64,000 nucleotides of DNA from Escherichia coli (GTDB lineage: Bacteria; Pseudomonadota; Gammaproteobacteria; Enterobacterales; Enterobacteriaceae): assembly GCF_030013595.1 (NCBI RefSeq), contig NZ_CP122768.1. One strand, given 5' to 3'. Positions within the stretch are counted from its first letter, which is position 1. Every line of letters starts with the position of its first letter. This document shows positions 1 through 64,000 of the stretch, piece after piece. The position numbers and the translations under genes were made by a program. The notes beneath the pieces are model-generated. The model had not been told where the DNA came from. It made no database searches and worked only from the letters and a program-made list of their open reading frames with translations.

Positions 1-650
1 ATATTGCCGATTACGAGCATCTGGGCGTTTATGCTTGCCGAATTATCGTGCCTGGCATGTCCGATATTTATCCGGCTGAAGATCTGTGGCTGGCGAATAA
101 CAGTATGGGCAGCCATTTACGTGAAACGATTCTTTCGTTACCAGGCAGCGAGTGGGAAAAAGAAGATTACCTGAACCTCATCGAGCAACTGGATGAAGAA
201 GGTTTTGATGACTTTACCCGCGTGCGTGAGCTGTTGGGTCTGGCGACCGGGTCGGATAACGGTTGGTACACCCTGCGTATCGGTGAATTAAAAGCCATGC
301 TGGCGCTGGCTGGTGGCGATCTGGAACAGGCTCTGGTCTGGACCGAATGGACGATGGAGTTTAACTCATCAGTATTTAGTCCGGAACGCGCCAACTATTA
401 TCGCTGCCTGCAAACGTTGTTATTACTGGCGCAGGAAGAAGATCGCCAGCCGCTGCAATATCTGAATGCGTTTGTTCGCATGTACGGCGCAGATGCCGTG
501 GAAGCCGCCAGTGCGGCAATGAGCGGCGAAGCGGCGTTTTATGGCTTGCAACCAGTAGATAGCGATCTGCACGCGTTTGCTGCACATCAGTCGTTGTTGA
601 AGGCCTACGAAAAGCTGCAGCGCGCCAAAGCAGCATTCTGGGCAAAATAA
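1..650 (+). CDS. ycaO: YcaO-family protein, C-terminal part (5' end lies outside window; frame is open from base 3)
   Basis: Open frame continuous from window start to stop at 650; sits directly upstream of focA-pflB as in E. coli; assignment from remembered synteny. Confidence 0.6.
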   Translation, partial: IADYEHLGVYACRIIVPGMSDIYPAEDLWLANNSMGSHLRETILSLPGSEWEKEDYLNLIEQLDEEGFDDFTRVRELLGLATGSDNGWYTLRIGELKAMLALAGGDLEQALVWTEWTMEFNSSVFSPERANYYRCLQTLLLLAQEEDRQPLQYLNAFVRMYGADAVEAASAAMSGEAAFYGLQPVDSDLHAFAAHQSLLKAYEKLQRAKAAFWAK

Positions 651-981
651 AATCAAATAGCCTTCGCAATGTAGGCTTAATGATTCGTCTGAGTTATATT
701 ACGGGGCGTTTTTTTAATGCCCCGCTTTACATATATTTGCATTAATAAAATAATTGTAATTATAAAGTTAAATATCGGTAATTTGTATTTAATAAATACG
801 ATCGATATTGTTACTTTATTCGCCTGGTGCTCCCTTTTAATTAACTGTTTTAGCGGAGGATGCGGAAAAAATTCAACTCATTTGTTAATTTTTAAAATTT
901 ATTTTTATTTGGATAATCAAATAGTTACTCCGTATTTGCATAAAAACCATGCGAGTTACGGGCCTATAAGCCAGGCGAGAT

Positions 982-995
982 ATGATCTATATCAA
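982..995 (+). promoter_or_regulatory. Candidate FNR half-site pair (ATGAT-N4-ATCAA) upstream of focA, followed by a TATAAT-like -10 at 1005..1010
   Basis: Match to TTGAT-N4-ATCAA consensus in the AT-rich focA-pfl promoter region; focA-pfl is known to be FNR-activated. Confidence 0.35.
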
Positions 996-1055
996 TTTCT
1001 CATCTATAATGCTTTGTTAGTATCTCGTCGCCGACTTAATAAAGAGAGAGTTAGT

Positions 1056-1913
1056 GTGAAAGCTGACAACCCTTTTGATCTTTTACTTCCTGCAGCAATG
1101 GCCAAAGTGGCCGAAGAGGCAGGTGTCTATAAAGCAACGAAACATCCGCTTAAGACTTTCTATCTGGCGATTACCGCCGGTGTTTTCATCTCAATCGCAT
1201 TCGTCTTCTATATCACAGCAACCACTGGCACAGGCACAATGCCCTTCGGCATGGCAAAACTGGTTGGCGGCATTTGCTTCTCTCTGGGGCTGATTCTTTG
1301 TGTTGTCTGCGGAGCCGATCTCTTTACTTCCACAGTGTTGATTGTTGTTGCTAAGGCGAGTGGGCGAATCACCTGGGGTCAGTTGGCGAAAAACTGGCTA
1401 AATGTCTATTTTGGCAACCTGGTCGGCGCACTGCTGTTTGTACTTTTAATGTGGCTTTCCGGCGAGTATATGACCGCGAATGGTCAATGGGGACTAAACG
1501 TCCTACAAACCGCCGACCACAAAGTGCACCATACTTTTATTGAGGCCGTCTGTCTTGGTATCCTGGCAAACCTGATGGTATGTCTGGCAGTATGGATGAG
1601 TTATTCTGGCCGCAGCCTGATGGATAAAGCGTTCATTATGGTGCTGCCGGTCGCGATGTTTGTTGCCAGCGGTTTTGAGCACAGTATCGCAAACATGTTT
1701 ATGATCCCGATGGGTATTGTAATCCGCGACTTCGCATCTCCGGAATTCTGGACCGCTGTCGGTTCTGCACCGGAAAATTTTTCTCACCTGACCGTGATGA
1801 ACTTCATCACTGATAACCTGATTCCGGTTACGATCGGTAATATTATCGGCGGTGGTTTGTTGGTTGGGTTGACATACTGGGTCATTTACCTGCGTGAAAA
1901 CGATCACCATTAA
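1056..1913 (+). CDS. focA: Formate channel FocA (GTG start; the 717 ORF is an upstream over-extension)
   Basis: Translation VKADNPFDLLLPAAMAKVAEEAGVYKATKHPLKTFYLAITAG... typical formate/nitrite transporter; precedes pflB. Confidence 0.9.
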   Translation: MKADNPFDLLLPAAMAKVAEEAGVYKATKHPLKTFYLAITAGVFISIAFVFYITATTGTGTMPFGMAKLVGGICFSLGLILCVVCGADLFTSTVLIVVAKASGRITWGQLAKNWLNVYFGNLVGALLFVLLMWLSGEYMTANGQWGLNVLQTADHKVHHTFIEAVCLGILANLMVCLAVWMSYSGRSLMDKAFIMVLPVAMFVASGFEHSIANMFMIPMGIVIRDFASPEFWTAVGSAPENFSHLTVMNFITDNLIPVTIGNIIGGGLLVGLTYWVIYLRENDHH

Positions 1914-1967
1914 TGGTTGTCGAAGTACGCAGTAAATAAAAAATCCACTTAAGAAGGTAGGTGTTAC

Positions 1968-4250
1968 ATGTCCGAGCTTAATGAAAAGTTAGCCACAGCC
2001 TGGGAAGGTTTTACCAAAGGTGACTGGCAGAATGAAGTAAACGTCCGTGACTTCATTCAGAAAAACTACACTCCGTACGAGGGTGACGAGTCCTTCCTGG
2101 CTGGCGCTACTGAAGCGACCACCACCCTGTGGGACAAAGTAATGGAAGGCGTTAAACTGGAAAACCGCACTCACGCGCCAGTTGACTTTGACACCGCTGT
2201 TGCTTCCACCATCACCTCTCACGACGCTGGCTACATCAACAAAGCGTTGGAAAAAGTTGTTGGTCTGCAGACTGAAGCTCCGCTGAAACGTGCTCTTATC
2301 CCGTTCGGTGGTATCAAAATGATCGAAGGTTCCTGCAAAGCGTACAACCGCGAACTGGACCCGATGATCAAAAAAATCTTCACTGAATACCGTAAAACTC
2401 ACAACCAGGGCGTGTTCGACGTTTACACTCCGGACATCCTGCGTTGCCGTAAATCCGGTGTTCTGACCGGTCTGCCAGATGCTTATGGCCGTGGTCGTAT
2501 CATCGGTGACTACCGTCGCGTTGCGCTGTACGGTATCGACTACCTGATGAAAGACAAACTTGCACAGTTCACCTCTCTGCAGGCTGATCTGGAAAACGGC
2601 GTAAACCTGGAACAGACTATCCGTCTGCGCGAAGAAATCGCTGAACAGCACCGCGCTCTGGGTCAGATGAAAGAAATGGCTGCGAAATACGGCTACGACA
2701 TCTCTGGTCCGGCTACCAACGCTCAGGAAGCTATCCAGTGGACTTACTTCGGCTACCTGGCTGCTGTTAAGTCTCAGAACGGTGCTGCAATGTCCTTCGG
2801 TCGTACCTCCACCTTCCTGGATGTGTACATCGAACGTGACCTGAAAGCTGGCAAGATCACCGAACAAGAAGCGCAGGAAATGGTTGACCACCTGGTCATG
2901 AAACTGCGTATGGTTCGCTTCCTGCGTACTCCGGAATACGATGAACTGTTCTCTGGCGACCCGATCTGGGCAACCGAATCTATCGGTGGTATGGGCCTCG
3001 ACGGTCGTACCCTGGTTACCAAAAACAGCTTCCGTTTCCTGAACACCCTGTACACCATGGGTCCGTCTCCGGAACCGAACATGACCATTCTGTGGTCTGA
3101 AAAACTGCCGCTGAACTTCAAGAAATTCGCCGCTAAAGTGTCCATCGACACCTCTTCTCTGCAGTATGAGAACGATGACCTGATGCGTCCGGACTTCAAC
3201 AACGATGACTACGCTATCGCTTGCTGCGTAAGCCCGATGATCGTTGGTAAACAAATGCAGTTCTTCGGTGCGCGTGCAAACCTGGCGAAAACCATGCTGT
3301 ACGCAATCAACGGTGGCGTTGACGAAAAACTGAAAATGCAGGTTGGTCCGAAGTCTGAGCCGATCAAAGGCGATCTCCTGAACTACGATGAAGTGATGGA
3401 GCGCATGGATCACTTCATGGACTGGCTGGCTAAACAGTACATCACTGCACTGAACATCATCCACTACATGCACGACAAGTACAGCTACGAAGCCTCTCTG
3501 ATGGCGCTGCACGACCGTGACGTTATCCGCACCATGGCGTGTGGTATCGCTGGTCTGTCCGTTGCTGCTGACTCCCTGTCTGCAATCAAATATGCGAAAG
3601 TTAAACCGATTCGTGACGAAGACGGTCTGGCTATCGACTTCGAAATCGAAGGCGAATACCCGCAGTTTGGTAACAACGATCCGCGTGTAGATGACCTGGC
3701 TGTTGACCTGGTAGAACGTTTCATGAAGAAAATTCAGAAACTGCACACCTACCGTGACGCTATCCCGACTCAGTCTGTTCTGACCATCACTTCTAACGTT
3801 GTGTATGGTAAGAAAACTGGTAACACCCCAGACGGTCGTCGTGCTGGCGCGCCGTTCGGACCGGGTGCTAACCCGATGCACGGTCGTGACCAGAAAGGTG
3901 CAGTAGCCTCTCTGACTTCCGTTGCTAAACTGCCGTTTGCTTACGCTAAAGATGGTATCTCCTACACCTTCTCTATCGTTCCGAACGCACTGGGTAAAGA
4001 CGACGAAGTTCGTAAGACCAACCTGGCTGGTCTGATGGATGGTTACTTCCACCACGAAGCGTCCATCGAAGGTGGTCAGCACCTGAACGTTAACGTGATG
4101 AACCGTGAAATGCTGCTCGACGCGATGGAAAACCCGGAAAAATATCCGCAGCTGACCATCCGTGTATCTGGCTACGCAGTACGTTTCAACTCGCTGACTA
4201 AAGAACAGCAGCAGGACGTTATTACTCGTACCTTCACTCAATCTATGTAA
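1968..4250 (+). CDS. pflB: Pyruvate formate-lyase (formate C-acetyltransferase)
   Basis: 760 aa, [39 protein letters not shown]..., glycyl-radical C-terminus RVSGYAVRF; strong codon bias. Confidence 0.95.
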
Positions 4251-4290
4251 TTAGATTTGACTGAAATCGTACAGTAAAAAGCGTACAATA

Positions 4291-4319
4291 AAGGCTCCAC
4301 GAAAGTGGGGCCTTTTTTA
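4291..4319 (+). terminator. Rho-independent terminator after pflB
   Basis: GC stem ggctccac/gtggggcc followed by T6 run. Confidence 0.6.
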
Positions 4320-4441
4320 GCACGAGAGCCTTTTTTGTCAGCTATCTATACTTTAAGGTGACTGCCAAAACAGACTCGACGTAGCCTTCGAGCTGCGCAC
4401 CAACACGGCCTCAGATGGGCCACATCTGGAGAAACACCGCA

Positions 4442-5182
4442 ATGTCAGTTATTGGTCGCATTCACTCCTTTGAATCCTGTGGAACCGTAGACGGCCCGGG
4501 TATTCGCTTTATCACCTTTTTCCAGGGCTGCCTGATGCGCTGCCTGTATTGTCATAACCGCGACACCTGGGACACGCATGGCGGTAAAGAAGTTACCGTT
4601 GAAGATTTAATGAAAGAGGTGGTGACCTATCGCCACTTTATGAACGCTTCCGGCGGCGGCGTTACCGCATCCGGCGGTGAAGCAATCCTGCAAGCTGAGT
4701 TTGTTCGTGACTGGTTCCGCGCCTGCAAAAAAGAAGGCATTCATACCTGTCTGGACACCAACGGTTTTGTTCGTCGTTACGATCCGGTGATTGATGAACT
4801 GCTGGAAGTAACCGACCTGGTAATGCTCGATCTCAAACAGATGAACGACGAGATCCACCAAAATCTGGTTGGAGTTTCAAACCACCGCACGCTGGAGTTC
4901 GCCAAATATCTGGCGAACAAAAATGTGAAGGTGTGGATCCGCTACGTTGTTGTCCCAGGCTGGTCTGACGATGACGATTCAGCGCATCGCCTCGGTGAAT
5001 TTACCCGTGATATGGGCAACGTTGAGAAAATCGAGCTTCTCCCCTACCACGAACTGGGCAAACACAAATGGGTGGCGATGGGTGAAGAATACAAACTTGA
5101 TGGTGTTAAACCACCGAAGAAAGAGACCATGGAACGCGTGAAAGGTATTCTTGAGCAGTACGGTCATAAGGTAATGTTCTAA
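4442..5182 (+). CDS. pflA: Pyruvate formate-lyase activating enzyme (radical SAM)
   Basis: [23 protein letters not shown]... with CxxxCxxC motif ([10 protein letters not shown]); start chosen at 4442 inside the 4415 ORF. Confidence 0.95.
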
Positions 5183-5192
5183 TTTCCCCGTA

Positions 5193-5226
5193 AAGCGGCA
5201 ACTTTATTGAGTTGCCGCTTTTTTAT
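5193..5226 (+). terminator. Rho-independent terminator after pflA
   Basis: Stem gcggcaac/gttgccgc followed by T-run. Confidence 0.6.
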
Positions 5227-5391
5227 TCCGCGCTGCATAAATAATTCAGAGCTCTATTTCTAACGCCCTTACAGCACAGCTTCCAAATGTATTACCCAAA
5301 CCGCCAGTATATGTCCTGCGGCTTGCGCGCATTTCTCGATTATGTAAAAACGGGTCAGATCTGCCAGAGTCAGCGTCATCGACCACAATAA

Positions 5392-6822
5392 TTATTTACC
5401 ATTCGCTTTACGCGCCAGCAGCGGGAATATCAGTCCTAATCCTACCAACACAAACGGCGTTGCAACATTCAGCGCCAACTGGAAGGTCCACTCTGCAGTG
5501 AAGGCTTCCATTTTCGGGAAGATCCCCGTCAAACAGGCAAAAGCGGTAAAGGCAAAACACCAAATTCCGACGGTCATTGCCAGCGGCTTATTACGAATAA
5601 AGACATATTCCGGCTTATATTTCTGCGCCAGGCGAACAACTGCAATAAATGCAACAAATACCCATAAATAACGCAGCGGCATCACTACCGAGTTAAGATT
5701 CAACAGCCATTTATAGAGATTGTTCATATCACCAATGCCGAGAGTCGGTAGCATTATCAGGATCGCCACCAGCACCAGGGTCAGAAAATAGCCATTAACG
5801 GGCGTACCAGAAGCGTTGGTACGACATAAACTGGCTGGAATATATTTGCTGTCAGCATCGCCTAATAACACTTTAAGCGGCGCATCAATCGAGAATACCA
5901 GCGCAGCTACTTGTCCCAGGGTATTCGCAATGGCATAAATCACCATTAAAGTATTACCCATGTTGTAATACTCGCCCAGCTTCTGAAAGGCGTAATACTG
6001 ACCGTTAGTCATTAAGTCATCCGGGATATTACGCGAGTCAAACATCATCCCCATCGCCAGTGAGCCCAGAATGGCACAAACCGCAACCATCACCGCCAGG
6101 CATAACATCCCTTTTGGAAATTCTTTTCCTGGGTTGCGCGTTTGATTAACGTAAGGAGAAATCTTCTCTGCTCCGCCAACCGCGAAAACCAGCATTGAAA
6201 TAGTGGTAATGTAGGTAAAGTCGATATGAGGAATGAACGTTTCCCAGGTAATGTTTGTGGTCGCAATATGCACTTCAGTAATCGCAGGCGCGGTTACCGC
6301 CATCGCCACATACAGGAGCGACATAACAAACATCGCAATCCCTGCCACAGAACCGACGATTTTCAGCGATTTCATACCGCGTGAAGCAACCCACATAAAG
6401 AAGATAAACAGCACCAGCGTTAACCCCTGTAACGCTACGACTGAATATTCTTTGATTAACGAACCGTCGCCTTTCATCGCCCAACCGAGCGCAATCAGTA
6501 TTGCCTGGGGTTTTTGTGCCAGATAGGGAATATGCACTACCCAGTAGGTCCACGCGGCGAGGTAAGCCAGTCCGGGTCCCATCGTGTGTTTAATCCAGGT
6601 ACTGACCCCGCCCTTCCCATCTTTGAAGGTCGAGCCTAACTGACCAACAATTAGCGCATAAGGTGTGAAATAGAGCGCAAAGATAAACACCCATGAAAAA
6701 ACAACCACCAGCCCCTGGTTGGCGTAGTTATTAACAACGTTGCCAAAACCCCAGACAGTGATAAAAGACATCAGCGCAATGTTGTACCATCGCAGCTGTT
6801 TTTCCTGAACATTCCCAGCCAT
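5392..6822 (-). CDS. ycaM: APC-family amino acid transporter (YcaM-like); start at internal ATG with AAGGA RBS, upstream part of ORF is over-extension
   Basis: Multi-pass membrane protein translation; RBS aagga 8 nt upstream of ATG at 6822; position between pflA and ycaD. Confidence 0.7.
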   Translation of the reverse strand: MAGNVQEKQLRWYNIALMSFITVWGFGNVVNNYANQGLVVVFSWVFIFALYFTPYALIVGQLGSTFKDGKGGVSTWIKHTMGPGLAYLAAWTYWVVHIPYLAQKPQAILIALGWAMKGDGSLIKEYSVVALQGLTLVLFIFFMWVASRGMKSLKIVGSVAGIAMFVMSLLYVAMAVTAPAITEVHIATTNITWETFIPHIDFTYITTISMLVFAVGGAEKISPYVNQTRNPGKEFPKGMLCLAVMVAVCAILGSLAMGMMFDSRNIPDDLMTNGQYYAFQKLGEYYNMGNTLMVIYAIANTLGQVAALVFSIDAPLKVLLGDADSKYIPASLCRTNASGTPVNGYFLTLVLVAILIMLPTLGIGDMNNLYKWLLNLNSVVMPLRYLWVFVAFIAVVRLAQKYKPEYVFIRNKPLAMTVGIWCFAFTAFACLTGIFPKMEAFTAEWTFQLALNVATPFVLVGLGLIFPLLARKANGK

Positions 6823-7031
6823 AGACAAATCCTTCGCCAAAATTAAAGGGGCATCTGTAAAACGAGGGATTATGCGCGGCAAATAAGAAGTGCGGAAATA
6901 GCGAAATGCAAAATTATAACCTGCTGCACATTTTATTTTTAAACGAATAAAATTTGGAATAAAGCAAGTCAGATAGAAGAAACAAAAAAGCAGAGTGTGA
7001 AACAGTAAGTTCACACTCTGCTTGAATTCAT

Positions 7032-8180
7032 TTACACGTGAGCAACGGGTTTCGGCGTATGACCGGCGTTGCGAAGCAGCATCAGCAAATAGATAAACGA
7101 TACGCTGGCGATCATGATAAACAATAAATTATCGGAGAAATTCTGCATTAGCATGGCAGTAAATGACGGGCCAAGCAGACTTCCCACGGTATAGCTCAAC
7201 AGTAAGGCCTGGTTCATCGCCACCAGTTGATGATGTTCAACTTTCTCGCAAGCCCATGCCATCGCCACCGGATATAGCGTAAAGCCAGCGGCACCGAGGA
7301 TGAATAACGCTGGGGCCATCGCCGCCTGGCTAAGCATCGCGATACTGCCGAGAATGACGACAAAGACCTGAACACGCAACACCAGCAGTCGACCAAACTT
7401 ATCCGCCAAACGTCCAATCGGCCATTGTCCAAGGATACCCGCACTGACCAGTACCGCCATCCAGAAACCAATGCTGGCATTGCTCACCCCTTTGTGATTG
7501 AGGTACAGCGGCATCAGGCCATATAGAGATCCCAGAACGATTCCTGAGATAATGCAGCCATTCACGCCAAGCCGCGCCTGACGGAGTTTTAGCATTGACG
7601 TAATTGACGTCGAATCATGGTTTTCAGCCTGCTGATTCAGCACACGCGTAAACAACAGCGGTAAGATCCCTGCCAACGTCAAACCTGTAACCCACGGCAA
7701 TACGGACATCAGCTCGGTTGAAACTTTGCTGACCAGTAACTGGCCTAAAAACGTTCCCACGTAATAAACCATCATATACGCAGCAAGCAAACGCCCACGG
7801 TTACGTGACGTCCCACTGCACATCAGCGCGCTCTCAACAACCACCCAAATCATGGCACAGCCGACGCCGGCGACAAAACGCCAAGCCAACCAGCTCCAGA
7901 ATCCAATCATCAGGCCAAGGCCGGCACAGCCAGCGGCAAAAATGAAGGAGGCCAGATAATAGCTGCGGTTAAAGCCAATGCGCTTAATGACATACCCTGT
8001 CAGCAATGTACCGACCAGGTTGCCGGTAAAATAGGATGAGCTGACAACGCCTACCTGCCATGTGGACATGTGTTCCTGGGCGAGCCAAAGCGGCACGAGT
8101 GTATTTAACACTGCGATCGCCAGAGTCAACAAAAGCAGGCCAGACAGCAAAAGCATGACAGGCCGGGTATACGTGGACAT
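7032..8180 (-). CDS. ycaD: MFS transporter YcaD-like
   Basis: 382 aa, 12-TM-like hydrophobic profile, MFS-type sequence. Confidence 0.75.
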
Positions 8181-8494
8181 GAATTAAAACCGTGAGGAAG
8201 TTCAAATTTCATGCGCATCATGCCACCGCCAAAAACATTGTCAATGGGTGAAAATACGCGCATATCGCAGCGGAGGTATTATCGATTTATATTACTCATT
8301 CATAACGCTAATGCTGGAGAGACGATTAATCTCATCTGATTGTTTTTATTGATCTAACACAAATTTCATACGCTTCGTTCAGTCGAAAAATTTCATGGTC
8401 AAAGCAAACTCATATTTCCCGTCTATGCTTTCAGAGCAATGCATCGCGTCTGACCGATTTCAGACGTACCACTGACTCTCGAAAGGAGAAGAGG

Positions 8495-9121
8495 ATGACC
8501 AAACCGTATGTTCGTCTTGATAAAAATGATGCTGCCGTTTTGCTTGTTGATCACCAGGCTGGTTTACTTTCCCTTGTACGGGATATCGAACCCGATAAGT
8601 TTAAAAATAACGTGCTGGCGCTGGGCGACCTGGCTAAGTATTTCAACTTACCTACTATTCTTACCACCAGTTTTGAAACCGGTCCTAACGGCCCATTAGT
8701 TCCAGAACTGAAAGCACAATTCCCCGATGCACCTTACATTGCTCGCCCGGGCAATATTAACGCCTGGGATAACGAAGATTTTGTAAAAGCAGTCAAAGCG
8801 ACAGGTAAAAAACAGTTAATTATTGCCGGTGTGGTAACCGAAGTTTGCGTGGCATTCCCGGCGCTTTCAGCCATTGAAGAAGGGTTTGACGTCTTTGTCG
8901 TGACTGACGCGTCAGGGACCTTTAATGAAATTACCCGGCATTCGGCATGGGATCGCATGTCGCAAGCTGGTGCGCAATTGATGACATGGTTCGGCGTGGC
9001 GTGCGAGCTGCATCGCGACTGGCGTAATGATATTGAAGGACTGGCGACGTTGTTCTCTAACCATATTCCTGATTATCGTAATTTGATGACCAGTTATGAC
9101 ACGTTAACGAAGCAGAAATAA
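8495..9121 (+). CDS. ycaC: Isochorismatase-family hydrolase YcaC
   Basis: 208 aa, cysteine hydrolase family-like sequence (…VTEVCVAFPAL…). Confidence 0.8.
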   Translation: MTKPYVRLDKNDAAVLLVDHQAGLLSLVRDIEPDKFKNNVLALGDLAKYFNLPTILTTSFETGPNGPLVPELKAQFPDAPYIARPGNINAWDNEDFVKAVKATGKKQLIIAGVVTEVCVAFPALSAIEEGFDVFVVTDASGTFNEITRHSAWDRMSQAGAQLMTWFGVACELHRDWRNDIEGLATLFSNHIPDYRNLMTSYDTLTKQK

Positions 9122-9155
9122 AAGAGAACCGGGGCCGAAACCCCGGTTGTTATGA

Positions 9156-10019
9156 TTAGCTTGCGACGGCCATCCCCACGGTCATATGCAAACCATAGAA
9201 TACGCCACGACCGATTAATTCCCCTGCCAGAAGCAGAATGAATGATACGGAAAGTAGCGGAACCGCAGGCTGATAACCTTTTAGCTGTGGTGCAATCCAC
9301 AAGCACAGGGCAACGGCCAAAAGCACGATCCGCCAGGACATCAGCGCACCATAGTCCGGCACCAGCGCTGCGGCCTGCTGCACAGAGCTATGAATAGTCG
9401 CCAGCTCTGCGCCCTGCATCACTGACACCACGCCACTCACTACCAGGGCCAGTACAGAAATGGCTGGCAGCAGACGCATCGCCCAGCCATCGACGCCAGC
9501 CAGACTCAGCAACAGGTAACCCAGTAACGGGCCGCCCATAAACATCGTCAGGAAGAAGCCCATCGGCGTCCAGATGCTGTACCAGGTCGGAACGGTATCA
9601 ATGCTGTTATACACACGCACCATCATCCAGACAAAGATGACGCCAAGAACCATCGTCACTATCAGCCACAGCGTACGCAATGCCGGTGACAGCTTTTTCA
9701 GCATTGCCAGCAACCAGCCGATGCCACCAACAGCAAAAAAGATCGAACCGCTGGCGATTTCGTTACTGAGTGCTGAAGCCCCTACCCGGTTGAGCGAGTT
9801 AAAGGCGCGCATCGGTGAACCAAGATGAAGCATAGAGGCGATAAAGCCAATGCCCATCAGCACCCATAAACCAAACATGCAGGCAATAACACGCTGCTGG
9901 GCTTCTGCTCGCAGGTCGCCTTTGAGCAGCGCCAAAGCCAGAACGATAAAACCACCCGCTACACATTGCCCGAAGACCGTGAAGATCATCAGCGGCCATT
10001 CATGCCATCCACTTCCCAT
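9156..10019 (-). CDS. dmsC: DMSO reductase membrane anchor subunit
   Basis: Start at MGSGWHEWPLMIFTVFGQ...; polytopic membrane protein immediately downstream of dmsB. Confidence 0.85.
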   Translation of the reverse strand: MGSGWHEWPLMIFTVFGQCVAGGFIVLALALLKGDLRAEAQQRVIACMFGLWVLMGIGFIASMLHLGSPMRAFNSLNRVGASALSNEIASGSIFFAVGGIGWLLAMLKKLSPALRTLWLIVTMVLGVIFVWMMVRVYNSIDTVPTWYSIWTPMGFFLTMFMGGPLLGYLLLSLAGVDGWAMRLLPAISVLALVVSGVVSVMQGAELATIHSSVQQAAALVPDYGALMSWRIVLLAVALCLWIAPQLKGYQPAVPLLSVSFILLLAGELIGRGVFYGLHMTVGMAVAS

Positions 10020-10020
10020 C

Positions 10021-10638
10021 TCACACCTCCTTCGGGTTTGCCAGATAGCCAGTGGTATCCCCGGTCGGGCGGCTGTTGGCATTGGGTTTGATCACAATAT
10101 TCGGTTTGGTAAAGTGAGCTCGCGGCAACGGCGCAACGGCCGCCAGATCGCCATGTTTTTTACGCAGCTCGTCGATAGGGCCGAAATCCAGCGCCCGCAG
10201 CGGGCAAGATTCAACACAGATCGGCTTTTTCCCCTCCGCAACACGGTCATAACAACCATCGCATTTAGTCATATGGCCTTTCGTTTCGTTATATTGCGGT
10301 GCGCCATACGGGCAAGCCATATGGCAGTAGCGGCAGCCAATGCACACATCTTCATCGACCACAACAAAACCATCTTCACGTTTATGCATCGCACCGCTCG
10401 GGCAGACTTTAGTACAAGCCGGATCTTCGCAGTGGTTACATGAAATCGACAGATAGTAGGCAAACACGTTCTGATGCCAGACACCGTTATCTTCCTGCCA
10501 GTCACCGCCAGCATATTCATAAATGCGGCGGAAGCTGACTTCCGGCGTCAGATCTTTATAGTCTTTACAGGCCAGCTCGCAGGTTTTGCAACCGGTGCAA
10601 CGGCTGGAATCAATAAAAAATCCATACTGGGTTGTCAT
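10021..10638 (-). CDS. dmsB: DMSO reductase iron-sulfur subunit
   Basis: 205 aa with four ferredoxin-type Cys clusters (CxxCxxCxxxCP). Confidence 0.9.
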   Translation of the reverse strand: MTTQYGFFIDSSRCTGCKTCELACKDYKDLTPEVSFRRIYEYAGGDWQEDNGVWHQNVFAYYLSISCNHCEDPACTKVCPSGAMHKREDGFVVVDEDVCIGCRYCHMACPYGAPQYNETKGHMTKCDGCYDRVAEGKKPICVESCPLRALDFGPIDELRKKHGDLAAVAPLPRAHFTKPNIVIKPNANSRPTGDTTGYLANPKEV

Positions 10639-10648
10639 CGGTTACTCC

Positions 10649-13093
10649 TTACACCTTTTCAACCTGAACAAGGTTTGTATGTGACGGATTCCCCTTAGCG
10701 AGAGGAGACGGACGTTGAGTGGTCAGTACATTGATACAACCGCCCTTATCGACACGTTTTGCATCCGGGTCATACCAGGCACCTTCACCCAGTGCGACCA
10801 CACCCGGCATCATTCGTGGCGTCACTTTCGCCTCAATATGAACCTCACCACGATCGTTAAAGATCCTGACTTTATCGCCGTTGTTGATACCGCGTTTTTG
10901 CGCATCAAGCGGGTTGATCCACATTTCCTGACGGCAAGCCGCTTTCAGCACATCAACGTTGCCGTAAGTTGAGTGAACGCGAGATTTATAGTGGAAACCC
11001 GTAAGCTGCAGCGGATATTGTTTGTTCAGCGGATCCTGATAACTTTCAAAGCCCGGCGTATAGATCGGCAGTGGATCGATCACATCGCCTTCTGGCAATT
11101 CCCAAGTCGCGGCAATGTCAGCCAGCGCCTGCGAATAAATCTCAATTTTACCCGATGGCGTGGTCAGTGGATTTGCCTGAGGATCTTCACGGAAAGCTTT
11201 ATAAGCAACGTGGTGCCCTTGTGGGTCGCGCTTTTTAAAGATCCCCTGCTTGCGGAACTCTTCAAACGTTGGCAGTTCAGGAATCGCTTCCCGCGACTGG
11301 GCATACAGATGCCGCATCCACTCTTCCTGTGTACGGCCTTCAGTAAACTGTTGCTCAACGCCAAGACGTTTTGCCAGTTCGCTGGTCATTTCATAGATGG
11401 TCTTACATTCAAAGCGCGGTTTAATCACCTGATCGTTGAAAATCACGTAAGACATATTCCCGCAGGATGCATCCAGTGCAAAGTCCATCTGTTCGGAAGC
11501 GGTGCAGTCAGGCAGCAGGATGTCAGCATATTTCGCTGATGAGGTCATGTGGCAGTCGATAACCACAATCAGCTCGCACTTCTTATCATCCTGAAGGATT
11601 TCATGGGTACGGTTGATTTCAGAATGCTGGTTAATCAGGCAGTTACCGGCATAGTTCCAGATCATTTTGATCGGCACATCCAGCTTATCTTTCCCGCGCA
11701 CACCATCACGCAGCGCTGTCATTTCCGGGCCACGTTCAATGGCATCGGTCCACATAAACATCGAAATGCTGGTCTGGATCGGGTTTTCGAGGGTCGGCAT
11801 ACGGACAAACGGTAAGCTGTATGAACCTTCACGCGCGCCGCTGTTGCCTCCGTTAATACCAACGTTACCGGTCAAAATCGCCAGCATCGAGATAGCACGG
11901 GTTGCGATTTCACCGTTAGCGTGACGCTGCGGGCCCCATCCCTGGCTGATAAACGCCGGTTTGGTACTACCGATTTCACGAGCCAGTTTGATGATTTTGT
12001 CTGCCGGAACACCGGTGATTTGCGAGGCCCATTCCGGCGTTTTAGCCACGCCATCTGGCCCTTCACCCAGAATATAAGCTTTATAGTGACCATTTTTCGG
12101 CGCACTGGCTGGCAGTGTTTTCTCGTCGTAGCCAACGCAATATTTATCGAGGAATGCCTGATCCACCAGGTTTTCGGTGATCATGACATACGCCAGACCG
12201 TTAACCAGTGCGGCATCTGTTCCCGGACGAATAGGGATCCACTCATCTTCGCGCCCGGCACCGGTGTCGGTATAGCGCGGATCGATGATGATCATGCGAG
12301 CATTAGATTTCTGGCGCGCCTGTTCAAGATAGTAAGTCACCCCACCGCCACTCATTCGCGTTTCGCCAGGGTTATTACCAAACAGCACTACCAGTTTACT
12401 GTTTTCGATATCCGACGGGCTGTTACCATCTGCCCAGCCGCCGTAGGTATAGTTCAAACCTTCCGCAATTTGCGCGGAAGAGTAGTCACCGTAATGGTTC
12501 AGATAACCGCCGCAGCAGTTCATCAGGCGAGCGACCAGGGTATTTCCCGGCGGCCAGGAGCGGGTCATGGTGCCGCCCAGCGTACCGGTACCATAGTTCA
12601 GATAGATAGACTCGTTGCCGTACTCTTTGATCAGGCGCTGCATATTGGTCGCGATGATGTCGTAGGCTTCTTCCCAGCTAATGCGCTCGAATTTGCCTTC
12701 ACCGCGCGCCCCGACTCGTTTCATCGGATATTTCAGGCGGTCCGGATTGTAGACACGGCGACGCATGGAACGACCACGCAGACAGGCGCGCACCTGGTGC
12801 AGGCCGTCATAGTTGTCATCGCCAGTATTATCCGTTTCAACATATTTGATTTCACCGTCCACGACGTGCATACGTAGCGGGCAGCGACTACCACAGTTAA
12901 CTGTACAGGCGCTCCAGATAACCTTTTCGTCTGATTTTGTTGGAATGGCGCTATCGACAGCGTGCGCAATCCGACTAAAAGGTAATGTTAATGCGCTGCT
13001 GGCCATTGCCAGGCCGCCGATCGCTGTCGTTTTTACCAAACCACGGCGACTCACCTCAGCAGCCAATACCGCATCAGGGATTTTCGTTTTCAT
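10649..13093 (-). CDS. dmsA: DMSO reductase catalytic subunit (molybdopterin), Tat signal
   Basis: 814 aa, twin-arginine motif SRRGLVK in N-terminus, molybdopterin oxidoreductase sequence. Confidence 0.9.
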   Translation of the reverse strand: MKTKIPDAVLAAEVSRRGLVKTTAIGGLAMASSALTLPFSRIAHAVDSAIPTKSDEKVIWSACTVNCGSRCPLRMHVVDGEIKYVETDNTGDDNYDGLHQVRACLRGRSMRRRVYNPDRLKYPMKRVGARGEGKFERISWEEAYDIIATNMQRLIKEYGNESIYLNYGTGTLGGTMTRSWPPGNTLVARLMNCCGGYLNHYGDYSSAQIAEGLNYTYGGWADGNSPSDIENSKLVVLFGNNPGETRMSGGGVTYYLEQARQKSNARMIIIDPRYTDTGAGREDEWIPIRPGTDAALVNGLAYVMITENLVDQAFLDKYCVGYDEKTLPASAPKNGHYKAYILGEGPDGVAKTPEWASQITGVPADKIIKLAREIGSTKPAFISQGWGPQRHANGEIATRAISMLAILTGNVGINGGNSGAREGSYSLPFVRMPTLENPIQTSISMFMWTDAIERGPEMTALRDGVRGKDKLDVPIKMIWNYAGNCLINQHSEINRTHEILQDDKKCELIVVIDCHMTSSAKYADILLPDCTASEQMDFALDASCGNMSYVIFNDQVIKPRFECKTIYEMTSELAKRLGVEQQFTEGRTQEEWMRHLYAQSREAIPELPTFEEFRKQGIFKKRDPQGHHVAYKAFREDPQANPLTTPSGKIEIYSQALADIAATWELPEGDVIDPLPIYTPGFESYQDPLNKQYPLQLTGFHYKSRVHSTYGNVDVLKAACRQEMWINPLDAQKRGINNGDKVRIFNDRGEVHIEAKVTPRMMPGVVALGEGAWYDPDAKRVDKGGCINVLTTQRPSPLAKGNPSHTNLVQVEKV

Positions 13094-13263
13094 AATGGCT
13101 CACTCAAGCTTGCTCACGATTGATTCCAGTAACAAACCGTATTGTGTAATTATTTCTATAGCAGGTCGCTATATAGGCTTGTATACATCTAATAATTTGA
13201 AAATCAAAGAGATAGGTAGATTTTCACTCGAAAGTAGTATTACGTGTAAGTGAGGAGTAATTA

Positions 13264-13277
13264 TTGTTCGGTATCAA
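13264..13277. promoter_or_regulatory. Candidate FNR site (TTGTT-N4-ATCAA) in dmsA upstream region
   Basis: Palindromic match to FNR consensus between serS terminator and dmsA; dmsABC is anaerobically FNR-activated. Confidence 0.35.
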
Positions 13278-13284
13278 AGGGAGA

Positions 13285-13312
13285 CAAAAAAAGCGCCCGC
13301 AGGCGCTTTTTA
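13285..13312 (-). terminator. Hairpin terminator downstream of serS (bidirectional A-run/T-run)
   Basis: aagcgcccgcaggcgctt stem flanked by A6 and T5. Confidence 0.6.
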
Positions 13313-13331
13313 GATTCAGAAAAATTGGGTA

Positions 13332-14645
<1,314 letters not shown>

Positions 14646-14714
14646 TTAAATGGGAGATGTGGCCACAGCCTGCGACCACAGGGATACAGTAACAACATTA
14701 CCGCAACGATAACA

Positions 14715-16058
14715 TTAACGGTAGCGTTTTATGGGGCTATTTTGATCCTGTTCAGCCAGCCAGGCGAGCTTTTCGCCAATCTTGCCTTCAAGGCCCCTGT
14801 TTGTCGGGAAATAATAGCGTGTTTGTGCTATTTCCGGCGGGAAATAAACCTCACCGGCAGCATAAGCGTTTGCTTCATCATGAGCGTAACGATATTCCTG
14901 CCCGTAGCCCATTTCCTTCATTAATTTTGTCGGCGCATTACGCAAATGAACCGGCACGTCATAATCCGGACGTTCGCGAGCATCCGCCAGCGCGGCTTTA
15001 AACGCAGTGTAGACAGCGTTGCTTTTTGGCGCGCAGGCGAGGTAAACAATCGCCTGAGCAATGGCGCGTTCACCTTCCGCCGGGCCAACTCGGGTAAAGC
15101 AATCCCAGGCCGCAATTGCCACCTGCATCGCTCGTGGATCAGCATTACCCACATCTTCAGACGCAATCGCCAGACAGCGACGCGCAACATATAACGGATC
15201 GCCACCAGCGGTAATAATTCGCGCATACCAGTACAGCGCCGCATCGGGTGCGCTACCACGTACCGACTTATGCAGTGCGGAAATGAGATCGTAAAAGCGA
15301 TCGCCTTTGTTATCAAAGCGGGCGCTACGTTCACCGGCGATTTCGGTCAGTAATTCAGGCTTCAGGACCCGCTTACCGCTATCATCGACTTCGGCCATAT
15401 CCGCCATCATTTCCAACGTATTTAACGCCCGGCGCGCGTCGCCATTCACCAGTTCAGCAATGGCGCGTCGTGTTTCATCTGGCAGAACAATATCCTGACC
15501 ACCATAGCCACGGGTTTTGTCTTCCATCGCCTGAGTTAGTACTTGCTCAATATCCTCTGTACTCAGGGATTTCAACAGATAGACACGGGCACGGGAAAGC
15601 AGTGCCGAATTAAGCTCAAACGACGGGTTTTCAGTGGTTGCGCCAATAAAAGTGATGGTGCCGTCTTCAATATGCGGCAGAAATGCATCCTGCTGGCTTT
15701 TGTTGAAACGGTGAACTTCGTCAACAAACAGAATGGTCCGCCGACCAGCATTACGGTTTTGCCGTGCGCGCTCGATCGCCTCGCGAATCTCTTTCACGCC
15801 AGAGGTGACGGCAGAAATACGTTCCACATCAGCGTTCGCATAGCGGGCAATCACTTCAGCGAGGGTTGTTTTGCCGGTACCCGGCGGCCCCCAGAGGATC
15901 ATAGAATGCAAATGCCCGGCTTCGATAGCGCGCGGCAACGGCTTCCCCGCAGCCAGCAAATGTTGCTGGCCGATATACTGTGCTAAATTTTCTGGCCGCA
16001 TACGCGCGGCCAGAGGTTGAAAAGTATTATCCGAAAAATCGAGCGACAGATTGCTCAC
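14715..16058 (-). CDS. rarA: Replication-associated recombination protein A (AAA+ ATPase, MgsA)
   Basis: 447 aa with Walker [12 protein letters not shown]. Confidence 0.9.
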
Positions 16059-16068
16059 TCAGGTGCCT

Positions 16069-16680
16069 CTACTTACGTTGATCATCTACCGTGACGCCTT
16101 GCGGCGGGGTGAAGGTAAATTTCGCTGCTTCCACAGCCCCATTTTGCTGGGATTTCAGTTGATAACTGCTGCGCTGATCGTCCTGCTCCACCGCGCTAAA
16201 CTGATGGATCGTGCCATCACGTCCCACGTTAATGGTGAACTGCTTCAGATTGCCATTGCTGGCTTTCGGCGTCAGGACAAAGTCATCGCCATTCTGTTTG
16301 ATATTGTACTGCTGCCAGTCGCTGGACTGGTTGCGGGCAATCAGCATAAACGGCGTATTACCGGTGGCATCTTTCAGCCAGGTTGCCGTAGCTTGCTCAA
16401 CGAACGGGTTATAGAACCACAGTGTTTTACCGTCAGAAACCAGAATGCTTTCATCAGGTTGAGTCATATGCCAGTTGAATAAGTTTGGACGTTTCACCCA
16501 CAGATCGCCCTGGCCTTCCTGCACCGCCGCGCCGCTACCGTCAGTCACTTTTTGTGTGAAGCTGGCGTGGAAGCTGCTGACTTTATCCAGGCGGCTTTTA
16601 AGATCGCTTGCGGCATCAGCCCAAACGCTGCTTGCTACTAAGCTTGAGAGTAATGCACAGGTGATGGCAATTTTTTTCAT
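16069..16680 (-). CDS. lolA: Outer-membrane lipoprotein carrier protein LolA
   Basis: [27 protein letters not shown]... signal peptide, 203 aa. Confidence 0.9.
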
Positions 16681-16838
16681 CATTATTCCTCAAATTACGT
16701 CACTCCCGATCGGGAGTTCCCTCTACTCTCTATTCCAGGCTAATAATCAGCTTGAGGAAAGAAGAAAATACTGCATTTTCAGTTGTTAGAGTGCCGGATG
16801 CGACGCTACCGCGCCTTATCCGGCCTACGATGCATTAA

Positions 16839-19800
16839 TTAGTCAAACGGCGGTGGGGCCAGCACTTCACGATTACCGTTGTGCCCCTGTTCGCTGACAA
16901 TCCCCTGCGCTTCCATCTGTTCAATAATACGCGCTGCACGGTTATAACCAATGCGGAACTGACGCTGTACGCCAGAAATTGATGCTTTGCGTTTTTCAGT
17001 GACAAACTGCACCGCCTGATCGAACAACGGATCCAGCTCTTCAGCGCCATCGAAACCGCCCGCGCCACCTTCGCTTTCGCTGTCGGAGGTGATGCCATCA
17101 ACATACTGTGGGCGACCACGCGCTTTCCAGTCCTGCACCACGGCATGAACTTCCTGATCGCGAACAAAAGCACCATGAACACGTACCGGCAACGTGGAGT
17201 TCGGCCCAGAGTAAAGCATATCCCCCATACCCAGTAGTGATTCCGCGCCAGCCTGATCAAGAATGGTACGTGAGTCAATCTTACTGGATACGGTAAAGGC
17301 GATACGGGTCGGAATATTCGCTTTAATCAGACCAGTAATAACATCAACCGATGGACGCTGCGTTGCCAGTACGAGGTGGATACCCGCGGCACGGGCTTTT
17401 TGCGCCAGACGTGCTATAAGCTCTTCCACTTTTTTACCTACCGTCATCATCAGGTCGGCAAATTCGTCCACCAACACCACAATGTATGGTTCTTTTTTCA
17501 GCACCGGATGCTGGGCATCCATACTGTCACCCGGCTTCCAGTACGGGTCTGGAATCGGACGCATCATGCGATCGGCTTCAGCAATTTTTTCGTTATAACC
17601 CGCCAGATTACGCACACCCAGCGCAGACATCAGTTTATAACGACGCTCCATCTCGTTAACACACCAGCGCAGCGCGTTGGCGGCATCTTTCATATCGGTA
17701 ACGACTTCCGTTAACAGATGCGGAATGCCTTCATAAACCGAAAGCTCCAGCATTTTCGGGTCAATCATGATGAAACGCACATCTTCTGGCTGTGCTTTAT
17801 AAAGCATGCTCAGGATCATCGCGTTCACCCCGACAGACTTACCGGAACCGGTAGTCCCCGCAACCAACAAGTGCGGCATTTTTGCCAGATCGGCAACCAC
17901 CGGCTCACCGGCGATATCTTTACCCAGCACCACGGTTAATGGCGACGGATTATCGCGGAATTTGGCGTTATCCAAAACTTCGCGCAGATAAACGGTTTGT
18001 CGTTTTTTATTCGGTAACTCCAGACCTACATAGGGTTTGCCAGGAATAACTTCAACGACACGCACCGCCACCGTCGAAAGTGAACGGGCAAGGTCACGTG
18101 ACAAGTTAGAAATACGCGCCGCTTTTACGCCCGGTGCCAGGTTCAATTCAAAGCGAGTGATAACCGGCCCCGGAGAATAATTGACGACATCGGCTTTAAT
18201 ACGGAAATCAGCCAGACGCGCTTCCACCAGGCGCGCCATTTGTTCAAGCGCAAAGGTATCTACCGGCTCCACTTCGCTCGGCGGCGGCGTCAGCAAATCC
18301 AGAGAGGGCAGCGGCGTCGTCGGTTTATGCAACGGACGGCTGTCGCCATTACGCATCAACAGCGGATGAAGCAGGGTATCCTGCGGCTGTGGCGCAACTG
18401 GCTGTTGCGGCTGCTGTGCAACCGGCTGTTGTGGCTGCTGATATTGCTGCTGCGGTGCAACCGGCTGTTGCGGCTGCTGATACTGCGGCTGCGGCGCAAC
18501 TGGTTGCTGCGGCTGCTGATACTGTTGCTGCGGTGCAATCGGTTGTTGCGGCTGCTGTACAGGTTCAACAATTGGCGTAAACAGCGGTTCGTGTGGACCA
18601 TCATCCAGCAACGCTTTCATTGGCGAAAATTCAAAATCATCCAGCGTGAACGGATTCGCCCCAGCCGGTTGTTCGCCGGAATAACGTTGTTGTTGAGTTT
18701 GCGCAAACTGACGAGCCAGTTCAGCCTCTGCCGCAGCATCTGCATCTTCTGCGTTCACGGGCACATCATGTTGATACTGTTCGCCATAGCGTTGCTGCTG
18801 TGTCTGGGCGAACTGACGTGCCAGTTCATCCTGCTGCATCGCATCGATTTCATCATCGTTATACTGATCGCCGGAATCGTACTGATTGCGCTGAGCTTCA
18901 CGGGCTTTTTCTTCTGCCGCACGCTGTGAGGGCAGCTTAATACCGTAAGACGCCAATTCACGACGAGTTGGCACGCGGATACGTTTCGGTCGTGGCAACT
19001 GCGGGCCAATCCCCTCTTTGACCTGCGGACGCGGTCCACCGCTATTTGCCAGACTGAAGACTGGCGCGGCAACGGTTGCGGCAGCCCCCGTCGCCAGTGT
19101 CGCTTTTTTCACGCCAGATGCCAGCGGAGAAACAGCGGCAGCGGCTTCTACTGGAGGTACTGCTGCAACAGAAGGTGCTTTCAGCGAAGATTTGATCGGT
19201 TCTGGTTCTTTAACCGGTTCTGGAATCGGTTGATACCAGGCCGCAAGTTGTTCACGTTCACGGGCTCGCTTCTCTTCCACTTCTTCAAAGTAGTAAAGCG
19301 GCGGACGCGCGGGTTTTGTCTCTTCTACAACGGGTTCAGGCTCCACAACAGGCTGCTGTTCAACAGGTTGCGGCTGTTGGTACAACGGCTCCTGAGCGAC
19401 TGGCTGCTGATAAGTTTGCTCAGTCTGGTATGTAGACTGTGGAGCAAAAGTGGATTGCTGCTCTTCGGCTTGCCAGGCGTTACCTGCCACCGATTGTTCT
19501 GGCGCAGGGGCGTAATACGGCTGTTGCGCAGACTGTTCCGGCGCAGGGGCGTAATACGACTGTTGCGCAGACTGTTCCGGCGCAGTTGCGTAATACGGTT
19601 GCTGAACAGGTTGTTCCGCCGCAGGCGCATAATACGGCTGCTGTGGCTGTACAGGTTGTTGCAGCGGCTCATTATATTGCACTGCAGGCTGCGCATATTG
19701 TGGCTGCTGTGGGTAACCTTCCGGTGCAGGAGCAATAACCGGTTCTCCCGTTTGCGGCCCCGGTACAGGCTGCCAGGCTACTGTAGGTTGTGCAGGTGCA

Positions 19801-20852
19801 ACATCAACAGAGGCAACAGATGGCGTCTGAGTCACAGGTTCAACCGGTGCAGCCCAGCTTTGCGTCGCCGTGGTAGCAGCAGCTGCTACAGCAACAGGTT
19901 CGGTAATTGGCGCACCGTTTAATAATGGATCGTACTCGTCATATTCTGGCTGCGTTGCACGATTGCCCGAAAAGAGGACGTCGTCAGGGTCGGCAGCCAC
20001 ACCGCGTGCAGTGTAGGTAATCTCTTCGTCATCATCCATCCGCTTACCGGAGAACAACGCAGCGTCTGTTTGCCGCCCCATCGGATTAATGAATTTTTCC
20101 GCCAACCGTTTACGACGCGCTAGCGCGCCGCGAAGAATACGAGCACGGCGTGATTCATGCTGTTTGCCGTGATTTTCATCTTCATACTCTTCGTCATCTT
20201 CATACTCATCTTCATCGACCCAGGTATCATCGCGACGGGTACGATTACTGGCGAAGGTGAGAATGTTTAAAATCCAGCCGCCGAGTTTTTCAGCAATGGT
20301 CACCCATGACCAACCGGTGAACAGCGTCAGACCCGCAGCCCAAACGCAGAGCAGCGCAATAGTTCCCCCGCTACTGTGTAGCAGTGGTTGTAGCGTAGTG
20401 CTTAGTAAGCTGCCAATGACGCCACCGGAGGCAAAATACCAGATATCGTCAGCGTTGATTGCCGCCAGACCACAGGAGGTAAGGATGAGCGCCAAAACGC
20501 CAATGATGCGTAGCGAAACGGCAAAATAATCAATGTATTCGTCGCTGGACTGATGACGCCAGGCAAACCAACAACCGCCGACAATAATGACGGGAATGGT
20601 GTAAGCCATCACGCCAAAAATAAAGAACAGCGTATCTGCCAGCCACGCACCGGGCATCCCACCTAAATTATGGATAGGTTCATGCCAGGCCGTTTGCGAC
20701 CAGCTGGGGTCCGAAGGGTTAAAGCTTAGTAAGGCAGCCATCAACCAGACGGCAAACAGGACAATAAGGATCAGCAACGCCTCCAGAAGGCGGCGGCCGC
20801 TACTTAACTTTGTCAATGTGACTTCTTTGTCTTCAGTGTATTCCTGGCTCAA
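16839..20852 (-). CDS. ftsK: DNA translocase FtsK
   Basis: 1337 aa; N-terminal membrane domain, long Pro/Gln-rich linker, C-terminal motor with Walker A GTTGSGKS. Confidence 0.95.
18376..18575. repeat. Imperfect tandem repeats encoding the PQQ-rich FtsK linker
   Basis: Repeated ctgctgcggtgcaaccggctgttgcggctgctgata-like units. Confidence 0.7.
19495..19640. repeat. ~45-bp imperfect tandem repeats in FtsK linker ([13 protein letters not shown] units)
   Basis: Three near-identical units ggcgcaggggcgtaatacggctgttgcgcagactgttcc. Confidence 0.7.
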
Positions 20853-20930
20853 GAAAGGCTCTCCAGGTTACAGGCTTTTCCTGCCCGATGCTAAAACGGA
20901 CAACAGTACCAGGTTACCCCAGTACTGTTG

Positions 20931-20946
20931 CTGTATGGATTAACAG
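20931..20946. promoter_or_regulatory. LexA box (CTGT-N8-ACAG) upstream of ftsK
   Basis: ctgtatggattaacag between lrp stop and ftsK start; ftsK has a known SOS-inducible promoter. Confidence 0.55.
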
Positions 20947-20986
20947 GAGTGTAATCAAAATACGCCGATTTTGCACCTGTTCCGTG

Positions 20987-21481
20987 TTAGCGCGTCTTAA
21001 TAACCAGACGATTACTCTGCTTGACTTCTTCCATAACAACGTATGTCCGTGTGTCATTGACGCCAGGCAGACGCAGCAGGGTTTCCCCCAGCAACTTACG
21101 GTAAGCTGACATATCCGGCACGCGTGTTTTCAACAGGTAGTCGAAATCACCAGATACTAAATGACACTCCTGAATTTCTTCAAGTTTTTGTACAGCGGTA
21201 TTGAATTGTTCAAACACATCCGGTGCGCCACGATTCAGAGTAATCTCAACGAATACCAGAAGTGATGCATCCAGATAATGGGGGTTCAGCAGCGCCGTAT
21301 AGCCCTGAATAAACCCTTGTCTTTCCAGCCGACGCACACGCTCAAGGCACGGCGTTGGGGAAAGTCCCACACGTTTAGAAAGCTCGACGTTAGAAATACG
21401 CCCATCCTTTTGCAACTCATTAAGAATGTTACGATCGATACGGTCGAGATCTTTGCCAGGGCGCTTCTTGCTATCTACCAT
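20987..21481 (-). CDS. lrp: Leucine-responsive regulatory protein
   Basis: MVDSKKRPGKDLDRIDRNILNELQKDGRISNVELSKRVGLSPTPCLERVRRLERQG..., 164 aa. Confidence 0.95.
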   Translation of the reverse strand: MVDSKKRPGKDLDRIDRNILNELQKDGRISNVELSKRVGLSPTPCLERVRRLERQGFIQGYTALLNPHYLDASLLVFVEITLNRGAPDVFEQFNTAVQKLEEIQECHLVSGDFDYLLKTRVPDMSAYRKLLGETLLRLPGVNDTRTYVVMEEVKQSNRLVIKTR

Positions 21482-21908
21482 TATTATTGTCTCTCTGTAT
21501 TCCTTCCCTACTCCTGTCTGACCCTGAAACATCACTGTTCAGAGTCGCTACCCGTCACGATAGACCGAAATCATGAAGATTCACGGCGCGCAATGCCTGG
21601 GTCTACGGTGAGAAGACCGTTGCCTTGTGGCTGCTATCGACATCACGAATGGCGTCTGTCCACGCCATACGTAGATTTCACTAGCACGGTAAACATGGTA
21701 TTTACATGCATGGTTATGCGCATATAAGAATACTGTTTTTTTTCTTCCTCGAATGTTTTCGCAAAACACCAGGGGATTGTCAAAGCAAAACATCGATTTT
21801 TAGTACAACATGCCAGATATTCATTACCAGGGGCGTTTATTCATCATTTAATCGGCTTATAAAGCGGGAAATTTAAGTAGCAGAGGTGATAATGACGGGA
21901 GAATTTGA

Positions 21909-22991
<1,083 letters not shown>

Positions 22992-23113
22992 TTTTACAAA
23001 TCAGTAACAAAAGTAAAGAAGGCGACACCATGCGACTATGGGTCGCCTTTATTTTTTCCTCGTTGTAACATTGCTCTGCAAATAATTCTGATAACTCACC
23101 TGCTAAGCGTGCA

Positions 23114-24880
23114 ATGAATAAATCCCGTCAAAAAGAGTTAACCCGCTGGTTAAAACAGCAAAGCGTCATCTCCCAACGTTGGCTGAATATTTCTCGTCTG
23201 CTGGGCTTTGTGAGCGGCATATTGATCATTGCCCAGGCCTGGTTCATGGCGCGAATTCTGCAACATATGATTATGGAGAATATTCCCCGTGAAGCCCTGC
23301 TGCTTCCCTTTACGTTACTGGTTCTGACCTTTGTACTGCGCGCATGGGTGGTCTGGTTACGCGAACGGGTGGGTTATCACGCCGGGCAGCATATCCGCTT
23401 TGCCATCCGCCGTCAGGTTCTCGACCGTCTGCAACAAGCAGGGCCAGCGTGGATTCAGGGTAAACCGGCGGGGAGCTGGGCGACGCTGGTACTCGAGCAA
23501 ATTGACGATATGCATGATTACTATGCACGCTACCTGCCGCAAATGGCGCTGGCAGTGTCGGTGCCGTTGCTGATTGTGGTGGCTATCTTCCCCTCTAACT
23601 GGGCTGCGGCGCTCATTCTGCTGGGCACTGCTCCGTTAATTCCGTTATTTATGGCGCTGGTTGGAATGGGGGCTGCCGATGCTAACCGACGTAACTTTCT
23701 CGCTCTTGCTCGCTTAAGTGGGCATTTTCTCGATCGCCTGCGCGGCATGGAAACATTGCGTATTTTTGGTCGTGGTGAAGCTGAAATTGAAAGTATTCGT
23801 TCTGCTTCGGAAGATTTCCGCCAACGGACAATGGAAGTGCTACGGCTGGCGTTTTTATCCTCCGGCATTCTCGAATTTTTTACCTCGCTGTCAATTGCTC
23901 TGGTGGCGGTCTACTTTGGTTTTTCCTATCTCGGCGAGCTGGATTTTGGTCACTATGATACTGGCGTGACGCTGGCTGCGGGTTTTCTGGCCCTGATCCT
24001 TGCGCCGGAGTTTTTCCAGCCATTACGCGATCTCGGTACGTTTTATCATGCTAAAGCCCAGGCTGTTGGTGCAGCTGACAGTCTGAAAACGTTTATGGAA
24101 ACCCCGCTTGCCCATCCGCAGCGTGGTGAGGCGGAATTAGCATCGACCGATCCGGTGACCATTGAAGCCGAGGAGCTGTTTATTACATCACCAGAAGGTA
24201 AAACGCTGGCCGGACCGCTGAACTTTACTTTGCCAGCAGGCCAACGTGCAGTGTTGGTTGGTCGCAGCGGTTCAGGTAAAAGCTCACTGCTGAACGCGCT
24301 TTCTGGTTTTCTCTCATATCAGGGATCGCTACGAATCAACGGGATAGAATTACGCGATTTATCACCAGAATCATGGCGTAAACATCTCTCCTGGGTTGGG
24401 CAAAACCCACAATTACCGGCAGCAACACTACGGGATAACGTACTACTGGCACGACCTGATGCCAACGAACACGAGTTACAAGCAGCACTGGATAACGCTT
24501 GGGTCAGTGAGTTTCTACCGCTCCTGCCACAAGGCGTTGATACGCCTGTTGGTGACCAGGCTGCCCGCCTTTCCGTGGGGCAGGCGCAGCGCGTGGCGGT
24601 GGCCCGAGCATTACTGAATCCCTGTTCGCTATTACTGTTGGATGAACCCGCTGCCAGCCTTGATGCTCACAGTGAACAGCGCGTAATGGAGGCGCTTAAT
24701 GCCGCCTCTCTGCGCCAGACAACGTTAATGGTCACCCACCAGTTAGAAGATCTTGCTGACTGGGATGTCATTTGGGTAATGCAGGATGGTCAGATTATTG
24801 AGCAAGGACGTTACGCGGAATTAAGTGTGGCTGGTGGCCCATTCGCCACATTACTGGCCCATCGTCAGGAGGAGATTTAA
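23114..24880 (+). CDS. cydD: Cysteine/glutathione ABC exporter subunit CydD
   Basis: 588 aa, TMD plus NBD with Walker A GRSGSGKSSL. Confidence 0.9.
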   Translation: MNKSRQKELTRWLKQQSVISQRWLNISRLLGFVSGILIIAQAWFMARILQHMIMENIPREALLLPFTLLVLTFVLRAWVVWLRERVGYHAGQHIRFAIRRQVLDRLQQAGPAWIQGKPAGSWATLVLEQIDDMHDYYARYLPQMALAVSVPLLIVVAIFPSNWAAALILLGTAPLIPLFMALVGMGAADANRRNFLALARLSGHFLDRLRGMETLRIFGRGEAEIESIRSASEDFRQRTMEVLRLAFLSSGILEFFTSLSIALVAVYFGFSYLGELDFGHYDTGVTLAAGFLALILAPEFFQPLRDLGTFYHAKAQAVGAADSLKTFMETPLAHPQRGEAELASTDPVTIEAEELFITSPEGKTLAGPLNFTLPAGQRAVLVGRSGSGKSSLLNALSGFLSYQGSLRINGIELRDLSPESWRKHLSWVGQNPQLPAATLRDNVLLARPDANEHELQAALDNAWVSEFLPLLPQGVDTPVGDQAARLSVGQAQRVAVARALLNPCSLLLLDEPAASLDAHSEQRVMEALNAASLRQTTLMVTHQLEDLADWDVIWVMQDGQIIEQGRYAELSVAGGPFATLLAHRQEEI

Positions 24881-26602
24881 ATGCGCGCTTTGCTACCCTA
24901 TCTGGCACTGTATAAACGTCATAAATGGATGTTAAGTCTTGGTATTGCGCTGGCAATTGTCACACTGCTCGCCAGTATCGGTCTGTTGACACTTTCCGGC
25001 TGGTTCCTCTCCGCCTCAGCGGTAGCGGGGGTTGCCGGACTGTATAGCTTCAACTATATGCTACCCGCTGCGGGCGTGCGTGGCGCAGCAATCACCCGTA
25101 CTGCCGGGCGCTATTTTGAACGTCTGGTAAGTCACGACGCGACTTTCCGCGTGTTGCAGCATCTGCGCATTTACACCTTCAGCAAATTGCTGCCCCTATC
25201 CCCTGCCGGACTGGCGCGCTATCGTCAGGGCGAATTGCTCAACCGCGTGGTGGCGGATGTTGATACGCTCGATCATCTTTACCTGCGCGTTATCTCGCCG
25301 CTGGTGGGCGCTTTTGTGGTGATTATGGTGGTGACAATCGGGTTAAGTTTCCTTGATTTCACCCTCGCCTTTACGCTGGGCGGCATTATGTTACTGACGC
25401 TTTTCCTGATGCCACCGCTGTTTTATCGTGCGGGAAAAAGCACCGGGCAAAATCTGACTCATCTTCGCGGGCAGTATCGCCAACAACTGACGGCCTGGCT
25501 GCAAGGGCAAGCTGAGCTGACCATTTTTGGTGCCAGCGATCGTTATCGCACGCAGTTAGAGAATACCGAAATTCAGTGGCTGGAAGCGCAACGACGTCAA
25601 TCTGAACTCACCGCATTGTCGCAAGCGATAATGCTGCTCATTGGCGCGTTAGCGGTGATCCTGATGCTGTGGATGGCGTCTGGCGGCGTTGGCGGCAATG
25701 CTCAACCCGGCGCGTTAATTGCCCTGTTTGTCTTCTGCGCGTTAGCCGCGTTTGAAGCACTGGCACCAGTAACGGGTGCATTTCAGCATCTGGGGCAAGT
25801 CATTGCCTCTGCCGTACGGATCACTGACTTAACGGATCAAAAACCGGAGGTCACCTTCCCTGATACCCAAACTCGTGTTGTCGATCGCGTTTCGCTGACG
25901 TTACGGGATGTTCAGTTCACTTATCCGGAGCAATCCCAACAGGCACTTAAAGGGATTTCTCTTCAGGTAAACGCCGGAGAACATATAGCGATTCTCGGGC
26001 GAACCGGATGCGGCAAATCAACACTGTTACAACTGCTGACCCGCGCATGGGACCCGCAACAGGGCGAGATTTTGCTTAACGATAGCCCCATAGCCAGCCT
26101 GAATGAAGCGACTCTACGACAGACCATCAGCGTTGTGCCACAGCGAGTGCATCTGTTTAGCGCCACGCTGCGTGATAATCTGTTACTCGCCTCACCTGGC
26201 AGTAGTGATGAGGCTCTGGCGGAGATCTTACGTCGCGTTGGTCTGGAGAAGCTGCTCGAGGATGCAGGTCTCAACAGTTGGTTAGGTGAAGGCGGACGCC
26301 AGCTCTCCGGTGGTGAACTGCGCCGTCTGGCTATCGCCCGTGCGCTGTTACATGATGCGCCTCTGGTATTGCTGGATGAACCTACAGAAGGCTTAGATGC
26401 CACAACCGAAAGTCAGATCCTTGAATTGCTTGCAGAAATGATGCATGAGAAAACGGTGTTAATGGTCACCCATCGACTTCGCGGACTCTCTCGTTTCCAA
26501 CAAATAATAGTGATGGACAACGGGCAAATTATTGAGCAAGGTACTCACGCAGAACTGCTTGCCAGACAGGGGCGTTATTACCAGTTTAAGCAGGGTTTGT
26601 AA
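24881..26602 (+). CDS. cydC: Cysteine/glutathione ABC exporter subunit CydC
   Basis: 573 aa, Walker A GRTGCGKSTL, ABC signature LSGGE; start abuts cydD stop. Confidence 0.9.
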   Translation: MRALLPYLALYKRHKWMLSLGIALAIVTLLASIGLLTLSGWFLSASAVAGVAGLYSFNYMLPAAGVRGAAITRTAGRYFERLVSHDATFRVLQHLRIYTFSKLLPLSPAGLARYRQGELLNRVVADVDTLDHLYLRVISPLVGAFVVIMVVTIGLSFLDFTLAFTLGGIMLLTLFLMPPLFYRAGKSTGQNLTHLRGQYRQQLTAWLQGQAELTIFGASDRYRTQLENTEIQWLEAQRRQSELTALSQAIMLLIGALAVILMLWMASGGVGGNAQPGALIALFVFCALAAFEALAPVTGAFQHLGQVIASAVRITDLTDQKPEVTFPDTQTRVVDRVSLTLRDVQFTYPEQSQQALKGISLQVNAGEHIAILGRTGCGKSTLLQLLTRAWDPQQGEILLNDSPIASLNEATLRQTISVVPQRVHLFSATLRDNLLLASPGSSDEALAEILRRVGLEKLLEDAGLNSWLGEGGRQLSGGELRRLAIARALLHDAPLVLLDEPTEGLDATTESQILELLAEMMHEKTVLMVTHRLRGLSRFQQIIVMDNGQIIEQGTHAELLARQGRYYQFKQGL

Positions 26603-26643
26603 GCTATTATTGAACGATCCGACTTGCGTGGAGTTTTGCGGTC

Positions 26644-27348
26644 ATGCGCCTGGTTCAACTTTCTCGCCATTCAATAGCCTTCCCTTCCCCGGAAGGCGCA
26701 TTACGTGAGCCTAACGGCCTGCTGGCACTTGGGGGCGATCTTAGCCCTGCGCGCCTGTTAATGGCTTACCAGCGTGGTATTTTTCCGTGGTTTTCTCCCG
26801 GCGACCCCATCCTCTGGTGGTCGCCCGATCCCCGCGCGGTGTTATGGCCAGAATCACTGCATATCAGCCGTAGTATGAAGCGATTTCATAAACGCTCGCC
26901 CTATCGAGTCACGATGAATTACGCTTTTGGTCAGGTCATTGAAGGCTGTGCCAGCGATCGCGAAGAAGGAACCTGGATCACGCGTGGCGTGGTCGAAGCC
27001 TACCATCGCCTTCACGAACTCGGTCATGCCCACTCTATTGAAGTCTGGCGTGAAGATGAGCTTGTCGGCGGTATGTACGGCGTGGCCCAGGGAACGCTAT
27101 TTTGTGGCGAGTCCATGTTCAGCCGGATGGAAAATGCGTCTAAAACGGCGCTTCTGGTATTCTGTGAGGAATTTATTGGTCATGGCGGTAAACTTATCGA
27201 CTGCCAGGTCCTTAACGATCACACAGCGTCGCTTGGTGCCTGCGAAATTCCCCGCCGGGATTACCTCAATTATCTCAATCAAATGCGCCTCGGACGATTG
27301 CCGAATAATTTCTGGGTACCACGGTGCTTGTTTTCACCACAAGAATGA
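26644..27348 (+). CDS. aat: Leucyl/phenylalanyl-tRNA--protein transferase
   Basis: 234 aa, L/F-transferase-like sequence; conserved position before infA. Confidence 0.9.
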
Positions 27349-27629
27349 ATGTTTTCGGCACATTTCTCCCCAGAGTGTTATAATTGCGGTCGCAGAGTTG
27401 GTTACGCTCATTACCCCGCTGCCGATAAGGAATTTTTCGCGTCAGGTAACGCCCATCGTTTATCTCACCGCTCCCTTATACGTTGCGCTTTTGGTGCGGC
27501 TTAGCCGTGTGTTTTCGGAGTAATGTGCCGAACCTGTTTGTTGCGATTTAGCGCGCAAATCTTTACTTATTTACAGAACTTCGGCATTATCTTGCCGGTT
27601 CAAATTACGGTAGTGATACCCCAGAGGAT

Positions 27630-27851
<222 letters not shown>

Positions 27852-28104
27852 TTGTTTTACCGCCTGATGGGCGAAGAGAAAGAACGAGTAAAAGGTCGGT
27901 TTAACCGGCCTTTTTATTTTGTGATATGTATGAAGTACTTTGGAAGTATAAGTCCATAACTTGTCTCGATGTAGATATACTGCACAACTTGTTTACAGTA
28001 TGAGCAAACAATAATTATCATTAAAATTCTCCTTGACCGTTTTACTCCAACTCCCTATAGTAGCGCCCCGTTGCCACCCATGAGGTTTGGTAGCAAAACA
28101 ATTT

Positions 28105-28192
28105 GGTGAGGTGTCCGAGTGGCTGAAGGAGCACGCCTGGAAAGTGTGTATACGGCAACGTATCGGGGGTTCGAATCCCCCCCTCACCGCCA
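28105..28192 (+). tRNA. serW: tRNA-Ser (anticodon GGA), long variable arm, CCA encoded
   Basis: GGTGAGGTGTCCGAGTGGCTGAAGGAGCACGCCTGGAAAGTG...GGGGTTCGAATCCCCCCCTCACCGCCA; acceptor stem pairs, anticodon loop CTGGAAA. Confidence 0.9.
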
Positions 28193-28198
28193 GATTAT

Positions 28199-28233
28199 AA
28201 GCGCATGTTATTGTTTAACATGCGCTTTTTTAT
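28199..28233 (+). terminator. Hairpin terminator immediately after tRNA-Ser
   Basis: aagcgcatgtta...taacatgcgctt inverted repeat followed by T6. Confidence 0.65.
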
Positions 28234-28341
28234 TTATCCTTCCGGACAGTATGCCATCGGGTATGCCATCTGAAACCGGTTTATATGCCCCGCGATCATA
28301 TCTTATCGGACAATTTCCGATCTTTGAGCATACTGGCAAAG

Positions 28342-29184
28342 CTATACTGCCAGCATGTCAGGATAGTGTTTTGCGATAATATCATTCAGTCTGTCAACCA
28401 GTTCTGGTTTCCTGAACGTGATGTGTGCGGAGCCCTTCTTAAAGTATCTGATGCTGAACATCTCATCTTCATAGCTCTCTTTACCCTGAACAGACTGAAT
28501 GTGATCATCCAGACGAAGGGTGATGTTTCCCCGGTTGTCGGGGATTGGTTTGCCGCTGAACAGGTGCAGCATTCTTTCCAGGTCGGCAAGTCGATCTGCC
28601 TGTTGCCCGCTGTTCAGATGAAATCCCCACCGGTCCCATCTCACCAGATTGTTGACGATAATTTTATTACCAAATTTACAGGGGGAGTTGGTTTTGTAAT
28701 TCCAGCTCAACCCTCTGAAGACGTTGATCACCCCTCGCTCAAACACCTCATCCTTATTCTGGTGCAGTTGTTCAAATGTGCTCAGGATGTTCGCTTCGCT
28801 GATTTCCGGAAAATTATCGTACTCCAGTGACCGGTACCATGTATCACGGGCCTGCGCATCCATTAATGACAGCATCCCGGAACGTTGCATCAGGTCACGC
28901 CAGATTTCTCGATCGAGATTGCGGGTGATGGCTTTCATTGCTGCTTCCGGTTTTTCCATCAGCCAGCAGCCACAGCGAAAATCCTGTTTCATCGCCCAGT
29001 CCAGTGCGGTTTTACCGCCAATACTTTCTGTCATTGCTGAGATTTCAGCCAGTTGCCGGATAAGTGTGTCGATTTGCAGCAGCGTACTCTTTCGTACAGT
29101 CAGAATGTGGCGGATACTGGTTGAGCAGATAACGTCCGTATGCCCGTTGACCACTTCCGGACGGGAGGCTGTGATATCAGACAT
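28342..29184 (-). CDS. Island-associated hypothetical protein (280 aa), last gene of the toxin-antitoxin-distal module
   Basis: Long ORF with good coding look; no recognisable motif by eye. Confidence 0.5.
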   Translation of the reverse strand: MSDITASRPEVVNGHTDVICSTSIRHILTVRKSTLLQIDTLIRQLAEISAMTESIGGKTALDWAMKQDFRCGCWLMEKPEAAMKAITRNLDREIWRDLMQRSGMLSLMDAQARDTWYRSLEYDNFPEISEANILSTFEQLHQNKDEVFERGVINVFRGLSWNYKTNSPCKFGNKIIVNNLVRWDRWGFHLNSGQQADRLADLERMLHLFSGKPIPDNRGNITLRLDDHIQSVQGKESYEDEMFSIRYFKKGSAHITFRKPELVDRLNDIIAKHYPDMLAV

Positions 29185-29268
29185 AATCGATATTCCTTTT
29201 TGCAGATAAATGAAAACGCCAGCCCTGTTCAGGCTGGCGTCAGTGGAATGAAGTCTGGTGAGTAAGAC

Positions 29269-29466
29269 TCACTGGTTCTGTTGCAGAAACTGCAACTGGC
29301 GCAGGGTACGGATATCCTCCCTGGCCTGTTCAATGCAGGGCAGCAGTGCTGCCGAATCCGTTTTATCCTCATCGTTGTCAAAGATAATTCCCGATTCGCA
29401 GTCGATATTGTCCTGTAGCCACGCAATCAGAATATCCAGTGCGGTTTCCGTGGTTAATGATTTCAT
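29269..29466 (-). CDS. Small hypothetical protein (start may be 29511)
   Basis: ORF MKSLTTETALDILIAWLQDNIDCESGIIFDNDEDK...; overlaps stop of upstream gene. Confidence 0.35.
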   Translation of the reverse strand: MKSLTTETALDILIAWLQDNIDCESGIIFDNDEDKTDSAALLPCIEQAREDIRTLRQLQFLQQNQ

Positions 29467-29477
29467 GTTGTTCCTGG

Positions 29478-29966
29478 TTACCAGTCGAAAGTGGGCAGGT
29501 CCGGCAGACATTCAGCGCTGGCATCCAGATGAATGAGACTGACGCCATAACGTTGGATGAGTGTGACAACCAGACGACGGAACGTTTTTGACAGCCCCAG
29601 GCGCTTGAGCCGCAGAACCGGATATGACCACGCATCGGTACGTAACAGATATCCGCTACCTGTGAAATGAATCCATTCTGATTCACCGAAGTCACTGGTC
29701 TGGTGTGACAGCGAGTACAGCCAGGCGTTATCCTTTTCCGTGATATGTGCGGTACTGCAGCGTATGCCGGCAAGGGTTGCAAACGGTGGTAGTGTGCAGG
29801 TTGACTGTTGGTCGGATTCCTCCACCACGCGGAGTGAATAACCGTTTTCAGCGACCTTGTTAATCAGTTCAGTGAGATTAACACCATCGACGTCAGCGAC
29901 AATTCGCCCCATGTTCAGTGCCTGCACGTTAATGCTGTCGGCTTCCAGCGTCAGGGCCAGTTTCAT
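29478..29966 (-). CDS. Hypothetical protein immediately downstream of CbtA toxin (YeeW-position gene)
   Basis: 162-aa ORF, start overlaps cbtA stop by 4 bp (ATGA), indicating coupling. Confidence 0.45.
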   Translation of the reverse strand: MKLALTLEADSINVQALNMGRIVADVDGVNLTELINKVAENGYSLRVVEESDQQSTCTLPPFATLAGIRCSTAHITEKDNAWLYSLSHQTSDFGESEWIHFTGSGYLLRTDAWSYPVLRLKRLGLSKTFRRLVVTLIQRYGVSLIHLDASAECLPDLPTFDW

Positions 29967-30340
29967 TGTTTCGCCCCCGGATGTTTACCCAAGGTAATGT
30001 TATTTACCGTTCTGTAATTGTCGCGGGTCATCAGGCCTGTCGCCCGGCGGGCCCGGAGGATATCGATGCTGTTTATTAACTGAGAGTGGGTACAGGCGCT
30101 GAATCCCGGCTGGTCGGTACGCACCAGTGCGTATTTTTCCACGAGAAAGTTCACCGCATCACACAGTGAAATGCCAGCTTCAATATGCTGCTCAATCACA
30201 CGTTCATCGGCAAACGGTGTGTCATTCAGTGTGAGGCCGTAGTGCTGGTCCAGCAGTCGGGACAGCAGTATCTGCCAGATTTCAACAGGAGACGGGCGAG
30301 AACTGGCCGCCTGCCCGGGTAATACAGGTAATGTTTTCAT
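29963..30340 (-). CDS. cbtA: CbtA/YeeV/YkfI/YpjF-family toxin (type IV TA, cytoskeleton-binding)
   Basis: MKTLPVLPGQAASSRPSPVEIWQILLSRLLDQHYGLTLNDTPFADERVIEQHIEAGISLCDAVNFLVEKYALVRTD... near-identical to remembered K-12 YeeV. Confidence 0.8.
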   Translation of the reverse strand: MKTLPVLPGQAASSRPSPVEIWQILLSRLLDQHYGLTLNDTPFADERVIEQHIEAGISLCDAVNFLVEKYALVRTDQPGFSACTHSQLINSIDILRARRATGLMTRDNYRTVNNITLGKHPGAKQ

Positions 30341-30428
30341 ACTGAAGATTTTCCTGATATGCAGATATAAAAATGGGAAAGTGGCGTGGTGAAAACACCA
30401 GGCCGTAGCAGAAGGCTATTCTGGAGAG

Positions 30429-30797
30429 TTAATTTTTCATTTTGGGCGTCGGATAAACAGCCAGATAAACGTAACCACAACTGCTGAGGGTATCGGCTTT
30501 GCAGGTCAGCCCTCTGGCATACAGCGTGACGGTATGCTGATGGCGGGGATTCAGTTCACCGCTGGTGAGCATGAGCTCCAGTTGTTTCATCAGCAGCGGA
30601 AGGGCCTGGTCCAGGTGGTACGCATCCGCGTCGCTGAACCGGCCTCTGATACCGGCACGGTCGGCAAGGTAATGCAACCGGTTACCCTCCTGCACCAGAC
30701 GTGCCCCAAAACAGGGCGTCACGGTGCAGGGTAGCCCCCACCAGGGGCGGTCGTTGTTATCGTCGGGATAATTTGTTTCATGGAGTGAGTCTGACAC
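30429..30797 (-). CDS. cbeA: CbeA/YeeU/YafW/YfjZ-family antitoxin (GTG start with AAGGA RBS; ORF-track start at 30905 is over-extension)
   Basis: ...PDDNNDRPWWGLPCTVTPCFGARLVQEGNRLHYLADRAGIRGRFSDADAYHLDQALPLLMKQLELMLTSGELNPRHQHTVTLYARGLTCKADTL... Confidence 0.8.
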   Translation of the reverse strand: MSDSLHETNYPDDNNDRPWWGLPCTVTPCFGARLVQEGNRLHYLADRAGIRGRFSDADAYHLDQALPLLMKQLELMLTSGELNPRHQHTVTLYARGLTCKADTLSSCGYVYLAVYPTPKMKN

Positions 30798-30846
30798 GAT
30801 AAAATCCTTACAGAAAATCGGTGAATGATAGTTTAACGATGACGAG

Positions 30847-31494
30847 TCAGCCGGCGCGCAGACCGGCTTCGGTGAAGGTGTATTCGTTGATGAGAAGGGC
30901 CTCATCCACAGCGGCGTCTGAGGTCAGCCAGTCGTACTCGTTTTCCAGTTGACGGTACAACCAGAAGGCCAGGTCGCGCAGGGCTTCGCTGACTGCGGCT
31001 TCCGCATCGGTTGTCATAGCCTGACCAGTCGGACTGTTCCGGGTGACGGTGATATCCATGCTGTACGGATGGCAGTAACGTCCCCTGTGACTGATTTCAG
31101 CCTGCAACTGCCAGAAGTTACGTTTCTGCACCGCCTGCAGGGCATCCGTGATACGATGAAGCTCACGGTCCTGCGGGGCATATTCCCTGATTTTCCGGGG
31201 TGCCGCTGGCTGCCAGTGCCAGCGCCCTTCAAAACAGGCTCCGTCCCCCTGGCTGCAGAATCCGCTGAACCAGATGCACGGCTCTTCCATAAACCTGCCG
31301 TTGCTGAGCCGGAAAACGCGCTGGCGGAGGCTAATCCCGAAAATGTTACAGACCTCCCTGAAGTCTTCATACACGTTTTCATACCAGTTGCTGTTAGCAT
31401 GATACTGACGGTACCAGTCGCGGGCTTTTTCCCGTGCAGCAGGGCAGGAAAGTTCATCCAGCGTATACACAGTGGTGGTGATAATGCTGCTCAT
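30847..31494 (-). CDS. Hypothetical 215-aa protein inserted between yeeT-like and cbeA
   Basis: Clean ORF MSSIITTTVYTLDELSCPAAREKARDWYRQYHANSNWYENVYEDF...; not part of the canonical yeeS-yeeT-yeeU-yeeV order as I remember it. Confidence 0.5.
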   Translation of the reverse strand: MSSIITTTVYTLDELSCPAAREKARDWYRQYHANSNWYENVYEDFREVCNIFGISLRQRVFRLSNGRFMEEPCIWFSGFCSQGDGACFEGRWHWQPAAPRKIREYAPQDRELHRITDALQAVQKRNFWQLQAEISHRGRYCHPYSMDITVTRNSPTGQAMTTDAEAAVSEALRDLAFWLYRQLENEYDWLTSDAAVDEALLINEYTFTEAGLRAG

Positions 31495-31512
31495 CAGAAT
31501 CCCCTTTCTGAT

Positions 31513-31734
31513 TCAGTTCAGGGTGACGCTCATCAGCCGGACATACGGGCCAAAACTGTCCTTACGGCGTTCTGCAAACACAGCCAGCACACCGGGAATA
31601 TCCTGCACTTCACGACCGGTATACGCCTCAGCACTGCCGTGCCAGCGGTACTTACCGGTGCAGAACGGAAAAAGACGGGATGCCGGATGCTGACGGTGAA
31701 TGCGCATGGCTTCACCACGGGTGATAATTTTCAT
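31513..31734 (-). CDS. YeeT/YkfH/YpjJ-family protein (DUF987)
   Basis: 73 aa MKIITRGEAMRIHRQHPASRLFPFCTGKYRWHGSAEAYTGREVQDIPGVLAVFAERRKDS... Confidence 0.7.
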   Translation of the reverse strand: MKIITRGEAMRIHRQHPASRLFPFCTGKYRWHGSAEAYTGREVQDIPGVLAVFAERRKDSFGPYVRLMSVTLN

Positions 31735-31802
31735 AATGGGATACCTCTGAAGACAGAAGATAAAAGTGAAAACAGGTGTGATGTGGTTGTGACGGTGACG
31801 GG

Positions 31803-32294
31803 TTAAAGCAGACCGTGTTCGGCAAAGGAGAATACCTGGCTGCCACCGACTATCAGATGGTCCGGCACCCGGATATCCACCAGGCCCAGTGCCTGTACCA
31901 GACGTTCCGTGATAAGGCGGTCTGCCTTGCTGGGTGTGACTTCACCGGACGGGTGATTGTGTGCCAGTACCACAGCAGCGGCATTGTGATACAGGGCGCG
32001 TTTAATCACTTCCCGGGGATGGACTTCCGTGCGGTTGATGGTGCCGGTGAAGAGGGTTTCACCGGCAATCAACTGATTCTGGTTGTTCAGATACAGTACC
32101 CGGAACTCTTCCCGCTCCAGTCCTGCCATGTTCAGAATCAGCCATTCCCGTGCCGCATGCGTGGAGGTGAAGGCCACACCGGGTTCATGAAGATGGCGGT
32201 CCAGGGTTTTCAGGGCCCGCTGAATGAGGCTGCGCTCACCGGGCGTCATCTCTCCGGGCAGAAAGGAAAGCTGTTGCATTGTGCTTCTCTCCAT
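31803..32294 (-). CDS. RadC-like JAB/MPN-domain protein (YeeS/YkfG/YfjY family); start possibly at 32279
   Basis: JAMM motif HNHPSGE, ...LITERLVQALGLVDIRVPDHLIVGG... Confidence 0.8.
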   Translation of the reverse strand: MERSTMQQLSFLPGEMTPGERSLIQRALKTLDRHLHEPGVAFTSTHAAREWLILNMAGLEREEFRVLYLNNQNQLIAGETLFTGTINRTEVHPREVIKRALYHNAAAVVLAHNHPSGEVTPSKADRLITERLVQALGLVDIRVPDHLIVGGSQVFSFAEHGLL

Positions 32295-32780
32295 TCAGTC
32301 GATGATGCGCATAATGGCGCTGCATTCCGGATGCTGCAGGGCATAATCCCGCAGCCGGTAATAATGGACCGTCATGGCATAACACTCCGTACGACAGGCA
32401 TGATGACTGTACGTCATCAGACAGGCAGCAATGCCGGCGGCTTCCGGGCTCATTTCAGCGCGGTTACCGTTCATGACATTGAACAGTACCCATGTTTCGT
32501 CATCATCGTCATCCGGTTCGGGGGCCATAAATGCCCCGCCGTTGTTCAGGGTGTACAGATTCCAGATACCACCGCAGTAGTCTTCACACAGACGGTCCAT
32601 CCAGCCGAAGACACGGGGCTCCAGGGTCACCCACTGTGGAATAAGGCCAAAATGTTGCGGCCAGAAGCTGATGCGCTGTTCATCAGGGACGAGAGTAGCA
32701 ACCAGCTGAGGTGGGTTATTCCCTGATGCAGCGGTTACGGAAACAGAAGGTGTGGTGGAATTATGCGTAACGGTTGTCAT
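32295..32780 (-). CDS. Antirestriction protein (KlcA/ArdB-like; YafX/YfjX family)
   Basis: 161 aa with acidic stretch PEPDDDDDETW and conserved position next to radC-like gene. Confidence 0.7.
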   Translation of the reverse strand: MTTVTHNSTTPSVSVTAASGNNPPQLVATLVPDEQRISFWPQHFGLIPQWVTLEPRVFGWMDRLCEDYCGGIWNLYTLNNGGAFMAPEPDDDDDETWVLFNVMNGNRAEMSPEAAGIAACLMTYSHHACRTECYAMTVHYYRLRDYALQHPECSAIMRIID

Positions 32781-32871
32781 GAGATTATTCCTTATAAAAA
32801 GTAAATGAATGGAAGAATGTCCGGAGGCAGGGACGGAAGTGAGTCAGGACTGCGCTTTCAGGGAAAAGGCA

Positions 32872-33690
32872 TCAGCGCATGCTCTCCAGCAGCGTTTCTG
32901 CCATCACCCACAATGCGCGATTGAGCTTAATGTCGGTGTCGATGCTGTGAATGGCCCGGGTGTGGATACGTTTTCCTCTGGCACTGCGACCGGAAATTCC
33001 GCCTTTCAGCATATTCTCCTGGATGGTCTGATATGCGCTCCACAGGTCCTTGCCGTAATCCTCCCTGCGTCGTGGTGTCAGAATGTCAGCAGTGGTGACG
33101 GGCTGATGTTCGTCACCATAACGGTAAGTCAGTGCCGCCTGCGCCAGTGCCTGGCGTGCCGGTGGCGGCAGGACCAGCGACTGCATGGCATCACGTTTCT
33201 CCTCAATCCGGTCAAACACGCCCACCACTTCGTAAGCCCCTTCAATAACTTTCTCCACCACGTTTCCCCGGTGCGGAACACGCACTTCCCCCAGAGACTG
33301 ACCACAGACGCAGCCGTTCTGGCAGACGAATCTGAAGTAACCCGGCAGCATCTGGTAGCTGGAGGTACCGTCATGGGAGTTGAGCAGAATAATTTCAGGG
33401 ACATGTTGTCCGGTTATCTCCCCGTCACGCCGCAGACGCAGCATGTGTTTTGTGTATTCCCGGCGACCCGGGTCACGCACACGTGTCTGGCAGGCGAAGA
33501 ATGGCTGAAAGCCTTCCCGCTGCAGACTTTCCAGTACGGTGATGGTGGGAATGTACGCATAGCGTTCACTGCGGGAGGTATGCCGGTCTTCTCCAAAAAT
33601 ACTGGGAACATAGTGCATCAGCTCTTCATGTGTCAGTGGACGTTCACGGCGTATCTGGTTTGTATAACCAAAACGACTGGCTAATCGCAT
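32872..33690 (-). CDS. DUF932-family protein (YafZ/YfjQ-like)
   Basis: 272 aa; family assignment from remembered similarity to CP4 prophage proteins. Confidence 0.65.
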   Translation of the reverse strand: MRLASRFGYTNQIRRERPLTHEELMHYVPSIFGEDRHTSRSERYAYIPTITVLESLQREGFQPFFACQTRVRDPGRREYTKHMLRLRRDGEITGQHVPEIILLNSHDGTSSYQMLPGYFRFVCQNGCVCGQSLGEVRVPHRGNVVEKVIEGAYEVVGVFDRIEEKRDAMQSLVLPPPARQALAQAALTYRYGDEHQPVTTADILTPRRREDYGKDLWSAYQTIQENMLKGGISGRSARGKRIHTRAIHSIDTDIKLNRALWVMAETLLESMR

Positions 33691-34100
33691 AATTGCTCCT
33701 TATGAATGATTAAGCGGTATAAATGAAAAAACCGCGTCTCCCGGAGAAGACGCGGCCTGATGGGTGAAATGAATGAGGTTTATTGTCCGGGAAGCCCTTC
33801 ACTGGTGAGCCACGCATTAAGTTGTTTGCCTGCATAGGGTTCAGAATTCCGGCAGCGCCAGCGTCGCTGACCTTCCGCGTTGCGGATAATCCGCCGGAAA
33901 TGCATTCCTGGATAAACACATTGCGGTAAGCTGTTATGACAGCAACTGTCTGTTTGCGTGAGAAAGGATCTTCGGAAAATAAAAGTAATGTACAGCCCGT
34001 CATGTATTTTCAGGTAAAAATAAAGCCCCTGCCATTATGGCAGAGGATTTATTTACATTTGATATTAATAACGCGCAGATAAGATACTATAATTCATACA

Positions 34101-34514
34101 TTAAATTTTGATTTCGTCAAGCCCGACAATCTTATGAATCGTATTGTCGTAAAGTTTAACGCCCGGTTTACCGTTTTTTAGGGTAACGAAACCGGCGGTG
34201 ATGTTGCCTTCACAACTTTGATTGTTGTTGTATTTGATGGTCTGGGCTTTACCGGTATAGAAATTAATTACGCCGTATAAACCATCCCAGCACGCTGTAC
34301 CCCCCATGGCGTGTACCAGACCGTATTGCATGTCTTTGGATGTGCCCAGGTATTCACAACCTCCGTCGATAGTATCAGTACCCTGACACCAGAATTCTGT
34401 ACCGTCAGTAACGTCAGTCAGGTTGGTCGGTAAAGGAACGGCATTGTTTGCTGATACATTAGCAGTAAAGAAACTGATAACTGCAATCATTAAAATAGTG
34501 ATGATATTTTTCAT
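34101..34514 (-). CDS. Small secreted cysteine-containing protein (signal peptide), function unknown
   Basis: MKNIITILMIAVISFFTANVSA signal, 4 Cys in mature part, terminator hairpin downstream (34021..34050). Confidence 0.5.
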   Translation of the reverse strand: MKNIITILMIAVISFFTANVSANNAVPLPTNLTDVTDGTEFWCQGTDTIDGGCEYLGTSKDMQYGLVHAMGGTACWDGLYGVINFYTGKAQTIKYNNNQSCEGNITAGFVTLKNGKPGVKLYDNTIHKIVGLDEIKI

Positions 34515-34783
34515 GATAAATACTCCATTGTTTCTGATGTTAAATAAAAGTATAAAAACTGTTTCTGCAATACTTATAATCCACTCGAGAGGTCAGGATT
34601 AACCCCCGACTTGTTTATTAAACACATACCTGAAGATATGACCTTCAACATGGTGATATATTTATACTATGTTTCTGACTGTCTCCTGAATCAAATAAAA
34701 TATATCCGTTCCATGATGAACATCATTTACCTGTTAAGAACACTAATAACCTGATTATTTAGCAAACTCTGCGAGAAAGAATA

Positions 34784-35323
34784 TCAGATCGTAAATAACA
34801 CCAGTATCAGCATAACCAGCCAGACCCAGAAATAAGCAGGTTTTTGCCCGAGGATCTTTGCCCGACGCCACAGATAAACCGGGATCAGCCATGCCAGCCA
34901 GCCAAATGCTGTGGTATCAACACCAGATTTACGGAGTTTTCGTTCATCCAGATATCCCAGAGCAATATTCAGAATCAGAGAGATAAACCAGTACTGGCCT
35001 TCGCTGACTGCATCATAAGCCCGTTCAAATGACATACCGTTCAGCCCGGCAGTCCACATCTCAAGTATGTACCCAATCAAAGGGGCAAATGCCAGCGTCC
35101 AGACAACGTCTCCGGGAATGCGGTGACCCGGAAGGGCCGGAGGAACTTCACTTTGTTTCAGTATTTCCGCCAGTGATGTGGCTGAAACTGGCTGCCATTC
35201 CAGCATGCCCTGTTGCCACACCAGTGTTGATGCATTCAGTTCACCACGCCGGATACGTTCGATAATATCTTCCTCTGTTACGTTATCATAACGTACACCA
35301 TTTTTTTCATAATGCCAGTTCAT
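34784..35323 (-). CDS. Membrane protein with soluble N-terminal domain, function unknown
   Basis: 179 aa, hydrophilic N-terminus (MNWHYEKNGVRYDNVTEEDIIERIRRGEL...) then 3-4 hydrophobic segments. Confidence 0.5.
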   Translation of the reverse strand: MNWHYEKNGVRYDNVTEEDIIERIRRGELNASTLVWQQGMLEWQPVSATSLAEILKQSEVPPALPGHRIPGDVVWTLAFAPLIGYILEMWTAGLNGMSFERAYDAVSEGQYWFISLILNIALGYLDERKLRKSGVDTTAFGWLAWLIPVYLWRRAKILGQKPAYFWVWLVMLILVLFTI

Positions 35324-35439
35324 CTGATTCTCCTGTTAATCATTCAGTTAATAAAACATGTGACATCCAAAACAAAAATATTTTTATGATATTCATTTTC
35401 ACTCACTGTATTAAATTAAACTGAGGTGTTTTACACCAC

Positions 35440-35905
35440 GTTATCAATTATTCCTGGAACCAGGTGTTCCAGCAGCTACCGTAGAATTTGTTACCCAAAG
35501 TCTTTTTCTCATTTTTGATATTTGCGGTATAGCTGTCGACTTTCTTACCGTTTACTAAAACGTCGAGCTTCGTGGCTTCACCGATAGCATCGATAAAGTA
35601 TACCCACGCATTCTTATTCATTCGTGTTCCGTCGACAGGTGGGGCCGAATACTTTTTACCGTTGATGATAAAAATAATATCAGAATCGTACTGATTTAGC
35701 GGGGTGGGGGTATGACCGTAAATCCACTCATATGTGGTAGCAAATTGTTGTCTTCTGGATTAATCGTGCAGTTAATAGAAACACTACCGACACTGAACAT
35801 ATCGGTGCCAGCAACACTGTTACGCTTCTACAATGCCGATTCTGCTTGTGCTACGGTTGTACTTACAGTTAAAACAACAGCTAAAAGAATGTTTAACAGT
35901 TTCAT
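35440..35905 (-). pseudogene. Disrupted gene for a small secreted protein (in-frame TAG after residue 25, then frameshift at G5TG5 tract)
   Basis: ATG at 35905 gives MKLLNILLAVVLTVSTTVAQAESAL*; downstream frames continue ...SVGSVSINCTINPEDNNLLPHMSGF... and ...YDSDIIFIINGKKYSAPPVDGTRMNKNAWVYFIDAIGEATKLDVLVNGKKVDSYT...SCWNTWFQE*. Confidence 0.35.
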
Positions 35906-36036
35906 GAGATTTCTCCCCAAAATTAAATAAATTAATCTTAACCATCATCCGGGTAATATATATCTGAAAATATTTTCAATAACACCAGATAAGAAAAACA
36001 CCACCACAGTGGCGGTGGCGTTTCTCCGGTGTGTCT

Positions 36037-37107
36037 TTATTTAATCCGGGCCATCGCGTTTCTCAGTGCCGAATCTGCACCTTCAGTTATCTCCTGGCTT
36101 TTCTGTAATACCGCCTCTGACCGGGTCAGTGCCTGACGCGCCGCCAGTGGTTTCCGGATATGCTCCATCGTCAGCATCGTGTCCTCGTAGCCCTGCTGAC
36201 GCCAGGCGTCGATATGTGCCGACGTGAAACTGAGCAGACCGCCACTGTTGCCACCATCACCTGCATGTTTCAGCCTTTTCCGGGGACGGATTTCAAGGAT
36301 TGTGGTGTCCGGAAAAGCCCGACGATCCCATAAAGAACCGTCACTCAGATGCGTCACAATCACCATATTGCATCCGGCATCCACCAGTGGCGTCACGGGA
36401 GTATTCCCCTGCCTGTTTCGCCATCCGCCCATCCCACCATCACCGTACATTGTTCCCTGAACCTCGCGGGGACGGAACAGCAGAGGCAGCGCGGCTGACG
36501 CCAGTAAAGCTTCTTTCTGCTGCCCGCGGGGCAGACTCTGGATATGCTGAAAAACGGCGTTTTTCGTGGTTCCGGCACCCAGTTCAGCACGAATGCAGTC
36601 AATAATATCCTGCATGCCTCCTTCTGTGGGGTACAGCGACACGTACAGCGGTAGCCCGTCAGCCAGAGCATCTGTATCAAGATAATGATCCATCAGCGCT
36701 GTCAGGGGCTCATCTGACAACAGCGGCTGAATCATCGGATTGTCGAACCCGTTGATTGTCGATATATGGCGAAAAAGCGTCGTAAGCAGTGCGCCCGCAC
36801 GTCCGGGGATCTGGCAGAGGTTCATGGCCTGAACCAGTTTTTTCAGCAATGAAAAGTAAACCGATCTGTTTACCGACAGAACCTGATTATTCCCCAGATG
36901 ATCCCAGAGCGCCTCCAGGCGTAAGGTGGCTTCTGACAGATCGGGAGAGGCCGCGATAATGGCACCATTGAGAGCCCCGATACTGGCTCCTGAGACCATA
37001 CTGATCTGTGCGCCGCACTCTGCCAGTGCCTTAACCACCCCCGCCTGATAAGCGCCCACCGCTCCGCCGCCGGACAGCACCAGCCCCGTTTGCATTTCTG
37101 TACTCAT
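36037..37107 (-). CDS. Patatin-like phospholipase
   Basis: GGGAVGAYQAG oxyanion motif, GASIG serine-lipase motif (GxSxG), YGDGG Asp motif; start overlaps upstream gene stop by 4 bp. Confidence 0.8.
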   Translation of the reverse strand: MSTEMQTGLVLSGGGAVGAYQAGVVKALAECGAQISMVSGASIGALNGAIIAASPDLSEATLRLEALWDHLGNNQVLSVNRSVYFSLLKKLVQAMNLCQIPGRAGALLTTLFRHISTINGFDNPMIQPLLSDEPLTALMDHYLDTDALADGLPLYVSLYPTEGGMQDIIDCIRAELGAGTTKNAVFQHIQSLPRGQQKEALLASAALPLLFRPREVQGTMYGDGGMGGWRNRQGNTPVTPLVDAGCNMVIVTHLSDGSLWDRRAFPDTTILEIRPRKRLKHAGDGGNSGGLLSFTSAHIDAWRQQGYEDTMLTMEHIRKPLAARQALTRSEAVLQKSQEITEGADSALRNAMARIK

Positions 37108-38009
37108 GCCTCTCCCTTCTGAAATATTTCATCAACCATACTTTCAGAGAGGCGTTCTGCAGAGCAGAGACGGGGCATACGAACCGGTAAGTGTTCTGCA
37201 GCCTGCGTGGTTGACCAGATCACAGGATGCCGCTCTTCACTGCACCAGTCCCCCAGCCAGTTAACCGCTTCATGCCATTCGTTATCAGCCTGTTCCCGGC
37301 GCTGACCACCAAGCCAGTCCAGTGTGTTCAGACGTACTGTTGCGCTACCGCCACTCTCCCGTGCCATCTGCGTTAATGCTTTATATCTGAGAATATCCAG
37401 TAACTGATTAACCTGGCCTGTTTCACCCTGACGAATCACATCACCAAACGCGCCCCAGCGAAGCTCTTCAAGCGCCACATAACAACGTCCGGCAGGGGAA
37501 AATGACGCGTATCGCCCGGCGCTCCACCACGAGAATATCTGCTCAAGATGTAACTGTGCCCGCTGAACCTGGTCAACACGGTGGAGTTTTTCCTCAAGAT
37601 GATTCAGTTTCTGATGAACCTGTTCTGCCAGAGTGAGTAACTGCTCCCGCGTGTCAGCCGAATAATGCGCCAGCCTGGCAGTATCACTGACCAGTGAACT
37701 GACCCTGTCGTTTACCCGGGTAATCGCGTAGTTTGTGGTGGCAAGTGACGTTGTCAGCTCCGTCAGCCAGCGCAGGGACGCCTCAACGCCCTGTGCAAGC
37801 GACGCATTGATGGCATTCTGCCGTGCAGCGCCTTCGCCGGTCAGCCCCTCTTTTAAACGCCGGAAGAACGTGCGCTCTCCGGCCGTGCGGATATGCTCCT
37901 GTGCAACATCGATTCCGTTTGCGAAATCAACCACAAATTTTTCAGGAAGACAGGTGAGTACCTGACATACCCGGTTATCAGCAATTTGTTGAATAAATGG
38001 TGAAGTCAC
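37104..38009 (-). CDS. Hypothetical protein (301 aa) between dynamin-like GTPase and patatin genes
   Basis: ORF overlaps both neighbours by 4 bp (ATGA), implying a coupled operon; no motif recognised. Confidence 0.6.
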   Translation of the reverse strand: MTSPFIQQIADNRVCQVLTCLPEKFVVDFANGIDVAQEHIRTAGERTFFRRLKEGLTGEGAARQNAINASLAQGVEASLRWLTELTTSLATTNYAITRVNDRVSSLVSDTARLAHYSADTREQLLTLAEQVHQKLNHLEEKLHRVDQVQRAQLHLEQIFSWWSAGRYASFSPAGRCYVALEELRWGAFGDVIRQGETGQVNQLLDILRYKALTQMARESGGSATVRLNTLDWLGGQRREQADNEWHEAVNWLGDWCSEERHPVIWSTTQAAEHLPVRMPRLCSAERLSESMVDEIFQKGEA

Positions 38010-40393
38010 AGCATTGTCTCCAGCTCTTCCCTCAGCGCCTTACTGTCAGTAATGAGCTCAGGAACCCTTTCATTTAATGCCTGAAGTCGCCCGGTAAGCC
38101 GTTCCTGCGCCTGCTGATCGCGTTTATGATCTTCAGAGCTCTGAATCAGCGTGTTACGCAGTTGTTCAACTTTCTCCCTGAATGCGCAGAAAAAGGCATC
38201 GATTTCCTGGCGGACGGGCTGGTTAATATCCTGCTCAATGGATGCCTGCAGCTCCCCGAAATATGCCCGGGTCAGTGACATAACTTCCTCTCTGGCCTTG
38301 TTGATATTGATCACGCTGCGACTCACATCCTCGTCATAGTTTTCCCAGCCCAGGTCACTGGTGCCAAACCATCGACAAACGGTTCCCCATACGCCACTCT
38401 GCCGACGGCGACGGGTGACGGTCTCCGTTCTTTCCTCCATAAGCGCACTCAGATTTATTTTTACCGCGAGCCGGGTCTGTAACTGGCTGACTGCCGGAAA
38501 ACTGATTTTTACGGTAAAGCCCTCATCCTCCAGGCGGGCATTGATGCGACCGGCAATGTTTTCTGTGGCGTACAGGGCCGTGCCACGAAAACCTGTTTCA
38601 ATCCCGCTGACGATTTTCTCCAGCTCAGGCCGGAACTGTGCTTCAGCCTCACGGTGCAGGCTGGTCACGGTCGATTCGATTTGCGTCATCAGTTCAAGGG
38701 CTGCCCTGCGATCACTGAATTTTATTTCGGGGCTGTCCGGATCAAAGTCCCGCATCCTGTCATGCTGATTTCCGGTTCCGAAAATATCGTGAAAGAAAGC
38801 GAATGCGTTTCTCTCCCGGGGCTGCGCTGAATTTTCTTCCTCCAGCATTTGCTGTTCTTTGCGTTTACCGCTTCTGAAATAGTCGTTCAGCTCCTCCTCC
38901 AGTGAGGCACAGACCTTCGTCAGTAATTCCCCGGTTTTGGTATTGATGTCCTCCATGGCCATTCTGACATCACCGGTCACCTGATTCTGACATTCCTCAA
39001 TCTCCTGGATATCCGCCAGCAGGCTGGTAATATGCGCCTGTAGTGACTGAATGCTTTGCTGCAGCCCCTGATGACGTAATGACAGATATTCGCTGACATT
39101 TTCTGCATTCTGCATCAGTTTTGCGGCGGCAGAGTCAACCGCCAGTGCCGCCGCTCTGGAATGGGAGCTCTGTATGACTTCCGTTATCAGTTGATCGATC
39201 AGAGATATATTCCAGAGTTTTTCTGCCTTTTTATTTACCTTAGTGCTGTCTTTCCAGTCGTCCTCTTCCACCATAGGTCCGAAAGCTTCCCTGATAAAAT
39301 CATCGACCCAGGCTTCATCAACCGGAAGCGCACCGTTTTTTCGTAACTCATGAAGCGCACGGTTAGCCAGGTACGCCTGACGTGATGAGCCGGGATAAAC
39401 GCGGGAGGCGGGCAGCACATCGCTGTTCAGCATTGCTGGCACCTTCTGGCGTACGGCATCCGCACCATCACCATTGCGATCTTTTTCATCGAATTTATTG
39501 ACCAGCACAAACAGACGACCGGCTGAGACGTCAGCAATGGCATTAAGCTCTTTACGAACCTCCTCATCGGCTTTCGAGTTCATCTGGGTGTAATCCATCA
39601 CCGCCAGCACCGCAGAGGCTTTCTGTAGTTGATCCCGCATCATCATTTCCATCTGTGGTTGTCCGGCTTCATTAGGGCCGGGGGTATCCAGCAGTGTGAG
39701 TGTTCCCTGACATGCATCCATTCCCACCAGGTGGCTGAACGCCACGTCGATCACCGGTAGTTTCTGCACTTCTGCGTATTCGTCAAAAGGAAATTCAGTC
39801 CCCATTGCCGCAGCAAGACGAACCAGGTCATTTAACGATGCCAGTCCGGTAAAGATTTCGTCTTCCCCGTGGTATTCATTTTTAAGCCAGACATCATCCG
39901 CCAGAATATCCAGTAGTTCGCGGGTATCCCCGGTTTGCTGCAGGGACTGTGCGACTTGCTGCCCTGCCGGGGTGGCGAGTTTTTCCTGCAGTGTGATTAA
40001 TAAATTGCGGACGGGCTGAATATGTTCCAGATGGAGGACCGGTTCCGTTTTTCCGGGAACGTGGCGGATCAATGTCGGTACCGAGGTCATGGGGCGGTTA
40101 CGGTTGGGCAGAATTTCCTGCCCCACAATGGCGTTGATGGTGGTTGATTTGCCCGCCTTCATCGTGCCGACCACAGCCAGCACCATCTCCCTGCGGGCGG
40201 TTTTGATTTGTTCGCCCTCCAGCTCCTCAATTCTTTTCAGCGCTTTCCGTTTATCAAAAAGCAGCCCGTTTTCGTTCTTACTGTCAGATAACACATCCGG
40301 CTCATCAACCATTTGCCGGAGCAGATTGATATTCAGTTGCAAAAGCCGGTCGGCTTCATCACAAAGCAGGGCGATGTTCTTTTCGTGCATCAT
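38006..40393 (-). CDS. Dynamin-family large GTPase (bacterial dynamin-like protein)
   Basis: 795 aa; N-terminal G-domain with P-loop GTMKAGKSTTINAIVG, DTPG-like G3 (LLDTPGPNE), long coiled-coil-like C-terminal region. Confidence 0.75.
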   Translation of the reverse strand: MMHEKNIALLCDEADRLLQLNINLLRQMVDEPDVLSDSKNENGLLFDKRKALKRIEELEGEQIKTARREMVLAVVGTMKAGKSTTINAIVGQEILPNRNRPMTSVPTLIRHVPGKTEPVLHLEHIQPVRNLLITLQEKLATPAGQQVAQSLQQTGDTRELLDILADDVWLKNEYHGEDEIFTGLASLNDLVRLAAAMGTEFPFDEYAEVQKLPVIDVAFSHLVGMDACQGTLTLLDTPGPNEAGQPQMEMMMRDQLQKASAVLAVMDYTQMNSKADEEVRKELNAIADVSAGRLFVLVNKFDEKDRNGDGADAVRQKVPAMLNSDVLPASRVYPGSSRQAYLANRALHELRKNGALPVDEAWVDDFIREAFGPMVEEDDWKDSTKVNKKAEKLWNISLIDQLITEVIQSSHSRAAALAVDSAAAKLMQNAENVSEYLSLRHQGLQQSIQSLQAHITSLLADIQEIEECQNQVTGDVRMAMEDINTKTGELLTKVCASLEEELNDYFRSGKRKEQQMLEEENSAQPRERNAFAFFHDIFGTGNQHDRMRDFDPDSPEIKFSDRRAALELMTQIESTVTSLHREAEAQFRPELEKIVSGIETGFRGTALYATENIAGRINARLEDEGFTVKISFPAVSQLQTRLAVKINLSALMEERTETVTRRRRQSGVWGTVCRWFGTSDLGWENYDEDVSRSVININKAREEVMSLTRAYFGELQASIEQDINQPVRQEIDAFFCAFREKVEQLRNTLIQSSEDHKRDQQAQERLTGRLQALNERVPELITDSKALREELETML

Positions 40394-40500
40394 TCACCTT
40401 TATAAATTCAATAATTCAGAACTGCGGTGAACAGCAATGAGCGTCCTTTCCCATTACTGCATGAATTTTCCTGAAATCGTATTTCCGGGATACCGTATAA

Positions 40501-43350
40501 TCAGAAAGTCATATTCAGCGTAGCCTGACCGTTATAGCCTTCAGCGCTGCTGCCGCTGACGCTGTGGGCATAACCGGCCTGAACGCCCAGGGTGATATTT
40601 TCCCGGATACGGGCTTCCAGTCCGGCCTGCAGGTCCAGTGACGTGCCATTCCGGGACGGTGAGAACGTCATGTTACTGCCGGCTGCGGCTGTCCCCATGC
40701 TCATGTCACCCCGGGAGCTGAAGGTGCGGATAACAGAAGGCTGTACCCACCAGTTCACCGGCAGTTCACTCACACTGTGTTTTGCACTGTCGCGCAGGGT
40801 GTCACGGGATGAGGTGCCTTCACCAAAGGTCATATCGTTGTGGCTGCCCAGACGGAAACCGGCACGCACATGTTGTGCACTGCCATGCCCGAACTTCACA
40901 TAACCGGCGTTATCCTGGCCGTCATCCAGGGAGAGTCCCTGCCAGGTGTACTGCAGTTGTGGCTCCAGCATCAGATTGTCAGTGATACTGAAGGGCAGAC
41001 CGGTTTCCAGTGAGCCCAGCCAGCCCCAGCCCCGGGCGCGGAAGTCGTTATTGTCCGATGACGCTTTCATGCTGTGACGGGTTCCCTGGGCCACAATGTC
41101 AGCCCACAGGCCGGAGGATGTGTGTACCAGATTCAGGTATCCGCCCAGACTGCCGGCATCATCCCGGACCGTGCCGGCGCGGGAACCGTCATCATCCTTA
41201 ACATCAACGGAAGAATGGCCTGCAGCACCATACACCCCTGTCGTCAGAGACATACCGGCAACCTCTGTTCTGAGCAGGTCACCCTCCAGACGGACGAAGC
41301 CATAGCTGCCGCTGCTTTCCGGCGTGGCTCCACGGGCAATACCGCCGTTGTTATCGTGACCGAGATGACCGCCCTGAATGCTGAGACGGACGCTGTTATT
41401 TTCACCGTTTACACCGGTCTGATGGCTGCGGGAGCCTGCCAGAATCCGGTCATAGTCCATTGCCTGTGTCAACATGGATGTATACAGGGGGACTTCAGCA
41501 CGATAAGCATTTTCACTGCGCAGGTACCAGTCTTCATCGCTGTCACGGTTCAGGGTGTAGTTAAAGGCGCCGGCCTGAAGCGGGCGACTCAGGGCAAACG
41601 CACCTTCTTCTGTGGTGGCGCCATTCTGTGCATCCACAACCCGGATACCCTGTCCGGTGGTTGCCACCCCGAGGTTGCTGTTTCCGACATTTGTAAACGC
41701 AAGCCAGGTTTTGCCGGTTGCCTGACCACCATTAATCACCAGCTGGTCAGAGGCATTGCTGCCATCAAGGCGAACACGCATATTGATGGTGCCGCCCTGG
41801 CCGGTGAGGTTCGTGGTGGTCAGTTTATGGAACGTTACCGGGGAGTTACTTTTTGCAACAGCACGGCTCAGCGCGGCATTCGGTGTCGTCTGATTATCAA
41901 AGCGAATCTCCCCTGCGTTAACAATATCGCCGGTACTGACCACATCACCATTCAGTACCATACTGGCGCCTTTACTGAGCTGTGTTCTGCCACTCAGACT
42001 TCCCCCGGCAGCCAGCGTCAGTGTTCCACGATGTCCGACAGTGGTGTTGCCAGCCTGTCCCCCGGCATTAACCGTAAAGCTGCCGCCATTTTCCAGCAGC
42101 AGGCCGCTGGCCTGACCGGATGTGCCATCAATACTGAACTTACCGCTGGCATTGGTCCCCTCAACAGTGGCACCACTGTCTGCAATCAGGGCACCACCGG
42201 ATGTTATGGTGACACTTGTCGCCTTACCGCCGGCAGACACTGCCAGGGTACCGCCGTCATCCACTAGGGTATTCTGTGCTGAATGGCTCTCCAGTACATC
42301 CAGACGACCGCCGGATTCCAGAACAACACCGTCAGCCTTACCGTTTTCCACCGTGAAATTCCCCAGACGGTTTGTGCCGATGACAGTTGCAGCAGTACTG
42401 GTAACCAGTGCACCGCCCGTGTTCTGGGTGACTGCAGTGGCTTCCCCGCCGGCATGTACCCTCAGTTCACCGTTCTGATTTATGGTGGTGTTACCGGCAG
42501 CGCCACCTGCCTTAACAACCTGCCAGCCCCCCTCGTTAATTACCGTGTTCAGCGCAAGTCCGTCCCTGTGCACATACTGGTAACCGCCATTCAGTGTGGT
42601 ATTCAGGGCCCTTCCGTGTACCGACTGGTCACCACCTGCGTAAATGAGAGTGTCACGGGCTAGCCCGGAAAATAAGATAATCTGCCGTCCATTTTTGTTG
42701 ATGGTGGTGGATTCTGCTGTTCCCTGGACCTTCTGACCCGTATACGAGTTGTCAGAATCAGGGCCGCCTTCTGCGCCGGTGTTGATGATGGTTCCTGTTG
42801 CCAGCCCGCCACTTTTAACGCTCTGGTAACCGTCGCGGTTGATAATTGTACCGGTGGCAACCCCGCCCTCATGCACCCACTGCTCGCCTCTGTTATTCAG
42901 TGTGGTGTTCACCGCCAGTCCGTTCAGGCTCTGTCCCCCGCCGTCACGAATAACCGTATCACTGGCTGTTCCCCCCTCCAGCACGACCTGACGACCATTT
43001 GTGGTGACAGTGGTGTTTCCGGCTATCCCGCCATTCTGTATCCATTGCCCACCGGTGTTTTCTTCACTGTCCGGCCCCAGTTCCAGCCCGGTACTGATGG
43101 TCATTCCGTTGGCCGTACCGAAGACAATCTGGTTGTCATGATTTGTCAGTGTTCCATCGTTCACGGTTTCTCCCGCCTGTACAACCTTGTCAGCAGCCAG
43201 TGCCGGGACTGATGTGACAGCAGCAAGAGACAGCGCAACCGCCACACCGGCGCGTTTTCCCCGTGAGCGGGCCAGTTCGGAAGCCACCACCAGGGTGCCC
43301 GTAATGTGATTCCATACCAGCCTGTAGCTGGTGTTCAGATGTCGTTTCAT
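40501..43350 (-). CDS. flu: Antigen 43-type self-associating autotransporter adhesin (AIDA-I family)
   Basis: Extended signal peptide MKRHLNTSYRLVWNHITGTLVVASELA..., Gly/Thr-rich beta-helical repeats, C-terminal beta-barrel ending ...QATLNMTF. Confidence 0.85.
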   Translation of the reverse strand: MKRHLNTSYRLVWNHITGTLVVASELARSRGKRAGVAVALSLAAVTSVPALAADKVVQAGETVNDGTLTNHDNQIVFGTANGMTISTGLELGPDSEENTGGQWIQNGGIAGNTTVTTNGRQVVLEGGTASDTVIRDGGGQSLNGLAVNTTLNNRGEQWVHEGGVATGTIINRDGYQSVKSGGLATGTIINTGAEGGPDSDNSYTGQKVQGTAESTTINKNGRQIILFSGLARDTLIYAGGDQSVHGRALNTTLNGGYQYVHRDGLALNTVINEGGWQVVKAGGAAGNTTINQNGELRVHAGGEATAVTQNTGGALVTSTAATVIGTNRLGNFTVENGKADGVVLESGGRLDVLESHSAQNTLVDDGGTLAVSAGGKATSVTITSGGALIADSGATVEGTNASGKFSIDGTSGQASGLLLENGGSFTVNAGGQAGNTTVGHRGTLTLAAGGSLSGRTQLSKGASMVLNGDVVSTGDIVNAGEIRFDNQTTPNAALSRAVAKSNSPVTFHKLTTTNLTGQGGTINMRVRLDGSNASDQLVINGGQATGKTWLAFTNVGNSNLGVATTGQGIRVVDAQNGATTEEGAFALSRPLQAGAFNYTLNRDSDEDWYLRSENAYRAEVPLYTSMLTQAMDYDRILAGSRSHQTGVNGENNSVRLSIQGGHLGHDNNGGIARGATPESSGSYGFVRLEGDLLRTEVAGMSLTTGVYGAAGHSSVDVKDDDGSRAGTVRDDAGSLGGYLNLVHTSSGLWADIVAQGTRHSMKASSDNNDFRARGWGWLGSLETGLPFSITDNLMLEPQLQYTWQGLSLDDGQDNAGYVKFGHGSAQHVRAGFRLGSHNDMTFGEGTSSRDTLRDSAKHSVSELPVNWWVQPSVIRTFSSRGDMSMGTAAAGSNMTFSPSRNGTSLDLQAGLEARIRENITLGVQAGYAHSVSGSSAEGYNGQATLNMTF

Positions 43351-43567
43351 CAGCTTTTCCTTACAGAGTGTGAATAAAAAAGCCGGTACCCACAAAAGTG
43401 GATACCGGCAGGTACAAAACAGCATGGTCAGATAAAGTGGTTTTTCCCGGACATAAATGCTTCCCCTCTCTCATCCGCCAGAGAAGTATCAGTCCGTTGT
43501 GTGCAATTCCGTTATGCATGATGAAGAGATTCAGCTGCCTTTTCGCAGACCATTAACCACTATAAAC

Positions 43568-43603
43568 GATCGATGGAAACGATCGATACCTGTTTTATCG
43601 ATC
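43568..43603. promoter_or_regulatory. Three closely spaced GATC sites upstream of Ag43 gene (Dam/OxyR phase-variation switch candidate)
   Basis: aacGATCgatggaaacGATCgatacctgttttatcGATCg; agn43 phase variation is known to use three GATC sites in the OxyR operator. Confidence 0.55.
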
Positions 43604-43721
43604 GTTTTATTCTATTAACAGCAAGGCAGTCACGCAAGAGAAAGAGGTGGATATGAGGGGGGTGTATCATGTTTTCAGTTGGTTAACGCAATGTAATCAG
43701 GCATTTCCCCTGGCAGACTGT

Positions 43722-44594
43722 TCAGAAGAAAATCCAGTTCCATACAGCGCGGGCAACAGAGACCACCGTGTCACGGACGGCACGCAGAACTGTGCGTGCA
43801 ACAGAGGCAACACAGACGCTCTCCACCGTGTCAAATATCCGGTCCACCGCACCGGTAAACTGTTCACGGGCCTGCCCCCGGACAGATTCCGTGCACAGCT
43901 CGTCCTGCAGGCGGGTCATCAGGGGACTGGCGGCATGGTCGGGAAGCGCTGTCATGAGCGCACTGACCAGCGTATCCAGTTCCCAGCCGGTACGGGCCGA
44001 TACGGCAACAACCGGATGTACGGGCCGGAACAGCCGGAATACCGCATCTGTTTTTTCGCGAATGTTCTGTTCCTGTGCGGGAGAAGGCTGAATACCTGCC
44101 ATATCCCATTCATGGCAGGGCTCTGTTTTGTCGGCCTGCGTCACCACAAACAGCACCTGCTGATGTCCCCGGTGCAGTATGTGTCGCCAGAAATACTCAT
44201 CCACAGACAGGGCACGGTCATCGGCTTTAATCAGCCACAGCACCAGGTCCAGTTCAGGCAGAATGTCACGGTACAGGGCTTCATACTCTGCATCCCTGTC
44301 CCGGCTCTCGCCCACCCCGGGCAGGTCAGTGATAACCATGCTGTGACCATGGCCACTCAGACGGAAGCGCCGCACTTCCCGGGTGCCGGCGTGAACATCA
44401 CTGACCGGGGTGACCTCCCCCTGAAACAGTGCATTACAGAGTGAGGATTTACCGGCCCCGCTTTTACCCATAATGCCAATCACGGGTTCGTGACTGGTGA
44501 GTTTGCGCAGATGTTCCAGGATGTGACGGGAAAGCGAGTAAGGCAGGGAGGAGAGCGGTTTTTCAATTGCCTCAATGGCATCAGACGGATTCAT
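43722..44594 (-). CDS. YeeP/YkfA/YfjP-family GTPase
   Basis: P-loop GIMGKSGAGKSSLCNALF; conserved position upstream of Ag43 gene as in CP4-44. Confidence 0.75.
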   Translation of the reverse strand: MNPSDAIEAIEKPLSSLPYSLSRHILEHLRKLTSHEPVIGIMGKSGAGKSSLCNALFQGEVTPVSDVHAGTREVRRFRLSGHGHSMVITDLPGVGESRDRDAEYEALYRDILPELDLVLWLIKADDRALSVDEYFWRHILHRGHQQVLFVVTQADKTEPCHEWDMAGIQPSPAQEQNIREKTDAVFRLFRPVHPVVAVSARTGWELDTLVSALMTALPDHAASPLMTRLQDELCTESVRGQAREQFTGAVDRIFDTVESVCVASVARTVLRAVRDTVVSVARAVWNWIFF

Positions 44595-44820
44595 ACATGT
44601 ATTCCCGGTGAAAAAAGACAAAACCCCGCGCACCGGAAAGGTGGCGGGGGATTCACAACGATAATATCTGTCTGAAATTATTTAGGATGCAGGTATCTTC
44701 TGATAATCATACATCCCGAATTTTGTTCTTAATAGGTAACCGTCTCATTTAAACCGTCTTTCGCCTCCCTTTCCTGTTTCCGATACTAATGTCCATTTTC
44801 GCAGTAAAGGGACATTTAAG

Positions 44821-45471
44821 ATGAATGCACGAAAAGCGGTACTGGCAGACAATCCGGAATTGATCCTGCGTGTGCTACAGCTGAGATTTGACGAGTCACT
44901 GTCGTACCCGCGCATTTCTGCGCAGACCGGTGTCAGCAAAACCGCCATTTTTTCTCTGGTGAGGCGATTTCACCAGGTATTCACTGACTGGCCTCTTTCC
45001 GGTGAATATTCCTGCGGGCAACTGGCCCGGGCTCTTTTCCCGGGGCGATACCCTTCAGCCCCGACCGTGACTCAGCCTGTGAAAGCAGAGAAACCCCGCC
45101 GGAACCGATTTTCACCGGAGTTTAAATGGAGACTGGTTCAGCAAACTCTTTTACCCGGTGCCTGTGTCGCACAAATAGCTCGAGAGAATGGAATTAACGA
45201 TAACCTGCTCTTTAACTGGCGGCATCTCTGGCGTAACGGTGGCCTGCAACCGCCCGGCGAACATGAAACATCGCTACTTCCCGTGACGTTAACTCCGGAG
45301 CCGGATAATAAAATCCCGGCACCAGTGCAGATACCTGAACAGATAAATACACTGCCAGACAGTCTGTGCTGCGAGCTGGTTCTGCCGGCCGGAACTCTCA
45401 GGCTGAAAGGTGAACTGACACCGGCGTTATTACAGACACTTATCCGCGAAATGAAAGGGAGCAGCCACTGA
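44821..45471 (+). CDS. IS66-family OrfA-like protein with ~90-aa N-terminal extension
   Basis: C-terminal two thirds (...RRNRFSPEFKWRLVQQTLLPGACVAQIARENGINDNLLFNWR...) resembles IS66 OrfA; N-terminal part does not. Confidence 0.55.
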   Translation: MNARKAVLADNPELILRVLQLRFDESLSYPRISAQTGVSKTAIFSLVRRFHQVFTDWPLSGEYSCGQLARALFPGRYPSAPTVTQPVKAEKPRRNRFSPEFKWRLVQQTLLPGACVAQIARENGINDNLLFNWRHLWRNGGLQPPGEHETSLLPVTLTPEPDNKIPAPVQIPEQINTLPDSLCCELVLPAGTLRLKGELTPALLQTLIREMKGSSH

Positions 45472-45818
45472 TGATATCTCTCCCTGCCGGTTCGCGTATC
45501 TGGCTGGTTGCCGGTATCACCGATATGCGAAATGGCTTTAACGGCCTGGCCTCAAAAGTTCAGAACGTCCTGAAGGATGACCCGTTCTCCGGGCATCTGT
45601 TCATCTTCCGCGGACGCCGGGGTGACCAGATAAAAGTGCTGTGGGCTGACAGTGACGGACTGTGCCTCTTCACCAAACGCCTGGAGCGGGGCCGCTTCGT
45701 CTGGCCGGTCACCCGCGATGGAAAGGTTCACCTTACTCCGGCTCAGTTGTCCATGCTTCTCGAAGGCATCGACTGGAAGCACCCGAAACGAACGGAACGC
45801 GCTGGCATCCGCATATAA
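45471..45818 (+). CDS. IS66-family accessory protein TnpB (Orf2)
   Basis: MISLPAGSRIWLVAGITDMRNGFNGLASKVQNVLKDDPFSGHLFIFRGRRGDQIKVLWAD... typical IS66 Orf2. Confidence 0.8.
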   Translation: MISLPAGSRIWLVAGITDMRNGFNGLASKVQNVLKDDPFSGHLFIFRGRRGDQIKVLWADSDGLCLFTKRLERGRFVWPVTRDGKVHLTPAQLSMLLEGIDWKHPKRTERAGIRI

Positions 45819-45837
45819 CCCGTTGTAAAGTGAGGAT

Positions 45838-47409
45838 ATGGACACCTCACTTGCTCATGAGAATGCCCGCCTGCGGGCACTGTTGCAGACGCAACAGGAC
45901 ACCATCCGCCAGATGGCGAAATACAACCGCCTGCTCTCACAGCGGGTGGCGGCTTATGCTTCCGAAATCAACCGGCTGAAGGCGCTGGTTGCGAAACTGC
46001 AGCGCATGCAGTTCGGTAAAAGCTCAGAAAAACTTCGCGCTAAAACCGAACGGCAGATACAGGAAGCCCAGGAGCGAATCAGCGCACTTCAGGAAGAAAT
46101 GGCGGAAACGCTGGATGAGCAATATGACCCGGTACTGCCATCCGCCCTGCGCCAGTCTTCAGCCCGTAAGCCGTTACCGGCCTCACTTCCCCGTGAAACC
46201 CGGGTCATCCGGCCGGAAGAGGAATGCTGCCCGGCCTGTGGTGGTGACCTCAGTCCTCTGGGGTGTGATGTGTCAGAGCAACTGGAGCTTATCAGCAGCG
46301 CCTTTAAGGTTATCGAAACACAACGTCCGAAACTGGCCTGTTGCCGGTGCGACCATATCGTGCAGGCAACAGTACCTTCAAAACCCATTGCACGCAGTTA
46401 TGCCGGAGCGGGGCTTCTGGCCCATGTTGTTACCGGGAAATATGCAGACCATCTGCCGTTATACCGCCAGTCAGAAATATACCGTCGCCAGGGCGTGGAG
46501 CTGAGCCGCGCCACGCTGGGGCGCTGGACAGGTGCCGTTGCTGAACTGCTGGAGCCGCTGTATGACGTCCTGCGCCAGTATGTGCTGATGCCCGGTAAAG
46601 TCCATGCGGATGATATCCCCGTTCCGGTCCAGGAGCCGGGCAGTGGTAAAACAAGAACTGCCCGGCTGTGGGTCTATGTCCGTGATGACCGTAACGCCGG
46701 TTCACAGATGCCCCCGGCGGTCTGGTTCGCGTACAGCCCGGACCGGAAAGGTATCCATCCACAGAATCACCTGGCCGGTTACAGCGGTGTGCTTCAGGCA
46801 GATGCTTACGGTGGTTACCGGGCGTTATACGAATCCGGCAGAATAACGGAAGCCGCGTGTATGGCCCATGCCCGGAGAAAAATCCACGATGTGCATGCAA
46901 GAGTGCCAACCGACATCACCACGGAAGCCCTGCAGCGTATCGGTGAACTGTATGTCATCGAGGCAGAAGTCCGGGGATGTTCAGCAGAACAGCGTCTGGC
47001 AGCAAGAAAAGCCAGAGCGGCTCCACTGATGCAGTCACTGTATGACTGGATACAGGAACAGATGAAAACACTGTCGCGTCACTCGGATACGGCAAAAGCG
47101 TTCGCATACCTGCTGAAACAGTGGGAGGCCCTGAACGTGTACTGCAGTAATGGCTGGGTGGAAATCGACAACAACATCGCAGAGAACGCCTTACGGGGAG
47201 TGGCCGTAGGCCGGAAAAACTGGCTCTTCGCGGGTTCCGACAGCGGTGGCGAACATGCGGCGGTGTTGTACTCGCTGATCGGCACATGCCGTCTGAACAA
47301 TGTGGAACCAGAAAAATGGCTGCGTTACGTCATTGAGCATATCCAGGATTGGCCGGCAAACCGGGTACGCGATCTGTTGCCCTGGAAAGTTGATCTGACC
47401 TCTCAGTAA
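45838..47409 (+). CDS. IS66-family transposase TnpC
   Basis: 523 aa with leucine-zipper N-terminus, CxxC...CxxC zinc-finger-like motif (CPACGG...CCRC) and DDE-like core. Confidence 0.85.
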
Positions 47410-47952
47410 ATATCAATACGGTTCTGGCGAGCCGCTTACAATTATTGCCCCCCCCAAAGGAGATGATTTCATGTATAATTGTGGTGAATCATATTCAGAA
47501 TACGACATATCATTATCTGACGATGAAAACTATGACGATGACTATTATCGTGAACGCCCGTGTCCGGGAGAAGTTTTCGGCTATGATAATACTGAGGATA
47601 ATGATGAGGCGGCATCTGATTATGCATTAAAAATAAATGAAAACTCTGATTAATACGGGGGTAGCTGATAATAAGACAATCAATGACAGATATTAATGAA
47701 TAAACATAATCAGGCGCTCAATACTTGGTTTAATCTGGGCGCCTGATTAAAATCTGAGGAAACATATAATAATTTTCATCAAAATAGTATTTATGTACTA
47801 ACTAAGCTGGATTTGAACCTCTATTTCTGGGTATTTGTTATCACTTAATCCATTACTGCTCCTCCTTCAGCATATGTCGTATCCGTTGAAGGATTTACGC
47901 ATATCGGTAACGTCGGCAACGAGCCAGATGCGGGTACCTGACGGGAGTGAGA

Positions 47953-48378
47953 TCATCGTCCCCTCCCGGTCAGTTCACGGATCAACAGCGTGAGCAGCTC
48001 TGGCGATGGATTTTCCAGCGTCATGTTACCGTGACGGAACTCCACCTTGCAGGAGCCGGCACTGACACTGGTCTGAGTGGAAGTGGATAAAGACGGCGCA
48101 ATGGCCGCCACCGGTTCTTTCTGCTCATCCGGCGTTATTTCTACAGGTAATAATTCAACGCCAGTGTCAGAAGAGGTCGTTACCTGAAGACGCCGTGATA
48201 TACGCCCTTCGTTCTGCCAGAGCCTGAGCCATTTGAACAGGAGGTTATCATTGATATCGTGTTCCCGGGCAATACGGGCAACAGAGGCTCCTGGTTGTGA
48301 TGCCAGTTCCACCATACGAAGTTTGAATTCATTCGAATAGTTTTTACGAGGTTCTTTTCGCCAGTCCTGTAATTCCAT
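47953..48378 (-). CDS. IS66-family OrfA (orphan; no cognate orfB/orfC downstream)
   Basis: MELQDWRKEPRKNYSNEFKLRMVELASQPGASVARIAREHDINDNLLFKWLRLWQNEG... Confidence 0.7.
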   Translation of the reverse strand: MELQDWRKEPRKNYSNEFKLRMVELASQPGASVARIAREHDINDNLLFKWLRLWQNEGRISRRLQVTTSSDTGVELLPVEITPDEQKEPVAAIAPSLSTSTQTSVSAGSCKVEFRHGNMTLENPSPELLTLLIRELTGRGR

Positions 48379-48431
48379 ACTTAGATGTCCGTCTATATCA
48401 GATGGGCGTCTAAGTTACCAATTTTCGTCTG

Positions 48432-48680
48432 ATGGCTACATACGGCGGTCAGTTTACGCTTACTGACAACGCGATGGCGGAGAGCATCAATGGTCTTTAC
48501 AAAGCGGAGGTAATACACCGTAAGAGCTGGAAAAACCGTGCAGAAGTGGAACTGGCCACACTCACGTGGGTGGACTGGTATAACAATCGACGATTGCTGG
48601 AAAGGCTGGGCCATACTCCTCCGGCAGAAGCAGAAAAAGCTTATTATGCTTCCATCGGAAACGATGATCTGGCAGCCTGA
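48432..48680 (+). pseudogene. C-terminal fragment of an IS3-family transposase (OrfB integrase core tail)
   Basis: ...AESINGLYKAEVIHRKSWKNRAEVELATLTWVDWYNNRRLLERLGHTPPAEAE... Confidence 0.5.
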
Positions 48681-49062
48681 GTTCACAGATAAAACACTCT
48701 CCAGGAAACCCGGGGCGGTTCAAACCTGATTCTGGAAAAGGACTTTGTGGATTGTTGCTATTGCCAGTGAGATTGAATGAAGTCGTTTTAACTCGCTTTG
48801 AATACGTCTTGCCCCCAGATTTCGCTGAGAACGTAACTCCAGAATCAGAGCGACTTCGCAAGTGCCGGTTTTCGTTGATGGTGAACGCTTGGGGCGACGG
48901 CTGTGGCTTTCCAGACCAGCGATGCCCTGAGCCAGATATCTGCGCCACCATTTTACGCAATGTGGGCCGAGAAATGCCACAGCGACGGCATACAAATCCC
49001 GCATCACCGGACGTTTCATAGAGTTTTACCCACTGTAGCCGCTGCTGAATTTCCCTGTTCAT
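48562..49062 (-). pseudogene. Frameshifted N-terminal fragment of a transposase (HTH region)
   Basis: MNREIQQRLQWVKLYETSGDAGFVCRRCGISRPTLRKW-like N-terminus, overlapping alternative-frame ORF 48720..49019; family not assigned with confidence. Confidence 0.4.
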
Positions 49063-49412
49063 AATTTGGCATTAGTTCAGCTCAATCCCGACTTAAAAAG
49101 TCCCTACAGGATGTTCCGGACCTGAGGCACAGTTCATATCCTTATCCATAAAAAATTTAGCTATGTCTATAGCATTAATCTTGACAAGACGACGTTAGGG
49201 CCTGGCGATGAATCATTTCCCCTGCCAGATATCCTTTGGGGTGCACCAGAACTACCGTTTTATATCTATATAACTGAAACGTCCCTCGCCATCCTTCATA
49301 TTTTGATGTAGTAACACCATTCACTTTCATCTACCCCCCGTTTTATTAACATATAGTAAAAATCACCTCGCCGCATTTTATTCTTTTGAAGTAAAATCAT
49401 TTACCAGTTCAC

Positions 49413-50021
49413 TTAAAGCTCTCTTTTGTTCATCATCATACAGAGATTGAATCCGGAATTTAATCTCTTCTGCAACCAGTCTTGCATCGGGCTCATAAAA
49501 TAATTTGTTATTCGCTGTTTCTGATGTTCAGGCTGGTCTTCCATATTTCGTAAAACCAGATGAAATAATATATCATAAAGTGCGCAATGCCATGAATAAC
49601 CATCATTGGTTAAAATAAGCTCCCAAACCCGCTCCTGCTCGGCAATAAGCTGCAGAACAAAGGACTCAACCTGTTCTGTTTGTTCGGGGGCAACACGGTA
49701 TAGCGGAGCAATCACAGCAAAAGATAGTTCATTTAACCAGGATTCCGCTTCCTTCTCGCTCCTGAACGGTGGACAGTTTTGTATTCTTCGTTCGTATTCA
49801 CGGGTAATCTGCTCCAGAATATCCTCCGGCGGTGTCAGCCACTTATTCCTGAGCAATACACTGGTTGATGGATGACAGCTGGCTATTTCAGCAATAATTT
49901 CACGTAATGTCTCCGGGCTGAACTTCTTCAGCTGATTGTAGTGCTCCCGGGTAAAACCATGTTCATCGCATAAAAGTTGCCATGTCATTGATATACTGTT
50001 TGCCATTCCTTGCTTCATCAT
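49413..50021 (-). CDS. Hypothetical protein (202 aa) downstream of PerC-like gene
   Basis: ORF in same orientation and tight spacing with 50042..52245 cluster. Confidence 0.45.
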   Translation of the reverse strand: MMKQGMANSISMTWQLLCDEHGFTREHYNQLKKFSPETLREIIAEIASCHPSTSVLLRNKWLTPPEDILEQITREYERRIQNCPPFRSEKEAESWLNELSFAVIAPLYRVAPEQTEQVESFVLQLIAEQERVWELILTNDGYSWHCALYDILFHLVLRNMEDQPEHQKQRITNYFMSPMQDWLQKRLNSGFNLCMMMNKREL

Positions 50022-50041
50022 TAATACCTGTTACCTGAATA

Positions 50042-50350
50042 TCAACAGACCGGTGTACCTTTTCTGAATACCTCCCCGGACGGAGTGGCAATCCCCATTC
50101 GCCTCAGCGTGGCATCTGCAGCTTTCGCCACCTCGCTGATATCCAGCGTTTCAGGTAGCGGCGGGGACGATATCTGCGCCAGACAATAATTCCGGCGCAA
50201 CAACAACCACTCCCGTTGTGCTTCTGTACATTCAACATTTCCCATAACAAAAAGCCAGCGGTCAGAAGCTCTGCGCCAGCAACCAGCAGCCTCCAGTTTC
50301 TGCGCAACCATGTCTTCCACAACTTCCGGGGTACTCTTTTTCCTGCTCAA
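50042..50350 (-). CDS. PerC/Pch-family transcriptional regulator-like protein
   Basis: ...LEAAGCWRRASDRWLFVMGNVECTEAQREWLLLRRNYC... resembles PerC-family core (from memory). Confidence 0.55.
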   Translation of the reverse strand: MSRKKSTPEVVEDMVAQKLEAAGCWRRASDRWLFVMGNVECTEAQREWLLLRRNYCLAQISSPPLPETLDISEVAKAADATLRRMGIATPSGEVFRKGTPVC

Positions 50351-50389
50351 AACATTAACTCACTGAAATAATATACATATCTGACGGTC

Positions 50390-51028
50390 TCAGCGAACCG
50401 TCCATGCCGGGCTGAAATCCTCTTCCTGAAACAGCTCCGTCAGCCCGCTAATCTGTTTCAATCTGAGAACTTCATCCTGGTCCATACCCAGCTCCGTACC
50501 AATGCGTTCATTCGTCCAGCCCAGGCGCGACAGGTCCCTGACAATATCAGACATTGAGGTTATCTGATGTTTGCCCCTGGCCCGGTTATGTCGGATGGTC
50601 GCAGCAATACGTGAGGCCTGTCCCTTTCTCTCCGGATTAATACAGACCACCGGCAGCCAGCCCTTCAGACGTTTTCCCGTACCTGCTTCCCTGCCCAGCA
50701 CCTGGCGATGAAAACCATCCACCACCAGGTAATGGTTCTTTTCCTCAGACACCACCACCGGTTGTGTGAAACCATCTTTCTCCAGTGACTGCTTCAGCAG
50801 TTTCTTCTCACCCGGCGCCATGACATTAGGATTGTAATCATTGGCCACCACCTCATCTGCTTTTACCCACAGCACACAGTCCACTGGCTCATGTGCAAAA
50901 GGACTGACTTCATGAAGCACTCTGCGCAGGTGATTAAGGGCCTGTATGGTCTCTTCTTCTGGTCGTTCCTGGCTGAAGTACTGACGAATCATGTTGCCAA
51001 TTATCTCCGGTGTCACAGAATCCCCCAT
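50390..51028 (-). CDS. ParB/Srx-like nuclease-domain protein (IbrB-like)
   Basis: 212 aa, ...YNPNVMAPGEKKLLKQSLEKDGFTQPVVV...YLVVDGFHRQ... ParB-N-like motif; overlaps upstream gene by 16 bp. Confidence 0.65.
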   Translation of the reverse strand: MGDSVTPEIIGNMIRQYFSQERPEEETIQALNHLRRVLHEVSPFAHEPVDCVLWVKADEVVANDYNPNVMAPGEKKLLKQSLEKDGFTQPVVVSEEKNHYLVVDGFHRQVLGREAGTGKRLKGWLPVVCINPERKGQASRIAATIRHNRARGKHQITSMSDIVRDLSRLGWTNERIGTELGMDQDEVLRLKQISGLTELFQEEDFSPAWTVR

Positions 51029-52245
51029 TCCTTCCTCCTTTCTTTCATACGCTGCAGATAACGTTCATAGTGCCGGGGTTTGTTCGGACTGAAGGAGAGG
51101 GTCCGGTACCAGAAATCATTCTTTATAAGTGTCTTACAGATACGCCGCCAGGACGGAATATCCCGGCTCCCCAGGTCATTCTCCTGTTCATCCGGGATGT
51201 CATCCGGGAAGCCCCGCGTCTGATACCAGCGCAGGTAGACAGCAATTTTATTACGGTAATGTTCTGCCGTTCTTTCCGGCATCACATCCAGCAGGAACAT
51301 CGCATAGCTGCGCCAGGTATGATGGGCTGGTTTTGATATACGTTTACGCAGGGCAAAATAGGCACCGCTTTCATTGGCATAAAGCGCCCCGCTGGCAGCG
51401 CCTGACACCCGCTCACACATCCTGGCCCAGGTTTCCGGCTCCAGAACATGGTAAAGCCACAGCCCCTTACGTTGTTCAGGACCAAAAGGTTCACAGACAC
51501 GCATGTTGCGTAACGGCACGTCGGCACGGTACATCAGGTCATACAGAGGATTGTAAATGGCACAAGCTCTGGCGTTATATATCCAGATATCGCGGGCTTT
51601 CCAGTCATACAACGGATACATGGTGTAATAAAACCCTTCAGGCGATGCCGTGGTCCAGGGCTTATCATCGGCATATCTCAGTTTGCGCTGAGACACCAGC
51701 CCCATAAAGCGATTGAGGGATTCATCCGCACGAACACCGGTCAGCACTGCCACTCCACACCGGTTACCGGCAAACCAGGAAGAAAATGCCGGAACAAATT
51801 CTTCAAACGTCATGGCATACCGGAAAAAGGGAAAATATGTCATATCCGTAATGGCCTCTTCCGGTGGCTGGCGAACCCAGGTCACTCCTGGCTCCCAGCA
51901 TATCCACTCCGGCTGAAACTGCGAGACGCCGTTTACCGTGGTCAGGGGAAGTGCCACCCAGTAAAAGGTTTCCGTCACATCATGGTACATTTCCCGCATC
52001 TTCTGAATATGTTCAATGGTGCACCGATACTGGGCCTCCCAGTCAATGAACAGAACAGAGAAATGACGTTTTCTCCTGCGGGCCACCTCTGCCACAAGAT
52101 GGAAAAGCACGGTGGAATCCTTTCCACCTGAAAAAGACAGACATACCGACGGAAATGTTTCAAAAATCCACTCAATGCGGGCGATTGCAGCACGCAAAAC
52201 ATTTTCTCCGGTAAGGATTTTTTCGGTTAAAAGCGTATCACTCAT
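51013..52245 (-). CDS. PAPS-reductase-like PP-loop ATPase domain protein (IbrA-like); start at ATG 52245 with AGGAAA RBS
   Basis: PP-loop SFSGGKDS; large C-terminal extension; paired with ParB-like gene. Confidence 0.65.
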   Translation of the reverse strand: MSDTLLTEKILTGENVLRAAIARIEWIFETFPSVCLSFSGGKDSTVLFHLVAEVARRRKRHFSVLFIDWEAQYRCTIEHIQKMREMYHDVTETFYWVALPLTTVNGVSQFQPEWICWEPGVTWVRQPPEEAITDMTYFPFFRYAMTFEEFVPAFSSWFAGNRCGVAVLTGVRADESLNRFMGLVSQRKLRYADDKPWTTASPEGFYYTMYPLYDWKARDIWIYNARACAIYNPLYDLMYRADVPLRNMRVCEPFGPEQRKGLWLYHVLEPETWARMCERVSGAASGALYANESGAYFALRKRISKPAHHTWRSYAMFLLDVMPERTAEHYRNKIAVYLRWYQTRGFPDDIPDEQENDLGSRDIPSWRRICKTLIKNDFWYRTLSFSPNKPRHYERYLQRMKERRKEWGIL

Positions 52246-52745
52246 TTTCCTGGCTTTATGTCGAATAATTCTGTTTATACATTCAGGCAAACTTCATTAA
52301 TAACTCACCGCTTTGGGGATAAATAATAACAACAAAAATCTTCAGATATTAACCTGGTTGTTGGATTTGTTATCACATCCTTTATCCACCTGCTTCTTAC
52401 TGGTAACACACCTGGAAAATCCATGCATTTTCAACATATACTATCCTTTCAACTTGTAAATAAGAAAATATGATGCAGATGGTGAACAATTCAAATATCA
52501 TTTTGCAGGAAGTATTCACTGTAATAGAATTACCCCCTGATAAAGTTTATTCACTAAGGAATTATTCAACAGAAACATTCCCTGTTAGCTTTGAGCAATA
52601 GCACTTATTTTTATATGTATCAGGAATACGTACGTTGATGTAACCAAAACAAAGAAGCCTGTGTCCATGGGGTTCGTACAATTGTGTGTGGCACATGACC
52701 AAATCAGGTTTGAGACCTCCCGCTGCAATATTTTTTATTCAGATT

Positions 52746-55427
52746 TTAGCCTGTCAGGCCTGACAGAAACGCTCCCAACTTCCCTTCTATATCACTGTCT
52801 ATAGTACGTAATCTTAGCAATGGCAGGCCGCATTTCTTCAGTATACTGTTTTTAAGTTCATCACGTTCAGCCTGAACACTGGTCAGATGATAACCTCCAT
52901 CCACTTCAATAACCCCTAATGGAGTCTTCCCGACCTTATAGTAAACAACAAAGTCACAACTGGCCCGGTTACGCATGAATAACTGTTCACGGTGTGTAAA
53001 ATCCCCCCGCTCCAGCGACACCAACTGATTCAGCGCTATTTGTGAATGAAACATCATACTCCGATAACTATCCTGCGACAGGATATCCCGCAACAGGCAG
53101 GCCACAATCTGTTCTGACTTAAAGTGTGAATCATTTGAATTCAATCTACTATTCAGTCGTTCCAGTGATTTGTCATACTCACTGTACAGCAAATCAAATG
53201 CTGATATGACCGGGCTCTCGAAAATCTCTCCGTCATCAGCGTAGTATTTGATGTAACGAATCAGCGCCGCAATATGTCCAGCGTGGCGTTCAAATACATC
53301 ATTACCAGTCACCAGCGTAAATTTATTTCGGGCCCTTGAAACAGCGACATTCACCAGTTCAGGATTATCAACAAACGCGATGTTCCGACTGTGCTGGCTG
53401 CTGCGCTTCTTATCCAGCACAGTGGAAAACACAATTTCATCGCACTCCCGTCCCTGAAATTTATGCACCGTCGATTTCACAAAATCAGCAGGCAGCACTT
53501 TTTCAGCCAGATTAACCTGTGCATTATATGGGGCAATGTATCCCCTGCTACTTTCTTCATCCCAGTAATGACCTTCCAGAGATTCAAGCTCCCTGAGATT
53601 TGAAAAATTACGGGTATGGTTTCCTTTTGCCGTGATGACCAGAGATAATGAGGCTTCACCGGAATCAACCGTTAACGGTATCAGAGCATTATCATAAAAC
53701 TGCTTATTACAAAATTGAATGATTTTAGGATGACAACGATAATGCTCTTTAAGAAGGGTTACTGGCACCATGTTCCTGAACAACATACAAACCGAATCAA
53801 GTAGACTATATTTCTCACAATTATAGTATTCTGCCGGTGGAGATGGGCTGTTCGGGAGTAATACAGGAACATGTGGAAGTTGCTTACGATCCCCTACAAC
53901 GATTACATTACGGGCACATCCCAGTCCCAGAATGCCCGGAACAATATCCTGCTGCGAGGCTTCATCAATAATAACATAATCAAGAAGGGCCCCCTTGCCG
54001 ATAGAGTTAATAATCGAATGCGTACTGCTACCAATAATCGGAAAACGCTTTATAAAACGGTCAAATTCATCCCTGTATGTCTCTGCCGAGAATGAACTTC
54101 TTGTTGAAACATTTCTTCGCAGATGTTGCTTTAAATAAAGCATAGACCATGATGTCAGGCGCCCCAGTAAAATTTTAAAATCAGATTTTTTAAATACTTC
54201 CTCATATTCATTCAGAGAAATTTGTTTTTCCCGGATATTTTTTTCATAATAAGAAAGCTGAAGAGAAGTAAATAGCGCCAGCCTTCTCTCCGGAATCATC
54301 AATGGTTTGACTTTCAGTATCATGAAGTTTAACAACAAATCAATTCTGTTTCTGAATCCAATCCGCCTGTCAGAAAGGTAATGAATATAAGCCATCAGGT
54401 CGGTTGTTTTTTGTGAGGAAAATCGGTATTTGTGAGAAAAAAGCTCCTCCGGTCGAAGATTCTGACTCTGCCATTGCTGCAGGTATTTATACTCAATATT
54501 CAGCTCATTAATTTCTGCTTTTAACGAAGCGACCTGGTTAATGGCATTCAGGTGTTTTTTCACTTGTTGAAGTACATCATCAATCGCATTTGCAGACGGT
54601 GAGTCAGGTAAGACTTCCTCAGAACGCGAAATCGACGTTGAAAAAAACTGTTGCCTGTTCCCCGTACTCCCCAGTCGTGCCATCACATATCCCAGTTGCT
54701 GTTTGTCCATCTTTTCATAAACATTACTGACAGCTGAGTTATTATTGGACAAAATTGCCACTGTTTTATTCTGAATTAATATATTAGCAACAATATTGAG
54801 TATAGTCTGTGTTTTACCTGTTCCAGGTGGTCCTTCAATAACTGAAATCTGTGAGGAAAATGCCCGTTCGACAGCCAGCAACTGACTTTCATTAAGACCA
54901 AACGGAAAAATCAAACCCCATGGCGAATCACGTTTTTTACTCTGTCCTGAACAGTATGCATGCAAGGCGGTATCCGGATGAGGAACTATTTTCTTTATCT
55001 GCCTAAGGATATTCTCATCGATATTTCTGTTATTACCACGGGCATAAAAAATACGTTCATTAGCCACCCTACACAAGTAATTAAACACGGCATGCTCTGT
55101 AAATGCTGAACACTGTTGAAAGTCAAGGCCGGTCGTTTTCATGATGTAGGGTCGTTCACCCTCGCGGTAATAAACAGCAGCATATTTATCACCATATATA
55201 ATAACCAGTTCAGCCCGGGATGTTACAGCGTTCCCTTTCCTTTCGAGGAAAACATTTCGCAAATTTACAGTTGGCGTTATCTGACATACAGAAAGCGGAC
55301 GAGTATATTTTCTCCCGCTGCGAAAATGACAGGTCAGCATAACCTCTCTGTCGTCATTTCCAGCCCACAGCGTCCAGTCGGTAATTTTATGAGTCTTATT
55401 TTCACCGTCAACACAAATCGTGACCAT
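52746..55427 (-). CDS. Superfamily-1 (Upf1/DNA2-like) helicase with unknown N-terminal domain and C-terminal restriction-endonuclease-like domain
   Basis: Walker [11 protein letters not shown], Walker B IIDEASQ, motif VHKFQGRECD; C-terminal ...VYYKVGKTPLGVIEVDGGYHL...ERDELKN... endonuclease-like signature. Confidence 0.75.
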   Translation of the reverse strand: MVTICVDGENKTHKITDWTLWAGNDDREVMLTCHFRSGRKYTRPLSVCQITPTVNLRNVFLERKGNAVTSRAELVIIYGDKYAAVYYREGERPYIMKTTGLDFQQCSAFTEHAVFNYLCRVANERIFYARGNNRNIDENILRQIKKIVPHPDTALHAYCSGQSKKRDSPWGLIFPFGLNESQLLAVERAFSSQISVIEGPPGTGKTQTILNIVANILIQNKTVAILSNNNSAVSNVYEKMDKQQLGYVMARLGSTGNRQQFFSTSISRSEEVLPDSPSANAIDDVLQQVKKHLNAINQVASLKAEINELNIEYKYLQQWQSQNLRPEELFSHKYRFSSQKTTDLMAYIHYLSDRRIGFRNRIDLLLNFMILKVKPLMIPERRLALFTSLQLSYYEKNIREKQISLNEYEEVFKKSDFKILLGRLTSWSMLYLKQHLRRNVSTRSSFSAETYRDEFDRFIKRFPIIGSSTHSIINSIGKGALLDYVIIDEASQQDIVPGILGLGCARNVIVVGDRKQLPHVPVLLPNSPSPPAEYYNCEKYSLLDSVCMLFRNMVPVTLLKEHYRCHPKIIQFCNKQFYDNALIPLTVDSGEASLSLVITAKGNHTRNFSNLRELESLEGHYWDEESSRGYIAPYNAQVNLAEKVLPADFVKSTVHKFQGRECDEIVFSTVLDKKRSSQHSRNIAFVDNPELVNVAVSRARNKFTLVTGNDVFERHAGHIAALIRYIKYYADDGEIFESPVISAFDLLYSEYDKSLERLNSRLNSNDSHFKSEQIVACLLRDILSQDSYRSMMFHSQIALNQLVSLERGDFTHREQLFMRNRASCDFVVYYKVGKTPLGVIEVDGGYHLTSVQAERDELKNSILKKCGLPLLRLRTIDSDIEGKLGAFLSGLTG

Positions 55428-55667
55428 ATTCTTACTCAGAAATTATCATTTAACTTACGGAAAATTGTTAAGGCACTCCCGATATTAGCTCCGGAGGATT
55501 TTCCACAACTCCGGGACTGTTAACATATTTCTGCCTGCCATATATACATTGAATTTAGTCATAACAGTCAATACCAGAATTACAGGAATGCGATGCCGAT
55601 ACGCTGGTTATTGAATACTGGTAGCCCCTGAGCACTAATTCATCACGATACTCTGTATTTACTGTTT

Positions 55668-56801
55668 TCACTGCTTTTTACAACCATTCCCCCAGGTAAA
55701 ATGCTGCTCCTCCGGTGATGGCTGTGTCAGAAACTGCCATCCCGGAATAGCCACGCTGACCGCCAGCAATGCCGCACAGACACCAGCCACAAACGGTTTC
55801 AGAAACGTGGGCGGGGATTTCTGAAGGGAGGGTGACTGCTCCGCCTGCACTTTCCCCTTGCGATTATCAAGGCTCAGTGCATCCAGACGCACCGCGCCAT
55901 TTGCCGCAAGCAGCCCTTCCCGGTTATCCACGCTTCCCGGCAGACTCAGCGAAAAATCCCCTGTTCCCGTCTGAATCAGACTGCCTTTACGATTTGACAG
56001 GCTTTGTGCCGATATCTGCAGTGTGTCGGCATTTATCGTACCGCCATTACTGCTGAACTGCCCGGCAGTCCGGGCGGAAAGCGTATCGGCACTCAGTTGC
56101 GCATTCTGTGTAGACAGATTTCCACTGGTTGCATTCAGCTCAGTATGTTGTCCCTGTATCCGGCTGTTACCTAAATCCAGCCCCTGCTCAATGTCCCGTA
56201 AATCCAGCAGAGAACCTTCGTGTGCCGGGAATGAGGAATACAACTGAATATAGTCATCACTGTCCGGTGTCAGACGCACATGTCGCACAACACCGGGAAT
56301 AATAACCAGCCGGAGGATACCGCTTTTTAAATCCTGCGAAGGTGCCAGAACACGGGTGGTGACATAACCATGATCGACCAGACGGTTCTGCAATGTACTC
56401 ATCAGCAGATTAATTCCTTTCGCCCCCAGGCAATGCCCGACCGCCCCGTTGGCGATTTTTTGTAAAGGCAGCCAGTGTGGTAACGCATCAGCCCCCTTCA
56501 GTTCCGTCTGTTTAATCTGAAAACAGGGCGTTTCAACAGGAAAATTAATCTTATGGGCAAAAGAGCCAGGTGCAGAAAGGCGAACATCAGGGGCTGAAGG
56601 CGTCAGTTGTTGCTCAAGGGCTTCCTGACGCTGCTGCTGAATGATAAATGCTTCATCTCCGCTACGCCGGACATCCGCTGCCTGAAGAGATAAAGGCGAT
56701 AATAAAGCAGACATCAGTGTCAGTGACAGCAAGGACGGACAGCGCCGGAATAAGCTTTGTTCCTCAGTCCTCTCGTTCCTGCAACATAATTTTCCAGTCA
56801 A
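55668..56801 (-). pseudogene. Probable remnant of a two-partner-secretion locus: TpsB-like (ShlB/FhaC/CdiB) signal peptide and POTRA region fused to hemagglutinin-repeat-like sequence
   Basis: N-terminus ...[26 protein letters not shown]...[11 protein letters not shown]... then Ser/Asn/Gly-rich repeats ...[10 protein letters not shown]...; too short for an intact TpsB barrel. Confidence 0.35.
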
Positions 56802-57388
56802 ACGAAAAACCTTTTATTCATGTCATACCAACAATCACCAGCCTCCTGACGATACCTCCCACCATGTTTTGCGATGGCACGCTACCGCCCTTCCGGTATT
56901 TACCCGCATCAACCGGTACCAGAATGCTGAGTAACAAACCAGCTAGAATTGACTTAATTTTGATCATTATAGAATAATGATCTGAACTACAGCAACATGA
57001 CAGATTTATCGATCGATATAACACAAATGAACAGTTCTTTATTCTGACAAATATCGCAAAAACAGCACATTACAAAATTTATAACCATAATTACTGGAAA
57101 AGTGCAGAAAATTATTCCACTGAATGCTTTTAATACAGTTGGTTAGCTTAAAAAATAGCAATTTTTGATTTCAGTCATTGAAAGTTGCAATGTTTGACGA
57201 TTCAACAGCATTTAAGTGAGTTTCAGGATATGGGAAGGACATGAAAGGAGGAGCGCAATAAAATACACAGGAAGAAGGGGAAAATGTTTCGTAAAAACAG
57301 AAAATTAACAGCGCACATCAGGAAACGCAGTCTCCTGATTCAGTGCTACCACATGAAAATTTAGTTAACTGTTACCGTACTAAAATTT

Positions 57389-57580
57389 ATGTCAGAAGAT
57401 GTTCCATTACCGAAAGTCAATCAGCGATACAAAGACGATCATGGTGCGCTTGTCACCCTGACCAGTGTTGAGGAAACCCGGGTGGTGTTTATGCAGGACG
57501 GCTATCCGCATCCCTGCATGCGACCGATGTACAACTTTCTGGGAAAATTCAAACCCGAACCCCGGGAAGAAACAGAATAA
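57389..57580 (+). CDS. Small hypothetical protein
   Basis: 63-aa ORF in intergenic position; weak. Confidence 0.25.
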   Translation: MSEDVPLPKVNQRYKDDHGALVTLTSVEETRVVFMQDGYPHPCMRPMYNFLGKFKPEPREETE

Positions 57581-57632
57581 AACGAAATCCCTGCCGGCAA
57601 TCACACTACCTGATAGCAGCATAATCCACTTA

Positions 57633-57941
57633 TTAATTCTCATCCCCGGAGACAAGCCCAGAAAACCACTCCGGGTGTTCACTGTATGCCGTGTTCAGCG
57701 CATCCCTGGAAACGTTTATATAAAAGCTGTCCTGCAATTTGCGGGTAACAACTTCTGCCAGGCGATTCCGGTTATCCACCAGTCCGGCATAACCTCTCTC
57801 TGCCAGCCACTCATTCAGTTCATGTTCCAGAGACAGATTGATAATATCATAATCGGACCTTGCCATTCCCGTTTCCTTAGCACATGTTTTCAGGCACGGG
57901 GATAAAGTATAAAGAATGTCATACTGCTGCTGCCAGAGCAA
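57633..57941 (-). CDS. Small hypothetical protein (true start may be internal ATG at MARSDYDIINL...)
   Basis: ORF co-oriented with adjacent YfjJ-like pseudogene. Confidence 0.3.
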   Translation of the reverse strand: MLWQQQYDILYTLSPCLKTCAKETGMARSDYDIINLSLEHELNEWLAERGYAGLVDNRNRLAEVVTRKLQDSFYINVSRDALNTAYSEHPEWFSGLVSGDEN

Positions 57942-57961
57942 TATTCCCCCTGATGGTTGTA

Positions 57962-59183
57962 TCAGAGATGGTATGCCGGTACTTTGCGGGTTGTTCCCGT
58001 CAGGTTATCGTGCACCTCCACGGTCGTGGTCACCACCGGCATTCCGGCCTTTCTCAGCCTCAGAACATCAGCCGCAATACGCTGACTGCCAAACCAGAAC
58101 AGGCCGTCCAGTGCAGTCACCAGTAAACCCGCCTCCAGTGCATACTTCAGCCGTTCACGGGGCGCTTTCACTTCCCGGGCAACCTGCTGATATGGCAATG
58201 ATGTGTTTTCATTCCCAACCACGCGACGAATACGGTGAGACAGATGATACCGGTATGTATCCGGCACACCAGAAAGGCTGGCCTTCAGGCTGTACACGCA
58301 GCCAAACCGTTTATCGTTAAACACCTCATTTTTCTGGCTGATGCCCCATTCTTCACGCAGCGCGGCAATCAATTGCGGTGTACGGGTAAGCAGCAAGCGA
58401 AAAGGCAGTTCAAAACTGGTGACGTAATCCACATTCAGCAGTGCAATACGCAACCGTTCTTCTGGCCCGGCCTCTGTCTGCCGGCACTCCTCCAGAACAT
58501 CCTGCCACTGCCGGCGAAGACGGGGGGATTCGTTCCGTTCTGTAAAACAGTATTTATCCGCCAGATAGTCAATTCGTGTACGCATACTGAAAGGAATTCC
58601 GTATAAAGATTCAGCAGACAAAACTTTATCAGCCAGTAAAAATTAACGGAAGCATTGATATTCCTCCCGACAATCACCGGATGATTGTTGCAATAACCTG
58701 CGACATAAAGGACTGAACAGCCGTTTTTAACGCCACGTATTGCCCTGATGAACCAGGCCGGGCCACCCGAAAACATCTTTCCACCCGGCATTGTCCGCCA
58801 GCACTTATCACCGACCAGGTCTGTTGCAGTAAATCCACCAGTTGCGCACATTCTTCATCAGCCATGACGCCGACTCGCGGATGGCAAATACTCGTCTGGC
58901 TGAGCAGCAACAGACATCGTATCTGTGCTCCTTCATGTTGTTCCCGCAACCAGCGTAATACCACCGGCGCTGATGGGCTGACCGTGTGATTATGCTCCGT
59001 AATACGTTCGTGTACCCGTCGGTGAAAGGAACTACAAAATGTCTGAATCTGTTGACCATAGATTCCTTCTGCCGAATAGAGCGTGAAGTGAAATGCCAAC
59101 AGATTTGGCCAGTGGTCCACCGCCTGCTGAACAAAACGCCGGATTTCCCCCGGCTCTGAAATTAAGGCTTCGGTTATTTGCAC
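57962..59183 (-). pseudogene. Split YagK/YfjJ-like (inovirus Gp2-type) gene, two consecutive ORFs 58674..59183 and 57962..58621
   Basis: Two adjacent same-strand ORFs whose combined length matches an integrase-proximal prophage gene family; interruption near 58620..58675. Confidence 0.4.
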
Positions 59184-59628
59184 GAAATGTTCCTTTTCAA
59201 CCCCTGTTGAATTTTGTCAAGCCGGTGCAGACACAGTAAAGCGCGCATCAACACCTGAAAGGTACGATACAAACACAAGTTACAAACAATAAGAACGGAA
59301 GGACAATTAATCAGTGAGGAATAATAACTAAATTAACCAAAAGAATGTTACTGACAATACTACCAATACTTAAATAGCAATATATTAATTAATGTAAGAA
59401 CAGATGCCCGGTAGGACATATACACAATACATCCACAAACACACTCTTTTCATTAAATCAATCACCTGATTAAACCATGAAAGTGTGATGTAAGTCAAAA
59501 TTACTGATACTATCAATTGATAATGATTATCTCTATCATTATCGTGAAATTCGAGAATGAAAGGAGAAGTAGTCATTATAAGCCTTTTATAAATCGTCAT
59601 CATCATAGTAAAGTAGAACACTTTTTAT

Positions 59629-60099
59629 ATGAGTTACTATATGAAAATATACTGGACAAGAAAACGTATTCCTGAACTTTCAGCACTTCCACCTTCATTA
59701 AGAAAGAAAAATTTTACTGACGCATATAATGCAGCATCTTCTCATATCGAATACTGGATAGGTGCTGGCGTCTCATTTATCTCGATGATGATTTTATCCA
59801 GAGTATATGACTTTCTTTTACCCGCCCAAGATACTTTCCCGGGTGATATCATCAGAAGTTTATGTGTTGTGTGTCCATCCATATTAATCTGGTTTCAGTT
59901 TTCGGTATATGTCATGAGGAAATATTACAGACATATTCTGGTGCGAGGAAAAGAAACCGAAACCATTTCAGAAAGGTTGATACGTGAGGCTGATACACGA
60001 GAATATGAACTATGGCGTCCGGTCCGTCGCTTTTTCTCCATTGTTTTCCTCATTGTTCTATTAGGTTGCATTCATTCACTGATAACAACTATAAAATAA
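59629..60099 (+). CDS. Hypothetical membrane protein
   Basis: 156 aa with 2-3 hydrophobic segments; AT-rich low-confidence region. Confidence 0.3.
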   Translation: MSYYMKIYWTRKRIPELSALPPSLRKKNFTDAYNAASSHIEYWIGAGVSFISMMILSRVYDFLLPAQDTFPGDIIRSLCVVCPSILIWFQFSVYVMRKYYRHILVRGKETETISERLIREADTREYELWRPVRRFFSIVFLIVLLGCIHSLITTIK

Positions 60100-60336
60100 A
60101 AGTTATGGCTGTTCTGATACAGGAAAATAAACGTTCATTCTATGGTTACCTCTTCCTGTTATATAGAAGAATTTTAAACGACAAGTAAGGGAATATAAAT
60201 GAAAATAACAAAAAATAAAAATGCAACTATAAAAAACAGTCATCAGTCGGCTGCTTTTCAATGTTTACCTTATCATTTTCTGGTAATGCTGCCAACTTAC
60301 TGATTTAGTGTATGATGGTGATTTTAAGGTGCTTGC

Positions 60337-60612
60337 GTGGCTTCCATTTCCATCAGATGTCCTTCCTGCTCCGCTACTGAAGGCGTGGTGCGTAACGGCA
60401 AAAGCACTGCCGGACATCAGCGCTATCTCTGCTCTCATTGCCGTAAAACATGGCAACTACAGTTCACTTACACCGCCTCTCAGCCCGGTAAGCACCAGAA
60501 AATCATTGATATGGCCATGAATGGCGTCGGATGTCGCGCCAGTGCACGCATTATGGGCGTTGGCCTCAACACGGTTTTACGTCACTTAAAAAACTCAGGC
60601 CGCAGTCGGTAA
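60337..60612 (+). CDS. insA: IS1 InsA
   Basis: [91 protein letters not shown]. Confidence 0.9.
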
Positions 60613-61034
60613 CCTCGCGCATACAACCGGGCAGTGATGTGATTGTCTGCGCTGAAATGGACGAACAGTGGGGCTACGTCGGTGCTAAATCACGTCAGCG
60701 CTGGCTGTTTTACGCGTATGACAGGATACGGAGGACGGTTGTGGCGCACGTCTTCGGTGAACGCACTCTGGCCACACTGGAGCGTCTTCTGAGCCTGCTG
60801 TCGGCCTTTGAGGTCGTGGTATGGATGACGGATGGCTGGCCGCTGTATGAATCACGCCTGAAGGGAAAGCTGCACGTTATCAGCAAGCGTTACACTCAGC
60901 GCATTGAGCGACATAATCTGAATCTGAGACAACATCTGGCAAGGCTGGGACGGAAGTCACTGTCGTTCTCAAAATCGGTGGAGCTGCATGACAAGGTCAT
61001 CGGGCATTATCTGAACATAAAACACTATCAGTAA
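60531..61034 (+). CDS. insB: IS1 InsB (expressed as InsAB' by frameshift)
   Basis: ...[54 protein letters not shown]... Confidence 0.85.
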
Positions 61035-61035
61035 G

Positions 61036-61311
61036 TTGGAGTCATTACCTGAGAATAATACCTCCTGGGTAAGTGAGCAGATACTTTCAGCGCCTCCGAA
61101 AGATGTAAATATTCGACTTGGAGTCGGTTCTTTAGAAGGTACAACCGTCTCACATGTTCAGCGATTGCATCATTCGTTAATCGCAGCTGGTTTGGAAAGT
61201 AACCTCACTGTCTATACCGGTGGTCACGATTATGCCTGGTGGCGCGGAGCAATTATTGATGAATTAGCAAATTATAATTGCAGGAAGGTATCAAATAATA
61301 ACTCTGTGTAA
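61036..61311 (+). pseudogene. Possible C-terminal fragment of an esterase-family gene truncated by IS1
   Basis: ORF begins inside IS1 right end; tail ...LTVYTGGHDYAWWRGAIIDELAN resembles enterochelin-esterase-type C-termini (weak, from memory). Confidence 0.25.
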
Positions 61312-61452
61312 AATATCGTTTTATCGTCAGATAACTCTTTCTGCAATATTATTATGGGAGACTATCTCATTTATTTAGTGATGTCCTTCATTTATGTGAT
61401 GAAGGACATTATATTACTCATAACATTTCTCGTTGAAAATTTCAGCAATACG

Positions 61453-62577
61453 CTACAATTGTTTCCCGTTGTTTTTTAATTTTCTCATCAAAACCTCTGC
61501 AATCTCTGCAGGACTGGGTTGTTCAGCCATTTCAGCGGCTACCTGATCTGAACAGAAGCGTAGTGAATCATCATAAAGAAGGCGATTTACCAAATCACTG
61601 GTCAGTCCATGCTTGTCCGGAATAATCCCACACCCACGCTTCGCAACAATTTCTGCATTAACAGAGCGATCTGCACCTTCGCCAAACACAATCTGTGGTA
61701 TTCCACTATACAGCGCTGTCAGGGTATTACCTGCGCCACCGTGATGAATAAATCCATCAGCTCCATTAAGGAATACACCCATAGGTATCCAGTCAACCAG
61801 ACGTACATTTGATGGTAGTTTTCGTAAACCAGTACGAGCATTTATTGCAAGTTGCAAAATGATATCAGCATCAACTTCATTTGCAGAATCCATAACCCAT
61901 GAAATCAGCTCCAGACCATCAACCATTGGTTTTACAGTGCCAAGGCTGATAAGTAAACGTTTCCGATCAGAATCCCTGTCCCACCATGTTTCCTTTACAG
62001 CACCTCCGTTATAAGGAATATATCTCATTGAGATAACCGGTTCTCCAGCATTTTTAAGAATGCTCATACTTGGGGGAGCAACATCAATCCATGCTAAATC
62101 ACATAGTGGACCGCTGACTCCATGCCGCCTGTAAGCATTGCTTAAAGAACGGTTTAACATCTGAATATGGGCAGATGTATGCGCGAATCCAACAGCCAGC
62201 ATCACTGAAGGAATTCTATATTTAGCAGCAACCAATGGGCCTGCCGGATCAAGAGGGGGATAGACTATTAAATCTGGCCTCCATTTTCCTGCAAAATCGA
62301 TGAGGTTATCTGCCATTTCATCGCTAAAAAAAGAGAAATGACCAATAATATTACTTTTTTTCCTCAACTCTTCCTGATGGCGATATCCAGCCTCTGAATC
62401 TAAACCTGGAACTGCATCAAAAACAACCAGTCCAGCTTCTGCTGCTTTATTCGCGAATTTGCCAGCGCTACTAATTACTACATCATGTCCAATTACACGA
62501 AAGGCCTGAGCCAGAGAAATCAATGGGTATAACAAACCGTACAGCGGTGGGCCAATAAAAAGAATACGTTTTCGCAT
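61453..62577 (-). CDS. GT-B glycosyltransferase of the IroB/MchA (enterobactin C-glucosyltransferase) family
   Basis: MRKRILFIGPPLYGLLYPLISLAQAFRVIGHDVVISSAGKFANKAAEAGLVVFDAVPGLDSEAGYRH... closely resembles remembered IroB; C-terminal HHGGAGNT UDP-sugar motif. Confidence 0.65.
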   Translation of the reverse strand: MRKRILFIGPPLYGLLYPLISLAQAFRVIGHDVVISSAGKFANKAAEAGLVVFDAVPGLDSEAGYRHQEELRKKSNIIGHFSFFSDEMADNLIDFAGKWRPDLIVYPPLDPAGPLVAAKYRIPSVMLAVGFAHTSAHIQMLNRSLSNAYRRHGVSGPLCDLAWIDVAPPSMSILKNAGEPVISMRYIPYNGGAVKETWWDRDSDRKRLLISLGTVKPMVDGLELISWVMDSANEVDADIILQLAINARTGLRKLPSNVRLVDWIPMGVFLNGADGFIHHGGAGNTLTALYSGIPQIVFGEGADRSVNAEIVAKRGCGIIPDKHGLTSDLVNRLLYDDSLRFCSDQVAAEMAEQPSPAEIAEVLMRKLKNNGKQL

Positions 62578-63306
62578 TAAAAAAGTCCGTCTTCTGCTTA
62601 CCTGTTTATTTTTCTATCTCTAAGAAAACATAATTAATATTATTTTTATGTGAGCTTATGCACAAAAATAACCAAGTATATTATCTTCTGGTAGAGATTC
62701 AGGATACAGTTTGTAGGAGCTTTCTTTTTTGAACAATGATTTGCAGGACAGTTATGCTAAACTAGCGGAATCAGTATCACAACAATAAATGACTGATCAT
62801 ACCTGAAATTTGAATTAACAGGCATCATGAATGTCAATAGTCTAAGCGGTGACTACTTATATCGCTTGCATAAATACTAAACACTGACTAGAAAAGTATT
62901 GGATAACCCCGTCACTAAAAGTAACGCTTCGGTTATTTGCTCGGAATGTATTAACGCCAAGATTGTTAGCCGTTACGCCTTATATCACTGGCGCTGACAA
63001 ATGTTTCTTTTCTAATTTACTGAACCGGCGCAGACACGCAGGAAAGCACGCCGGCACCGGTGTAATGCCAGTTCTAATCAATAAGAATGGAATGACGAAT
63101 CAGTCAGGAAGGGATAACAACCCGCTGCTGAACGGAAGGTATCAGCAGGAAGATGAACGGGAATATCGCCAGCACCAAGGGCAGGGCCGGGTTCCACAAT
63201 ACCAGCGCTGGCATTTTGCACATTGCCAGCGTACCGGCATTACAACACGTTTCATGCTGCTGCCCCCCAGGATTCCTCGATTCGTTGCTACATCCACTGC
63301 TCTACT

Positions 63307-63504
63307 TCACTTCCACTGCTCCACTTCACTTTTGTACCAGCGGCTGCTGCGCCCCAGTTTGATGGGTTTAGGGAAATGGCCTTCACTGATCAACTTGTAA
63401 AACCATTTGTCGGTCATACCGGTGAAACTGGTGATATAGTTCATGTCGATCAGGGAATTATCGGCACGCAGAAATACGCTGTCGTGGCTTGTTGTAGTCA
63501 ACAT
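63307..63504 (-). CDS. AlpA-family prophage transcriptional regulator (MerR-like HTH)
   Basis: ...DMNYITSFTGMTDKWFYKLISEGHFPKPIKLGRSSRWYKSEVEQW... Confidence 0.6.
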   Translation of the reverse strand: MLTTTSHDSVFLRADNSLIDMNYITSFTGMTDKWFYKLISEGHFPKPIKLGRSSRWYKSEVEQWK

Positions 63505-64000
63505 GGTCAGAATGTCCTGTGAGATTTATGAAGATTGTGCGAATGCGGGAAATCTACTGAGCTGTGCTTTCAGAACTGGCCTGTTACGGGATACCAGGGA
63601 TTACCGGCGGGGTAACGGGCTTCCGGATCATACACACCACGATTATCGCGGACAAAATCACTGAACGCCCATATCACCTCTTTAAGTATGTCTTCGCAGT
63701 CCGGTAAATGACGATCCAGCGCCACATCCCGGGTGGTACAGCTTTGATGCGCCCGGTGACACAAAGCCCGGATTGTTCCAGACATCCTGAATCAAACGCC
63801 CCAGATTAGGGGCGTCGAAATATGCCTCTCTGACCATTATATTCCGGCGTATAGGTAGCAGGTCTGAAGTGACAATGCGTCACCTGACGTTAAAAGTCAC
63901 CCAAGATGACCCCAGTGGGGGCAACAAGTATAAAACCGTTTTTTGATTAAGTGGTCGGATATGAAAAGGGGAAGGTTTATGTGAAAAATACCTGTGTTTT

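Follow-up and report, generated by a model that had tools for sequence, protein, structure and literature searches.

The 371-bp intergenic region in front of cah in the window (the whole 64,000-nucleotide stretch of Escherichia coli DNA analyzed) is very probably a long-leader allele of the agn43 Dam/OxyR epigenetic phase-variation switch and would control cah. The system is already known. It is a textbook switch in its commonest allelic form, and the locus shows no departure from what has been described. In K-12, Dam and OxyR compete for the agn43 operator, and replication produces a hemimethylated window in which the two compete anew. The gene switches at rates of ~1e-3 to 1e-2 per generation; it is locked OFF in a dam mutant, and loss of oxyR or excess Dam locks it ON (PMC13337833, PMC4872104, PMC3764049, PMC2909390). 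By homology, the operator in our strain would be differentially methylated and cah would be phase-variable. A direct test of phase variation of Cah, Ag43a, Ag43b or a long-leader allele was not found among the accessible literature. The homology places an adhesin gene of a porcine-ETEC island under standard epigenetic ON/OFF control, and Cah aggregation and biofilm formation should therefore be heterogeneous within a clone. Such heterogeneity is relevant to single-colony phenotyping and to the interpretation of methylomes. Nothing new is added to the mechanism.

The elements of the region are listed in Table 1. In the proposed switch, a sigma-70 promoter would drive transcription, with its start on the G of GATC-I (43603) or beside it. 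The three GATCs would then lie at about +1, +20 and +33, within the binding region of OxyR acting as a repressor. OxyR bound to unmethylated sites after replication would block both transcription and Dam, and the lineage would stay OFF. If Dam methylated the sites first, OxyR binding would be prevented and the lineage would be ON. Every replication would reopen the competition between Dam and OxyR, making the state heritable yet reversible. As a second layer, transcripts would have to read through the terminator-like hairpin of the 253-nt leader, and the terminated transcripts would be the IsrC/IS102 small RNA. Because the host is E. coli, dam and oxyR were assumed to be present.

Table 1. Elements of the cah regulatory region and its flanking genes, in window coordinates.
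Feature	Coordinates	Strand	Basis
YeeP-like GTPase gene, co-oriented with cah (upstream boundary)	43722..44594	-	Pfam MMR_HSR1; PGAP "GTPase family protein"
-35 hexamer, TTGCGT	43637..43632	-	Sequence read-out; 17 nt upstream of -10
Promoter spacer, 17 nt	43631..43615	-	Sequence read-out
-10 hexamer, TAGAAT	43614..43609	-	Identical in K-12; sequence read-out
Putative OxyR operator, approximate limits, -10 region to just beyond GATC-III	43560..43619	-	K-12 agn43 homology
GATC-I, Dam target	43603..43600	-	Aligns with K-12 GATC-I
GATC-II, Dam target, 19 nt after GATC-I	43584..43581	-	K-12 register, allele survey
GATC-III, Dam target, 13 nt after GATC-II	43571..43568	-	K-12 register, allele survey
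Best candidate OxyR half-site, ATCGTTTCCATCGAT, over GATC-II and GATC-III	43569..43583	-	8/10 consensus positions
Leader RNA, IsrC / Rfam IS102 family, 5' untranslated transcript of cah	43369..43605	-	RF00124
Terminator-like hairpin, 12-bp G+C-rich stem (43409..43382) followed by U6	43376..43409	-	Terminator scan, folding
Shine-Dalgarno, AAGGA, 7 nt before ATG 43350	43358..43362	-	Sequence read-out
cah, intact Ag43/Cah-family self-associating autotransporter, 949 aa	40501..43350	-	NF033177, Pfam, PGAP

The gene behind the region was identified from family models and annotation. Residues 1-949 of its product aligned with positions 1-948 of the 948 in NCBIfam NF033177 (Ag43/Cah equivalog), with a score of 1983.9 bits against a cutoff of 1200. 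Pfam domains were ESPR (from residue 6), AIDA repeats, the AC_1 autochaperone and the autotransporter beta-domain. The frame had no internal stops, and the predicted protein begins with MKRHLNT, as in K-12 flu. In NZ_CP122880, a record essentially identical to the window (100.0%), PGAP annotated the same CDS as cah, encoding the calcium-binding autotransporter Cah (WP_000820483.1). At blastn precision, 24 kb of the window matched records of porcine ETEC chromosomes, such as ETEC1716, with 100.0% identity. The gene that the putative switch would control is cah.

The earlier note had placed three GATCs at 43568, 43581 and 43600, within 36 bp, upstream of an Ag43 start. The positions were exact in the sequence read-out, and the placement was borne out, with gene and switch both on the minus strand. 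The left limit given there for the region (43426, with a gene start at 43425) was wrong. It came from the longest ORF, which opens with an ATG at 43425. Translation starts instead at the ATG at 43350, as indicated by the PGAP call, the full span of the NF033177 match, ESPR beginning at residue 6 and the AAGGA 7 nt upstream. The regulatory region is therefore 43351..43721, and its upper limit is the stop codon of the YeeP-like GTPase gene. The 30-mer around the Shine-Dalgarno sequence and the start (TAAGGAAAAGCTGATGAAACGACATCTGAA) was found exactly in at least 120 metagenome contigs. The longest ORF (40501..43425) adds 25 codons (MLFCTCRYPLLWVPAFLFTLCKEKL) to cah via the terminator hairpin, an artifact of ORF calling. 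As a gene, this 974-aa ORF was rejected: it would cross the hairpin, and it has no support from PGAP or the family models. A 52-aa leader ORF (43519..43361) was also rejected, as the alleles 111_cah and TW11681 have a 1-nt deletion within it.

The three GATCs (43568-43571, 43581-43584 and 43600-43603) lie in the intergenic region 5' of the Ag43/Cah gene, 221–253 nt upstream of its start on the minus strand. Besides them, no GATC is present between 40067 and 44862, which are themselves the nearest neighbors. All three sites read CGATCG, a hexamer with 20 occurrences in the 64-kb window. When 180 sites were placed at random, at least one triple within 36 bp appeared in 46% of trials. Taken alone, such a triple is thus within chance for the whole window. 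The cluster is meaningful because of its location and what its sites align to; it exceeds chance by place and register, not by clustering alone. A second tight GATC cluster (11063, 11074 and 11078; 11063-11081) was observed in the non-island part of the window.

The region was then compared with K-12 MG1655, in which yeeP (a pseudogene), isrC (an ncRNA) and flu follow each other in the CP4-44 prophage. The order of GTPase/yeeP, leader and autotransporter is common to both. MAFFT alignments with K-12 contained a spurious 13-nt gap in the operator, and an ungapped alignment anchored on GATC-I was used in their place. The check proposed in the earlier note was an alignment with the K-12 agn43 region. 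In this alignment GATC-I, -II and -III were all in register, with spacings of 19 and 13 nt: the window GATCs at 43603, 43584 and 43571 on the minus strand align without gaps with positions 1818, 1837 and 1850 of the compared K-12 sequence. The -10 box was identical at 6/6 positions and the next 5 nt at 5/5, and +1..+36 was identical at 26/36. Together with the IS102 leader and the Ag43/Cah gene downstream, these identities upheld the claim that the region matches the known agn43 Dam/OxyR switch. The terminator hairpin, the Shine-Dalgarno sequence and the first codons are also shared, and the best candidate OxyR half-site (half-site B) is equal except for its variable center.

The two loci differ in other parts. 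The -35 box matched K-12 at 3/6 positions (TTGCGT here, TTGTCC in K-12), the promoter spacer at 4/17, the interval between GATC-I and GATC-II at 7/15 and +37..+60 at 7/24. Downstream of GATC-III, the sequences are unrelated for ~150 nt, up to the terminator hairpin. The leader is 31 nt longer here, GATC-I being at -253 from the ATG versus -222 in K-12. The passenger is of the 949-aa Cah type here, whereas K-12 has the 1039-aa Ag43. The genes that directly follow cah on its strand (36037-40390) encode a dynamin-family protein, an RdcB-family diguanylate-cyclase regulator and a patatin-like phospholipase, whereas yeeR follows flu in K-12.

In K-12, isrC is annotated as beginning at the G of GATC-I. 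From this annotation, the transcription start of cah is predicted at the corresponding G (43603), which was kept in 96 of 97 distinct sequences from the allele survey described below. Wallecha et al. in 2002 reportedly mapped the agn43 transcription start to the G of GATC-I. A consensus promoter scan of the regulatory region found no promoter, because the -35 hexamer matches TTGACA at only 3/6 positions.

From the homology to K-12 and the conservation of the operator, we infer that OxyR binds in front of cah. The operator was scored against the 20-position Toledano-type consensus (ATAGnTnnnAnCTAT, N7, ATAGnTnnnAnCTAT; quoted in PMC2909390). In the accepted register, the score was 14/20 in K-12 and ~10/20 (hand count) in the window. 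Two other window registers scored 13/20, and scores of at least 13 occurred 26 times in the 64-kb window, indicating that the consensus does not discriminate. Consensus scoring was rejected as positive evidence, as roughly two dozen other places in the window scored as well as the operator. Half-site B (ATCGTTTCCATCGAT) agreed with 8/10 specified positions of ATAGnTnnnAnCTAT. Among 84 long-leader alleles, its variation fell on the unspecified "n" positions (43579 and 43577-43575), and the tetrads, the T and the A were conserved. The K-12 CTAT, the sole perfect OxyR quarter-site there, reads AACA in the long-leader class of the window and is among the 8/15 differences between GATC-I and GATC-II. 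The upstream half of the long-leader operator may be contacted by OxyR otherwise than in K-12.

Related switches are known in Salmonella. In gtr, the validated OxyR half-sites each contain two GATCs 13 bp apart, and methylation blocks OxyR binding (PMC2909390). A Dam/OxyR phase-variation switch also controls opvAB (PMC4856963). The cah region resembles gtr and opvAB in having two GATCs 13 bp apart within a candidate OxyR half-site. They differ in that gtr and opvAB have four GATCs in two pairs, with alternative OxyR sites upstream of the promoter and OxyR as activator or repressor, whereas the cah region has three GATCs and would have just one operator, located past the -10 box, with OxyR as a repressor only.

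The conservation of the region was examined in an allele survey. Of 5426 complete E. coli genomes, 4106 carried the 481-nt region, typically more than once (median, two places). The copies were mostly 95-99% identical to the window; K-12-type strains matched over the hairpin and start region only. The conserved 24-mer of the hairpin was not found when species-representative genomes were scanned for it. Alleles were sampled from metagenome contigs containing the start-codon 30-mer and from E. coli loci, with anchors away from the GATCs. The sample comprised 129 independent copies with enough upstream sequence, representing 97 distinct upstream sequences. Three GATCs at spacings of 19 and 13 nt were found in 121/129 copies and two GATCs in 8/129; none had fewer. 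GATC-II was the site most often lost (6/129 copies), and the losses in the eight copies were mostly at this site, by G-to-A or G-to-T changes. The genes were full-length in all six GATC-loss copies that could be followed to a stop codon, and the contigs of the remaining two ended first. All nine copies with truncated genes kept three GATCs, indicating that GATC loss is unlinked to truncation.

The distinct sequences fell into two classes, the long-leader class of the window (84/97) and a K-12-like class (13/97). K-12 is thus the minority operator type. The long-leader alleles of other E. coli, such as UMNK88, ETEC1716 and STEC strain 111, were 90-100% identical to the window over the full 481-nt region. 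Their operator core is identical, and PGAP annotated their flanking genes as GTPase family protein and as cah or Ag43/Cah family adhesin. They differ from the window by allelic changes only, which fall in the promoter spacer and in a 5-nt patch lying between GATC-II and GATC-III (TTTCC in the window; the commonest form is TTACT).

These data bear on whether the homologous region still switches. It could be that OxyR binds too weakly, that the sites are always methylated and that cah is constitutive, controlled by the leader terminator and growth conditions only. The divergence between GATC-I and GATC-II, the lost CTAT and the lower consensus score in the K-12 register all fit such a region. 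But the operator is strongly conserved in 84 distinct alleles, most copies have three GATCs, and the GATCs are kept despite strong GATC depletion in the island and their absence from the gene. Half-site B, with its 8/10 positions, varies as expected of an OxyR site, and the allele class is the majority class in E. coli. We consider a region that has stopped switching improbable.

Within the 84 long-leader alleles, conserved and variable elements alternated. The pi values were 0.008 for both the -35 and -10 boxes, 0.229 for the promoter spacer, 0.043 for the operator and 0.051 for the rest of the leader. The 5-nt patch that lies between GATC-II and GATC-III held nearly all of the operator variation. 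Two hypervariable patches (43615-43631 and 43575-43579) are therefore seen, flanked by the near-invariant -35, -10 and GATC elements. In a set of 40 alleles, pi was 0.000 for the -10 box and 0.219 for the spacer; four-fold degenerate sites in the coding sequence of the same alleles gave 0.079. The spacer excess was significant against random four-fold sites, being reached by 0.05% of samples (p 0.0005), and marginal against consecutive four-fold runs, 3% of which reached it (p 0.03). The excess may therefore reflect a mosaic block of older divergence instead of diversifying selection. The patches may serve to adjust promoter strength or switching rate, or they could be a mosaic of old haplotypes. 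In one metagenome allele, a long-class promoter (-35 and spacer) was joined to an operator and leader of the K-12 class, pointing to recombination at the conserved -10/GATC-I junction.

A further reading of these patterns is that the switch consists of modules tuned allele by allele, with invariant -35, -10 and GATC-OxyR tetrads parted by the two patches, a different OxyR placement in the long-leader class and a GATC-free coding sequence isolating the operator. The patches could set differing ON/OFF rates or promoter strengths per allele. The long-leader class, lacking the K-12 CTAT quarter-site, might position OxyR otherwise than K-12 does. The near-absence of GATC from the cah/agn43 coding sequence might keep the operator sites isolated from other Dam, SeqA and MutH targets. 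As a whole, we regard this modular tuning as unlikely. The minority status of K-12, the invariant elements with variable patches and the GATC-poor coding sequence are modestly useful by-products that could guide switching-rate experiments.

The leader was matched by Rfam RF00124 (IS102/IsrC), a family that in K-12 spans the same stretch as isrC. The alignment scored 64.3 bits (gathering score, 46; E 3.6e-9) and took in all 206 model positions (1-206). The match is full-length and includes both hairpins. It differs from the model in the center, which aligns poorly here with insertions of 41 and 64 nt, because the middle of the long-leader class is longer and divergent. The terminator hairpin, which lies shortly ahead of the ribosome-binding site, folded with a dG of -24.1 kcal/mol (z -7.4) and was near-invariant across alleles (pi 0.013). 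One loop base differs from K-12, in which the annotated isrC ends just beyond the hairpin. A stretch of the leader at 43482-43493 on the minus strand (GGCGGATGAGAG) resembles the ops element, GGCGGTAGnnTG, at 7/10 specified positions. The stretch was unconserved in 111_cah and TW11681 and missing from the K-12 leader, and the resemblance is probably due to chance. A match to mir-1827 at 46981-47043 was rejected as chance: it was far under the gathering score and inside an IS66 transposase gene.

The leader structure raises the question of whether the GATC cluster is incidental, arising by chance or as a by-product of a hairpin of CGATCG palindromes, in a region that is only an IsrC/IS102 small-RNA gene with an attenuating leader. 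The palindromes of GATC-II and GATC-III do pair as a small hairpin, both in the Rfam model and in the fold, the leader carries the strong terminator, and a triple this tight was frequent in random placements. Yet this hairpin at the 5' end has only weak folding energy (dG -10.2 kcal/mol, z -2.1), and the GATC tetranucleotides are conserved where neighboring bases vary. Register and spacing are identical to those of the experimentally defined K-12 operator, and the homologous sites of K-12 have an established mechanism (PMC2909390, PMC4872104, PMC13337833). An incidental cluster is thus very improbable.

The Dam/OxyR switch would operate in a GATC-poor environment. The cah coding sequence has 0 GATC, compared with 7.7 expected from its own trinucleotide content. 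Of 91 distinct full-length Ag43/Cah alleles, K-12 flu among them, 86 lacked GATC and five had one, where ~7.5 were expected. Measured from the ATG, the nearest flanking GATCs of the alleles were at medians of ~2.0 kb (upstream) and 3.2 kb (downstream). From ~28.9 kb onward, in the island, the window contained ~3-fold fewer GATCs than expected, and the first 28 kb had the expected density. GATC-free zones were found at 28915-33966, 40071-43567, 48670-53887, 53892-56371 and 57441-61544, where 6-19 sites were expected; several of these island zones are 4-5 kb long, with 13-19 sites expected. GATC-free regions are typical of mobile elements (PMC4659465). The GATC depletion is not specific to the switch, and the proposal that the GATC-free zone is a switch-specific insulation was weakened by the occurrence of such zones across the whole island and in mobile elements.

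The same setting suggests a third role for the cluster, mainly as a landmark for SeqA or mismatch repair (MutH) in a GATC-free island stretch and not as a transcriptional switch. The three sites are the sole GATCs in 4.8 kb, and seqA mutants of K-12 shift the Ag43 switching bias (PMC13337833). However, other GATC-free zones of 4-5 kb in the island have no such cluster. The placement at +1..+36 of a conserved promoter favors transcriptional control, and sequestration at agn43 has been assigned to OxyR rather than SeqA (PMC13337833). A landmark role of this kind is extremely improbable.

Other mobile and prophage-like components were observed in the island. Upstream of the GTPase gene, at a distance of ~230 bp, is a complete IS66-family element (tnpA, tnpB and tnpC) at 44821-47409. 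Beyond this element are a second, truncated copy of IS66 (47882-48378) and other IS remnants. At 30000-33700, a CP4-44-like module encodes a CbtA toxin, a YeeU-family antitoxin, DUF987, a JAB/RadC-like protein, an antirestriction protein and DUF932. This module lies in one of the GATC-free zones.

Follow-up and report, generated by a model that had tools for sequence, protein, structure and literature searches.

A probably intact IS679/IS683-type element beside older insertion-sequence fragments in a serW-linked Escherichia coli pathogenicity island

Is the IS66-like element in this stretch of Escherichia coli DNA a decayed remnant or a complete insertion sequence? The window, i.e., the whole stretch of 64,000 nucleotides of contig NZ_CP122768.1 that was analyzed and to which all coordinates refer, had been read in the former sense: according to a preliminary description, the left terminal repeat is unrecognizable and the first gene encodes a chimeric OrfA. 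Based on sequence comparison, we consider it highly probable (about 0.93) that positions 44736-47439 hold an intact, probably still active IS66-family copy of the known IS679/IS683 type, with 2,704 bp, imperfect 25-bp repeats and the genes tnpA-tnpB-tnpC, and that it was the last insertion sequence to arrive in this intergenic stretch. The element is of an already named type and is neither defective nor chimeric.

Bounds, ends, and genes of the element

The complete insertion sequence lies on the plus strand (44736..47439). Dozens of plasmid copies with 99.9-100% identity share its bounds, since they start and end exactly at query positions 201 and 2904, which correspond to window positions 44736 and 47439. 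By ISfinder convention, copies with roughly at least 95% identity represent the same element. The copy on pHNSHP45 (KP347127) is 99.9% identical to the window element over 2,704 bp and has been named IS683 (PMC5125707, PMC5996929). Furthermore, 514 of the 523 residues of TnpC (98%) are identical to a RefSeq transposase labeled 'IS679 family', while a transposase labeled 'ISCro1 family' is 98% identical as well. Judged by the pHNSHP45 copy and the RefSeq label of TnpC, the window element would thus count as IS679/IS683.

Members of the IS66 family employ a DDE transposase, TnpC, that works on both inverted repeats, and they insert by an 8-bp staggered cut; TnpA, a DNA-binding protein with two HTH motifs, and TnpB are required as accessory proteins. 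Both repeats are present in the window element. The left terminal inverted repeat (IRL; GTAACCGTCTCATTTAAACCGTCTT; 44736..44760, plus strand) begins with GTAACCGTCTC and pairs with the reverse complement of the right end at 17/25 positions (binomial P about 7e-6). Comparison of the ends placed the right terminal inverted repeat (IRR), ending in GAGCCGCTTAC, at 47415..47439 (plus strand), in agreement with the recognizable right end described before. The end motifs are GTAACCG at the left and GTAAGCG at the right. Both ends are invariant over seven copies, with the IRL unchanged in 7/7, while the flanking DNA is different in each. The element thus carries terminal repeats as they are typical of the IS66 family, i.e., about 20-30 bp starting with GTAA. 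Consequently, the left repeat can no longer be called unrecognizable: alignment of the terminal repeats, which had been set beforehand as the decisive check, recovered it intact, and the start at 44736 is invariant in six independent copies with perfect 8-bp duplications. The previously proposed start, 44745, falls 9 nt inside the IRL.

Between these ends, the IS66-like gene set noted before was confirmed by Pfam and NCBIfam as tnpA-tnpB-tnpC at 44821-47409, with all three genes on the plus strand. The first gene, tnpA (44821..45471), encodes a long form of 216 aa that matches NF038385 and Pfam HTH_Tnp_1 and equals RefSeq WP_000993956.1. It is followed by tnpB (45471..45818; 115 aa; Pfam TnpB_IS66, E = 2.8e-40) and tnpC (45838..47409; 523 aa), whose DDE transposase product comprises Pfam DDE_Tnp_IS66 plus zf-IS66, LZ_Tnp_IS66, and IS66_C. 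As read from the sequence, the tnpB ATG and the tnpA TGA share one base (TGATG, 45469-45473), which puts tnpB in the -1 frame, and 19 nt separate tnpB from tnpC. This is the three-gene order of IS66 elements, with its -1 overlap and a tnpC about 20 nt downstream. TnpC is a DDE transposase of the IS66 type, as judged by PF03050 (E = 4e-104) and NF033517 (474.8 bits, cutoff 180).

The proteins of the element are identical to RefSeq WP_000993956.1, WP_000624618.1, and WP_000381443.1, which are present in copies with target duplications. All six sister copies examined are flanked by perfect 8-bp duplications (GAAAAAAG, CCTGTTAC, ACATCACC, GTATGGTT, TGTTGTGT, and GAATCAGG). Since the window copy is nearly identical to copies that bear such duplications, we infer that it is probably active as well. 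It lacks a duplication of its own, with CTTAATAG outside the left end and AATTATTG outside the right end.

Left junction and recombination

The missing duplication leads to the left border of the element, where island DNA meets the IRL (44735..44736). Here, the outer 8 bp differ and 156 bp of island backbone are missing, which points to a rearrangement junction. In strain AUSMDU00014361, which is IS-free at this site, these 156 bp (positions 4137-4292 of locus L004) are found between CTTAATAG and AATTATTG. The missing duplication is consistent with a later rearrangement, and the left end of the IS679/IS683 copy would result from a rearrangement after, or coupled to, insertion, by which 156 bp were lost and no target duplication was left.

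Two scenarios could be envisioned. In the first, which is possible though rather doubtful, two direct IS679/IS683 copies 156 bp apart recombined and thereby deleted one copy together with the spacer. In the second, a single copy inserted and an adjacent deletion starting at the IRL followed or was coupled to this event. Homologous recombination between copies of the same IS, as the first scenario assumes, is demonstrated in strain JP538. Its hybrid flanks, CTTAATAG and GAATATCA around one copy and GAATATCA and AATTATTG around the other, indicate recombination of the same IS copy with another one located in wzzB, by which part of the chromosome was inverted. In addition, the right junction between the IS and AATTATTG is kept in JP538 while the left flank is variable, and the same mechanism has been demonstrated for IS66 in Agrobacterium, where recombination between copies leaves hybrid 8-bp flanks (PMC6778807). 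However, two independent insertions within 156 bp would be required, and no intermediate was detected among 5,426 complete E. coli genomes in a search that covered the AATTATTG-site intermediate only, i.e., a genome that keeps the 156 bp and shows AATTATTG at either end of the IS.

That the window copy works as a recombination substrate is documented by the inversion in the chromosome of JP538 and, at the present site, by the deletion of 156 bp; it provides a movable patch of homology through which the chromosome can be rearranged on a large scale. The earlier notion of a recombination hot spot that shaped the cargo of the island is supported by the 156-bp replacement without duplication, by the JP538 inversion and by neighboring cargo that varies between strains: in two other strains, aerobactin genes adjoin the same IS fragments, replacing or adding to the modules of the window.

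The long TnpA

TnpA comprises an N-terminal HTH (residues ~6-72), the Pfam domain HTH_Tnp_1 (93-150) and a small C-terminal domain, and its AlphaFold model reached pLDDT values of 81-90 at residues 11-60 and 82-87 at residues 101-140. With its 216 aa it is ~75 aa longer than the short IS66 TnpA (141 aa) encoded next to the element, and the two proteins align only from residue 90 on. This extra length, which had been described as a ~90-aa N-terminus unlike IS66, is real, but the N-terminus does belong to an IS66 model: NCBIfam NF038385 matches TnpA with 283.6 bits (cutoff 150) over profile positions 2-190 of 190, and the N-terminal 95 aa alone cover profile positions 2-87 (E = 1.3e-28). An exhaustive HMMER search revealed distant long-form TnpA homologues of 209-217 aa which are ~36% identical in the N-terminus and exceed the NF038385 cutoff. 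Judging from profile and homologues, a length of 216 aa is normal for the long-form TnpA of this IS66 subgroup. A standard-length OrfA that fits NF038385 end to end takes the place of the supposed chimera. In a word-indexed protein search with the TnpA N-terminus, nearly all matches were E. coli fragments.

Since both an intact left repeat and a standard-length OrfA were found, we reject the view of a crippled IS66 element that lost its left repeat and whose OrfA was fused at this locus to ~90 aa of unrelated sequence. Several features seemed to speak for it: a left end of GTAACCG where GTAAGCG is more usual in IS66, terminal pairing at only 17/25 positions, the surplus of ~75 aa over the adjacent short TnpA and the missing target duplication. 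However, the identical left end and the 216-aa TnpA recur in 6/6 independent copies with perfect 8-bp duplications, while the curated full-length model NF038385 spans the N-terminus and distant long-form TnpAs exist, which makes such a crippled element extremely improbable.

Older fragments, order of events, and known relatives

The region to the right had been described as a graveyard of IS fragments immediately adjoining the element. This is correct as far as the graveyard is concerned, which can now be divided into ISEc23-like, IS1203/IS629-like and IS481-family pieces, and the orphan tnpA, the IS3 OrfB tail and the frameshifted transposase N-terminus are indeed present. However, 442 bp of non-IS island backbone (47440..47881, plus strand) intervene. 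In AUSMDU00014361 (L004), this backbone continues without an intervening IS into the upstream region of the GTPase gene. It contains a conserved, very acidic 60-aa ORF (47471-47653, WP_000282125.1) that matched no Pfam, NCBIfam or PHROGs family; for a 202-aa neighbor, no PHROGs family was found.

The first older piece (47882..48463, minus strand) is what remains of an ISEc23-like IS66 element, namely its left end. It comprises the IRL (GTAAGCGTAAACTGACC) and a short tnpA that is still intact (47953-48378, 141 aa); tnpB breaks off after 75 nt (47882-47956), and everything beyond is deleted. Including IRL and tnpA, the piece is ~94% identical to an annotated ISEc23 (L002), and the homology ends at 47882; PGAP calls the tnpB partial. 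Next to it, an IS1203/IS629-like element of the IS3 family, cut by the ISEc23-like insertion, is preserved in its final 259 bp (48464..48722, plus strand), namely the OrfB C-terminus and the right end. These terminal 259 bp (query 1-259) match the ends of annotated IS3-family/IS1203-family transposase genes with 96-100% identity, and the OrfB tail (48432-48680) matches Pfam rve_3 and positions 311-369 of NCBIfam transpos_IS3. A longer, 1-kb IS1203-like version without the ISEc23 insertion is found in O103 RM8385. The third piece (48723..49063, minus strand) stems from an IS481-family transposase gene, of which the initial 113 codons remain before the right end of the IS1203-like element cuts it off; one A too many in the run at 48951-48954 shifts its frame by +1. 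Strain EM03-18-08 has an intact IS481-family transposase gene (323 aa), whose 5' end agrees with the piece at 339/341 nt with a single 1-nt gap; the homology ends 1 nt before the ATG.

From these contacts an order of events can be proposed. The site lies between genes of an E. coli pathogenicity island that is linked to the serW tRNA. Among the older insertions already nested there, the IS481-family element would have been struck by the IS1203/IS629-like element and the latter by the ISEc23-like element. At least one later deletion probably trimmed the nested stack, and the IS679/IS683 copy would be the latest insertion in the stretch. O103 RM8385 carries the IS1203 and IS481 fragments without that of ISEc23, and AUSMDU00014361 has the arrangement of ISEc23 fragment, IS1203 fragment and 60-aa ORF without the IS679/IS683 copy. 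Among 5,426 genomes, the left junction of the window occurs in only 13, the junction of the IS1203 and IS481 fragments in 461. A search for a locus free of the older fragments, i.e., backbone 47440-47881 joined directly to 49064 onward, found none.

That the IRL at 44736 and the inverted ISEc23-like IRL at 48463 bound a 3.7-kb composite transposon with the 60-aa ORF as cargo is scarcely credible and is rejected, although these outermost ends are inverted IS66-type termini (GTAACCG and CGCTTAC) and many records seemed to match query 137-3864 as one place: upon inspection (L002, L003) such places proved to be separately located ISEc23 and IS679, joined in a different order and context, the outer 8 bp differ (CTTAATAG vs. 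TGACAACG), the 3.7-kb block occurs at this one locus only, and the ISEc23 fragment and 60-aa ORF are also arranged together without the IS679/IS683 copy, thus the two ends arrived separately and the components differ in arrival time.

Other scans between 44600 and 49200 yielded four promoter-like sites against 4.4 expected, which is chance level, and nine terminator-like sites against 4.8 +/- 2.4, somewhat above expectation. The biology of the element and of its recombination is already known, and the importance of our results beyond annotation is little: a false alarm of a decayed element is corrected and four IS-derived pieces obtain exact bounds. These are useful for the comparison of serW-linked pathogenicity islands of porcine ETEC and EHEC, where the Cah/GTPase, aerobactin, and PerC/IbrAB modules meet at seams that can be recognized by the same IS debris.

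How do the pieces compare with known elements? Unlike ISEc23, the piece at 47882-48463 stops 75 nt into tnpB, and a ~50-nt patch inside its tnpA is markedly more diverged. The IS1203/IS629 group and the unnamed IS481-family element are both present as remnants only, the latter also frameshifted. In ISCro1, an IS66-family element of Citrobacter rodentium and E. coli, TnpA (225 aa) is likewise of the long form and conforms to NF038385; over IS positions ~650 to 2704, ISCro1 is 95-98% identical to the window element at the nucleotide level, with a nearly identical IRL. In contrast, positions ~25 to 445, i.e., the leader and the first ~110 tnpA codons, are only ~53-55% identical, so that the DNA is essentially unrelated and the N-terminal HTH domain has therefore strongly diverged; overall, the two TnpAs are 59% identical. 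IS679/IS683 and ISCro1 are mosaics with different left-end modules.

The IS21-family protein IstA offers a further likeness. The motif L.L.F...LS...IA...G.SK..V...V.R....G..WPL......L...LFP joins the N-terminus of the long TnpA with proteins whose matches to the IS21 transposase model of NCBIfam lie in its N-terminal part. However, the likeness spans only ~70 residues, and the motif-sharing proteins, being fragments or incomplete, stay below the IS21 cutoff. Comparison of the TnpA model with PDB structures gave no significant match (best E = 0.24); the hits were HTH proteins of a generic kind, IstA and TnsB among them, which speaks neither for nor against a link to IS21. One might speculate that the left-end module, leader plus TnpA N-terminal HTH, is exchangeable among IS66 lineages or even between IS families, which we consider improbable. 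If true, a DNA-binding specificity or a regulatory domain would be exchanged by IS66 elements in this way, which may bear on the role of TnpA.

Closest is IS679/IS683 itself. IS679 from E. coli pB171 reportedly measures 2,704 bp, has 25-bp repeats and requires all three ORFs. The window element agrees in length, in its imperfect 25-bp repeats and, through its sister copies, in the 8-bp duplication, and it has the same gene layout with the tnpA-tnpB stop/start overlap and the ~20-nt spacer ahead of tnpC. Compared with the element that bears the IS679 label in RefSeq, TnpA is identical and TnpC 98% identical. Taken together, the window copy differs from IS679/IS683 in nothing structural, but only in its missing target duplication and the 156-bp deletion at its site.

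Ends and genes of the IS66-family element

The IS66-family element at 44736-47439 is a known and intact insertion sequence of the IS679/IS683 type. The three IS66 genes are all present and intact, namely tnpA (44821-45471, 216 aa; Pfam HTH_Tnp_1 at residues 93-150), tnpB (45471-45818; TnpB_IS66, E = 2.8e-40) and tnpC (45838-47409; DDE_Tnp_IS66, E = 4e-104, in addition to the domains zf-IS66, LZ_Tnp_IS66 and IS66_C). As read from the sequence, the tnpA stop overlaps the tnpB start in the TGATG at 45469-45473, while tnpB and tnpC are separated by a spacer of 19 nt, with a GAGGA motif preceding the tnpC start.

The left terminal repeat, which had been described as missing, is intact as well. We searched the element, with 200 bp of flank on each side, against 72,556 plasmids, and 356 plasmid records contain most of this query. 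Among the matches listed, copies of 99.9-100% identity start at query position 201 (a few at 196-200) and end at 2904 (a few at 2905-2917), which corresponds to 44736-47439 and thus to 2,704 bp. These copies reside on many plasmid backbones, including IncI2, IncF, IncHI2, IncI-gamma and small MOBP plasmids. Where both junctions were aligned, in six plasmid copies, the element shows no variation in its first 20 and its last 20 bases, and homology ends exactly there. Perfect 8-bp direct repeats surround six of the six copies (GAAAAAAG, CCTGTTAC, ACATCACC, GTATGGTT, TGTTGTGT and GAATCAGG). Furthermore, when the two termini, GTAACCGTCTCATTTAAACCGTCTT and GTAAGCGGCTCGCCAGAACCGTATT, are compared, 17 of 25 positions agree (binomial P ~7e-6). 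The start given earlier, 44745, lies 9 nt inside the left repeat; the reader probably sought the common IS66 start GTAAGCG and overlooked GTAACCG.

The long form of TnpA and its left-end module

The product of the first gene had been taken for a chimeric OrfA, but such a long TnpA is standard for this IS66 subgroup. In NCBIfam, the curated equivalog NF038385 ('IS66-like element accessory protein TnpA', 190 positions) covers residues 12-198 with its positions 2-190 and scores 283.6 bits against a cutoff of 150; residues 1-95 alone match positions 2-87 (E = 1.3e-28). The adjacent short TnpA of 141 aa, in contrast, is matched by this model only at positions 80-188, and the short-form model NF047595 fits instead. 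Residues 1-95 also served as query in an exhaustive HMMER search, covering 1.84 billion representative proteins, which yielded long-form TnpAs of 209-217 aa, only ~36% identical in the N-terminal domain. Since these distant homologues also pass NF038385, the long form is old and widespread.

The AlphaFold model of TnpA, built on a shallow alignment of five sequences, comprises a confident helical N-terminal domain (pLDDT 81-90 at residues 11-60; helices 12-23, 29-36, 40-53 and 65-72), another helical HTH (99-138), a linker that is disordered and, at the C-terminus, a small beta-hairpin plus helix. Sub-threshold Pfam matches place a sigma-70 region-4-type HTH on residues 17-49. Several distant matches to the N-terminal domain, which are partial proteins, hit, besides NF038385, the N-terminal part of NF033546, the IS21 transposase model of NCBIfam, below its cutoff, and they have in common with TnpA the motif ...LS...IA...G.SK..V...V.R....G..WPL......L...LFP. 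In a Foldseek comparison against the PDB, the TnpA model met generic HTH proteins, IstA among them, none at a significant level. The N-terminal HTH domain of long-form IS66 TnpA (residues 1-95, 44821-45100) would seem to be a distant relative of IS21-type transposase N-termini.

Compared with ISCro1, the element has a nearly identical IRL (left terminal inverted repeat), and identity reaches 95-98% between position ~650 and the right end, spanning the 3' part of tnpA, tnpB and tnpC. In contrast, identity is only 53-55% at element positions ~25-445, which encode the N-terminal HTH domain, and climbs across 446-645. The diverged segment (44760-45180, against 5494-5883 of the ISCro1-bearing locus L004 of strain AUSMDU00014361) comprises the leader and tnpA up to codon ~110. 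Overall identity between the two TnpA proteins is 59%, and the differences cluster within residues 1 to ~110. The left-end module therefore has a history of its own, distinct from that of the remaining element, as a property of the IS679/IS683 lineage and not of the copy in the window. The earlier term 'chimeric' thus holds a kernel of truth, as IS679/IS683 and ISCro1 are mosaic at the left end, while a chimerism peculiar to this copy did not hold.

Older IS remnants and the order of arrival

The three IS fragments described to the right of the element are all real. The interval before them (47440-47881) is island backbone, not IS DNA, and in AUSMDU00014361 it directly follows the GTPase upstream region. 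It carries a conserved, extremely acidic 60-aa ORF (47471-47653, plus strand; MYNCGESYSEYDISLSDDENYDDDYY..., WP_000282125.1) upstream of the GTPase-cah module, which is kept in every strain examined that carries this backbone; searches of Pfam, NCBIfam and PHROGs assigned no family to it. Downstream of the ORF, at 47710-47750, lies a perfect 10-bp inverted repeat (AATCAGGCGC ... GCGCCTGATT) that could act as a terminator of transcription or as a hairpin bound by a protein.

The first remnant (47882-48463, minus strand) stems from an ISEc23-like IS66 element, of which it retains the left end with the IRL (GTAAGCGTAAACTGACC...), an intact tnpA of 141 aa and 75 nt of tnpB. Identity to annotated ISEc23 is ~94%, and homology ends at 47882. 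Past this truncation (47850-47882, minus strand), MAFFT pairs ~20 extra bases (TACGACATATGCTGAAGGA vs TACAACATGTGCTGAATGA) after a 13-nt gap, which may be residual tnpB homology or chance, so that the junction may be uncertain by ~30 nt. Within its tnpA, at 48170-48220, a patch of ~50 nt is far more diverged from ISEc23 than its ~98%-identical surroundings, suggesting that IS66 relatives recombined over a small tract. Next come the terminal 259 bp (right end) of an IS3-family IS1203/IS629-like element (48464-48722) and codons 1-113 of an IS481-family transposase gene (48723-49063, minus strand). At 339 of 341 nt the latter fragment is identical to an intact gene for a 323-aa protein, and its frameshift results from a single extra A in the run 48951-48954.

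The IS481-family gene is cut by the IS1203-like right end, the IS1203-like orfB by the ISEc23-like IRL, and the ISEc23-like element in turn within tnpB, where it is joined to the backbone. From this nested geometry, successive insertions and, after them, at least one deletion are inferred. The IS1203/IS481 junction is common to 461 genomes. O103 strain RM8385 has a longer, 1-kb IS1203-like remnant with the same IS481 fragment and aerobactin/shiF on the left, and the ISEc23 piece is absent from this locus. AUSMDU00014361 carries the ISEc23 piece and the 60-aa ORF without the IS679/IS683 copy; inside its IS1203 tail, beside iutA and iucD (aerobactin), lies a complete ISCro1 (L004 5470-8168, 2,699 bp, target duplication GGCCATAC). 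The GTPase|IS junction of the window was found in only 13 of 5,426 complete genomes, mostly porcine. Since the remnants occur without it and its left junction is this rare, the IS679/IS683 copy is likely to be the latest arrival.

Island setting, rearrangements and comparison with IS679

The region 44600-49200 is 100% identical to porcine enterotoxigenic E. coli chromosomes such as ETEC1747, NZ_CP122722. The genomic island holding it adjoins tRNA-Ser, infA, aat and cydDC. Locally, a gene for a dynamin-family protein comes first, followed by the Cah/Ag43 autotransporter (40501-43425, minus strand), a YeeP-like GTPase (43722-44594, minus strand), the IS region, a 202/214-aa hypothetical protein and then a PerC-family regulator, an IbrB-like protein, a PAPS-reductase (IbrA-like) protein and an AAA protein. 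The IS debris lies at the seam between the aerobactin, Cah/GTPase and PerC/IbrAB modules. The island, integrated beside tRNA-Ser at ~24600-64000, also contains CbtA/YeeU toxin-antitoxin genes, an antirestriction gene, a patatin-like phospholipase gene and, besides the dynamin-family, cah, PerC, IbrB/IbrA-like and AAA genes, an RdcB-family gene and iha; we take it to resemble the SpLE1 or OI-43/48 island of EHEC O157.

The 8 bp outside the IS679/IS683 copy differ (left CTTAATAG, right AATTATTG), and relative to the IS-free strain the copy replaces 156 bp (L004 4137-4292). A genome with the element and an intact duplication at this site was sought among 5,426 complete E. coli genomes, and none was found. 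The loss could stem either from an adjacent deletion at the IRL or from recombination between two nearby copies. A composite unit of 3.7 kb, from the IRL at 44736 to the inverted ISEc23-like IRL at 48463, was rejected: its flanks differ, its parts reached the locus separately in time, no other locus has the block, and apparent matches in multiple records proved to be distinct elements that the search had strung together.

JP538, a porcine strain, has the GTPase|IRL junction at 1.00 Mb, with truncated wzzB and ugd on the right, and the IRR (right terminal inverted repeat)|60-aa-ORF junction on the other strand at 4.78 Mb, after the remaining wzzB and the his operon. The 8-bp flanks are hybrid, CTTAATAG[IS]GAATATCA and GAATATCA[IS]AATTATTG, a signature of homologous recombination whose partners were the island copy and an inverted one inserted in wzzB (duplication GAATATCA). 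The outcome is a large chromosomal inversion in JP538 that splits wzzB, whose product regulates O-antigen chain length. In Agrobacterium, too, IS66 copies are documented to carry hybrid 8-bp flanks once they have recombined (PMC6778807). Together with the rearrangement in the window and the differing cargo beside the same IS debris in AUSMDU00014361 and O103 RM8385, the inversion supports the earlier remark on a recombination hot spot, which is correct, yet describes routine island biology. What the region holds is already known: an intact IS679/IS683-type insertion sequence and three identifiable IS remnants in a mosaic pathogenicity island.

A copy on pHNSHP45 (KP347127), 99.9% identical to the window element, is named IS683, of the IS66 family, in the mcr-1 literature (PMC5125707; PMC5996929). 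RefSeq labels as 'IS679 family' the transposase of an element with identical TnpA and 98%-identical TnpC. IS679, as described by Han et al. (2001), reportedly measures 2,704 bp, ends in imperfect 25-bp terminal repeats, is flanked by an 8-bp duplication and needs all three ORFs; its tnpB reportedly overlaps the tnpA stop in the -1 frame, with tnpC ~20 bp downstream. The element of the window shows these features as well, the 8-bp duplication in its sister copies.

Follow-up and report, generated by a model that had tools for sequence, protein, structure and literature searches.

Hhe, reportedly the single-gene system of Gao et al. 2020, joins in one protein a Upf1-like AAA_11/AAA_12 helicase and a Vsr/DUF559-type nuclease, and its models extend over about 1800–1900 residues that include a DUF4011 domain. 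Mokosh type II is likewise a single helicase-nuclease protein, the Mokosh effector being a PLD nuclease. In Nhi and NERD+UvrD proteins a PD-(D/E)XK nuclease and an SF1 helicase also share one chain, and in Nhi the nuclease is N-terminal and the helicase is of the UvrD-like SF1A type rather than the Upf1-like SF1B type. Outside these systems, eukaryotic and archaeal DNA2 and the Upf1-family helicases (UPF1, IGHMBP2, SETX, Sen1) are conserved housekeeping enzymes in which a RecA1/RecA2 core carries accessory modules on RecA1; Upf1, IGHMBP2 and DNA2 move 5'->3' on single-stranded nucleic acid, and the Upf1 family includes the eukaryotic antiviral factors UPF1, MOV10 and ZNFX1. CnuH of the predicted CoCoNuT type III-B systems has a UPF1-like SF1 helicase with a Vsr-like PD-(D/E)xK nuclease fused C-terminally, Walker A being followed by a large insertion of helical or coiled-coil structure and RecA1 preceded by a beta-rich domain and stalk. 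It is defined by its almost invariable linkage to CnuB and CnuC, which are homologues of McrB and McrC, together with CnuD and CnuA (PMC11090510).

The gene considered here lies in a 64,000-nucleotide stretch of Escherichia coli DNA (contig NZ_CP122768.1), referred to below as the window. Its complete coding sequence occupies 52746..55427 on the minus strand, begins with ATG and runs uninterrupted for 893 codons to a stop codon; the first-pass annotation had given this ORF and its motifs correctly, with the strand unstated. The identical gene is present in RefSeq as 'AAA domain-containing protein' WP_179840170.1; the intact allele in ETEC1746 does not differ from it, and that in O145:H28 RM13514 is 99.9% identical. 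More than 100 full-length homologues at 56–96% identity among the matches listed, together with 448 confirmed matches among species-representative genomes from several phyla, argue that the ORF is no chance frame, and the ATG start is supported by homologues that share the N-terminus MV(T/S)I..DG.(D/N)KT.

Comparison with described families

We searched for defence families with PADLOC-DB v2 and the named NCBIfam antiphage models, and neither collection contains the helicase-nuclease as a family of its own. The profile check proposed at first pass did return helicase-core matches, but it assigned no named defence family: the models for Hhe, Mokosh, ProA, PLuB, the IGHMBP2 family and RecD either scored far under their curated cut-offs or aligned only with the helicase core. 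The earlier description of the protein as 'Hhe-like' does not hold as a statement of family membership. The score with NCBIfam NF042953 is 75.8 bits where the cut-off is 2000, its best stretch lying at residues 181–297, and the PADLOC Hhe model (PDLC02194) scores 56 bits over residues 181–256, some 76 residues around Walker A. DUF4011 is absent by Pfam, the protein has 893 residues against about 1800, a different N-terminal module takes the place of that of Hhe, and its best nuclease family is DUF2726 rather than DUF559/MTES_1575.

PADLOC ranked the Mokosh helicase MkoA first (2.7e-43 over residues 178–729), followed by MkoC (2e-40), again over the helicase core only. The match to MkoA begins at profile position 616 of 1112, since MkoA is considerably extended at its N-terminus, and we rejected membership in Mokosh because Pfam finds no PLD domain and no MkoB-like neighbour is present. 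Nor did PADLOC return any match of the Nhi or NERD+UvrD type, and the order of helicase and nuclease is reversed relative to Nhi. DNA2 also carries its nuclease N-terminally, whereas the Vsr-like nuclease considered here is C-terminal, and the protein differs from DNA2 and the Upf1-family helicases in being accessory, bacterial and horizontally moving.

A close architectural parallel is CnuH, which was compared by description only. By that description the helical insertion, at the same topological position after Walker A, the fused Vsr-like nuclease and the beta-rich domain with its stalk all have counterparts in our protein. However, the N-terminus of type III-B CnuH is a Sul7s-like wHTH instead of a double small barrel, and linkage to CnuB/CnuC is missing, our gene having no such partner adjacent in the window and no conserved partner across 81 homologous loci. 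On the best reading of these profile and architecture comparisons, the protein belongs to none of Hhe, Mokosh or CoCoNuT and is a new stand-alone candidate for a defence gene.

Motor, predicted nuclease and family-specific modules

Domain mapping with AlphaFold2 (AF2), as had been suggested at first pass, delimited barrels, stalk, RecA1 with an insertion, RecA2, linker and DUF2726. The first part of RecA1 (residues 178–278; 54594..54896, minus strand as for all features of the gene) matches Pfam AAA_11/AAA_19/AAA_30 and contains the Walker A sequence GPPGTGKT (199–206; 54810-54833). The second part (446–535; 53823..54092) contains the Walker B/motif II sequence DEASQ (488–492; 53952-53966) and GDRKQLP (512–518). 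RecA2 (536–735; 53223..53822) matches AAA_12 and carries HYRCHP (562–567), QGRE (658–661; 53445-53456) and VAVSRA (694–699), and is followed in the AF2 model by a helical linker (736–790; 53058..53222) that is 69–71% conserved in the close set of homologues.

The motor is an Upf1/DNA2-type SF1B helicase, as had been proposed. Pfam places AAA_11 at residues 178–518 (5e-20) and AAA_12 at 549–583 and 625–707 (8e-14), and this core is accompanied by Walker A, a DEAxQ motif II and the residues of motifs IV–VI that characterise Upf1-like SF1B enzymes. Profile matches to PDB sequences include IGHMBP2 (6e-22), UPF1 (6e-19), SEN1 and DNA2, and Foldseek matches comprise SETX (3e-18), IGHMBP2, UPF1 and DNA2 at E values of about 1e-18 to 1e-15, with a model that is poor and of low AF2 confidence across RecA2. 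The catalytic residues of the motor are intact: K205, D488, E489 and R698 do not vary among 42 close and 43 distant homologues, and R564 and Q658 in RecA2 are likewise invariant.

The C-terminus (residues 791–893; 52749..53057) is a DUF2726 domain of the Vsr/DUF559-related PD-(D/E)XK group and a predicted nuclease. Pfam DUF2726 matches residues 794–879 at 2.4e-12 in the full protein and 7.8e-14 in the isolated domain, and it matches 18 of 18 homologues, the best at 1e-16. The domain had first been described as of DUF559/Vsr type. The endonuclease superfamily stands, but DUF2726 is the best Pfam family and DUF559 a weaker, secondary one (six of the 18 homologues at <=1e-3), as is MTES_1575. A survey that treats DUF2726 both beside Vsr/DUF559 and as a separate entry (PMC3424549) makes the label 'Vsr-type' about right. 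The motif IEVDGGYH (840–847; 52887-52910) aligns with this endonuclease family, and D825, E841, D843, H847, D856 and K859 are invariant in all 85 close and distant sequences. In the AF2 model these residues lie on strands 823–830 and 836–843 and helix 850–865, an order of secondary structure around D825 and E841-x-D843 that is compatible with a PD-(D/E)XK core. A profile search of the domain against PDB sequences gave no match even at E<=10.

As had been judged at first pass, sequence gives no assignment for the N-terminal domain: Pfam has no match at residues 1–177. The N-terminal 176 residues are modelled as two small beta-barrels followed by helices. The barrels (1–110; 55098..55427) would comprise ten strands, and three stalk-like helices (111–177; 54897..55097) would join them to RecA1. 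This double-barrel module has been seen in the helicase-nuclease family alone. A second distinctive element is the insertion within RecA1 (279–445; 54093..54593), about 165 residues that are all-helical in the AF2 model with helices of 45, 36 and 23 residues. The barrels diverge fastest, and the insertion is the second fast-diverging region: in the distant set the insertion retains 18% identity against 42–50% for the RecA segments, and barrels and insertion together retain 15–18% against 38–50% for the catalytic domains.

The likeness to RNA helicases raises the question of which nucleic acid would be attacked. If the defence were RNA-directed, the motor would track phage transcripts and either the nuclease or translational stalling would destroy RNA. 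The same mechanism has been proposed for Mokosh, whose MkoA is the best PADLOC match (2.7e-43), and for most CoCoNuT systems; the nearest solved structures are those of the RNA helicases IGHMBP2, UPF1 and SETX/SEN1; and CnuH systems, including type III-B with its fused Vsr-like nuclease, are argued to target RNA (PMC11090510). Pfam, however, finds none of the CSD, YTH or HEPN RNA-binding domains in the protein. Furthermore, Vsr and a homing endonuclease, which are the members characterised in the Vsr/DUF559 group, cut DNA, and IGHMBP2, SETX and DNA2 act on DNA as well. We therefore regard an RNA target as unlikely, although it is the strongest of the alternatives considered here.

Stand-alone spread and split alleles

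The distribution of the gene is patchy. Of 5426 complete E. coli genomes, 647 (12%) carry it, among them STEC O145 and O157 and porcine ETEC, and Firmicutes homologues share 46–57% identity with it. At 41.9%, its GC content is below that of the whole window (49.8%) and of the flanking windows (about 51–52%). Between genera, nucleotide homology stops at the borders of the ORF, some 35 bp ahead of the ATG and 0–13 bp past the stop codon, and we found no conserved non-coding element or small ORF flanking it. ORF clustering across the 81 loci revealed no conserved neighbour family. The gene is thus horizontally mobile and stands alone, and the single-gene role first suggested for it remains plausible.

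Some copies are broken. An A6 run at codons 164–165 (54933..54938) is reduced to A5 in O157:H7 TW14359, leaving two separate coding sequences of 171 and 722 residues. The 61-nt stretch around this run differs from the window in 218 of 642 E. coli carrier records (about one third), and three split copies are listed in which it measures 60 nt (a 1-nt deletion) and the gene is annotated as two. These differences, together with the split copies, suggest that the gene is dispensable.

Such a pattern bears on whether the protein might be an accessory enzyme of DNA repair or recombination which, like DNA2, acts on 5' flaps or ends to the benefit of host or island. DNA2 is matched in sequence and in fold, and the pairing of a helicase with a nuclease is used by DNA2, AddAB and RecBCD. 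The DNA2 match, however, covers the helicase core only, and neither a DNA2-type N-terminal nuclease nor an Fe-S domain is present. A repair enzyme is also hard to reconcile with carriage by 12% of E. coli genomes, with a frameshift site at which about one third of carriers differ, with transfer between phyla and atypical GC content, and with loci that have no conserved chromosomal context, no repair-gene neighbour and no housekeeping setting. We consider a repair role improbable.

Mobility could also mean that the gene serves its own spread more than it protects its host, through a homing-like nuclease, maintenance of the island or exclusion of competitors. Its mobile unit is a bare cassette whose flanks are not conserved, it is often found beside IS elements, resolvases and integrases as well as in the guaA-3' island hotspot, and a group I intron homing endonuclease has been placed in the Vsr/DUF559/DUF2726 group (PMC3424549). 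On the other hand, neither terminal repeats nor an integrase or transposase accompany the gene, an 893-residue helicase would be unexpected in a homing endonuclease, and neighbours of known function are mainly genes of defence rather than of transfer. A selfish function thus seems slightly less probable still than repair. An origin in phages or plasmids was rejected: phage genomes lack the gene apart from two contigs of uncultured 'Bacteriophage sp.', both fragmentary, and it is rare on true plasmids, the 18 plasmid records being mostly megaplasmids.

Neighbours of the gene and its homologues

In the window the gene lies between a POTRA-domain gene and ibrA. The IbrA-like gene (51013-52290) and the IbrB-like gene (50390-51028), both on the minus strand, are immediately downstream, and a PerC regulator is also nearby. 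The first-pass annotation had taken this neighbourhood to fit a defence island. The IbrAB-like genes do adjoin, but neither the window annotation nor a literature search supports IbrAB as an established defence marker, and the island, located at tRNA-Ser, is one of tellurite resistance and adhesins. Its remaining cargo concerns virulence and fitness, not defence; PADLOC gave no strong match elsewhere in the island, and a defence island in the remainder of the window was rejected since only weak LeoBC-, LeoA- or BrxP-like similarities were seen. A functional tie to ibrAB was also rejected, as about 2388 genomes carry ibrAB and 647 carry the helicase, with no linkage between them in other genera. 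At one Edwardsiella locus an ibrA-like gene lies 10 kb from the homologue; we treat it as a coincidence or an island remnant.

The proximity of PerC and IbrAB, which are regulators, could suggest that the protein acts as a helicase on RNA and so adjusts the expression of host or island genes, and there is the precedent of an O157:H7 OI-172 helicase that affects motility (PMC3681947). That helicase, however, is a different gene in a different island, a regulator would not need the strictly conserved nuclease residues, and the linkage to ibrAB-PerC is absent outside E. coli and at odds with the genome counts (about 2388 against 647). We consider a regulatory role very improbable.

In other strains the slot on the ibrAB side holds known defence genes. 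In strain 405 the place of the helicase, from ibrA to the conserved flank with DUF4222, is taken by a NERD+UvrD gene (PADLOC C3a187, 5e-136), and Shango SngC lies beyond the ibrAB-PerC module. Upstream of ibrA in CFT073 are Old (1e-47) and MkoC of Mokosh type II, the latter truncated (2e-213). In other species, homologues directly adjoin PD-Lambda-4_A in Alkalimonas, Dsr1 in Billgrantia, the type IV restriction gene mREase_IV in Neobacillus, and MTase_II and PDC-S15 in Tissierella, and some directly adjoin RES-Xre and HipAB toxin-antitoxin pairs. Many loci, among them L035, L038, L040 and L050 and those in P. agarici, Salmonella and Edwardsiella, have metabolic or transposase neighbours only. 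This neighbourhood sample is small, partly hand-picked and without a background control, with defence neighbours at some loci and none at others, and the PADLOC sampling left out high-GC loci, where ORF calling was crude and gave spurious frames.

Proposed function and expression signals

Known defence genes in the ibrAB-side slot of other strains and beside homologues in other species back a defence reading by context. We infer that the protein is a self-contained, mobile defence against phages or other invading DNA, and we put the probability of this at roughly 0.6. A literature search returned no paper tying the family to defence and nothing on the gene.

Defence by this protein would start with the ATP-driven motor moving 5'->3' along single-stranded nucleic acid, a polarity expected from what is established for Upf1, IGHMBP2 and DNA2. 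Likely substrates would be single-stranded DNA tails of the invader or replication and recombination intermediates; both this polarity and DNA, rather than RNA, as the substrate are what we infer. The motor would then deliver or license the Vsr-like, metal-dependent endonuclease (D825 / E841-x-D843 / H847) for cutting, and the result could be breakdown of the invader itself or abortive infection. The double barrel with its stalk and the helical insertion in RecA1 may set target recognition, autoinhibition or self-association.

More tentatively, at slightly under even odds, the protein may be a 'minimal CnuH', in which a Upf1-like motor and a Vsr-like nuclease serve immunity on their own, without a McrBC-type or other partner, and in which the fast-evolving double barrel and insertion make up a sensor, of a kind not described before, that responds to a phage cue. 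If so, E. coli would offer a tractable single-gene model for Upf1-family helicases in immunity. Confirmation of the defence reading would add to bacterial helicase-nuclease immunity a compact and very widespread single-gene system, present in about one eighth of complete E. coli genomes and in several other phyla, in which a Upf1-type motor and a Vsr-type nuclease are combined with an accessory module unseen in other families. It would also mark, in the tRNA-linked islands of E. coli, the flank of ibrAB-PerC as a hotspot of exchangeable defence cargo, useful for discovering further systems. Were defence refuted, the gene would be one more accessory helicase without an assigned role. The O157:H7 frameshift allele provides a natural loss-of-function control.

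Around the gene, no Rfam family was found in 49000-58000, and the 455-bp gap to ibrA holds only short, unsupported ORFs. A consensus scan detected a weak putative promoter at 55442..55471 on the minus strand, TTAACA and GATAAT separated by an 18-nt spacer (10 of 12 consensus positions), and this promoter-like site just upstream of the ATG is possibly the gene's own promoter.

Domain anatomy of the helicase-nuclease

The open reading frame at 52746-55427 (minus strand, ATG start, 893 codons) translates to a protein containing every motif quoted in the first-pass annotation, namely GPPGTGKT (aa 199-206), DEASQ (aa 488-492), QGRE (aa 658-661) and IEVDGGYH (aa 840-847), and the observation as a whole is confirmed. 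The gene is real, since more than 100 full-length homologues among the matches listed (56-96% identity) have conserved N-termini. WP_179840170.1 ("AAA domain-containing protein") from porcine ETEC strains is 100% identical to it, and O145:H28 and other STEC carry a copy at 99.9% identity.

Pfam places AAA_11 at aa 178-518 (5e-20), AAA_12 at aa 549-583 and 625-707, and DUF2726 at aa 794-879 (2.4e-12), and assigns nothing to residues 1-177, in keeping with the earlier description of an N-terminal domain without recognisable motif. Combining a full-length AF2 model (mean pLDDT 75, RecA2 poorly modelled) with one of residues 1-176 alone (pLDDT 88) gives a predicted layout of two small barrels with ten beta-strands (aa 1-110), three helices (aa 111-177), the first part of RecA1 including Walker A (aa 178-278), an insertion made up entirely of helices, among them ones 45, 36 and 23 residues long (aa 279-445), the second part of RecA1 including motif II (aa 446-535), RecA2 (aa 536-735), a helical linker (aa 736-790) and a compact alpha/beta domain (aa 791-893). 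A profile search of PDB sequences returned IGHMBP2 (6e-22), UPF1, SEN1/SETX and DNA2, and the same proteins headed a Foldseek search with the AF2 model; the motor is therefore a Upf1-like SF1B helicase, and the Upf1/DNA2-like assignment made from sequence holds in Pfam and both searches. With such a motor the protein might target RNA, a reading we consider unlikely.

The C-terminus had been called DUF559/Vsr-type. Its membership of that endonuclease group stands, but the best family is DUF2726, matched in all 18 of 18 homologues (best 1e-16), with DUF559 and MTES_1575 weaker. DUF2726 is entered both beside Vsr/DUF559 and separately in a survey of PD-(D/E)XK proteins (PMC3424549), and has been described as a DNase of the restriction-endonuclease fold, fused to N-terminal abortive-infection domains (PMC3710099). 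Residues D825, E841, D843, H847, D856 and K859 of the nuclease and K205, D488, E489, R564, Q658 and R698 of the helicase are invariant in 42 close and 43 distant homologues (the latter about 35% identical), so both enzymes are under strong purifying selection. An accessory DNA repair enzyme could also combine two such activities, a reading that we think quite improbable.

The N-terminal module is family-specific; as a beta-rich domain plus helices before RecA1, its placement is reminiscent of the barrel-and-stalk arrangement in Upf1-like helicases. Divergence is fastest in the barrels (15% identity in the distant set) and the helical insertion (18%), with 38-50% in the catalytic domains, the pattern expected for recognition or regulatory surfaces.

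Distribution, mobility and a split allele

Of 5426 complete E. coli genomes, 647 carry the gene. Scanning species-representative genomes turned up 448 confirmed matches, which include Firmicutes (46-57% identity), Bacteroidota and Actinobacteria. Phage genomes essentially lack it, and true plasmids seldom carry it. At 41.9%, its GC content lies below the 49.8% of the window and the roughly 51-52% of flanking windows. Copies from E. coli, Salmonella, Serratia and Edwardsiella resemble one another at the nucleotide level from about 35 bp before the ATG to 0-13 bp past the stop codon; the gene therefore travels as a bare cassette. A selfish or mobility function could be imagined for such a cassette, and to us it seems very improbable. 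When all ORFs of 81 loci were clustered no conserved neighbour was found, so the unit is a single gene. The commonest neighbour family, labelled LysR-type regulator from one member's Pfam label, occurs at 10 loci in scattered positions. For the helicase-nuclease itself, a role in gene regulation is in our view extremely improbable.

The A6 run at codons 164-165 (54933-54938, minus strand) is A5 in O157:H7 TW14359, where the 1-nt deletion breaks the gene into two CDS, one of 171 aa ("hypothetical protein") and one of 722 aa ("AAA domain-containing protein"). Over this site, 424 records match a 61-nt probe exactly and 218 differ from it. The three split copies listed span 60 nt, each with an annotation of two genes; the fourth listed copy in the lower identity band matches partially and is annotated as one gene, so the deletion is not necessarily present in all 218. 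An inactivated or split allele may thus occur in up to about one third of E. coli carriers, a frequency that fits a dispensable, possibly costly gene. Some O157:H7 genomes have the intact form, so slippage or lineage-specific loss is possible as the origin of A5.

Proposed function and relation to named systems

We favour, at a probability of roughly 0.6, a stand-alone defence protein against phages or other invading DNA, built from motor, nuclease and variable modules. The ATP-driven Upf1-type motor would track along the invader's single-stranded nucleic acid and deliver or license the Vsr-like endonuclease, and the variable barrel-and-stalk module and helical insertion could serve recognition, autoinhibition or self-association. 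We infer this function, with its substrate, polarity and outcome (direct degradation or abortive infection), from the observed anatomy, conservation pattern, single-gene organisation, mobility and neighbourhood.

The protein lies outside every named system. The proposed "Hhe-like" label fails: the protein reaches 75.8 bits with the Hhe model, whose cut-off is 2000, and lacks DUF4011, and Hhe membership is rejected. Mokosh is likewise rejected, as its match covers the helicase core alone and its PLD nuclease is absent, and the ProA, PLuB, IGHMBP2-family and RecD models score far under their cut-offs. The closest literature description is CnuH of Type III-B CoCoNuT: this UPF1-like helicase carries a coiled-coil insertion following Walker A and, before the ATPase, an OB-fold domain that stalk helices flank in types II and III-A; in Type III-B a Vsr-like nuclease is fused to it directly (PMC11090510). 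What defines CnuH helicases, however, is linkage to McrBC homologues, which are neither adjacent to our gene in the window nor conserved across the 81 loci, and the Type III-B N-terminal domain differs. The original interpretation is thus partly supported: the class of helicase-nuclease defence candidate survives and the family label and context argument do not. We regard the gene as a widespread, uncharacterised variant of that class and as a moderately interesting, directly testable defence candidate.

Genomic neighbourhoods

Within two genes of sampled homologues we found PD-Lambda-4_A (Alkalimonas, beside the homologue and matched over its full length), Dsr1 (Billgrantia), a candidate PDC-S50, a type IV methyl-directed restriction enzyme (Neobacillus), a type II methyltransferase with PDC-S15 (Tissierella), PDC-S15 (Beduini), and RES-Xre and HipAB toxin-antitoxin pairs. 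At four sampled loci PADLOC showed no defence-type neighbour within two genes, and several more are embedded among metabolic genes. With few loci sampled, some of them picked by hand, this evidence is suggestive, not statistical.

The gene guaA lies directly upstream of the homologue in Photobacterium (L093) and Pantoea (L024), and also upstream in Paraburkholderia (L006), and a cytidine-deaminase/SLT/purL block lies downstream in Photobacterium and Nitrincola (L090), which suggests a recurrent island insertion hotspot. The genes flanking the Nitrincola homologue are RES-Xre, an RNase T-like gene, those for a 1443-aa protein without Pfam match and a KaiC-like ATPase.

The window's own island is inserted at tRNA-Ser(GGA) (28105-28192), with ter, iha, cah, IS66 and CP4-type modules as cargo. 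No strong PADLOC defence match appeared among the other island genes tested, so the "defence island" of the first-pass annotation is an inaccurate description; nor is IbrAB, which had been cited in support, an established defence marker. The ibrAB genes occur in about 2388 genomes versus 647 for the helicase-nuclease. The cargo flanking the ibrA-ibrB-PerC module (window about 49400-57000), here the helicase-DUF2726 gene, is nevertheless exchangeable between E. coli strains. Strain 405 (L008, 345-10235) has a NERD+UvrD gene (PADLOC C3a187, 5e-136) between ibrA and the conserved DUF4222 flank and Shango SngC (3.5e-278) on the module's opposite side; CFT073 (L009, 11828-16463) has, upstream of ibrA, an Old-family nuclease (1e-47) and Mokosh MkoC (2e-213) truncated by IS3. 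The flanks of the module look like a defence-cargo hotspot in tRNA-linked islands.

In Edwardsiella (L003-L005, 1-710) an ibrA-like PAPS-reductase/DUF3440 gene (about 70% nucleotide identity to the window's ibrA) lies upstream of the homologue at a distance of some 10 kb that includes transposase fragments, and may be a shared-island remnant or a coincidence. The island here opens with a CP4-type module (28105-33700) of DUF4942, CbtA/YeeU toxin-antitoxin, DUF987, a JAB/RadC-like gene, an antirestriction protein and DUF932. A patatin-like phospholipase, RdcB-family and dynamin-family operon (36037-40390, minus strand) and a separate GTPase-family gene (43722-44594) show too weak a PADLOC similarity to LeoBC or LeoA of Eleos (E 9e-6 to 3e-8) to be assigned to a known system. 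Just upstream of the helicase-nuclease, a POTRA-domain gene (55668-56801, minus strand) has a counterpart in SK6988 (H56) inside a cluster of ShlB/FhaC transporter, TPS-domain protein and toxin-activating acyltransferase, and looks like what is left of a two-partner secretion locus.

Follow-up and report, generated by a model that had tools for sequence, protein, structure and literature searches.

The open reading frame (ORF) on the minus strand at 55668..56801 of the 64-kb stretch of Escherichia coli chromosome analysed here (the window) is an in-frame chimera of three parts, in which the 5′ end of cdiB is followed by an internal piece of cdiA and then by a fragment of a vasL-like gene (Table 1). 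Its extent, 377 codons from a TTG, agrees exactly with that given in an earlier sequence-only reading of the locus. PGAP places the start at the ATG at 56714, which yields a 348-aa product (WP_001345400.1, 'POTRA domain-containing protein') that carries no pseudogene flag; 1,000 or more public contigs carry the exact protein, and its second name is 'ShlB/FhaC/HecB family hemolysin secretion/activation protein'. The same reading frame is also open upstream in intact loci (e.g. 158274-3, L005), and gene calls for intact CdiB reach 579 aa. Hydropathy analysis of the longer form reveals a putative signal peptide, with a hydrophobic core at aa ~21-42 that has RR before it and LQA/AD after it, and this signal/H1 region aligns with the N-terminus of CdiB in structure 6WIM.

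The transporter-like beginning proposed in the sequence-only reading is borne out by the domain content. A complete POTRA_2 domain (Pfam; E=1.3e-22, profile positions 1-76 of 76), at the start of which lies the motif quoted in that reading, is followed by a POTRA_3 match (E=5.4e-9) that covers only profile positions 2-40 of 56, compared with 2-56 of 56 in the intact homologue. TpsB/CdiB transporters require two complete POTRA domains, and the second is cut here at profile position 40 of 56. The ShlB/FhaC-type barrel (PF03865) has no match in the ORF at E<=1, whereas it occupies aa 230-543 of the intact CdiB of strain 89-3156 (numbered from the upstream TTG). The ORF is indeed too short for a TpsB barrel, as had been surmised, with 377 aa against the 551-579 aa of intact CdiB. 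Intact CdiB proteins of 550-579 aa, which carry POTRA_2, POTRA_3 and ShlB, match at 89-98% identity; only 48-60% of the ORF is covered by these ShlB/FhaC/CdiB proteins, and no intact family was seen to align with it over its full length. The only solved structures matched are those of CdiB, namely 6WIM (E. coli EC93, E=2.2e-15) and 6WIL (Acinetobacter), with ORF residues 48-227 of the former alignment paired with residues 8-185 of the 538-residue chain.

The character of the protein changes beyond the transporter-like part. The combined content of Ser, Asn and Gly rises from 17% before the switch to 34% after it, and the 20-aa filamentous-haemagglutinin (FHA) repeat TIGR01731 is found at aa 279-314 (NCBIfam; E=6.1e-11), so that the FHA/CdiA-like sequence noted earlier from about residue 200 onwards is real, with the switch to exoprotein sequence at codons 205-209. 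However, it does not extend to the end of the ORF, the last 55 residues being a vasL-derived hydrophobic segment and its tail. This segment accounts for a second hydrophobic stretch at aa ~330-360; neither VasL (PF12486) nor ImpA_N was matched by Pfam in the ORF, which retains the transmembrane segment alone.

Table 1. Positions of the chimeric ORF, its segments and junctions, and the blocks shared with strain 89-3156 (L007)
Feature	Position in window or ORF	Strand	Description
Whole chimeric ORF	55668..56801	minus	TTG start at 56801; 377 codons
Segment 1, cdiB 5′ end	codons 1-209	minus	Signal-peptide-like start, complete POTRA1, truncated POTRA2, without β-barrel
Segment 2, cdiA FHA-1 repeat piece	codons ~206-323	minus	CdiA residues 436-554
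Segment 3, vasL-like transmembrane segment	codons 323-366	minus	Followed by 10-11 read-through codons
Signal-peptide-like N-terminus, aa 1-41	56679..56801	minus	Hydropathy, conserved upstream frame; cleavage site inferred
Mature cdiB-derived N-terminus (H1/linker, POTRA1, truncated POTRA2)	56176..56678	minus	Pfam, nucleotide identity, 6WIM alignment
POTRA1 (complete), aa 94-170	56292..56522	minus	Pfam
POTRA2 (truncated), aa 172-209	56175..56288	minus	Pfam
Junction 1, 12-nt microhomology GCAGGGGCTGGA	56176..56187	minus	Common to cdiB and cdiA; Q-G-L-D/E in both
Internal cdiA fragment, FHA-1 region	55833..56187	minus	Residues 436-554 of the 3037-aa CdiA of 89-3156
Junction 2, cdiA/vasL-like gene	55831..55834	minus	~2 nt microhomology
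vasL-like (ImpA_N-TM-VasL) fragment	55702..55834	minus	Native vasL frame; transmembrane helix ~55731..55808
Junction 3 and read-through tail	55668..55701	minus	vasL breaks at ~55701/55702 into spacer upstream of helicase gene
Block shared with 89-3156	56176..59320		L007 20888..23996; 93.4% identity; 5′ cdiB and upstream genes
Block shared with 89-3156	55833..56187		L007 17560..17914; 91.8% identity; cdiA codons 436-554, FHA-1 region
Block shared with 89-3156	52445..55834		L007 1954..5343; 98.6% identity; vasL-like fragment, spacer, helicase
IS target site CCA	56836..56838		~35 nt upstream of TTG; IS629-type IS3 element in O157:H7, 3-bp duplication

The ORF lies on a genomic island (28342..~64000) whose edge falls just after a tRNA-Ser(GGA) gene (28105..28192), beside infA, and a related island in EDL933 (L001) has the same gene order around the ORF. 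The island cargo comprises a CP4-like module (cbtA/yeeU toxin-antitoxin, antirestriction and DUF932 genes), a patatin/RdcB/dynamin trio, the Cah autotransporter, IS66 copies, IbrA/IbrB/PerC and IS1. Directly upstream of cdiB, a 49-aa ORF (MIKIKSILAGLLLSILVPVDAGKYRKGG..., WP_000590537.1, 56818..56967, minus strand) with a signal-peptide-like start has a near-identical counterpart upstream of the intact cdiB of NC101 (L002 5208..5357), and may encode a leader or regulatory peptide associated with cdi. On the other side, the helicase gene (52746..55427, minus strand) is intact in the window and encodes 893 aa of SF1 type (AAA_11/AAA_12) with a C-terminal DUF2726, resembling nuclease-helicase genes of the defence type; the EDL933 copy is broken into two CDSs, and that of 89-3156 has a frameshift. 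A Pfam search of the six neighbouring ORFs returned nothing related to cdi, but rather this helicase, a DUF4222 protein and an HTH_39 match below cut-off (E=0.0092, 16.3 bits versus 21.3). In a scan for promoters and terminators, sites were no more numerous than in shuffled sequence, and on the strand of the ORF none lay upstream of it.

Comparison with intact class IV cdi loci

Intact cdiB-cdiC-cdiA-cdiI loci occupy the same island position in NC101 (L002), 158274-3 (L005), 89-3156 (L007) and P393-F10 (L009), and share with the window the upstream DUF4222 gene and hypothetical genes. The hallmark of class IV systems of contact-dependent growth inhibition (CDI) is cdiC, a gene for an HlyC-family lysyl acyltransferase placed between cdiB and cdiA (Halvorsen et al. 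2021, PMC8510554), and the parental locus is assigned to this class because its HlyC-family cdiC sits in that place. The array of 89-3156 runs from the DUF4222 gene through cdiB, cdiC, cdiA and cdiI to type VI secretion relics, a truncated vasL and the helicase gene. Its cdiB is a single ORF of 551 codons and its cdiA a single ORF of 3037 codons, the product of which contains ESPR, TPS (aa 68-330), FHA repeats and PT-VENN (aa 2716-2766). A cdiB frameshift, as annotated in NC101, 158274-3 and 89-3156, was considered and rejected, since an uninterrupted 551-codon ORF is present in each. For the CdiA of P393-F10, the annotation gives a polymorphic toxin type 25 domain (Ntox25), the toxin type of CdiA-STEC4 (PMC8510554). 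The relics between cdiI and the helicase gene of 89-3156 comprise a tssE pseudogene (L007 9097..9466), Ail/Lom, exonuclease and the 5′ part of vasL (ImpA_N fragment, L007 5735..6001).

The window and 89-3156 share three blocks that are collinear, in the same order and orientation and at the same island position (Table 1). Against the four intact loci, the comparison suggested in the sequence-only reading finds the ORF collinear to cdiB codon ~209 and resuming 2,985 bp further on, inside cdiA. Segment 1 is 93-96% identical to intact cdiB at the nucleotide level, and base-level comparison with the parental sequences places the switch from cdiB to cdiA identity across GCAGGGGCTGGA, at codons 205-209. 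The 2,985 bp missing at this junction, a multiple of three (3 x 995) that leaves the frame intact, correspond to the cdiB barrel, cdiC and the 5′ 1.3 kb of cdiA. The 12-nt repeat at the switch points to a deletion between short direct repeats. For the cdiA piece, the closest donor is the cdiA of P393-F10 (98.3% identity).

At junction 2, a further 12,216 bp are missing relative to 89-3156, comprising the rest of cdiA, cdiI, the tssE pseudogene, the Ail/Lom gene, the 3′-5′ exonuclease gene and the ImpA_N part of the vasL-like gene. The proposal that a deletion had fused the 5′ end of a transporter gene to exoprotein sequence thus describes the 2,985-bp loss at GCAGGGGCTGGA correctly, but it misses this second deletion of 12.2 kb, which makes the product a fusion of three parts rather than two. 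Segment 3 matches the transmembrane region of an uninterrupted 455-aa ImpA_N/TM/VasL ORF in E. coli 042, where this ORF terminates a tssG-tssJ-tssE type VI secretion cluster; apparently, the ancestral island carried the end of a 042-like cluster beside the cdi locus. The same IbrAB-PerC module as in the window follows the type VI secretion/vasL end in E. coli 042 (L012). Some genomes carry segment 3 under the label 'ShlB/FhaC/HecB... incomplete', and its origin from cdiB was therefore considered; it has no similarity to intact cdiB and is the vasL-like transmembrane region, and the 'ShlB' label is a circular annotation derived from the chimera itself. The vasL truncation at junction 3 is also present in 89-3156, beside the same helicase gene, despite the intact cdi locus of that strain.

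Nothing further of the cdi genes survives in the window. Searches of the 64-kb window with intact CdiA proteins (tblastn) found no cdiA-derived sequence beyond the fragment of residues 436-554, with the TPS domain absent, and those with CdiC, CdiI and the proteins encoded downstream of cdi at three reference loci gave no match in the window either. The VENN motif is absent from all six frames of the window, and neither the ORF nor its neighbours nor the rest of the window gave any sign of ESPR, TPS, PT-VENN, a C-terminal toxin or cdiI. The class IV hallmark itself is gone from between cdiB and cdiA, as cdiC falls within the 2,985-bp deletion. The 64-kb window likewise holds neither a receptor-binding domain nor an orphan toxin/immunity module, and the expectation that toxin or immunity fragments might lie near the ORF is contradicted by tblastn, the VENN scan and the Pfam search of the neighbours.

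Distribution and further alleles at the island position

The chimera was found in ~490 of 5,426 complete E. coli genomes (about 9%), nearly all at >=99% identity, with carriers counted by a probe that spans all three junctions and was at least 80% covered. Among the carriers are O157:H7, O145:H28, O111, O26:H11, O55:H7 and porcine ETEC, and they include most EHEC serotypes; the window matches porcine ETEC strain ETEC1747 at 100% identity over positions 39001-64000. Another ~160 complete genomes match the 355-nt cdiA piece alone, indicating that cdiA is present there without the chimeric junctions. Compared with P393-F10 (L009), the chimera shows 3 synonymous and 7 non-synonymous differences in segment 1, and 1 synonymous and 4 non-synonymous in segment 2; insofar as these small counts, which partly predate the deletions, can be read, the mostly non-synonymous differences fit relaxed constraint.

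Other genomes have lost different portions of the same locus. In strain 219, a 437-nt cdiB stub is fused to the 3′ part of vasL; in the alleles L003 and L010, a 129-nt cdiB stub is followed by an IS remnant, and ~600 genomes match only the first 129 nt. Further cdiB fusions in the protein database combine POTRA with PT-VENN and Ntox25 (P0094) or POTRA with VasL (P0037). Truncation and fusion alleles at this island position (L003, L006, L010, and proteins P0009, P0037, P0091 and P0094) represent at least four different alleles, and the cdiB-vasL fusions among them occur at several different points. The cdi locus at this position is repeatedly and independently dismantled. That this repetition reflects selection against carrying or expressing class IV CDI in these lineages rather than neutral decay, or that the chimera is expressed with an acquired envelope function, seems to us very unlikely.

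In O157:H7, an IS629-type element has inserted at the CCA upstream of the ORF (L001 9442..10748 in EDL933; absent from the window), so that there is no sign of expression being preserved in that lineage. In some strains (OK1, UTME-4), the stretch holds two IS copies.

A longer form of the chimera, which continues into a complete VasL domain (PF12486), was encountered once, in a 2,195-nt Logan contig (L011, ERR11010899; protein P0002, 554 aa), and in none of the 5,426 complete E. coli genomes. This full-length VasL conflicts with 89-3156, in which vasL is truncated beside an intact cdi locus, unless alleles have recombined or the contig was mis-assembled; L011 is thus a chimera of the assembly or else a rare intermediate allele. 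As a single 2.2-kb contig absent from complete genomes, P0002/L011 was not adopted as an evolutionary intermediate.

Origin and status of the chimera

Very probably, the ORF is a fused pseudogene without function, the chimeric remnant of a class IV cdiB-cdiC-cdiA-cdiI locus on a tRNA-Ser (serW/serX-type) island. The starting state is preserved in the array of 89-3156, with the cdi locus, type VI secretion relics, vasL and helicase gene. One illegitimate recombination event removed 2,985 bp between the 12-nt direct repeats in cdiB and cdiA, and another the 12,216 bp that separated cdiA codon ~554 from the vasL-like transmembrane segment, with the reading frame kept by chance at both deletions to leave one ORF of 377 codons. 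Translation would yield a product exported by Sec and consisting of the CdiB H1 helix, POTRA1, an incomplete POTRA2, ~114 β-helix residues of CdiA and a C-terminal hydrophobic helix. Such a protein is most likely without function: lacking the β-barrel, it could not transport; lacking the TPS domain, its CdiA piece could not be secreted; and with no receptor-binding domain, toxin or immunity gene, it would provide neither inhibition nor protection. Function would thus have been lost, and the chimera would have spread by hitch-hiking with the island.

Two features of the chimera might nevertheless be read as signs of usefulness, namely that its frame is open in ~490 genomes of several pathotypes and that both junctions are in frame, with no pseudogene flag on the product. 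An expressed protein kept for a new function could, for example, be a periplasmic or inner-membrane-anchored POTRA/β-helix protein that interferes with CdiA or BamA-dependent traffic or attaches to TPS domains, and the plausible signal peptide and C-terminal transmembrane helix would be in keeping with this. However, we consider this reading very improbable. The POTRA2 domain is truncated; the uniformity among carriers is that of islands >=99% identical, which argues for recent island spread rather than long-term purifying selection; O157:H7 tolerates an IS ~35 nt in front of the start codon; in other strains the same locus has been lost to varying extents or altogether; and most differences from the parental alleles are non-synonymous. 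The intact ORF is explained as well by a recent horizontal spread of the island, together with the 1-in-9 chance of two in-frame junctions, as by function.

The alternatives to a double deletion concern how, or whether, the fusion arose. The unequal identities of the segments to 89-3156 (93%, 92% and 98.6%), the origin of the best donor of the cdiA piece in another strain (P393-F10, 98.3%), and the L011 and 89-3156 alleles, which imply some exchange between island variants, would all suit a mosaic formed by recombination or gene conversion between separate cdi and vasL loci. Set against these are the collinearity of the segments within one array of 89-3156 that occupies the same place on the island and the 12-nt direct-repeat signature of simple deletion at junction 1, and the unequal identities are accounted for by allelic divergence among islands; we therefore hold a mosaic origin to be highly doubtful. 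It is next to inconceivable that the ORF is an intact, naturally short POTRA-only family member or an artefact of assembly or sequencing. Databases do name the protein as an ordinary 'ShlB/FhaC/HecB family' or 'POTRA domain-containing' protein, but intact members align with its first 48-60% only and the remainder is 92-98% identical in DNA to internal cdiA and vasL, while an artefact is at odds with the identical sequence in hundreds of independently finished genomes. Overall, two in-frame deletions in one island array, leaving a pseudogene, provide the preferred account of the ORF.

Annotation consequences and relation to known systems

The chimera has a side effect on the annotation of intact loci. 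In 89-3156, PGAP pseudogene features coincide with the segments of the chimera (L007 20836..21426, 'POTRA...'; 17548..17913, 'hypothetical'; and 5176..5353, 'POTRA...'), and in P393-F10 an internal cdiA stretch (L009 5974..6339) is labelled 'POTRA domain-containing protein'. The intact 455-aa vasL-like ORF of E. coli 042 (L012 6326..7693) similarly appears as three pseudogene pieces, of which the central one is designated 'POTRA'. Pieces of cdiA and vasL are therefore labelled 'POTRA domain-containing protein' or 'ShlB/FhaC/HecB' without containing any such sequence, and the underlying cdiB (551 codons), cdiA (3037 codons) and vasL-like ORFs are uninterrupted. It appears that the chimera has been accepted as a reference protein, and that PGAP accordingly cuts intact cdiB, cdiA and vasL into false pseudogenes. 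RefSeq-based surveys of CDI and type VI secretion in E. coli could as a result undercount intact class IV CDI systems, and could count EHEC strains as having a TpsB transporter. The biological weight of the remnant is small, amounting to the ordinary decay of a horizontally acquired locus, although it does show that a class IV CDI system and type VI secretion relics were formerly present on these EHEC and ETEC islands; the annotation consequence outweighs the biological one. A full-text literature search, of incomplete coverage, returned the class IV CDI paper and island reviews, in which the remnant is undescribed.

The closest relatives of the ORF are class IV cdiBCAI loci of the CdiA-STEC4 type (PMC8510554), to which segments 1 and 2 are 92-98% identical in DNA and whose island position they share. 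In contrast to these loci, the window lacks the CdiB barrel, cdiC, the ESPR/TPS region of CdiA, the receptor-binding domain, FHA-2, PT-VENN/toxin and cdiI, which makes CDI impossible. With TpsB/Omp85 transporters (CdiB 6WIM and 6WIL; FhaC/ShlB), the likeness extends through POTRA1 and most of POTRA2, whereas the 16-stranded barrel of these transporters has no counterpart in the ORF. From the 455-aa VasL/ImpA_N type VI secretion accessory protein of E. coli 042, the ORF keeps ~44 residues (323-366) in the native frame. Orphan cdiA-CT/cdiI modules downstream of cdi loci are also island leftovers of rearranged cdi loci, and they keep the toxin/immunity ends; the remnant described here, in contrast, keeps the opposite end, the 5′ part of cdiB joined to cdiA repeats.

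Follow-up and report, generated by a model that had tools for sequence, protein, structure and literature searches.

A decayed small microcin H47/M island in Escherichia coli, its interior very probably replaced by IS1, with mchA and both attachment repeats left behind

The island remnant and its boundaries

Positions 59148-63115 of the 64-kb stretch of Escherichia coli DNA analysed here (the window) very probably represent a decayed small mobile genomic island of the type that encodes the antibacterial peptides microcin H47/M, with its interior replaced by the insertion sequence IS1. The surviving parts are mcmT, a stub of mcmM, IS1 itself, the tail of an esterase gene, an intact mchA and both attachment (att) repeats. 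The initial annotation had drawn the locus at 60282-62960. The elements it named are present, but its extent was too small, since both att repeats, the mcmM stub and mcmT also survive, and the full unit is therefore 59148-63115.

The boundaries are marked by two imperfect att-like direct repeats, which are ~74% identical. The left one (59148-59323) lies on the mcmM side and the right one (62907-63115), identified by repeat comparison and from an empty-site genome, on the mchA side. In that empty-site genome (L007) a single copy aligns to both repeats, and empty sites also exist in other genomes, as a class with 7% coverage. The repeats are alike in length and identity to the published attL and attR of the H47 island (148 and 144 bp, 76% identical; PMC3191183), to which we liken them by description. 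The pattern of an H47-type island, with long (~145-bp) imperfect direct repeats of ~76% identity and an empty hybrid attC elsewhere, is present at this locus. As both attachment repeats are left, the remnant is potentially excisable. An Rfam scan of 56-64 kb of the window returned zero matches.

As part of the same explanation, and with the same high confidence, we place the remnant inside a larger island of the TAI/OI-43/48/SpLE1 type (tellurite/adhesin) at tRNA-Ser (serW). In O157:H7 relatives iha, which encodes a catecholate receptor/adhesin, is found ~5.7 kb past mchA. It was considered as a partner receptor gene and rejected, since it falls outside the att repeats and does not adjoin intact islands.

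IS1 and the missing island interior

A complete, 768-bp IS1 (IS1F-type, the name also given by PGAP) occupies 60282-61049 on the + strand. It has every feature expected of an IS1 (~768 bp, terminal inverted repeats, insA and insB', and an A6C frameshift site), with Pfam and NCBIfam matches. InsA is at 60337-60612 (Pfam Zn_ribbon_InsA and HTH_Tnp_IS1), InsB is at 60531-61034 (Pfam DDE_Tnp_IS1, 1.3e-74), and the A6C motif TTAAAAAAC is located at 60586. The flanking 9 bp are TCATTTTCT on the left and TGAGAATAA on the right, which differ at 7/9 positions; the element is without a target duplication, as the initial annotation had remarked. A missing duplication is expected from a deletion or recombination product, and so does not contradict the identity of the element.

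On its left side IS1 cuts mcmM, leaving an 83-nt, frameshifted 5' stub (mcmM', 60199-60281, + strand) of this CPBP-family microcin M gene. PGAP calls the stub a CPBP fragment in identical genomes, and strain IBS28 has a full-length counterpart under the name 'Microcin M activity protein McmM'. By blastn, window positions 58720-60281 match 11049-12614 of the intact IBS28 island (L004), with collinearity stopping at 60281, and 61045-63578 match 22990-25509. Exactly 10,380 bp of the IBS28 island is absent, with IS1 in its place. Lost relative to IBS28 are the 3' part of mcmM, mcmA, mchF, mchE, mchD, mchC, mchB, mchI, mchS3 and the first 1,014 nt of mchS1/mcmK. In the IBS28 island and in L003, this segment is annotated with mcmA, mchF, HlyD, an acyltransferase, mchB, mchI, mchS3 and a 1,275-nt esterase gene.

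In the mechanism we propose, and consider very probable, IS1 took over 10.4 kb of the island interior, either through adjacent deletion or because two IS1 copies recombined. What it removed were the genes for microcin precursors and immunity (mcmA, mchB, mchI, mchS3), for maturation (mchC, mchD) and for export (mchE, mchF). Also lost were the greater part of mcmM and, of the esterase gene mchS1/mcmK, the 5' 80%. The missing partner genes and the IS1-linked loss of a modification cluster, both claimed at the outset, are therefore accounted for by the 10,380-bp segment where IS1 now sits, although the cluster belonged to a microcin H47/M island and not to an iroA siderophore locus. Microcin production and export from the remnant are impossible by gene content, because the precursor, immunity, maturation (MchCD) and export (MchEF) genes that make up a functional siderophore-microcin system all fall within the deleted segment. 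This decay is ordinary gene-cluster erosion, and the literature has noted it before. Strain TUM1223 (H95) retains the left flank alone, ending at the same breakpoint, apparently through a further rearrangement.

The esterase fragment and the glycosyltransferase

To the right of IS1 lies the 3' fragment of mchS1/mcmK (61050-61311, + strand; 262 nt, the last ~86 codons), recognised by Pfam Esterase and NCBIfam models. The corresponding 91-aa open reading frame (61036-61311) has a TTG start inside the IS1 end, and true esterase homology begins at 61050. The fragment covers positions 167-250 of the 251 in the Pfam Esterase profile and 340-409 of the 418 in the NCBIfam enterochelin esterase model, and differs by one residue from the C-terminus of the 424-aa MchS1/McmK esterase of IBS28. 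The GQSLGG serine motif is within the deleted portion, leaving the fragment without its nucleophile serine; PGAP labels it a pseudogene, and it is non-functional.

Convergent with this fragment is an intact 374-aa open reading frame (61453-62577, - strand), corresponding to Z1190/Z1629 of EDL933. Its product has the GT-B/GT1 fold, with EryCIII-like N-terminal (PF21036, 9.9e-51) and C-terminal (PF06722, 5.2e-48) Pfam domains, and SnogD is its nearest solved relative (2e-61). The gene is 98-99.5% identical in nucleotides to the glycosyltransferase genes of intact microcin H47/M islands, and 68.5% (nucleotide) and 69% (amino acid) identical to iroB/IroB, with no IroB-specific NCBIfam match. It is convergent with the 3' end of mchS1 and beside the att repeat, as in L002-L004. 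Judged by sequence, it is the ortholog of the enterobactin C-glucosyltransferase gene mchA/mcmL of the microcin H47/M island. The initial annotation had described a GT-B glycosyltransferase of the IroB/MchA family next to a complete IS1 and a convergent esterase C-terminal fragment. This description stands and can now be narrowed to mchA/mcmL: the gene is not of an unrelated family and no intact partner genes adjoin it, the two points on which that annotation could have fallen.

Compared with the L003 intact-island copy, mchA carries one amino acid change (G110D) and two synonymous ones, and with three differences the divergence is too low for a dN/dS or selection estimate. Residue G110 is kept in 55/63 homologs, and position 110 is Q in SnogD and 9ke1, distant GT1 relatives with solved structures. 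The PDB copy searched held no structure of IroB, MchA or MceC. Inactivation by G110D is not demonstrable, and enterobactin C-glucosylation by the mchA product is a predicted activity. The gene stands without a dedicated exporter, esterases or receptor, G110D is lineage-specific, and in some lineages the gene is truncated.

The upstream region of mchA is shared with intact islands, at 97.6% identity over 61045-63413. A Fur box had been suggested in 62578-62960, and nothing convincing was found there. The best candidate is a weak 13/19 site at 62629-62647, ~50 nt ahead of the start of mchA, which is probably not meaningful. Fur-like sites of 13/19 occur 27 times in the window, and the upstream region is AT-rich. 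We reject this site as a Fur box of mchA, as it is not above the AT-rich background and the glycosyltransferase genes of microcin clusters are reportedly not Fur-regulated; Fur failed to bind a 58% box ahead of mceC (PMC6071977).

mcmT and its promoter region

At the far end of the remnant, an intact gene on the + strand (59629-60099; Z1193 of EDL933) encodes a 156-aa membrane protein that we assign to mcmT from its cluster name ('hypothetical protein Z1193'), its position and its hydrophobic segments. The protein is identical at 151/156 positions to the open reading frame at the matching position of the intact IBS28 island. The gene sits immediately before mcmM, an arrangement shared with intact and 83972-type islands, and so corresponds to McmT in size and in its place beside mcmM. 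The 156-aa McmT of Nissle 1917, which has three transmembrane segments, gives resistance to MccH47 and MccM, according to data from the Bravo-Vazquez thesis cited in a review (PMC6795089).

Overlapping Fur-box motifs are found at 59513-59545 (+ strand), ~85 nt upstream of mcmT. The 17/19 match at 59519-59537 is the best Fur-consensus match across the 64-kb window. The box overlaps a promoter-like TTGATA-17-TATCGT, and its sequence is identical in the intact IBS28 island. Binding of Fur here is predicted from the motif. In a promoter and terminator scan, promoter counts were not above the shuffled expectation. If the thesis findings for the homolog in Nissle carry over, mcmT, which keeps its Fur box, may still confer some resistance to siderophore-microcins.

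Distribution, origin and decay

Among 5,426 complete E. coli genomes, mchA occurs in 645 and a near-complete island in 156. The identical IS1 form with identical junctions is present in 500, which include O157:H7, O145, O103, O111 and pig ETEC, and a 41-mer carrying D110 in 501. D110 is fixed solely in the deleted form, the count of G110 genomes being derived by subtraction. Because the junctions and D110 recur in 500 and 501 genomes, a single origin of the remnant is most likely, followed by spread through STEC and ETEC lineages together with its host island.

Most of the ~500 genomes keep the 374-aa frame of mchA open. On 218 contigs a D110 version is N-truncated to 287 aa, a point deletion affects one of the EDL933 copies, and IS insertions are reported for O145:H28 strains (PMC9144400).

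The presence of mchA together with a McmT homolog beside it has already been remarked in O157:H7 in a 2019 review (PMC6795089). Our search for literature on mchA or mcmL together with O157 found the remark of Baquero (2019) alone, and the island paper of Azpiroz (2011) mentions neither O157 nor IS1 (PMC3191183). Published arrays show both genes to be expressed in EDL933. Z1190, labelled 'putative glucosyltransferase', and Z1629 reached a log2 value of 12.2 in stationary-phase wild type, the rpoS mutant gave 7.9 and 5.3, and Z1193 (mcmT) showed a 15-fold ratio (PMC2907692 and supplement).

Alternative explanations

The glycosyltransferase and the esterase fragment could be taken for leftovers of an iroA (iroBCDEN salmochelin) locus. 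The product is 69% identical to IroB, the fragment resembles IroD, and a genomics survey named the gene an 'iroB homolog' (PMC9144400). However, the nucleotide identity of 98-99.5% to mchA/mchS1 far exceeds that to iroB (68.5%) and iroD (69%), the convergent gene order, both flanks and the att repeats are those of the microcin island, and iroB, iroC and iroD are co-directional in iroA. Sequence identity and gene order rule this reading out, and we leave it practically no probability. That IS1 arrived passively, after an unrelated deletion had taken the cluster away, is also highly improbable. It has no specific support, and such an insertion would give a 9-bp direct duplication, yet the flanks differ at 7/9 positions and IS1 coincides exactly with both breakpoints relative to the intact island. 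A more serious contender, which we consider somewhat short of an even chance, is that two independent, directly oriented IS1 insertions in mcmM and mchS1 were followed by homologous recombination, rather than a one-step adjacent deletion. A single IS1 with unmatched flanks fits this route (but adjacent deletion leaves the same product), IS1 is plentiful in these genomes (a median of 11 places per genome), and strain NCCP 13894 has an extra IS1 in the region. Against it, none of the 60 sampled genome rows held an intermediate with IS1 at one breakpoint of an otherwise intact island, nor did the sampled rows include an IS1 with a target duplication inside such an island, which would show the order of events. 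Sequence alone does not separate the two routes.

Replacement of the island interior by IS1, by either route, leaves the question of what mchA now does. The only thing its product could still do is glucosylate enterobactin made by the cell itself. It has to be weighed whether the orphan gene is kept because EHEC/STEC glucosylate enterobactin to salmochelin-like siderophores that evade lipocalin-2, exported and re-imported via generic EntS/TolC and FepA, Cir, Fiu or the nearby Iha, with mcmT kept as cheater immunity against siderophore-microcins. Several observations agree with this: the open frame in most of the ~500 genomes, the high, RpoS-dependent expression in EDL933, the 97.6% identity of the upstream region to intact islands, and iha being 5.7 kb away in O157. 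Constitutive expression of microcin-cluster glycosyltransferases has also been argued to supply salmochelin-like molecules (PMC6071977), the window's best Fur box precedes mcmT, and the Nissle McmT reportedly gives microcin resistance. However, the carriers are without iroC, iroD, iroE and iroN, and on O157 chromosomes the glycosyltransferase query finds one place only, even in distant mode. In addition, G110D hits a residue that is glycine in 55/63 homologs, and the change is fixed in the deleted form alone. Several lineages have truncated or frameshifted copies, iha sits beyond the island and is not linked to it elsewhere, and our literature search found no report of salmochelin production by O157:H7. 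We therefore consider retention for this function unlikely. Slightly more doubtful still is the wider proposal that STEC, including O157:H7, would turn their own enterobactin into glucosylated, lipocalin-2-resistant siderophores without iroA through RpoS-induced mchA, and would retain a Fur-controlled mcmT that protects them, as orphan immunity, from the siderophore-microcins of competitors (Nissle 1917, for example). Our reading is that mchA now drifts as a leftover and is not being kept for a function, although a mostly open frame and strong expression in EDL933 are also what a maintained function would be expected to show.

Implications

The stranded mchA explains VFDB-style 'iroB homolog' calls in STEC without a salmochelin locus, O157:H7 and O145:H28 among them, and it is no evidence of salmochelin capacity. 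The remnant is a fully resolved case in which IS1 has wiped out the inside of a small mobile island but spared both attachment repeats. Its IS1 junctions and G110D together provide a marker, most likely of single origin, present in ~500 complete genomes, with which the TAI/OI-43/48-type island can be traced.

Comparison with known systems

The closest known relative is the microcin H47/M island of H47, CA46, CA58 and 042, with which the end genes are shared at 94-99% nucleotide identity (PMC3191183, PMC7472721). The published gene set comprises mchA/mcmL, mchS1/mcmK, mchS2-3, mchXIB, mchCDEF, mcmIA and mcmM (PMC3191183, PMC7472721). Common to both are the convergent mchA and mchS1, the flanking DNA and the long imperfect att repeats. 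Unlike that island, the remnant has IS1 in place of the 10.4-kb interior, lacks the precursor genes, mchI/mcmI, mchCD and mchEF, and carries G110D in mchA.

The truncated islands of Nissle 1917, CFT073 and ABU83972 and the remnant in UPEC 536 likewise show IS- or transposase-associated erosion inside a larger tRNA-Ser-associated island (PMC7472721, PMC6776366). In these strains it is the opposite end (mcmL/mchA and mcmK/mchS1) that is lost, and microcins are still made with the IroB of iroA. Here, by contrast, only mchA of the modification end and mcmT of the far end survive, and production is impossible.

IroB of iroBCDEN shares the GT1/GT-B family and the predicted enterobactin C-glucosylation with the mchA product (69% amino acid identity), and is able to replace McmL in Nissle (PMC6776366). 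It is not an ortholog, however, as it has another gene context, and iroB is Fur-regulated whereas the microcin-cluster glycosyltransferase genes reportedly are not. The gene in the window shows neither the co-directional iroC/iroD context nor the high IroB identity of an iroA locus.

Finally, Z1190/Z1629 and Z1193 of O-islands 43/48 (TAI, SpLE1) in O157:H7, tags confirmed in the supplement of PMC2907692, are the same genes as those in the window, which is 100% identical to many O157:H7 genomes over 4.2 kb. The window differs from O157:H7 in its non-O157 background, with the island at serW, and its first 28 kb consist of core genes that are 99.9% identical to those of pig isolates.

Identity of the glycosyltransferase

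The 374-aa open reading frame at 61453-62577 on the minus strand encodes glycosyltransferase domains of the EryCIII-like N and C types. When the IS-free segment 61050-62960 was searched in distant mode, the matches fell into two classes, iroB and iroD at 68.5-69% nucleotide identity, and sequences located in complete microcin H47/M islands at 98-99.5%. The initial annotation had called the enzyme IroB/MchA-like and the lost cluster a siderophore- or microcin-modification cluster; the microcin H47/M alternative is upheld, and an iroA siderophore locus is rejected on identity and gene order. The protein shares 69% of its residues with UTI89 IroB and differs from the copy in GPEC403-625 at one residue (D110 for G110), with two further synonymous sites. 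By position and near-identity the gene is mchA (= mcmL). Reviews present the products of mchA and mchS1 (= mcmK) as homologs of IroB and IroD, respectively, within the microcin system (PMC7472721).

Codon 110 of mchA lies at 62248-62250. The position is glycine in 55 of 63 IroB/MchA-like homologs, yet glutamine in the nearest solved relatives, so that G110D may either impair the predicted activity of MchA or leave it intact. An N-truncated 287-aa version carrying D110 is recorded on 218 contigs, and a comparative study reports point deletions and IS insertions in the 'iroB homolog', with one of the two copies in EDL933 among those affected (PMC9144400); decay of mchA is thus ongoing in some lineages. 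A Fur box had been proposed as a target for search in 62578-62960, upstream of mchA, where only a 13/19 Fur-like site was found. The glycosyltransferase genes of microcin clusters are not Fur-regulated according to the literature (PMC6071977).

Deletion of the island interior

ORF listing and domain scans bear out a complete IS1 of 768 bp at 60282-61049, with InsA (60337-60612), InsB (60531-61034), the A6C frameshift motif (60586) and terminal inverted repeats. Its 9-bp flanks, TCATTTTCT and TGAGAATAA, differ, and the target duplication is absent as had been remarked. In the intact islands of IBS28 and GPEC403-625 the glycosyltransferase gene converges on an esterase gene of 1,275 nt, which is followed by mchS3, mchI, mchB, a 1,551-nt gene, an acyltransferase gene, HlyD, mchF, mcmA and a CPBP-family gene, whose product is named 'Microcin M activity protein McmM' in UniRef. 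The mcmA-mchF gap of IBS28 (L004, the island locus of that strain, 13670-13924) probably holds an unannotated mcmI.

Using blastn, window 58720-60281 is collinear with L004 11049-12614, and window 61045-63578 with L004 22990-25509. In the junction alignments IS1 falls exactly between positions 12614 and 22995 of L004, and therefore 10,380 bp have been replaced by IS1. The presence of IS1 at both breakpoints, together with the missing duplication, identifies IS1 as the agent of the deletion. Either adjacent deletion or recombination of one IS1 copy with another could have been the route; the sequence fits both alike and cannot separate them. No intermediate, with IS1 at one breakpoint only, was seen among 60 rows spread over the survey. 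The interpretation of the initial annotation, an IS1-mediated cluster deletion, was essentially correct.

Both edges of IS1 hold truncated genes. On the left is a stub of the first 83 nt of mcmM (60199-60281), which is also frameshifted. On the right, the convergent esterase-like fragment noted earlier is a 91-aa ORF (61036-61311) whose TTG start lies within the IS1 end; its similarity is confined to the C-terminal ends of the Pfam Esterase profile (positions 167-250 of 251) and of the NCBIfam enterochelin esterase (340-409 of 418). Position and near-identity mark it as the tail of mchS1. The right flank starts 262 nt ahead of the esterase stop codon and the GQSLGG serine motif falls within the missing segment; the esterase is dead.

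mchA was found in 645 of 5,426 complete E. coli genomes, a near-complete island in 156 and the identical IS1-deleted form in 500, while the D110 allele was counted in 501 by a 41-mer which a central mismatch would not match. The near-equality of the last two counts, compared as totals, suggests that the deletion and D110 trace back together to a single ancestral event, after which the remnant spread along with its host island.

Boundaries and genomic setting

Two imperfect direct repeats of ~74% identity (59148-59323 and 62907-63115) enclose the whole remnant unit, and the single copy in an empty-site genome (strain 98194) aligns with both; genomes with an empty site make up a large class in the survey. 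A 4.2-kb stretch around the remnant is 100% identical in many E. coli O157:H7, O145, O103, O111 and pig ETEC chromosomes. In an O157:H7 genome the remnant is surrounded by the island for tellurite resistance and adherence (OI-43/48, SpLE1). The gene iha, for a catecholate siderophore receptor/adhesin, lies ~5.7 kb past the glycosyltransferase in O157:H7 strain 3384 (L001, the locus of that strain, 21076-23166), beyond the window end, and is followed by terZABCDE-type genes. It is set apart from the glucosyltransferase gene by IS debris and was rejected as part of the microcin-island unit because it lies outside the island repeats.

The host island starts at tRNA-Ser(GGA) (28105-28192), the junction with 28 kb of core genes (ftsK, dmsA, pflB, cydD) nearest to pig isolates; the host is therefore a non-O157 strain with the island at serW. 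The first part of the island, 28.1-33.8 kb, shares just 87-93% identity with the serX-linked copy of O157:H7 and thus represents a diverged serW-type copy. Elsewhere, 44821-47409 holds a complete IS66-family element (TnpA, TnpB and TnpC ORFs), of which strain 3384 retains only remnants, and the IS3-family insertion of that strain near window ~56840 is absent. The ORF at 55668-56801 (minus strand) has ShlB-type POTRA domains without the beta-barrel part and resembles a truncated two-partner-secretion transporter gene (PGAP in O157: 'POTRA domain-containing protein'), and 57389-57580 (plus strand) is a 63-aa DUF4222 ORF (Z1197/Z1636).

Expression and possible function

An intact ORF of 156 aa (59629-60099) is situated between the left repeat and the stub of mcmM and is 151/156 identical to the ORF in the same position of the intact island; its cluster bears the EDL933 name Z1193. 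According to a passage of the Baquero 2019 review, McmT, a 156-aa protein with three TM segments cloned from Nissle 1917, gives resistance to MccH47 and MccM (PMC6795089). About 85 nt upstream of this mcmT homolog, a 17/19 Fur-box match at 59519-59537 ranks first in all 64 kb of the window; it is overlapped by additional Fur hexamers and a promoter-like site within 59513-59545, a sequence identical in intact microcin islands. This predicted Fur box suggests iron control of a little-studied resistance gene.

Arrays of stationary-phase EDL933 gave log2 12.2 in the wild type for Z1190 ('putative glucosyltransferase') and for Z1629, its duplicate in OI-48, and 7.9 and 5.3, respectively, in an rpoS mutant, while Z1193 showed a 15-fold ratio (PMC2907692); both surviving genes are therefore transcribed. 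Synthesis of a stealth siderophore by mchA, alongside orphan immunity, would give the pair a function. If MchA is active, endogenous enterobactin would be its sole possible substrate for glucosylation. O157 chromosomes have a single place each for the glycosyltransferase query, so that iroB paralogs, and by implication the iroCDEN partners, are missing from the carriers. Microcin production or export from the remnant is impossible. With microcin production lost, the iroCDEN partners lacking and iha outside the unit, mchA is judged to be a drifting leftover, and the functional alternative, a stealth siderophore together with orphan immunity, is considered unlikely. The mcmT homolog may still confer some residual resistance to siderophore-microcins.

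Comparison with known islands

The repeats share the architecture of the published H47 island (148/144 bp, 76% identity), whose excision and integration have been demonstrated experimentally (PMC3191183). Other, independent decay states of this island include the 83972/Nissle type, without mchA and mchS1, that of SCU-308 (mcmT-mcmM-mcmA retained, with part of an ABC gene fused to the right flank), and that of TUM1223 (left flank alone, ending at the same IS1 breakpoint). The glycosyltransferase gene has been carried as a putative glucosyltransferase ever since the EDL933 genome, and a thesis and a review had previously remarked on its identity as mchA and on the neighbouring McmT homolog. What may be unpublished are the precise breakpoints, the survival of both att repeats and the link to G110D, yet these are details of a known thing; mobile elements are well documented to have eroded microcin islands in Nissle, CFT073 and 536.
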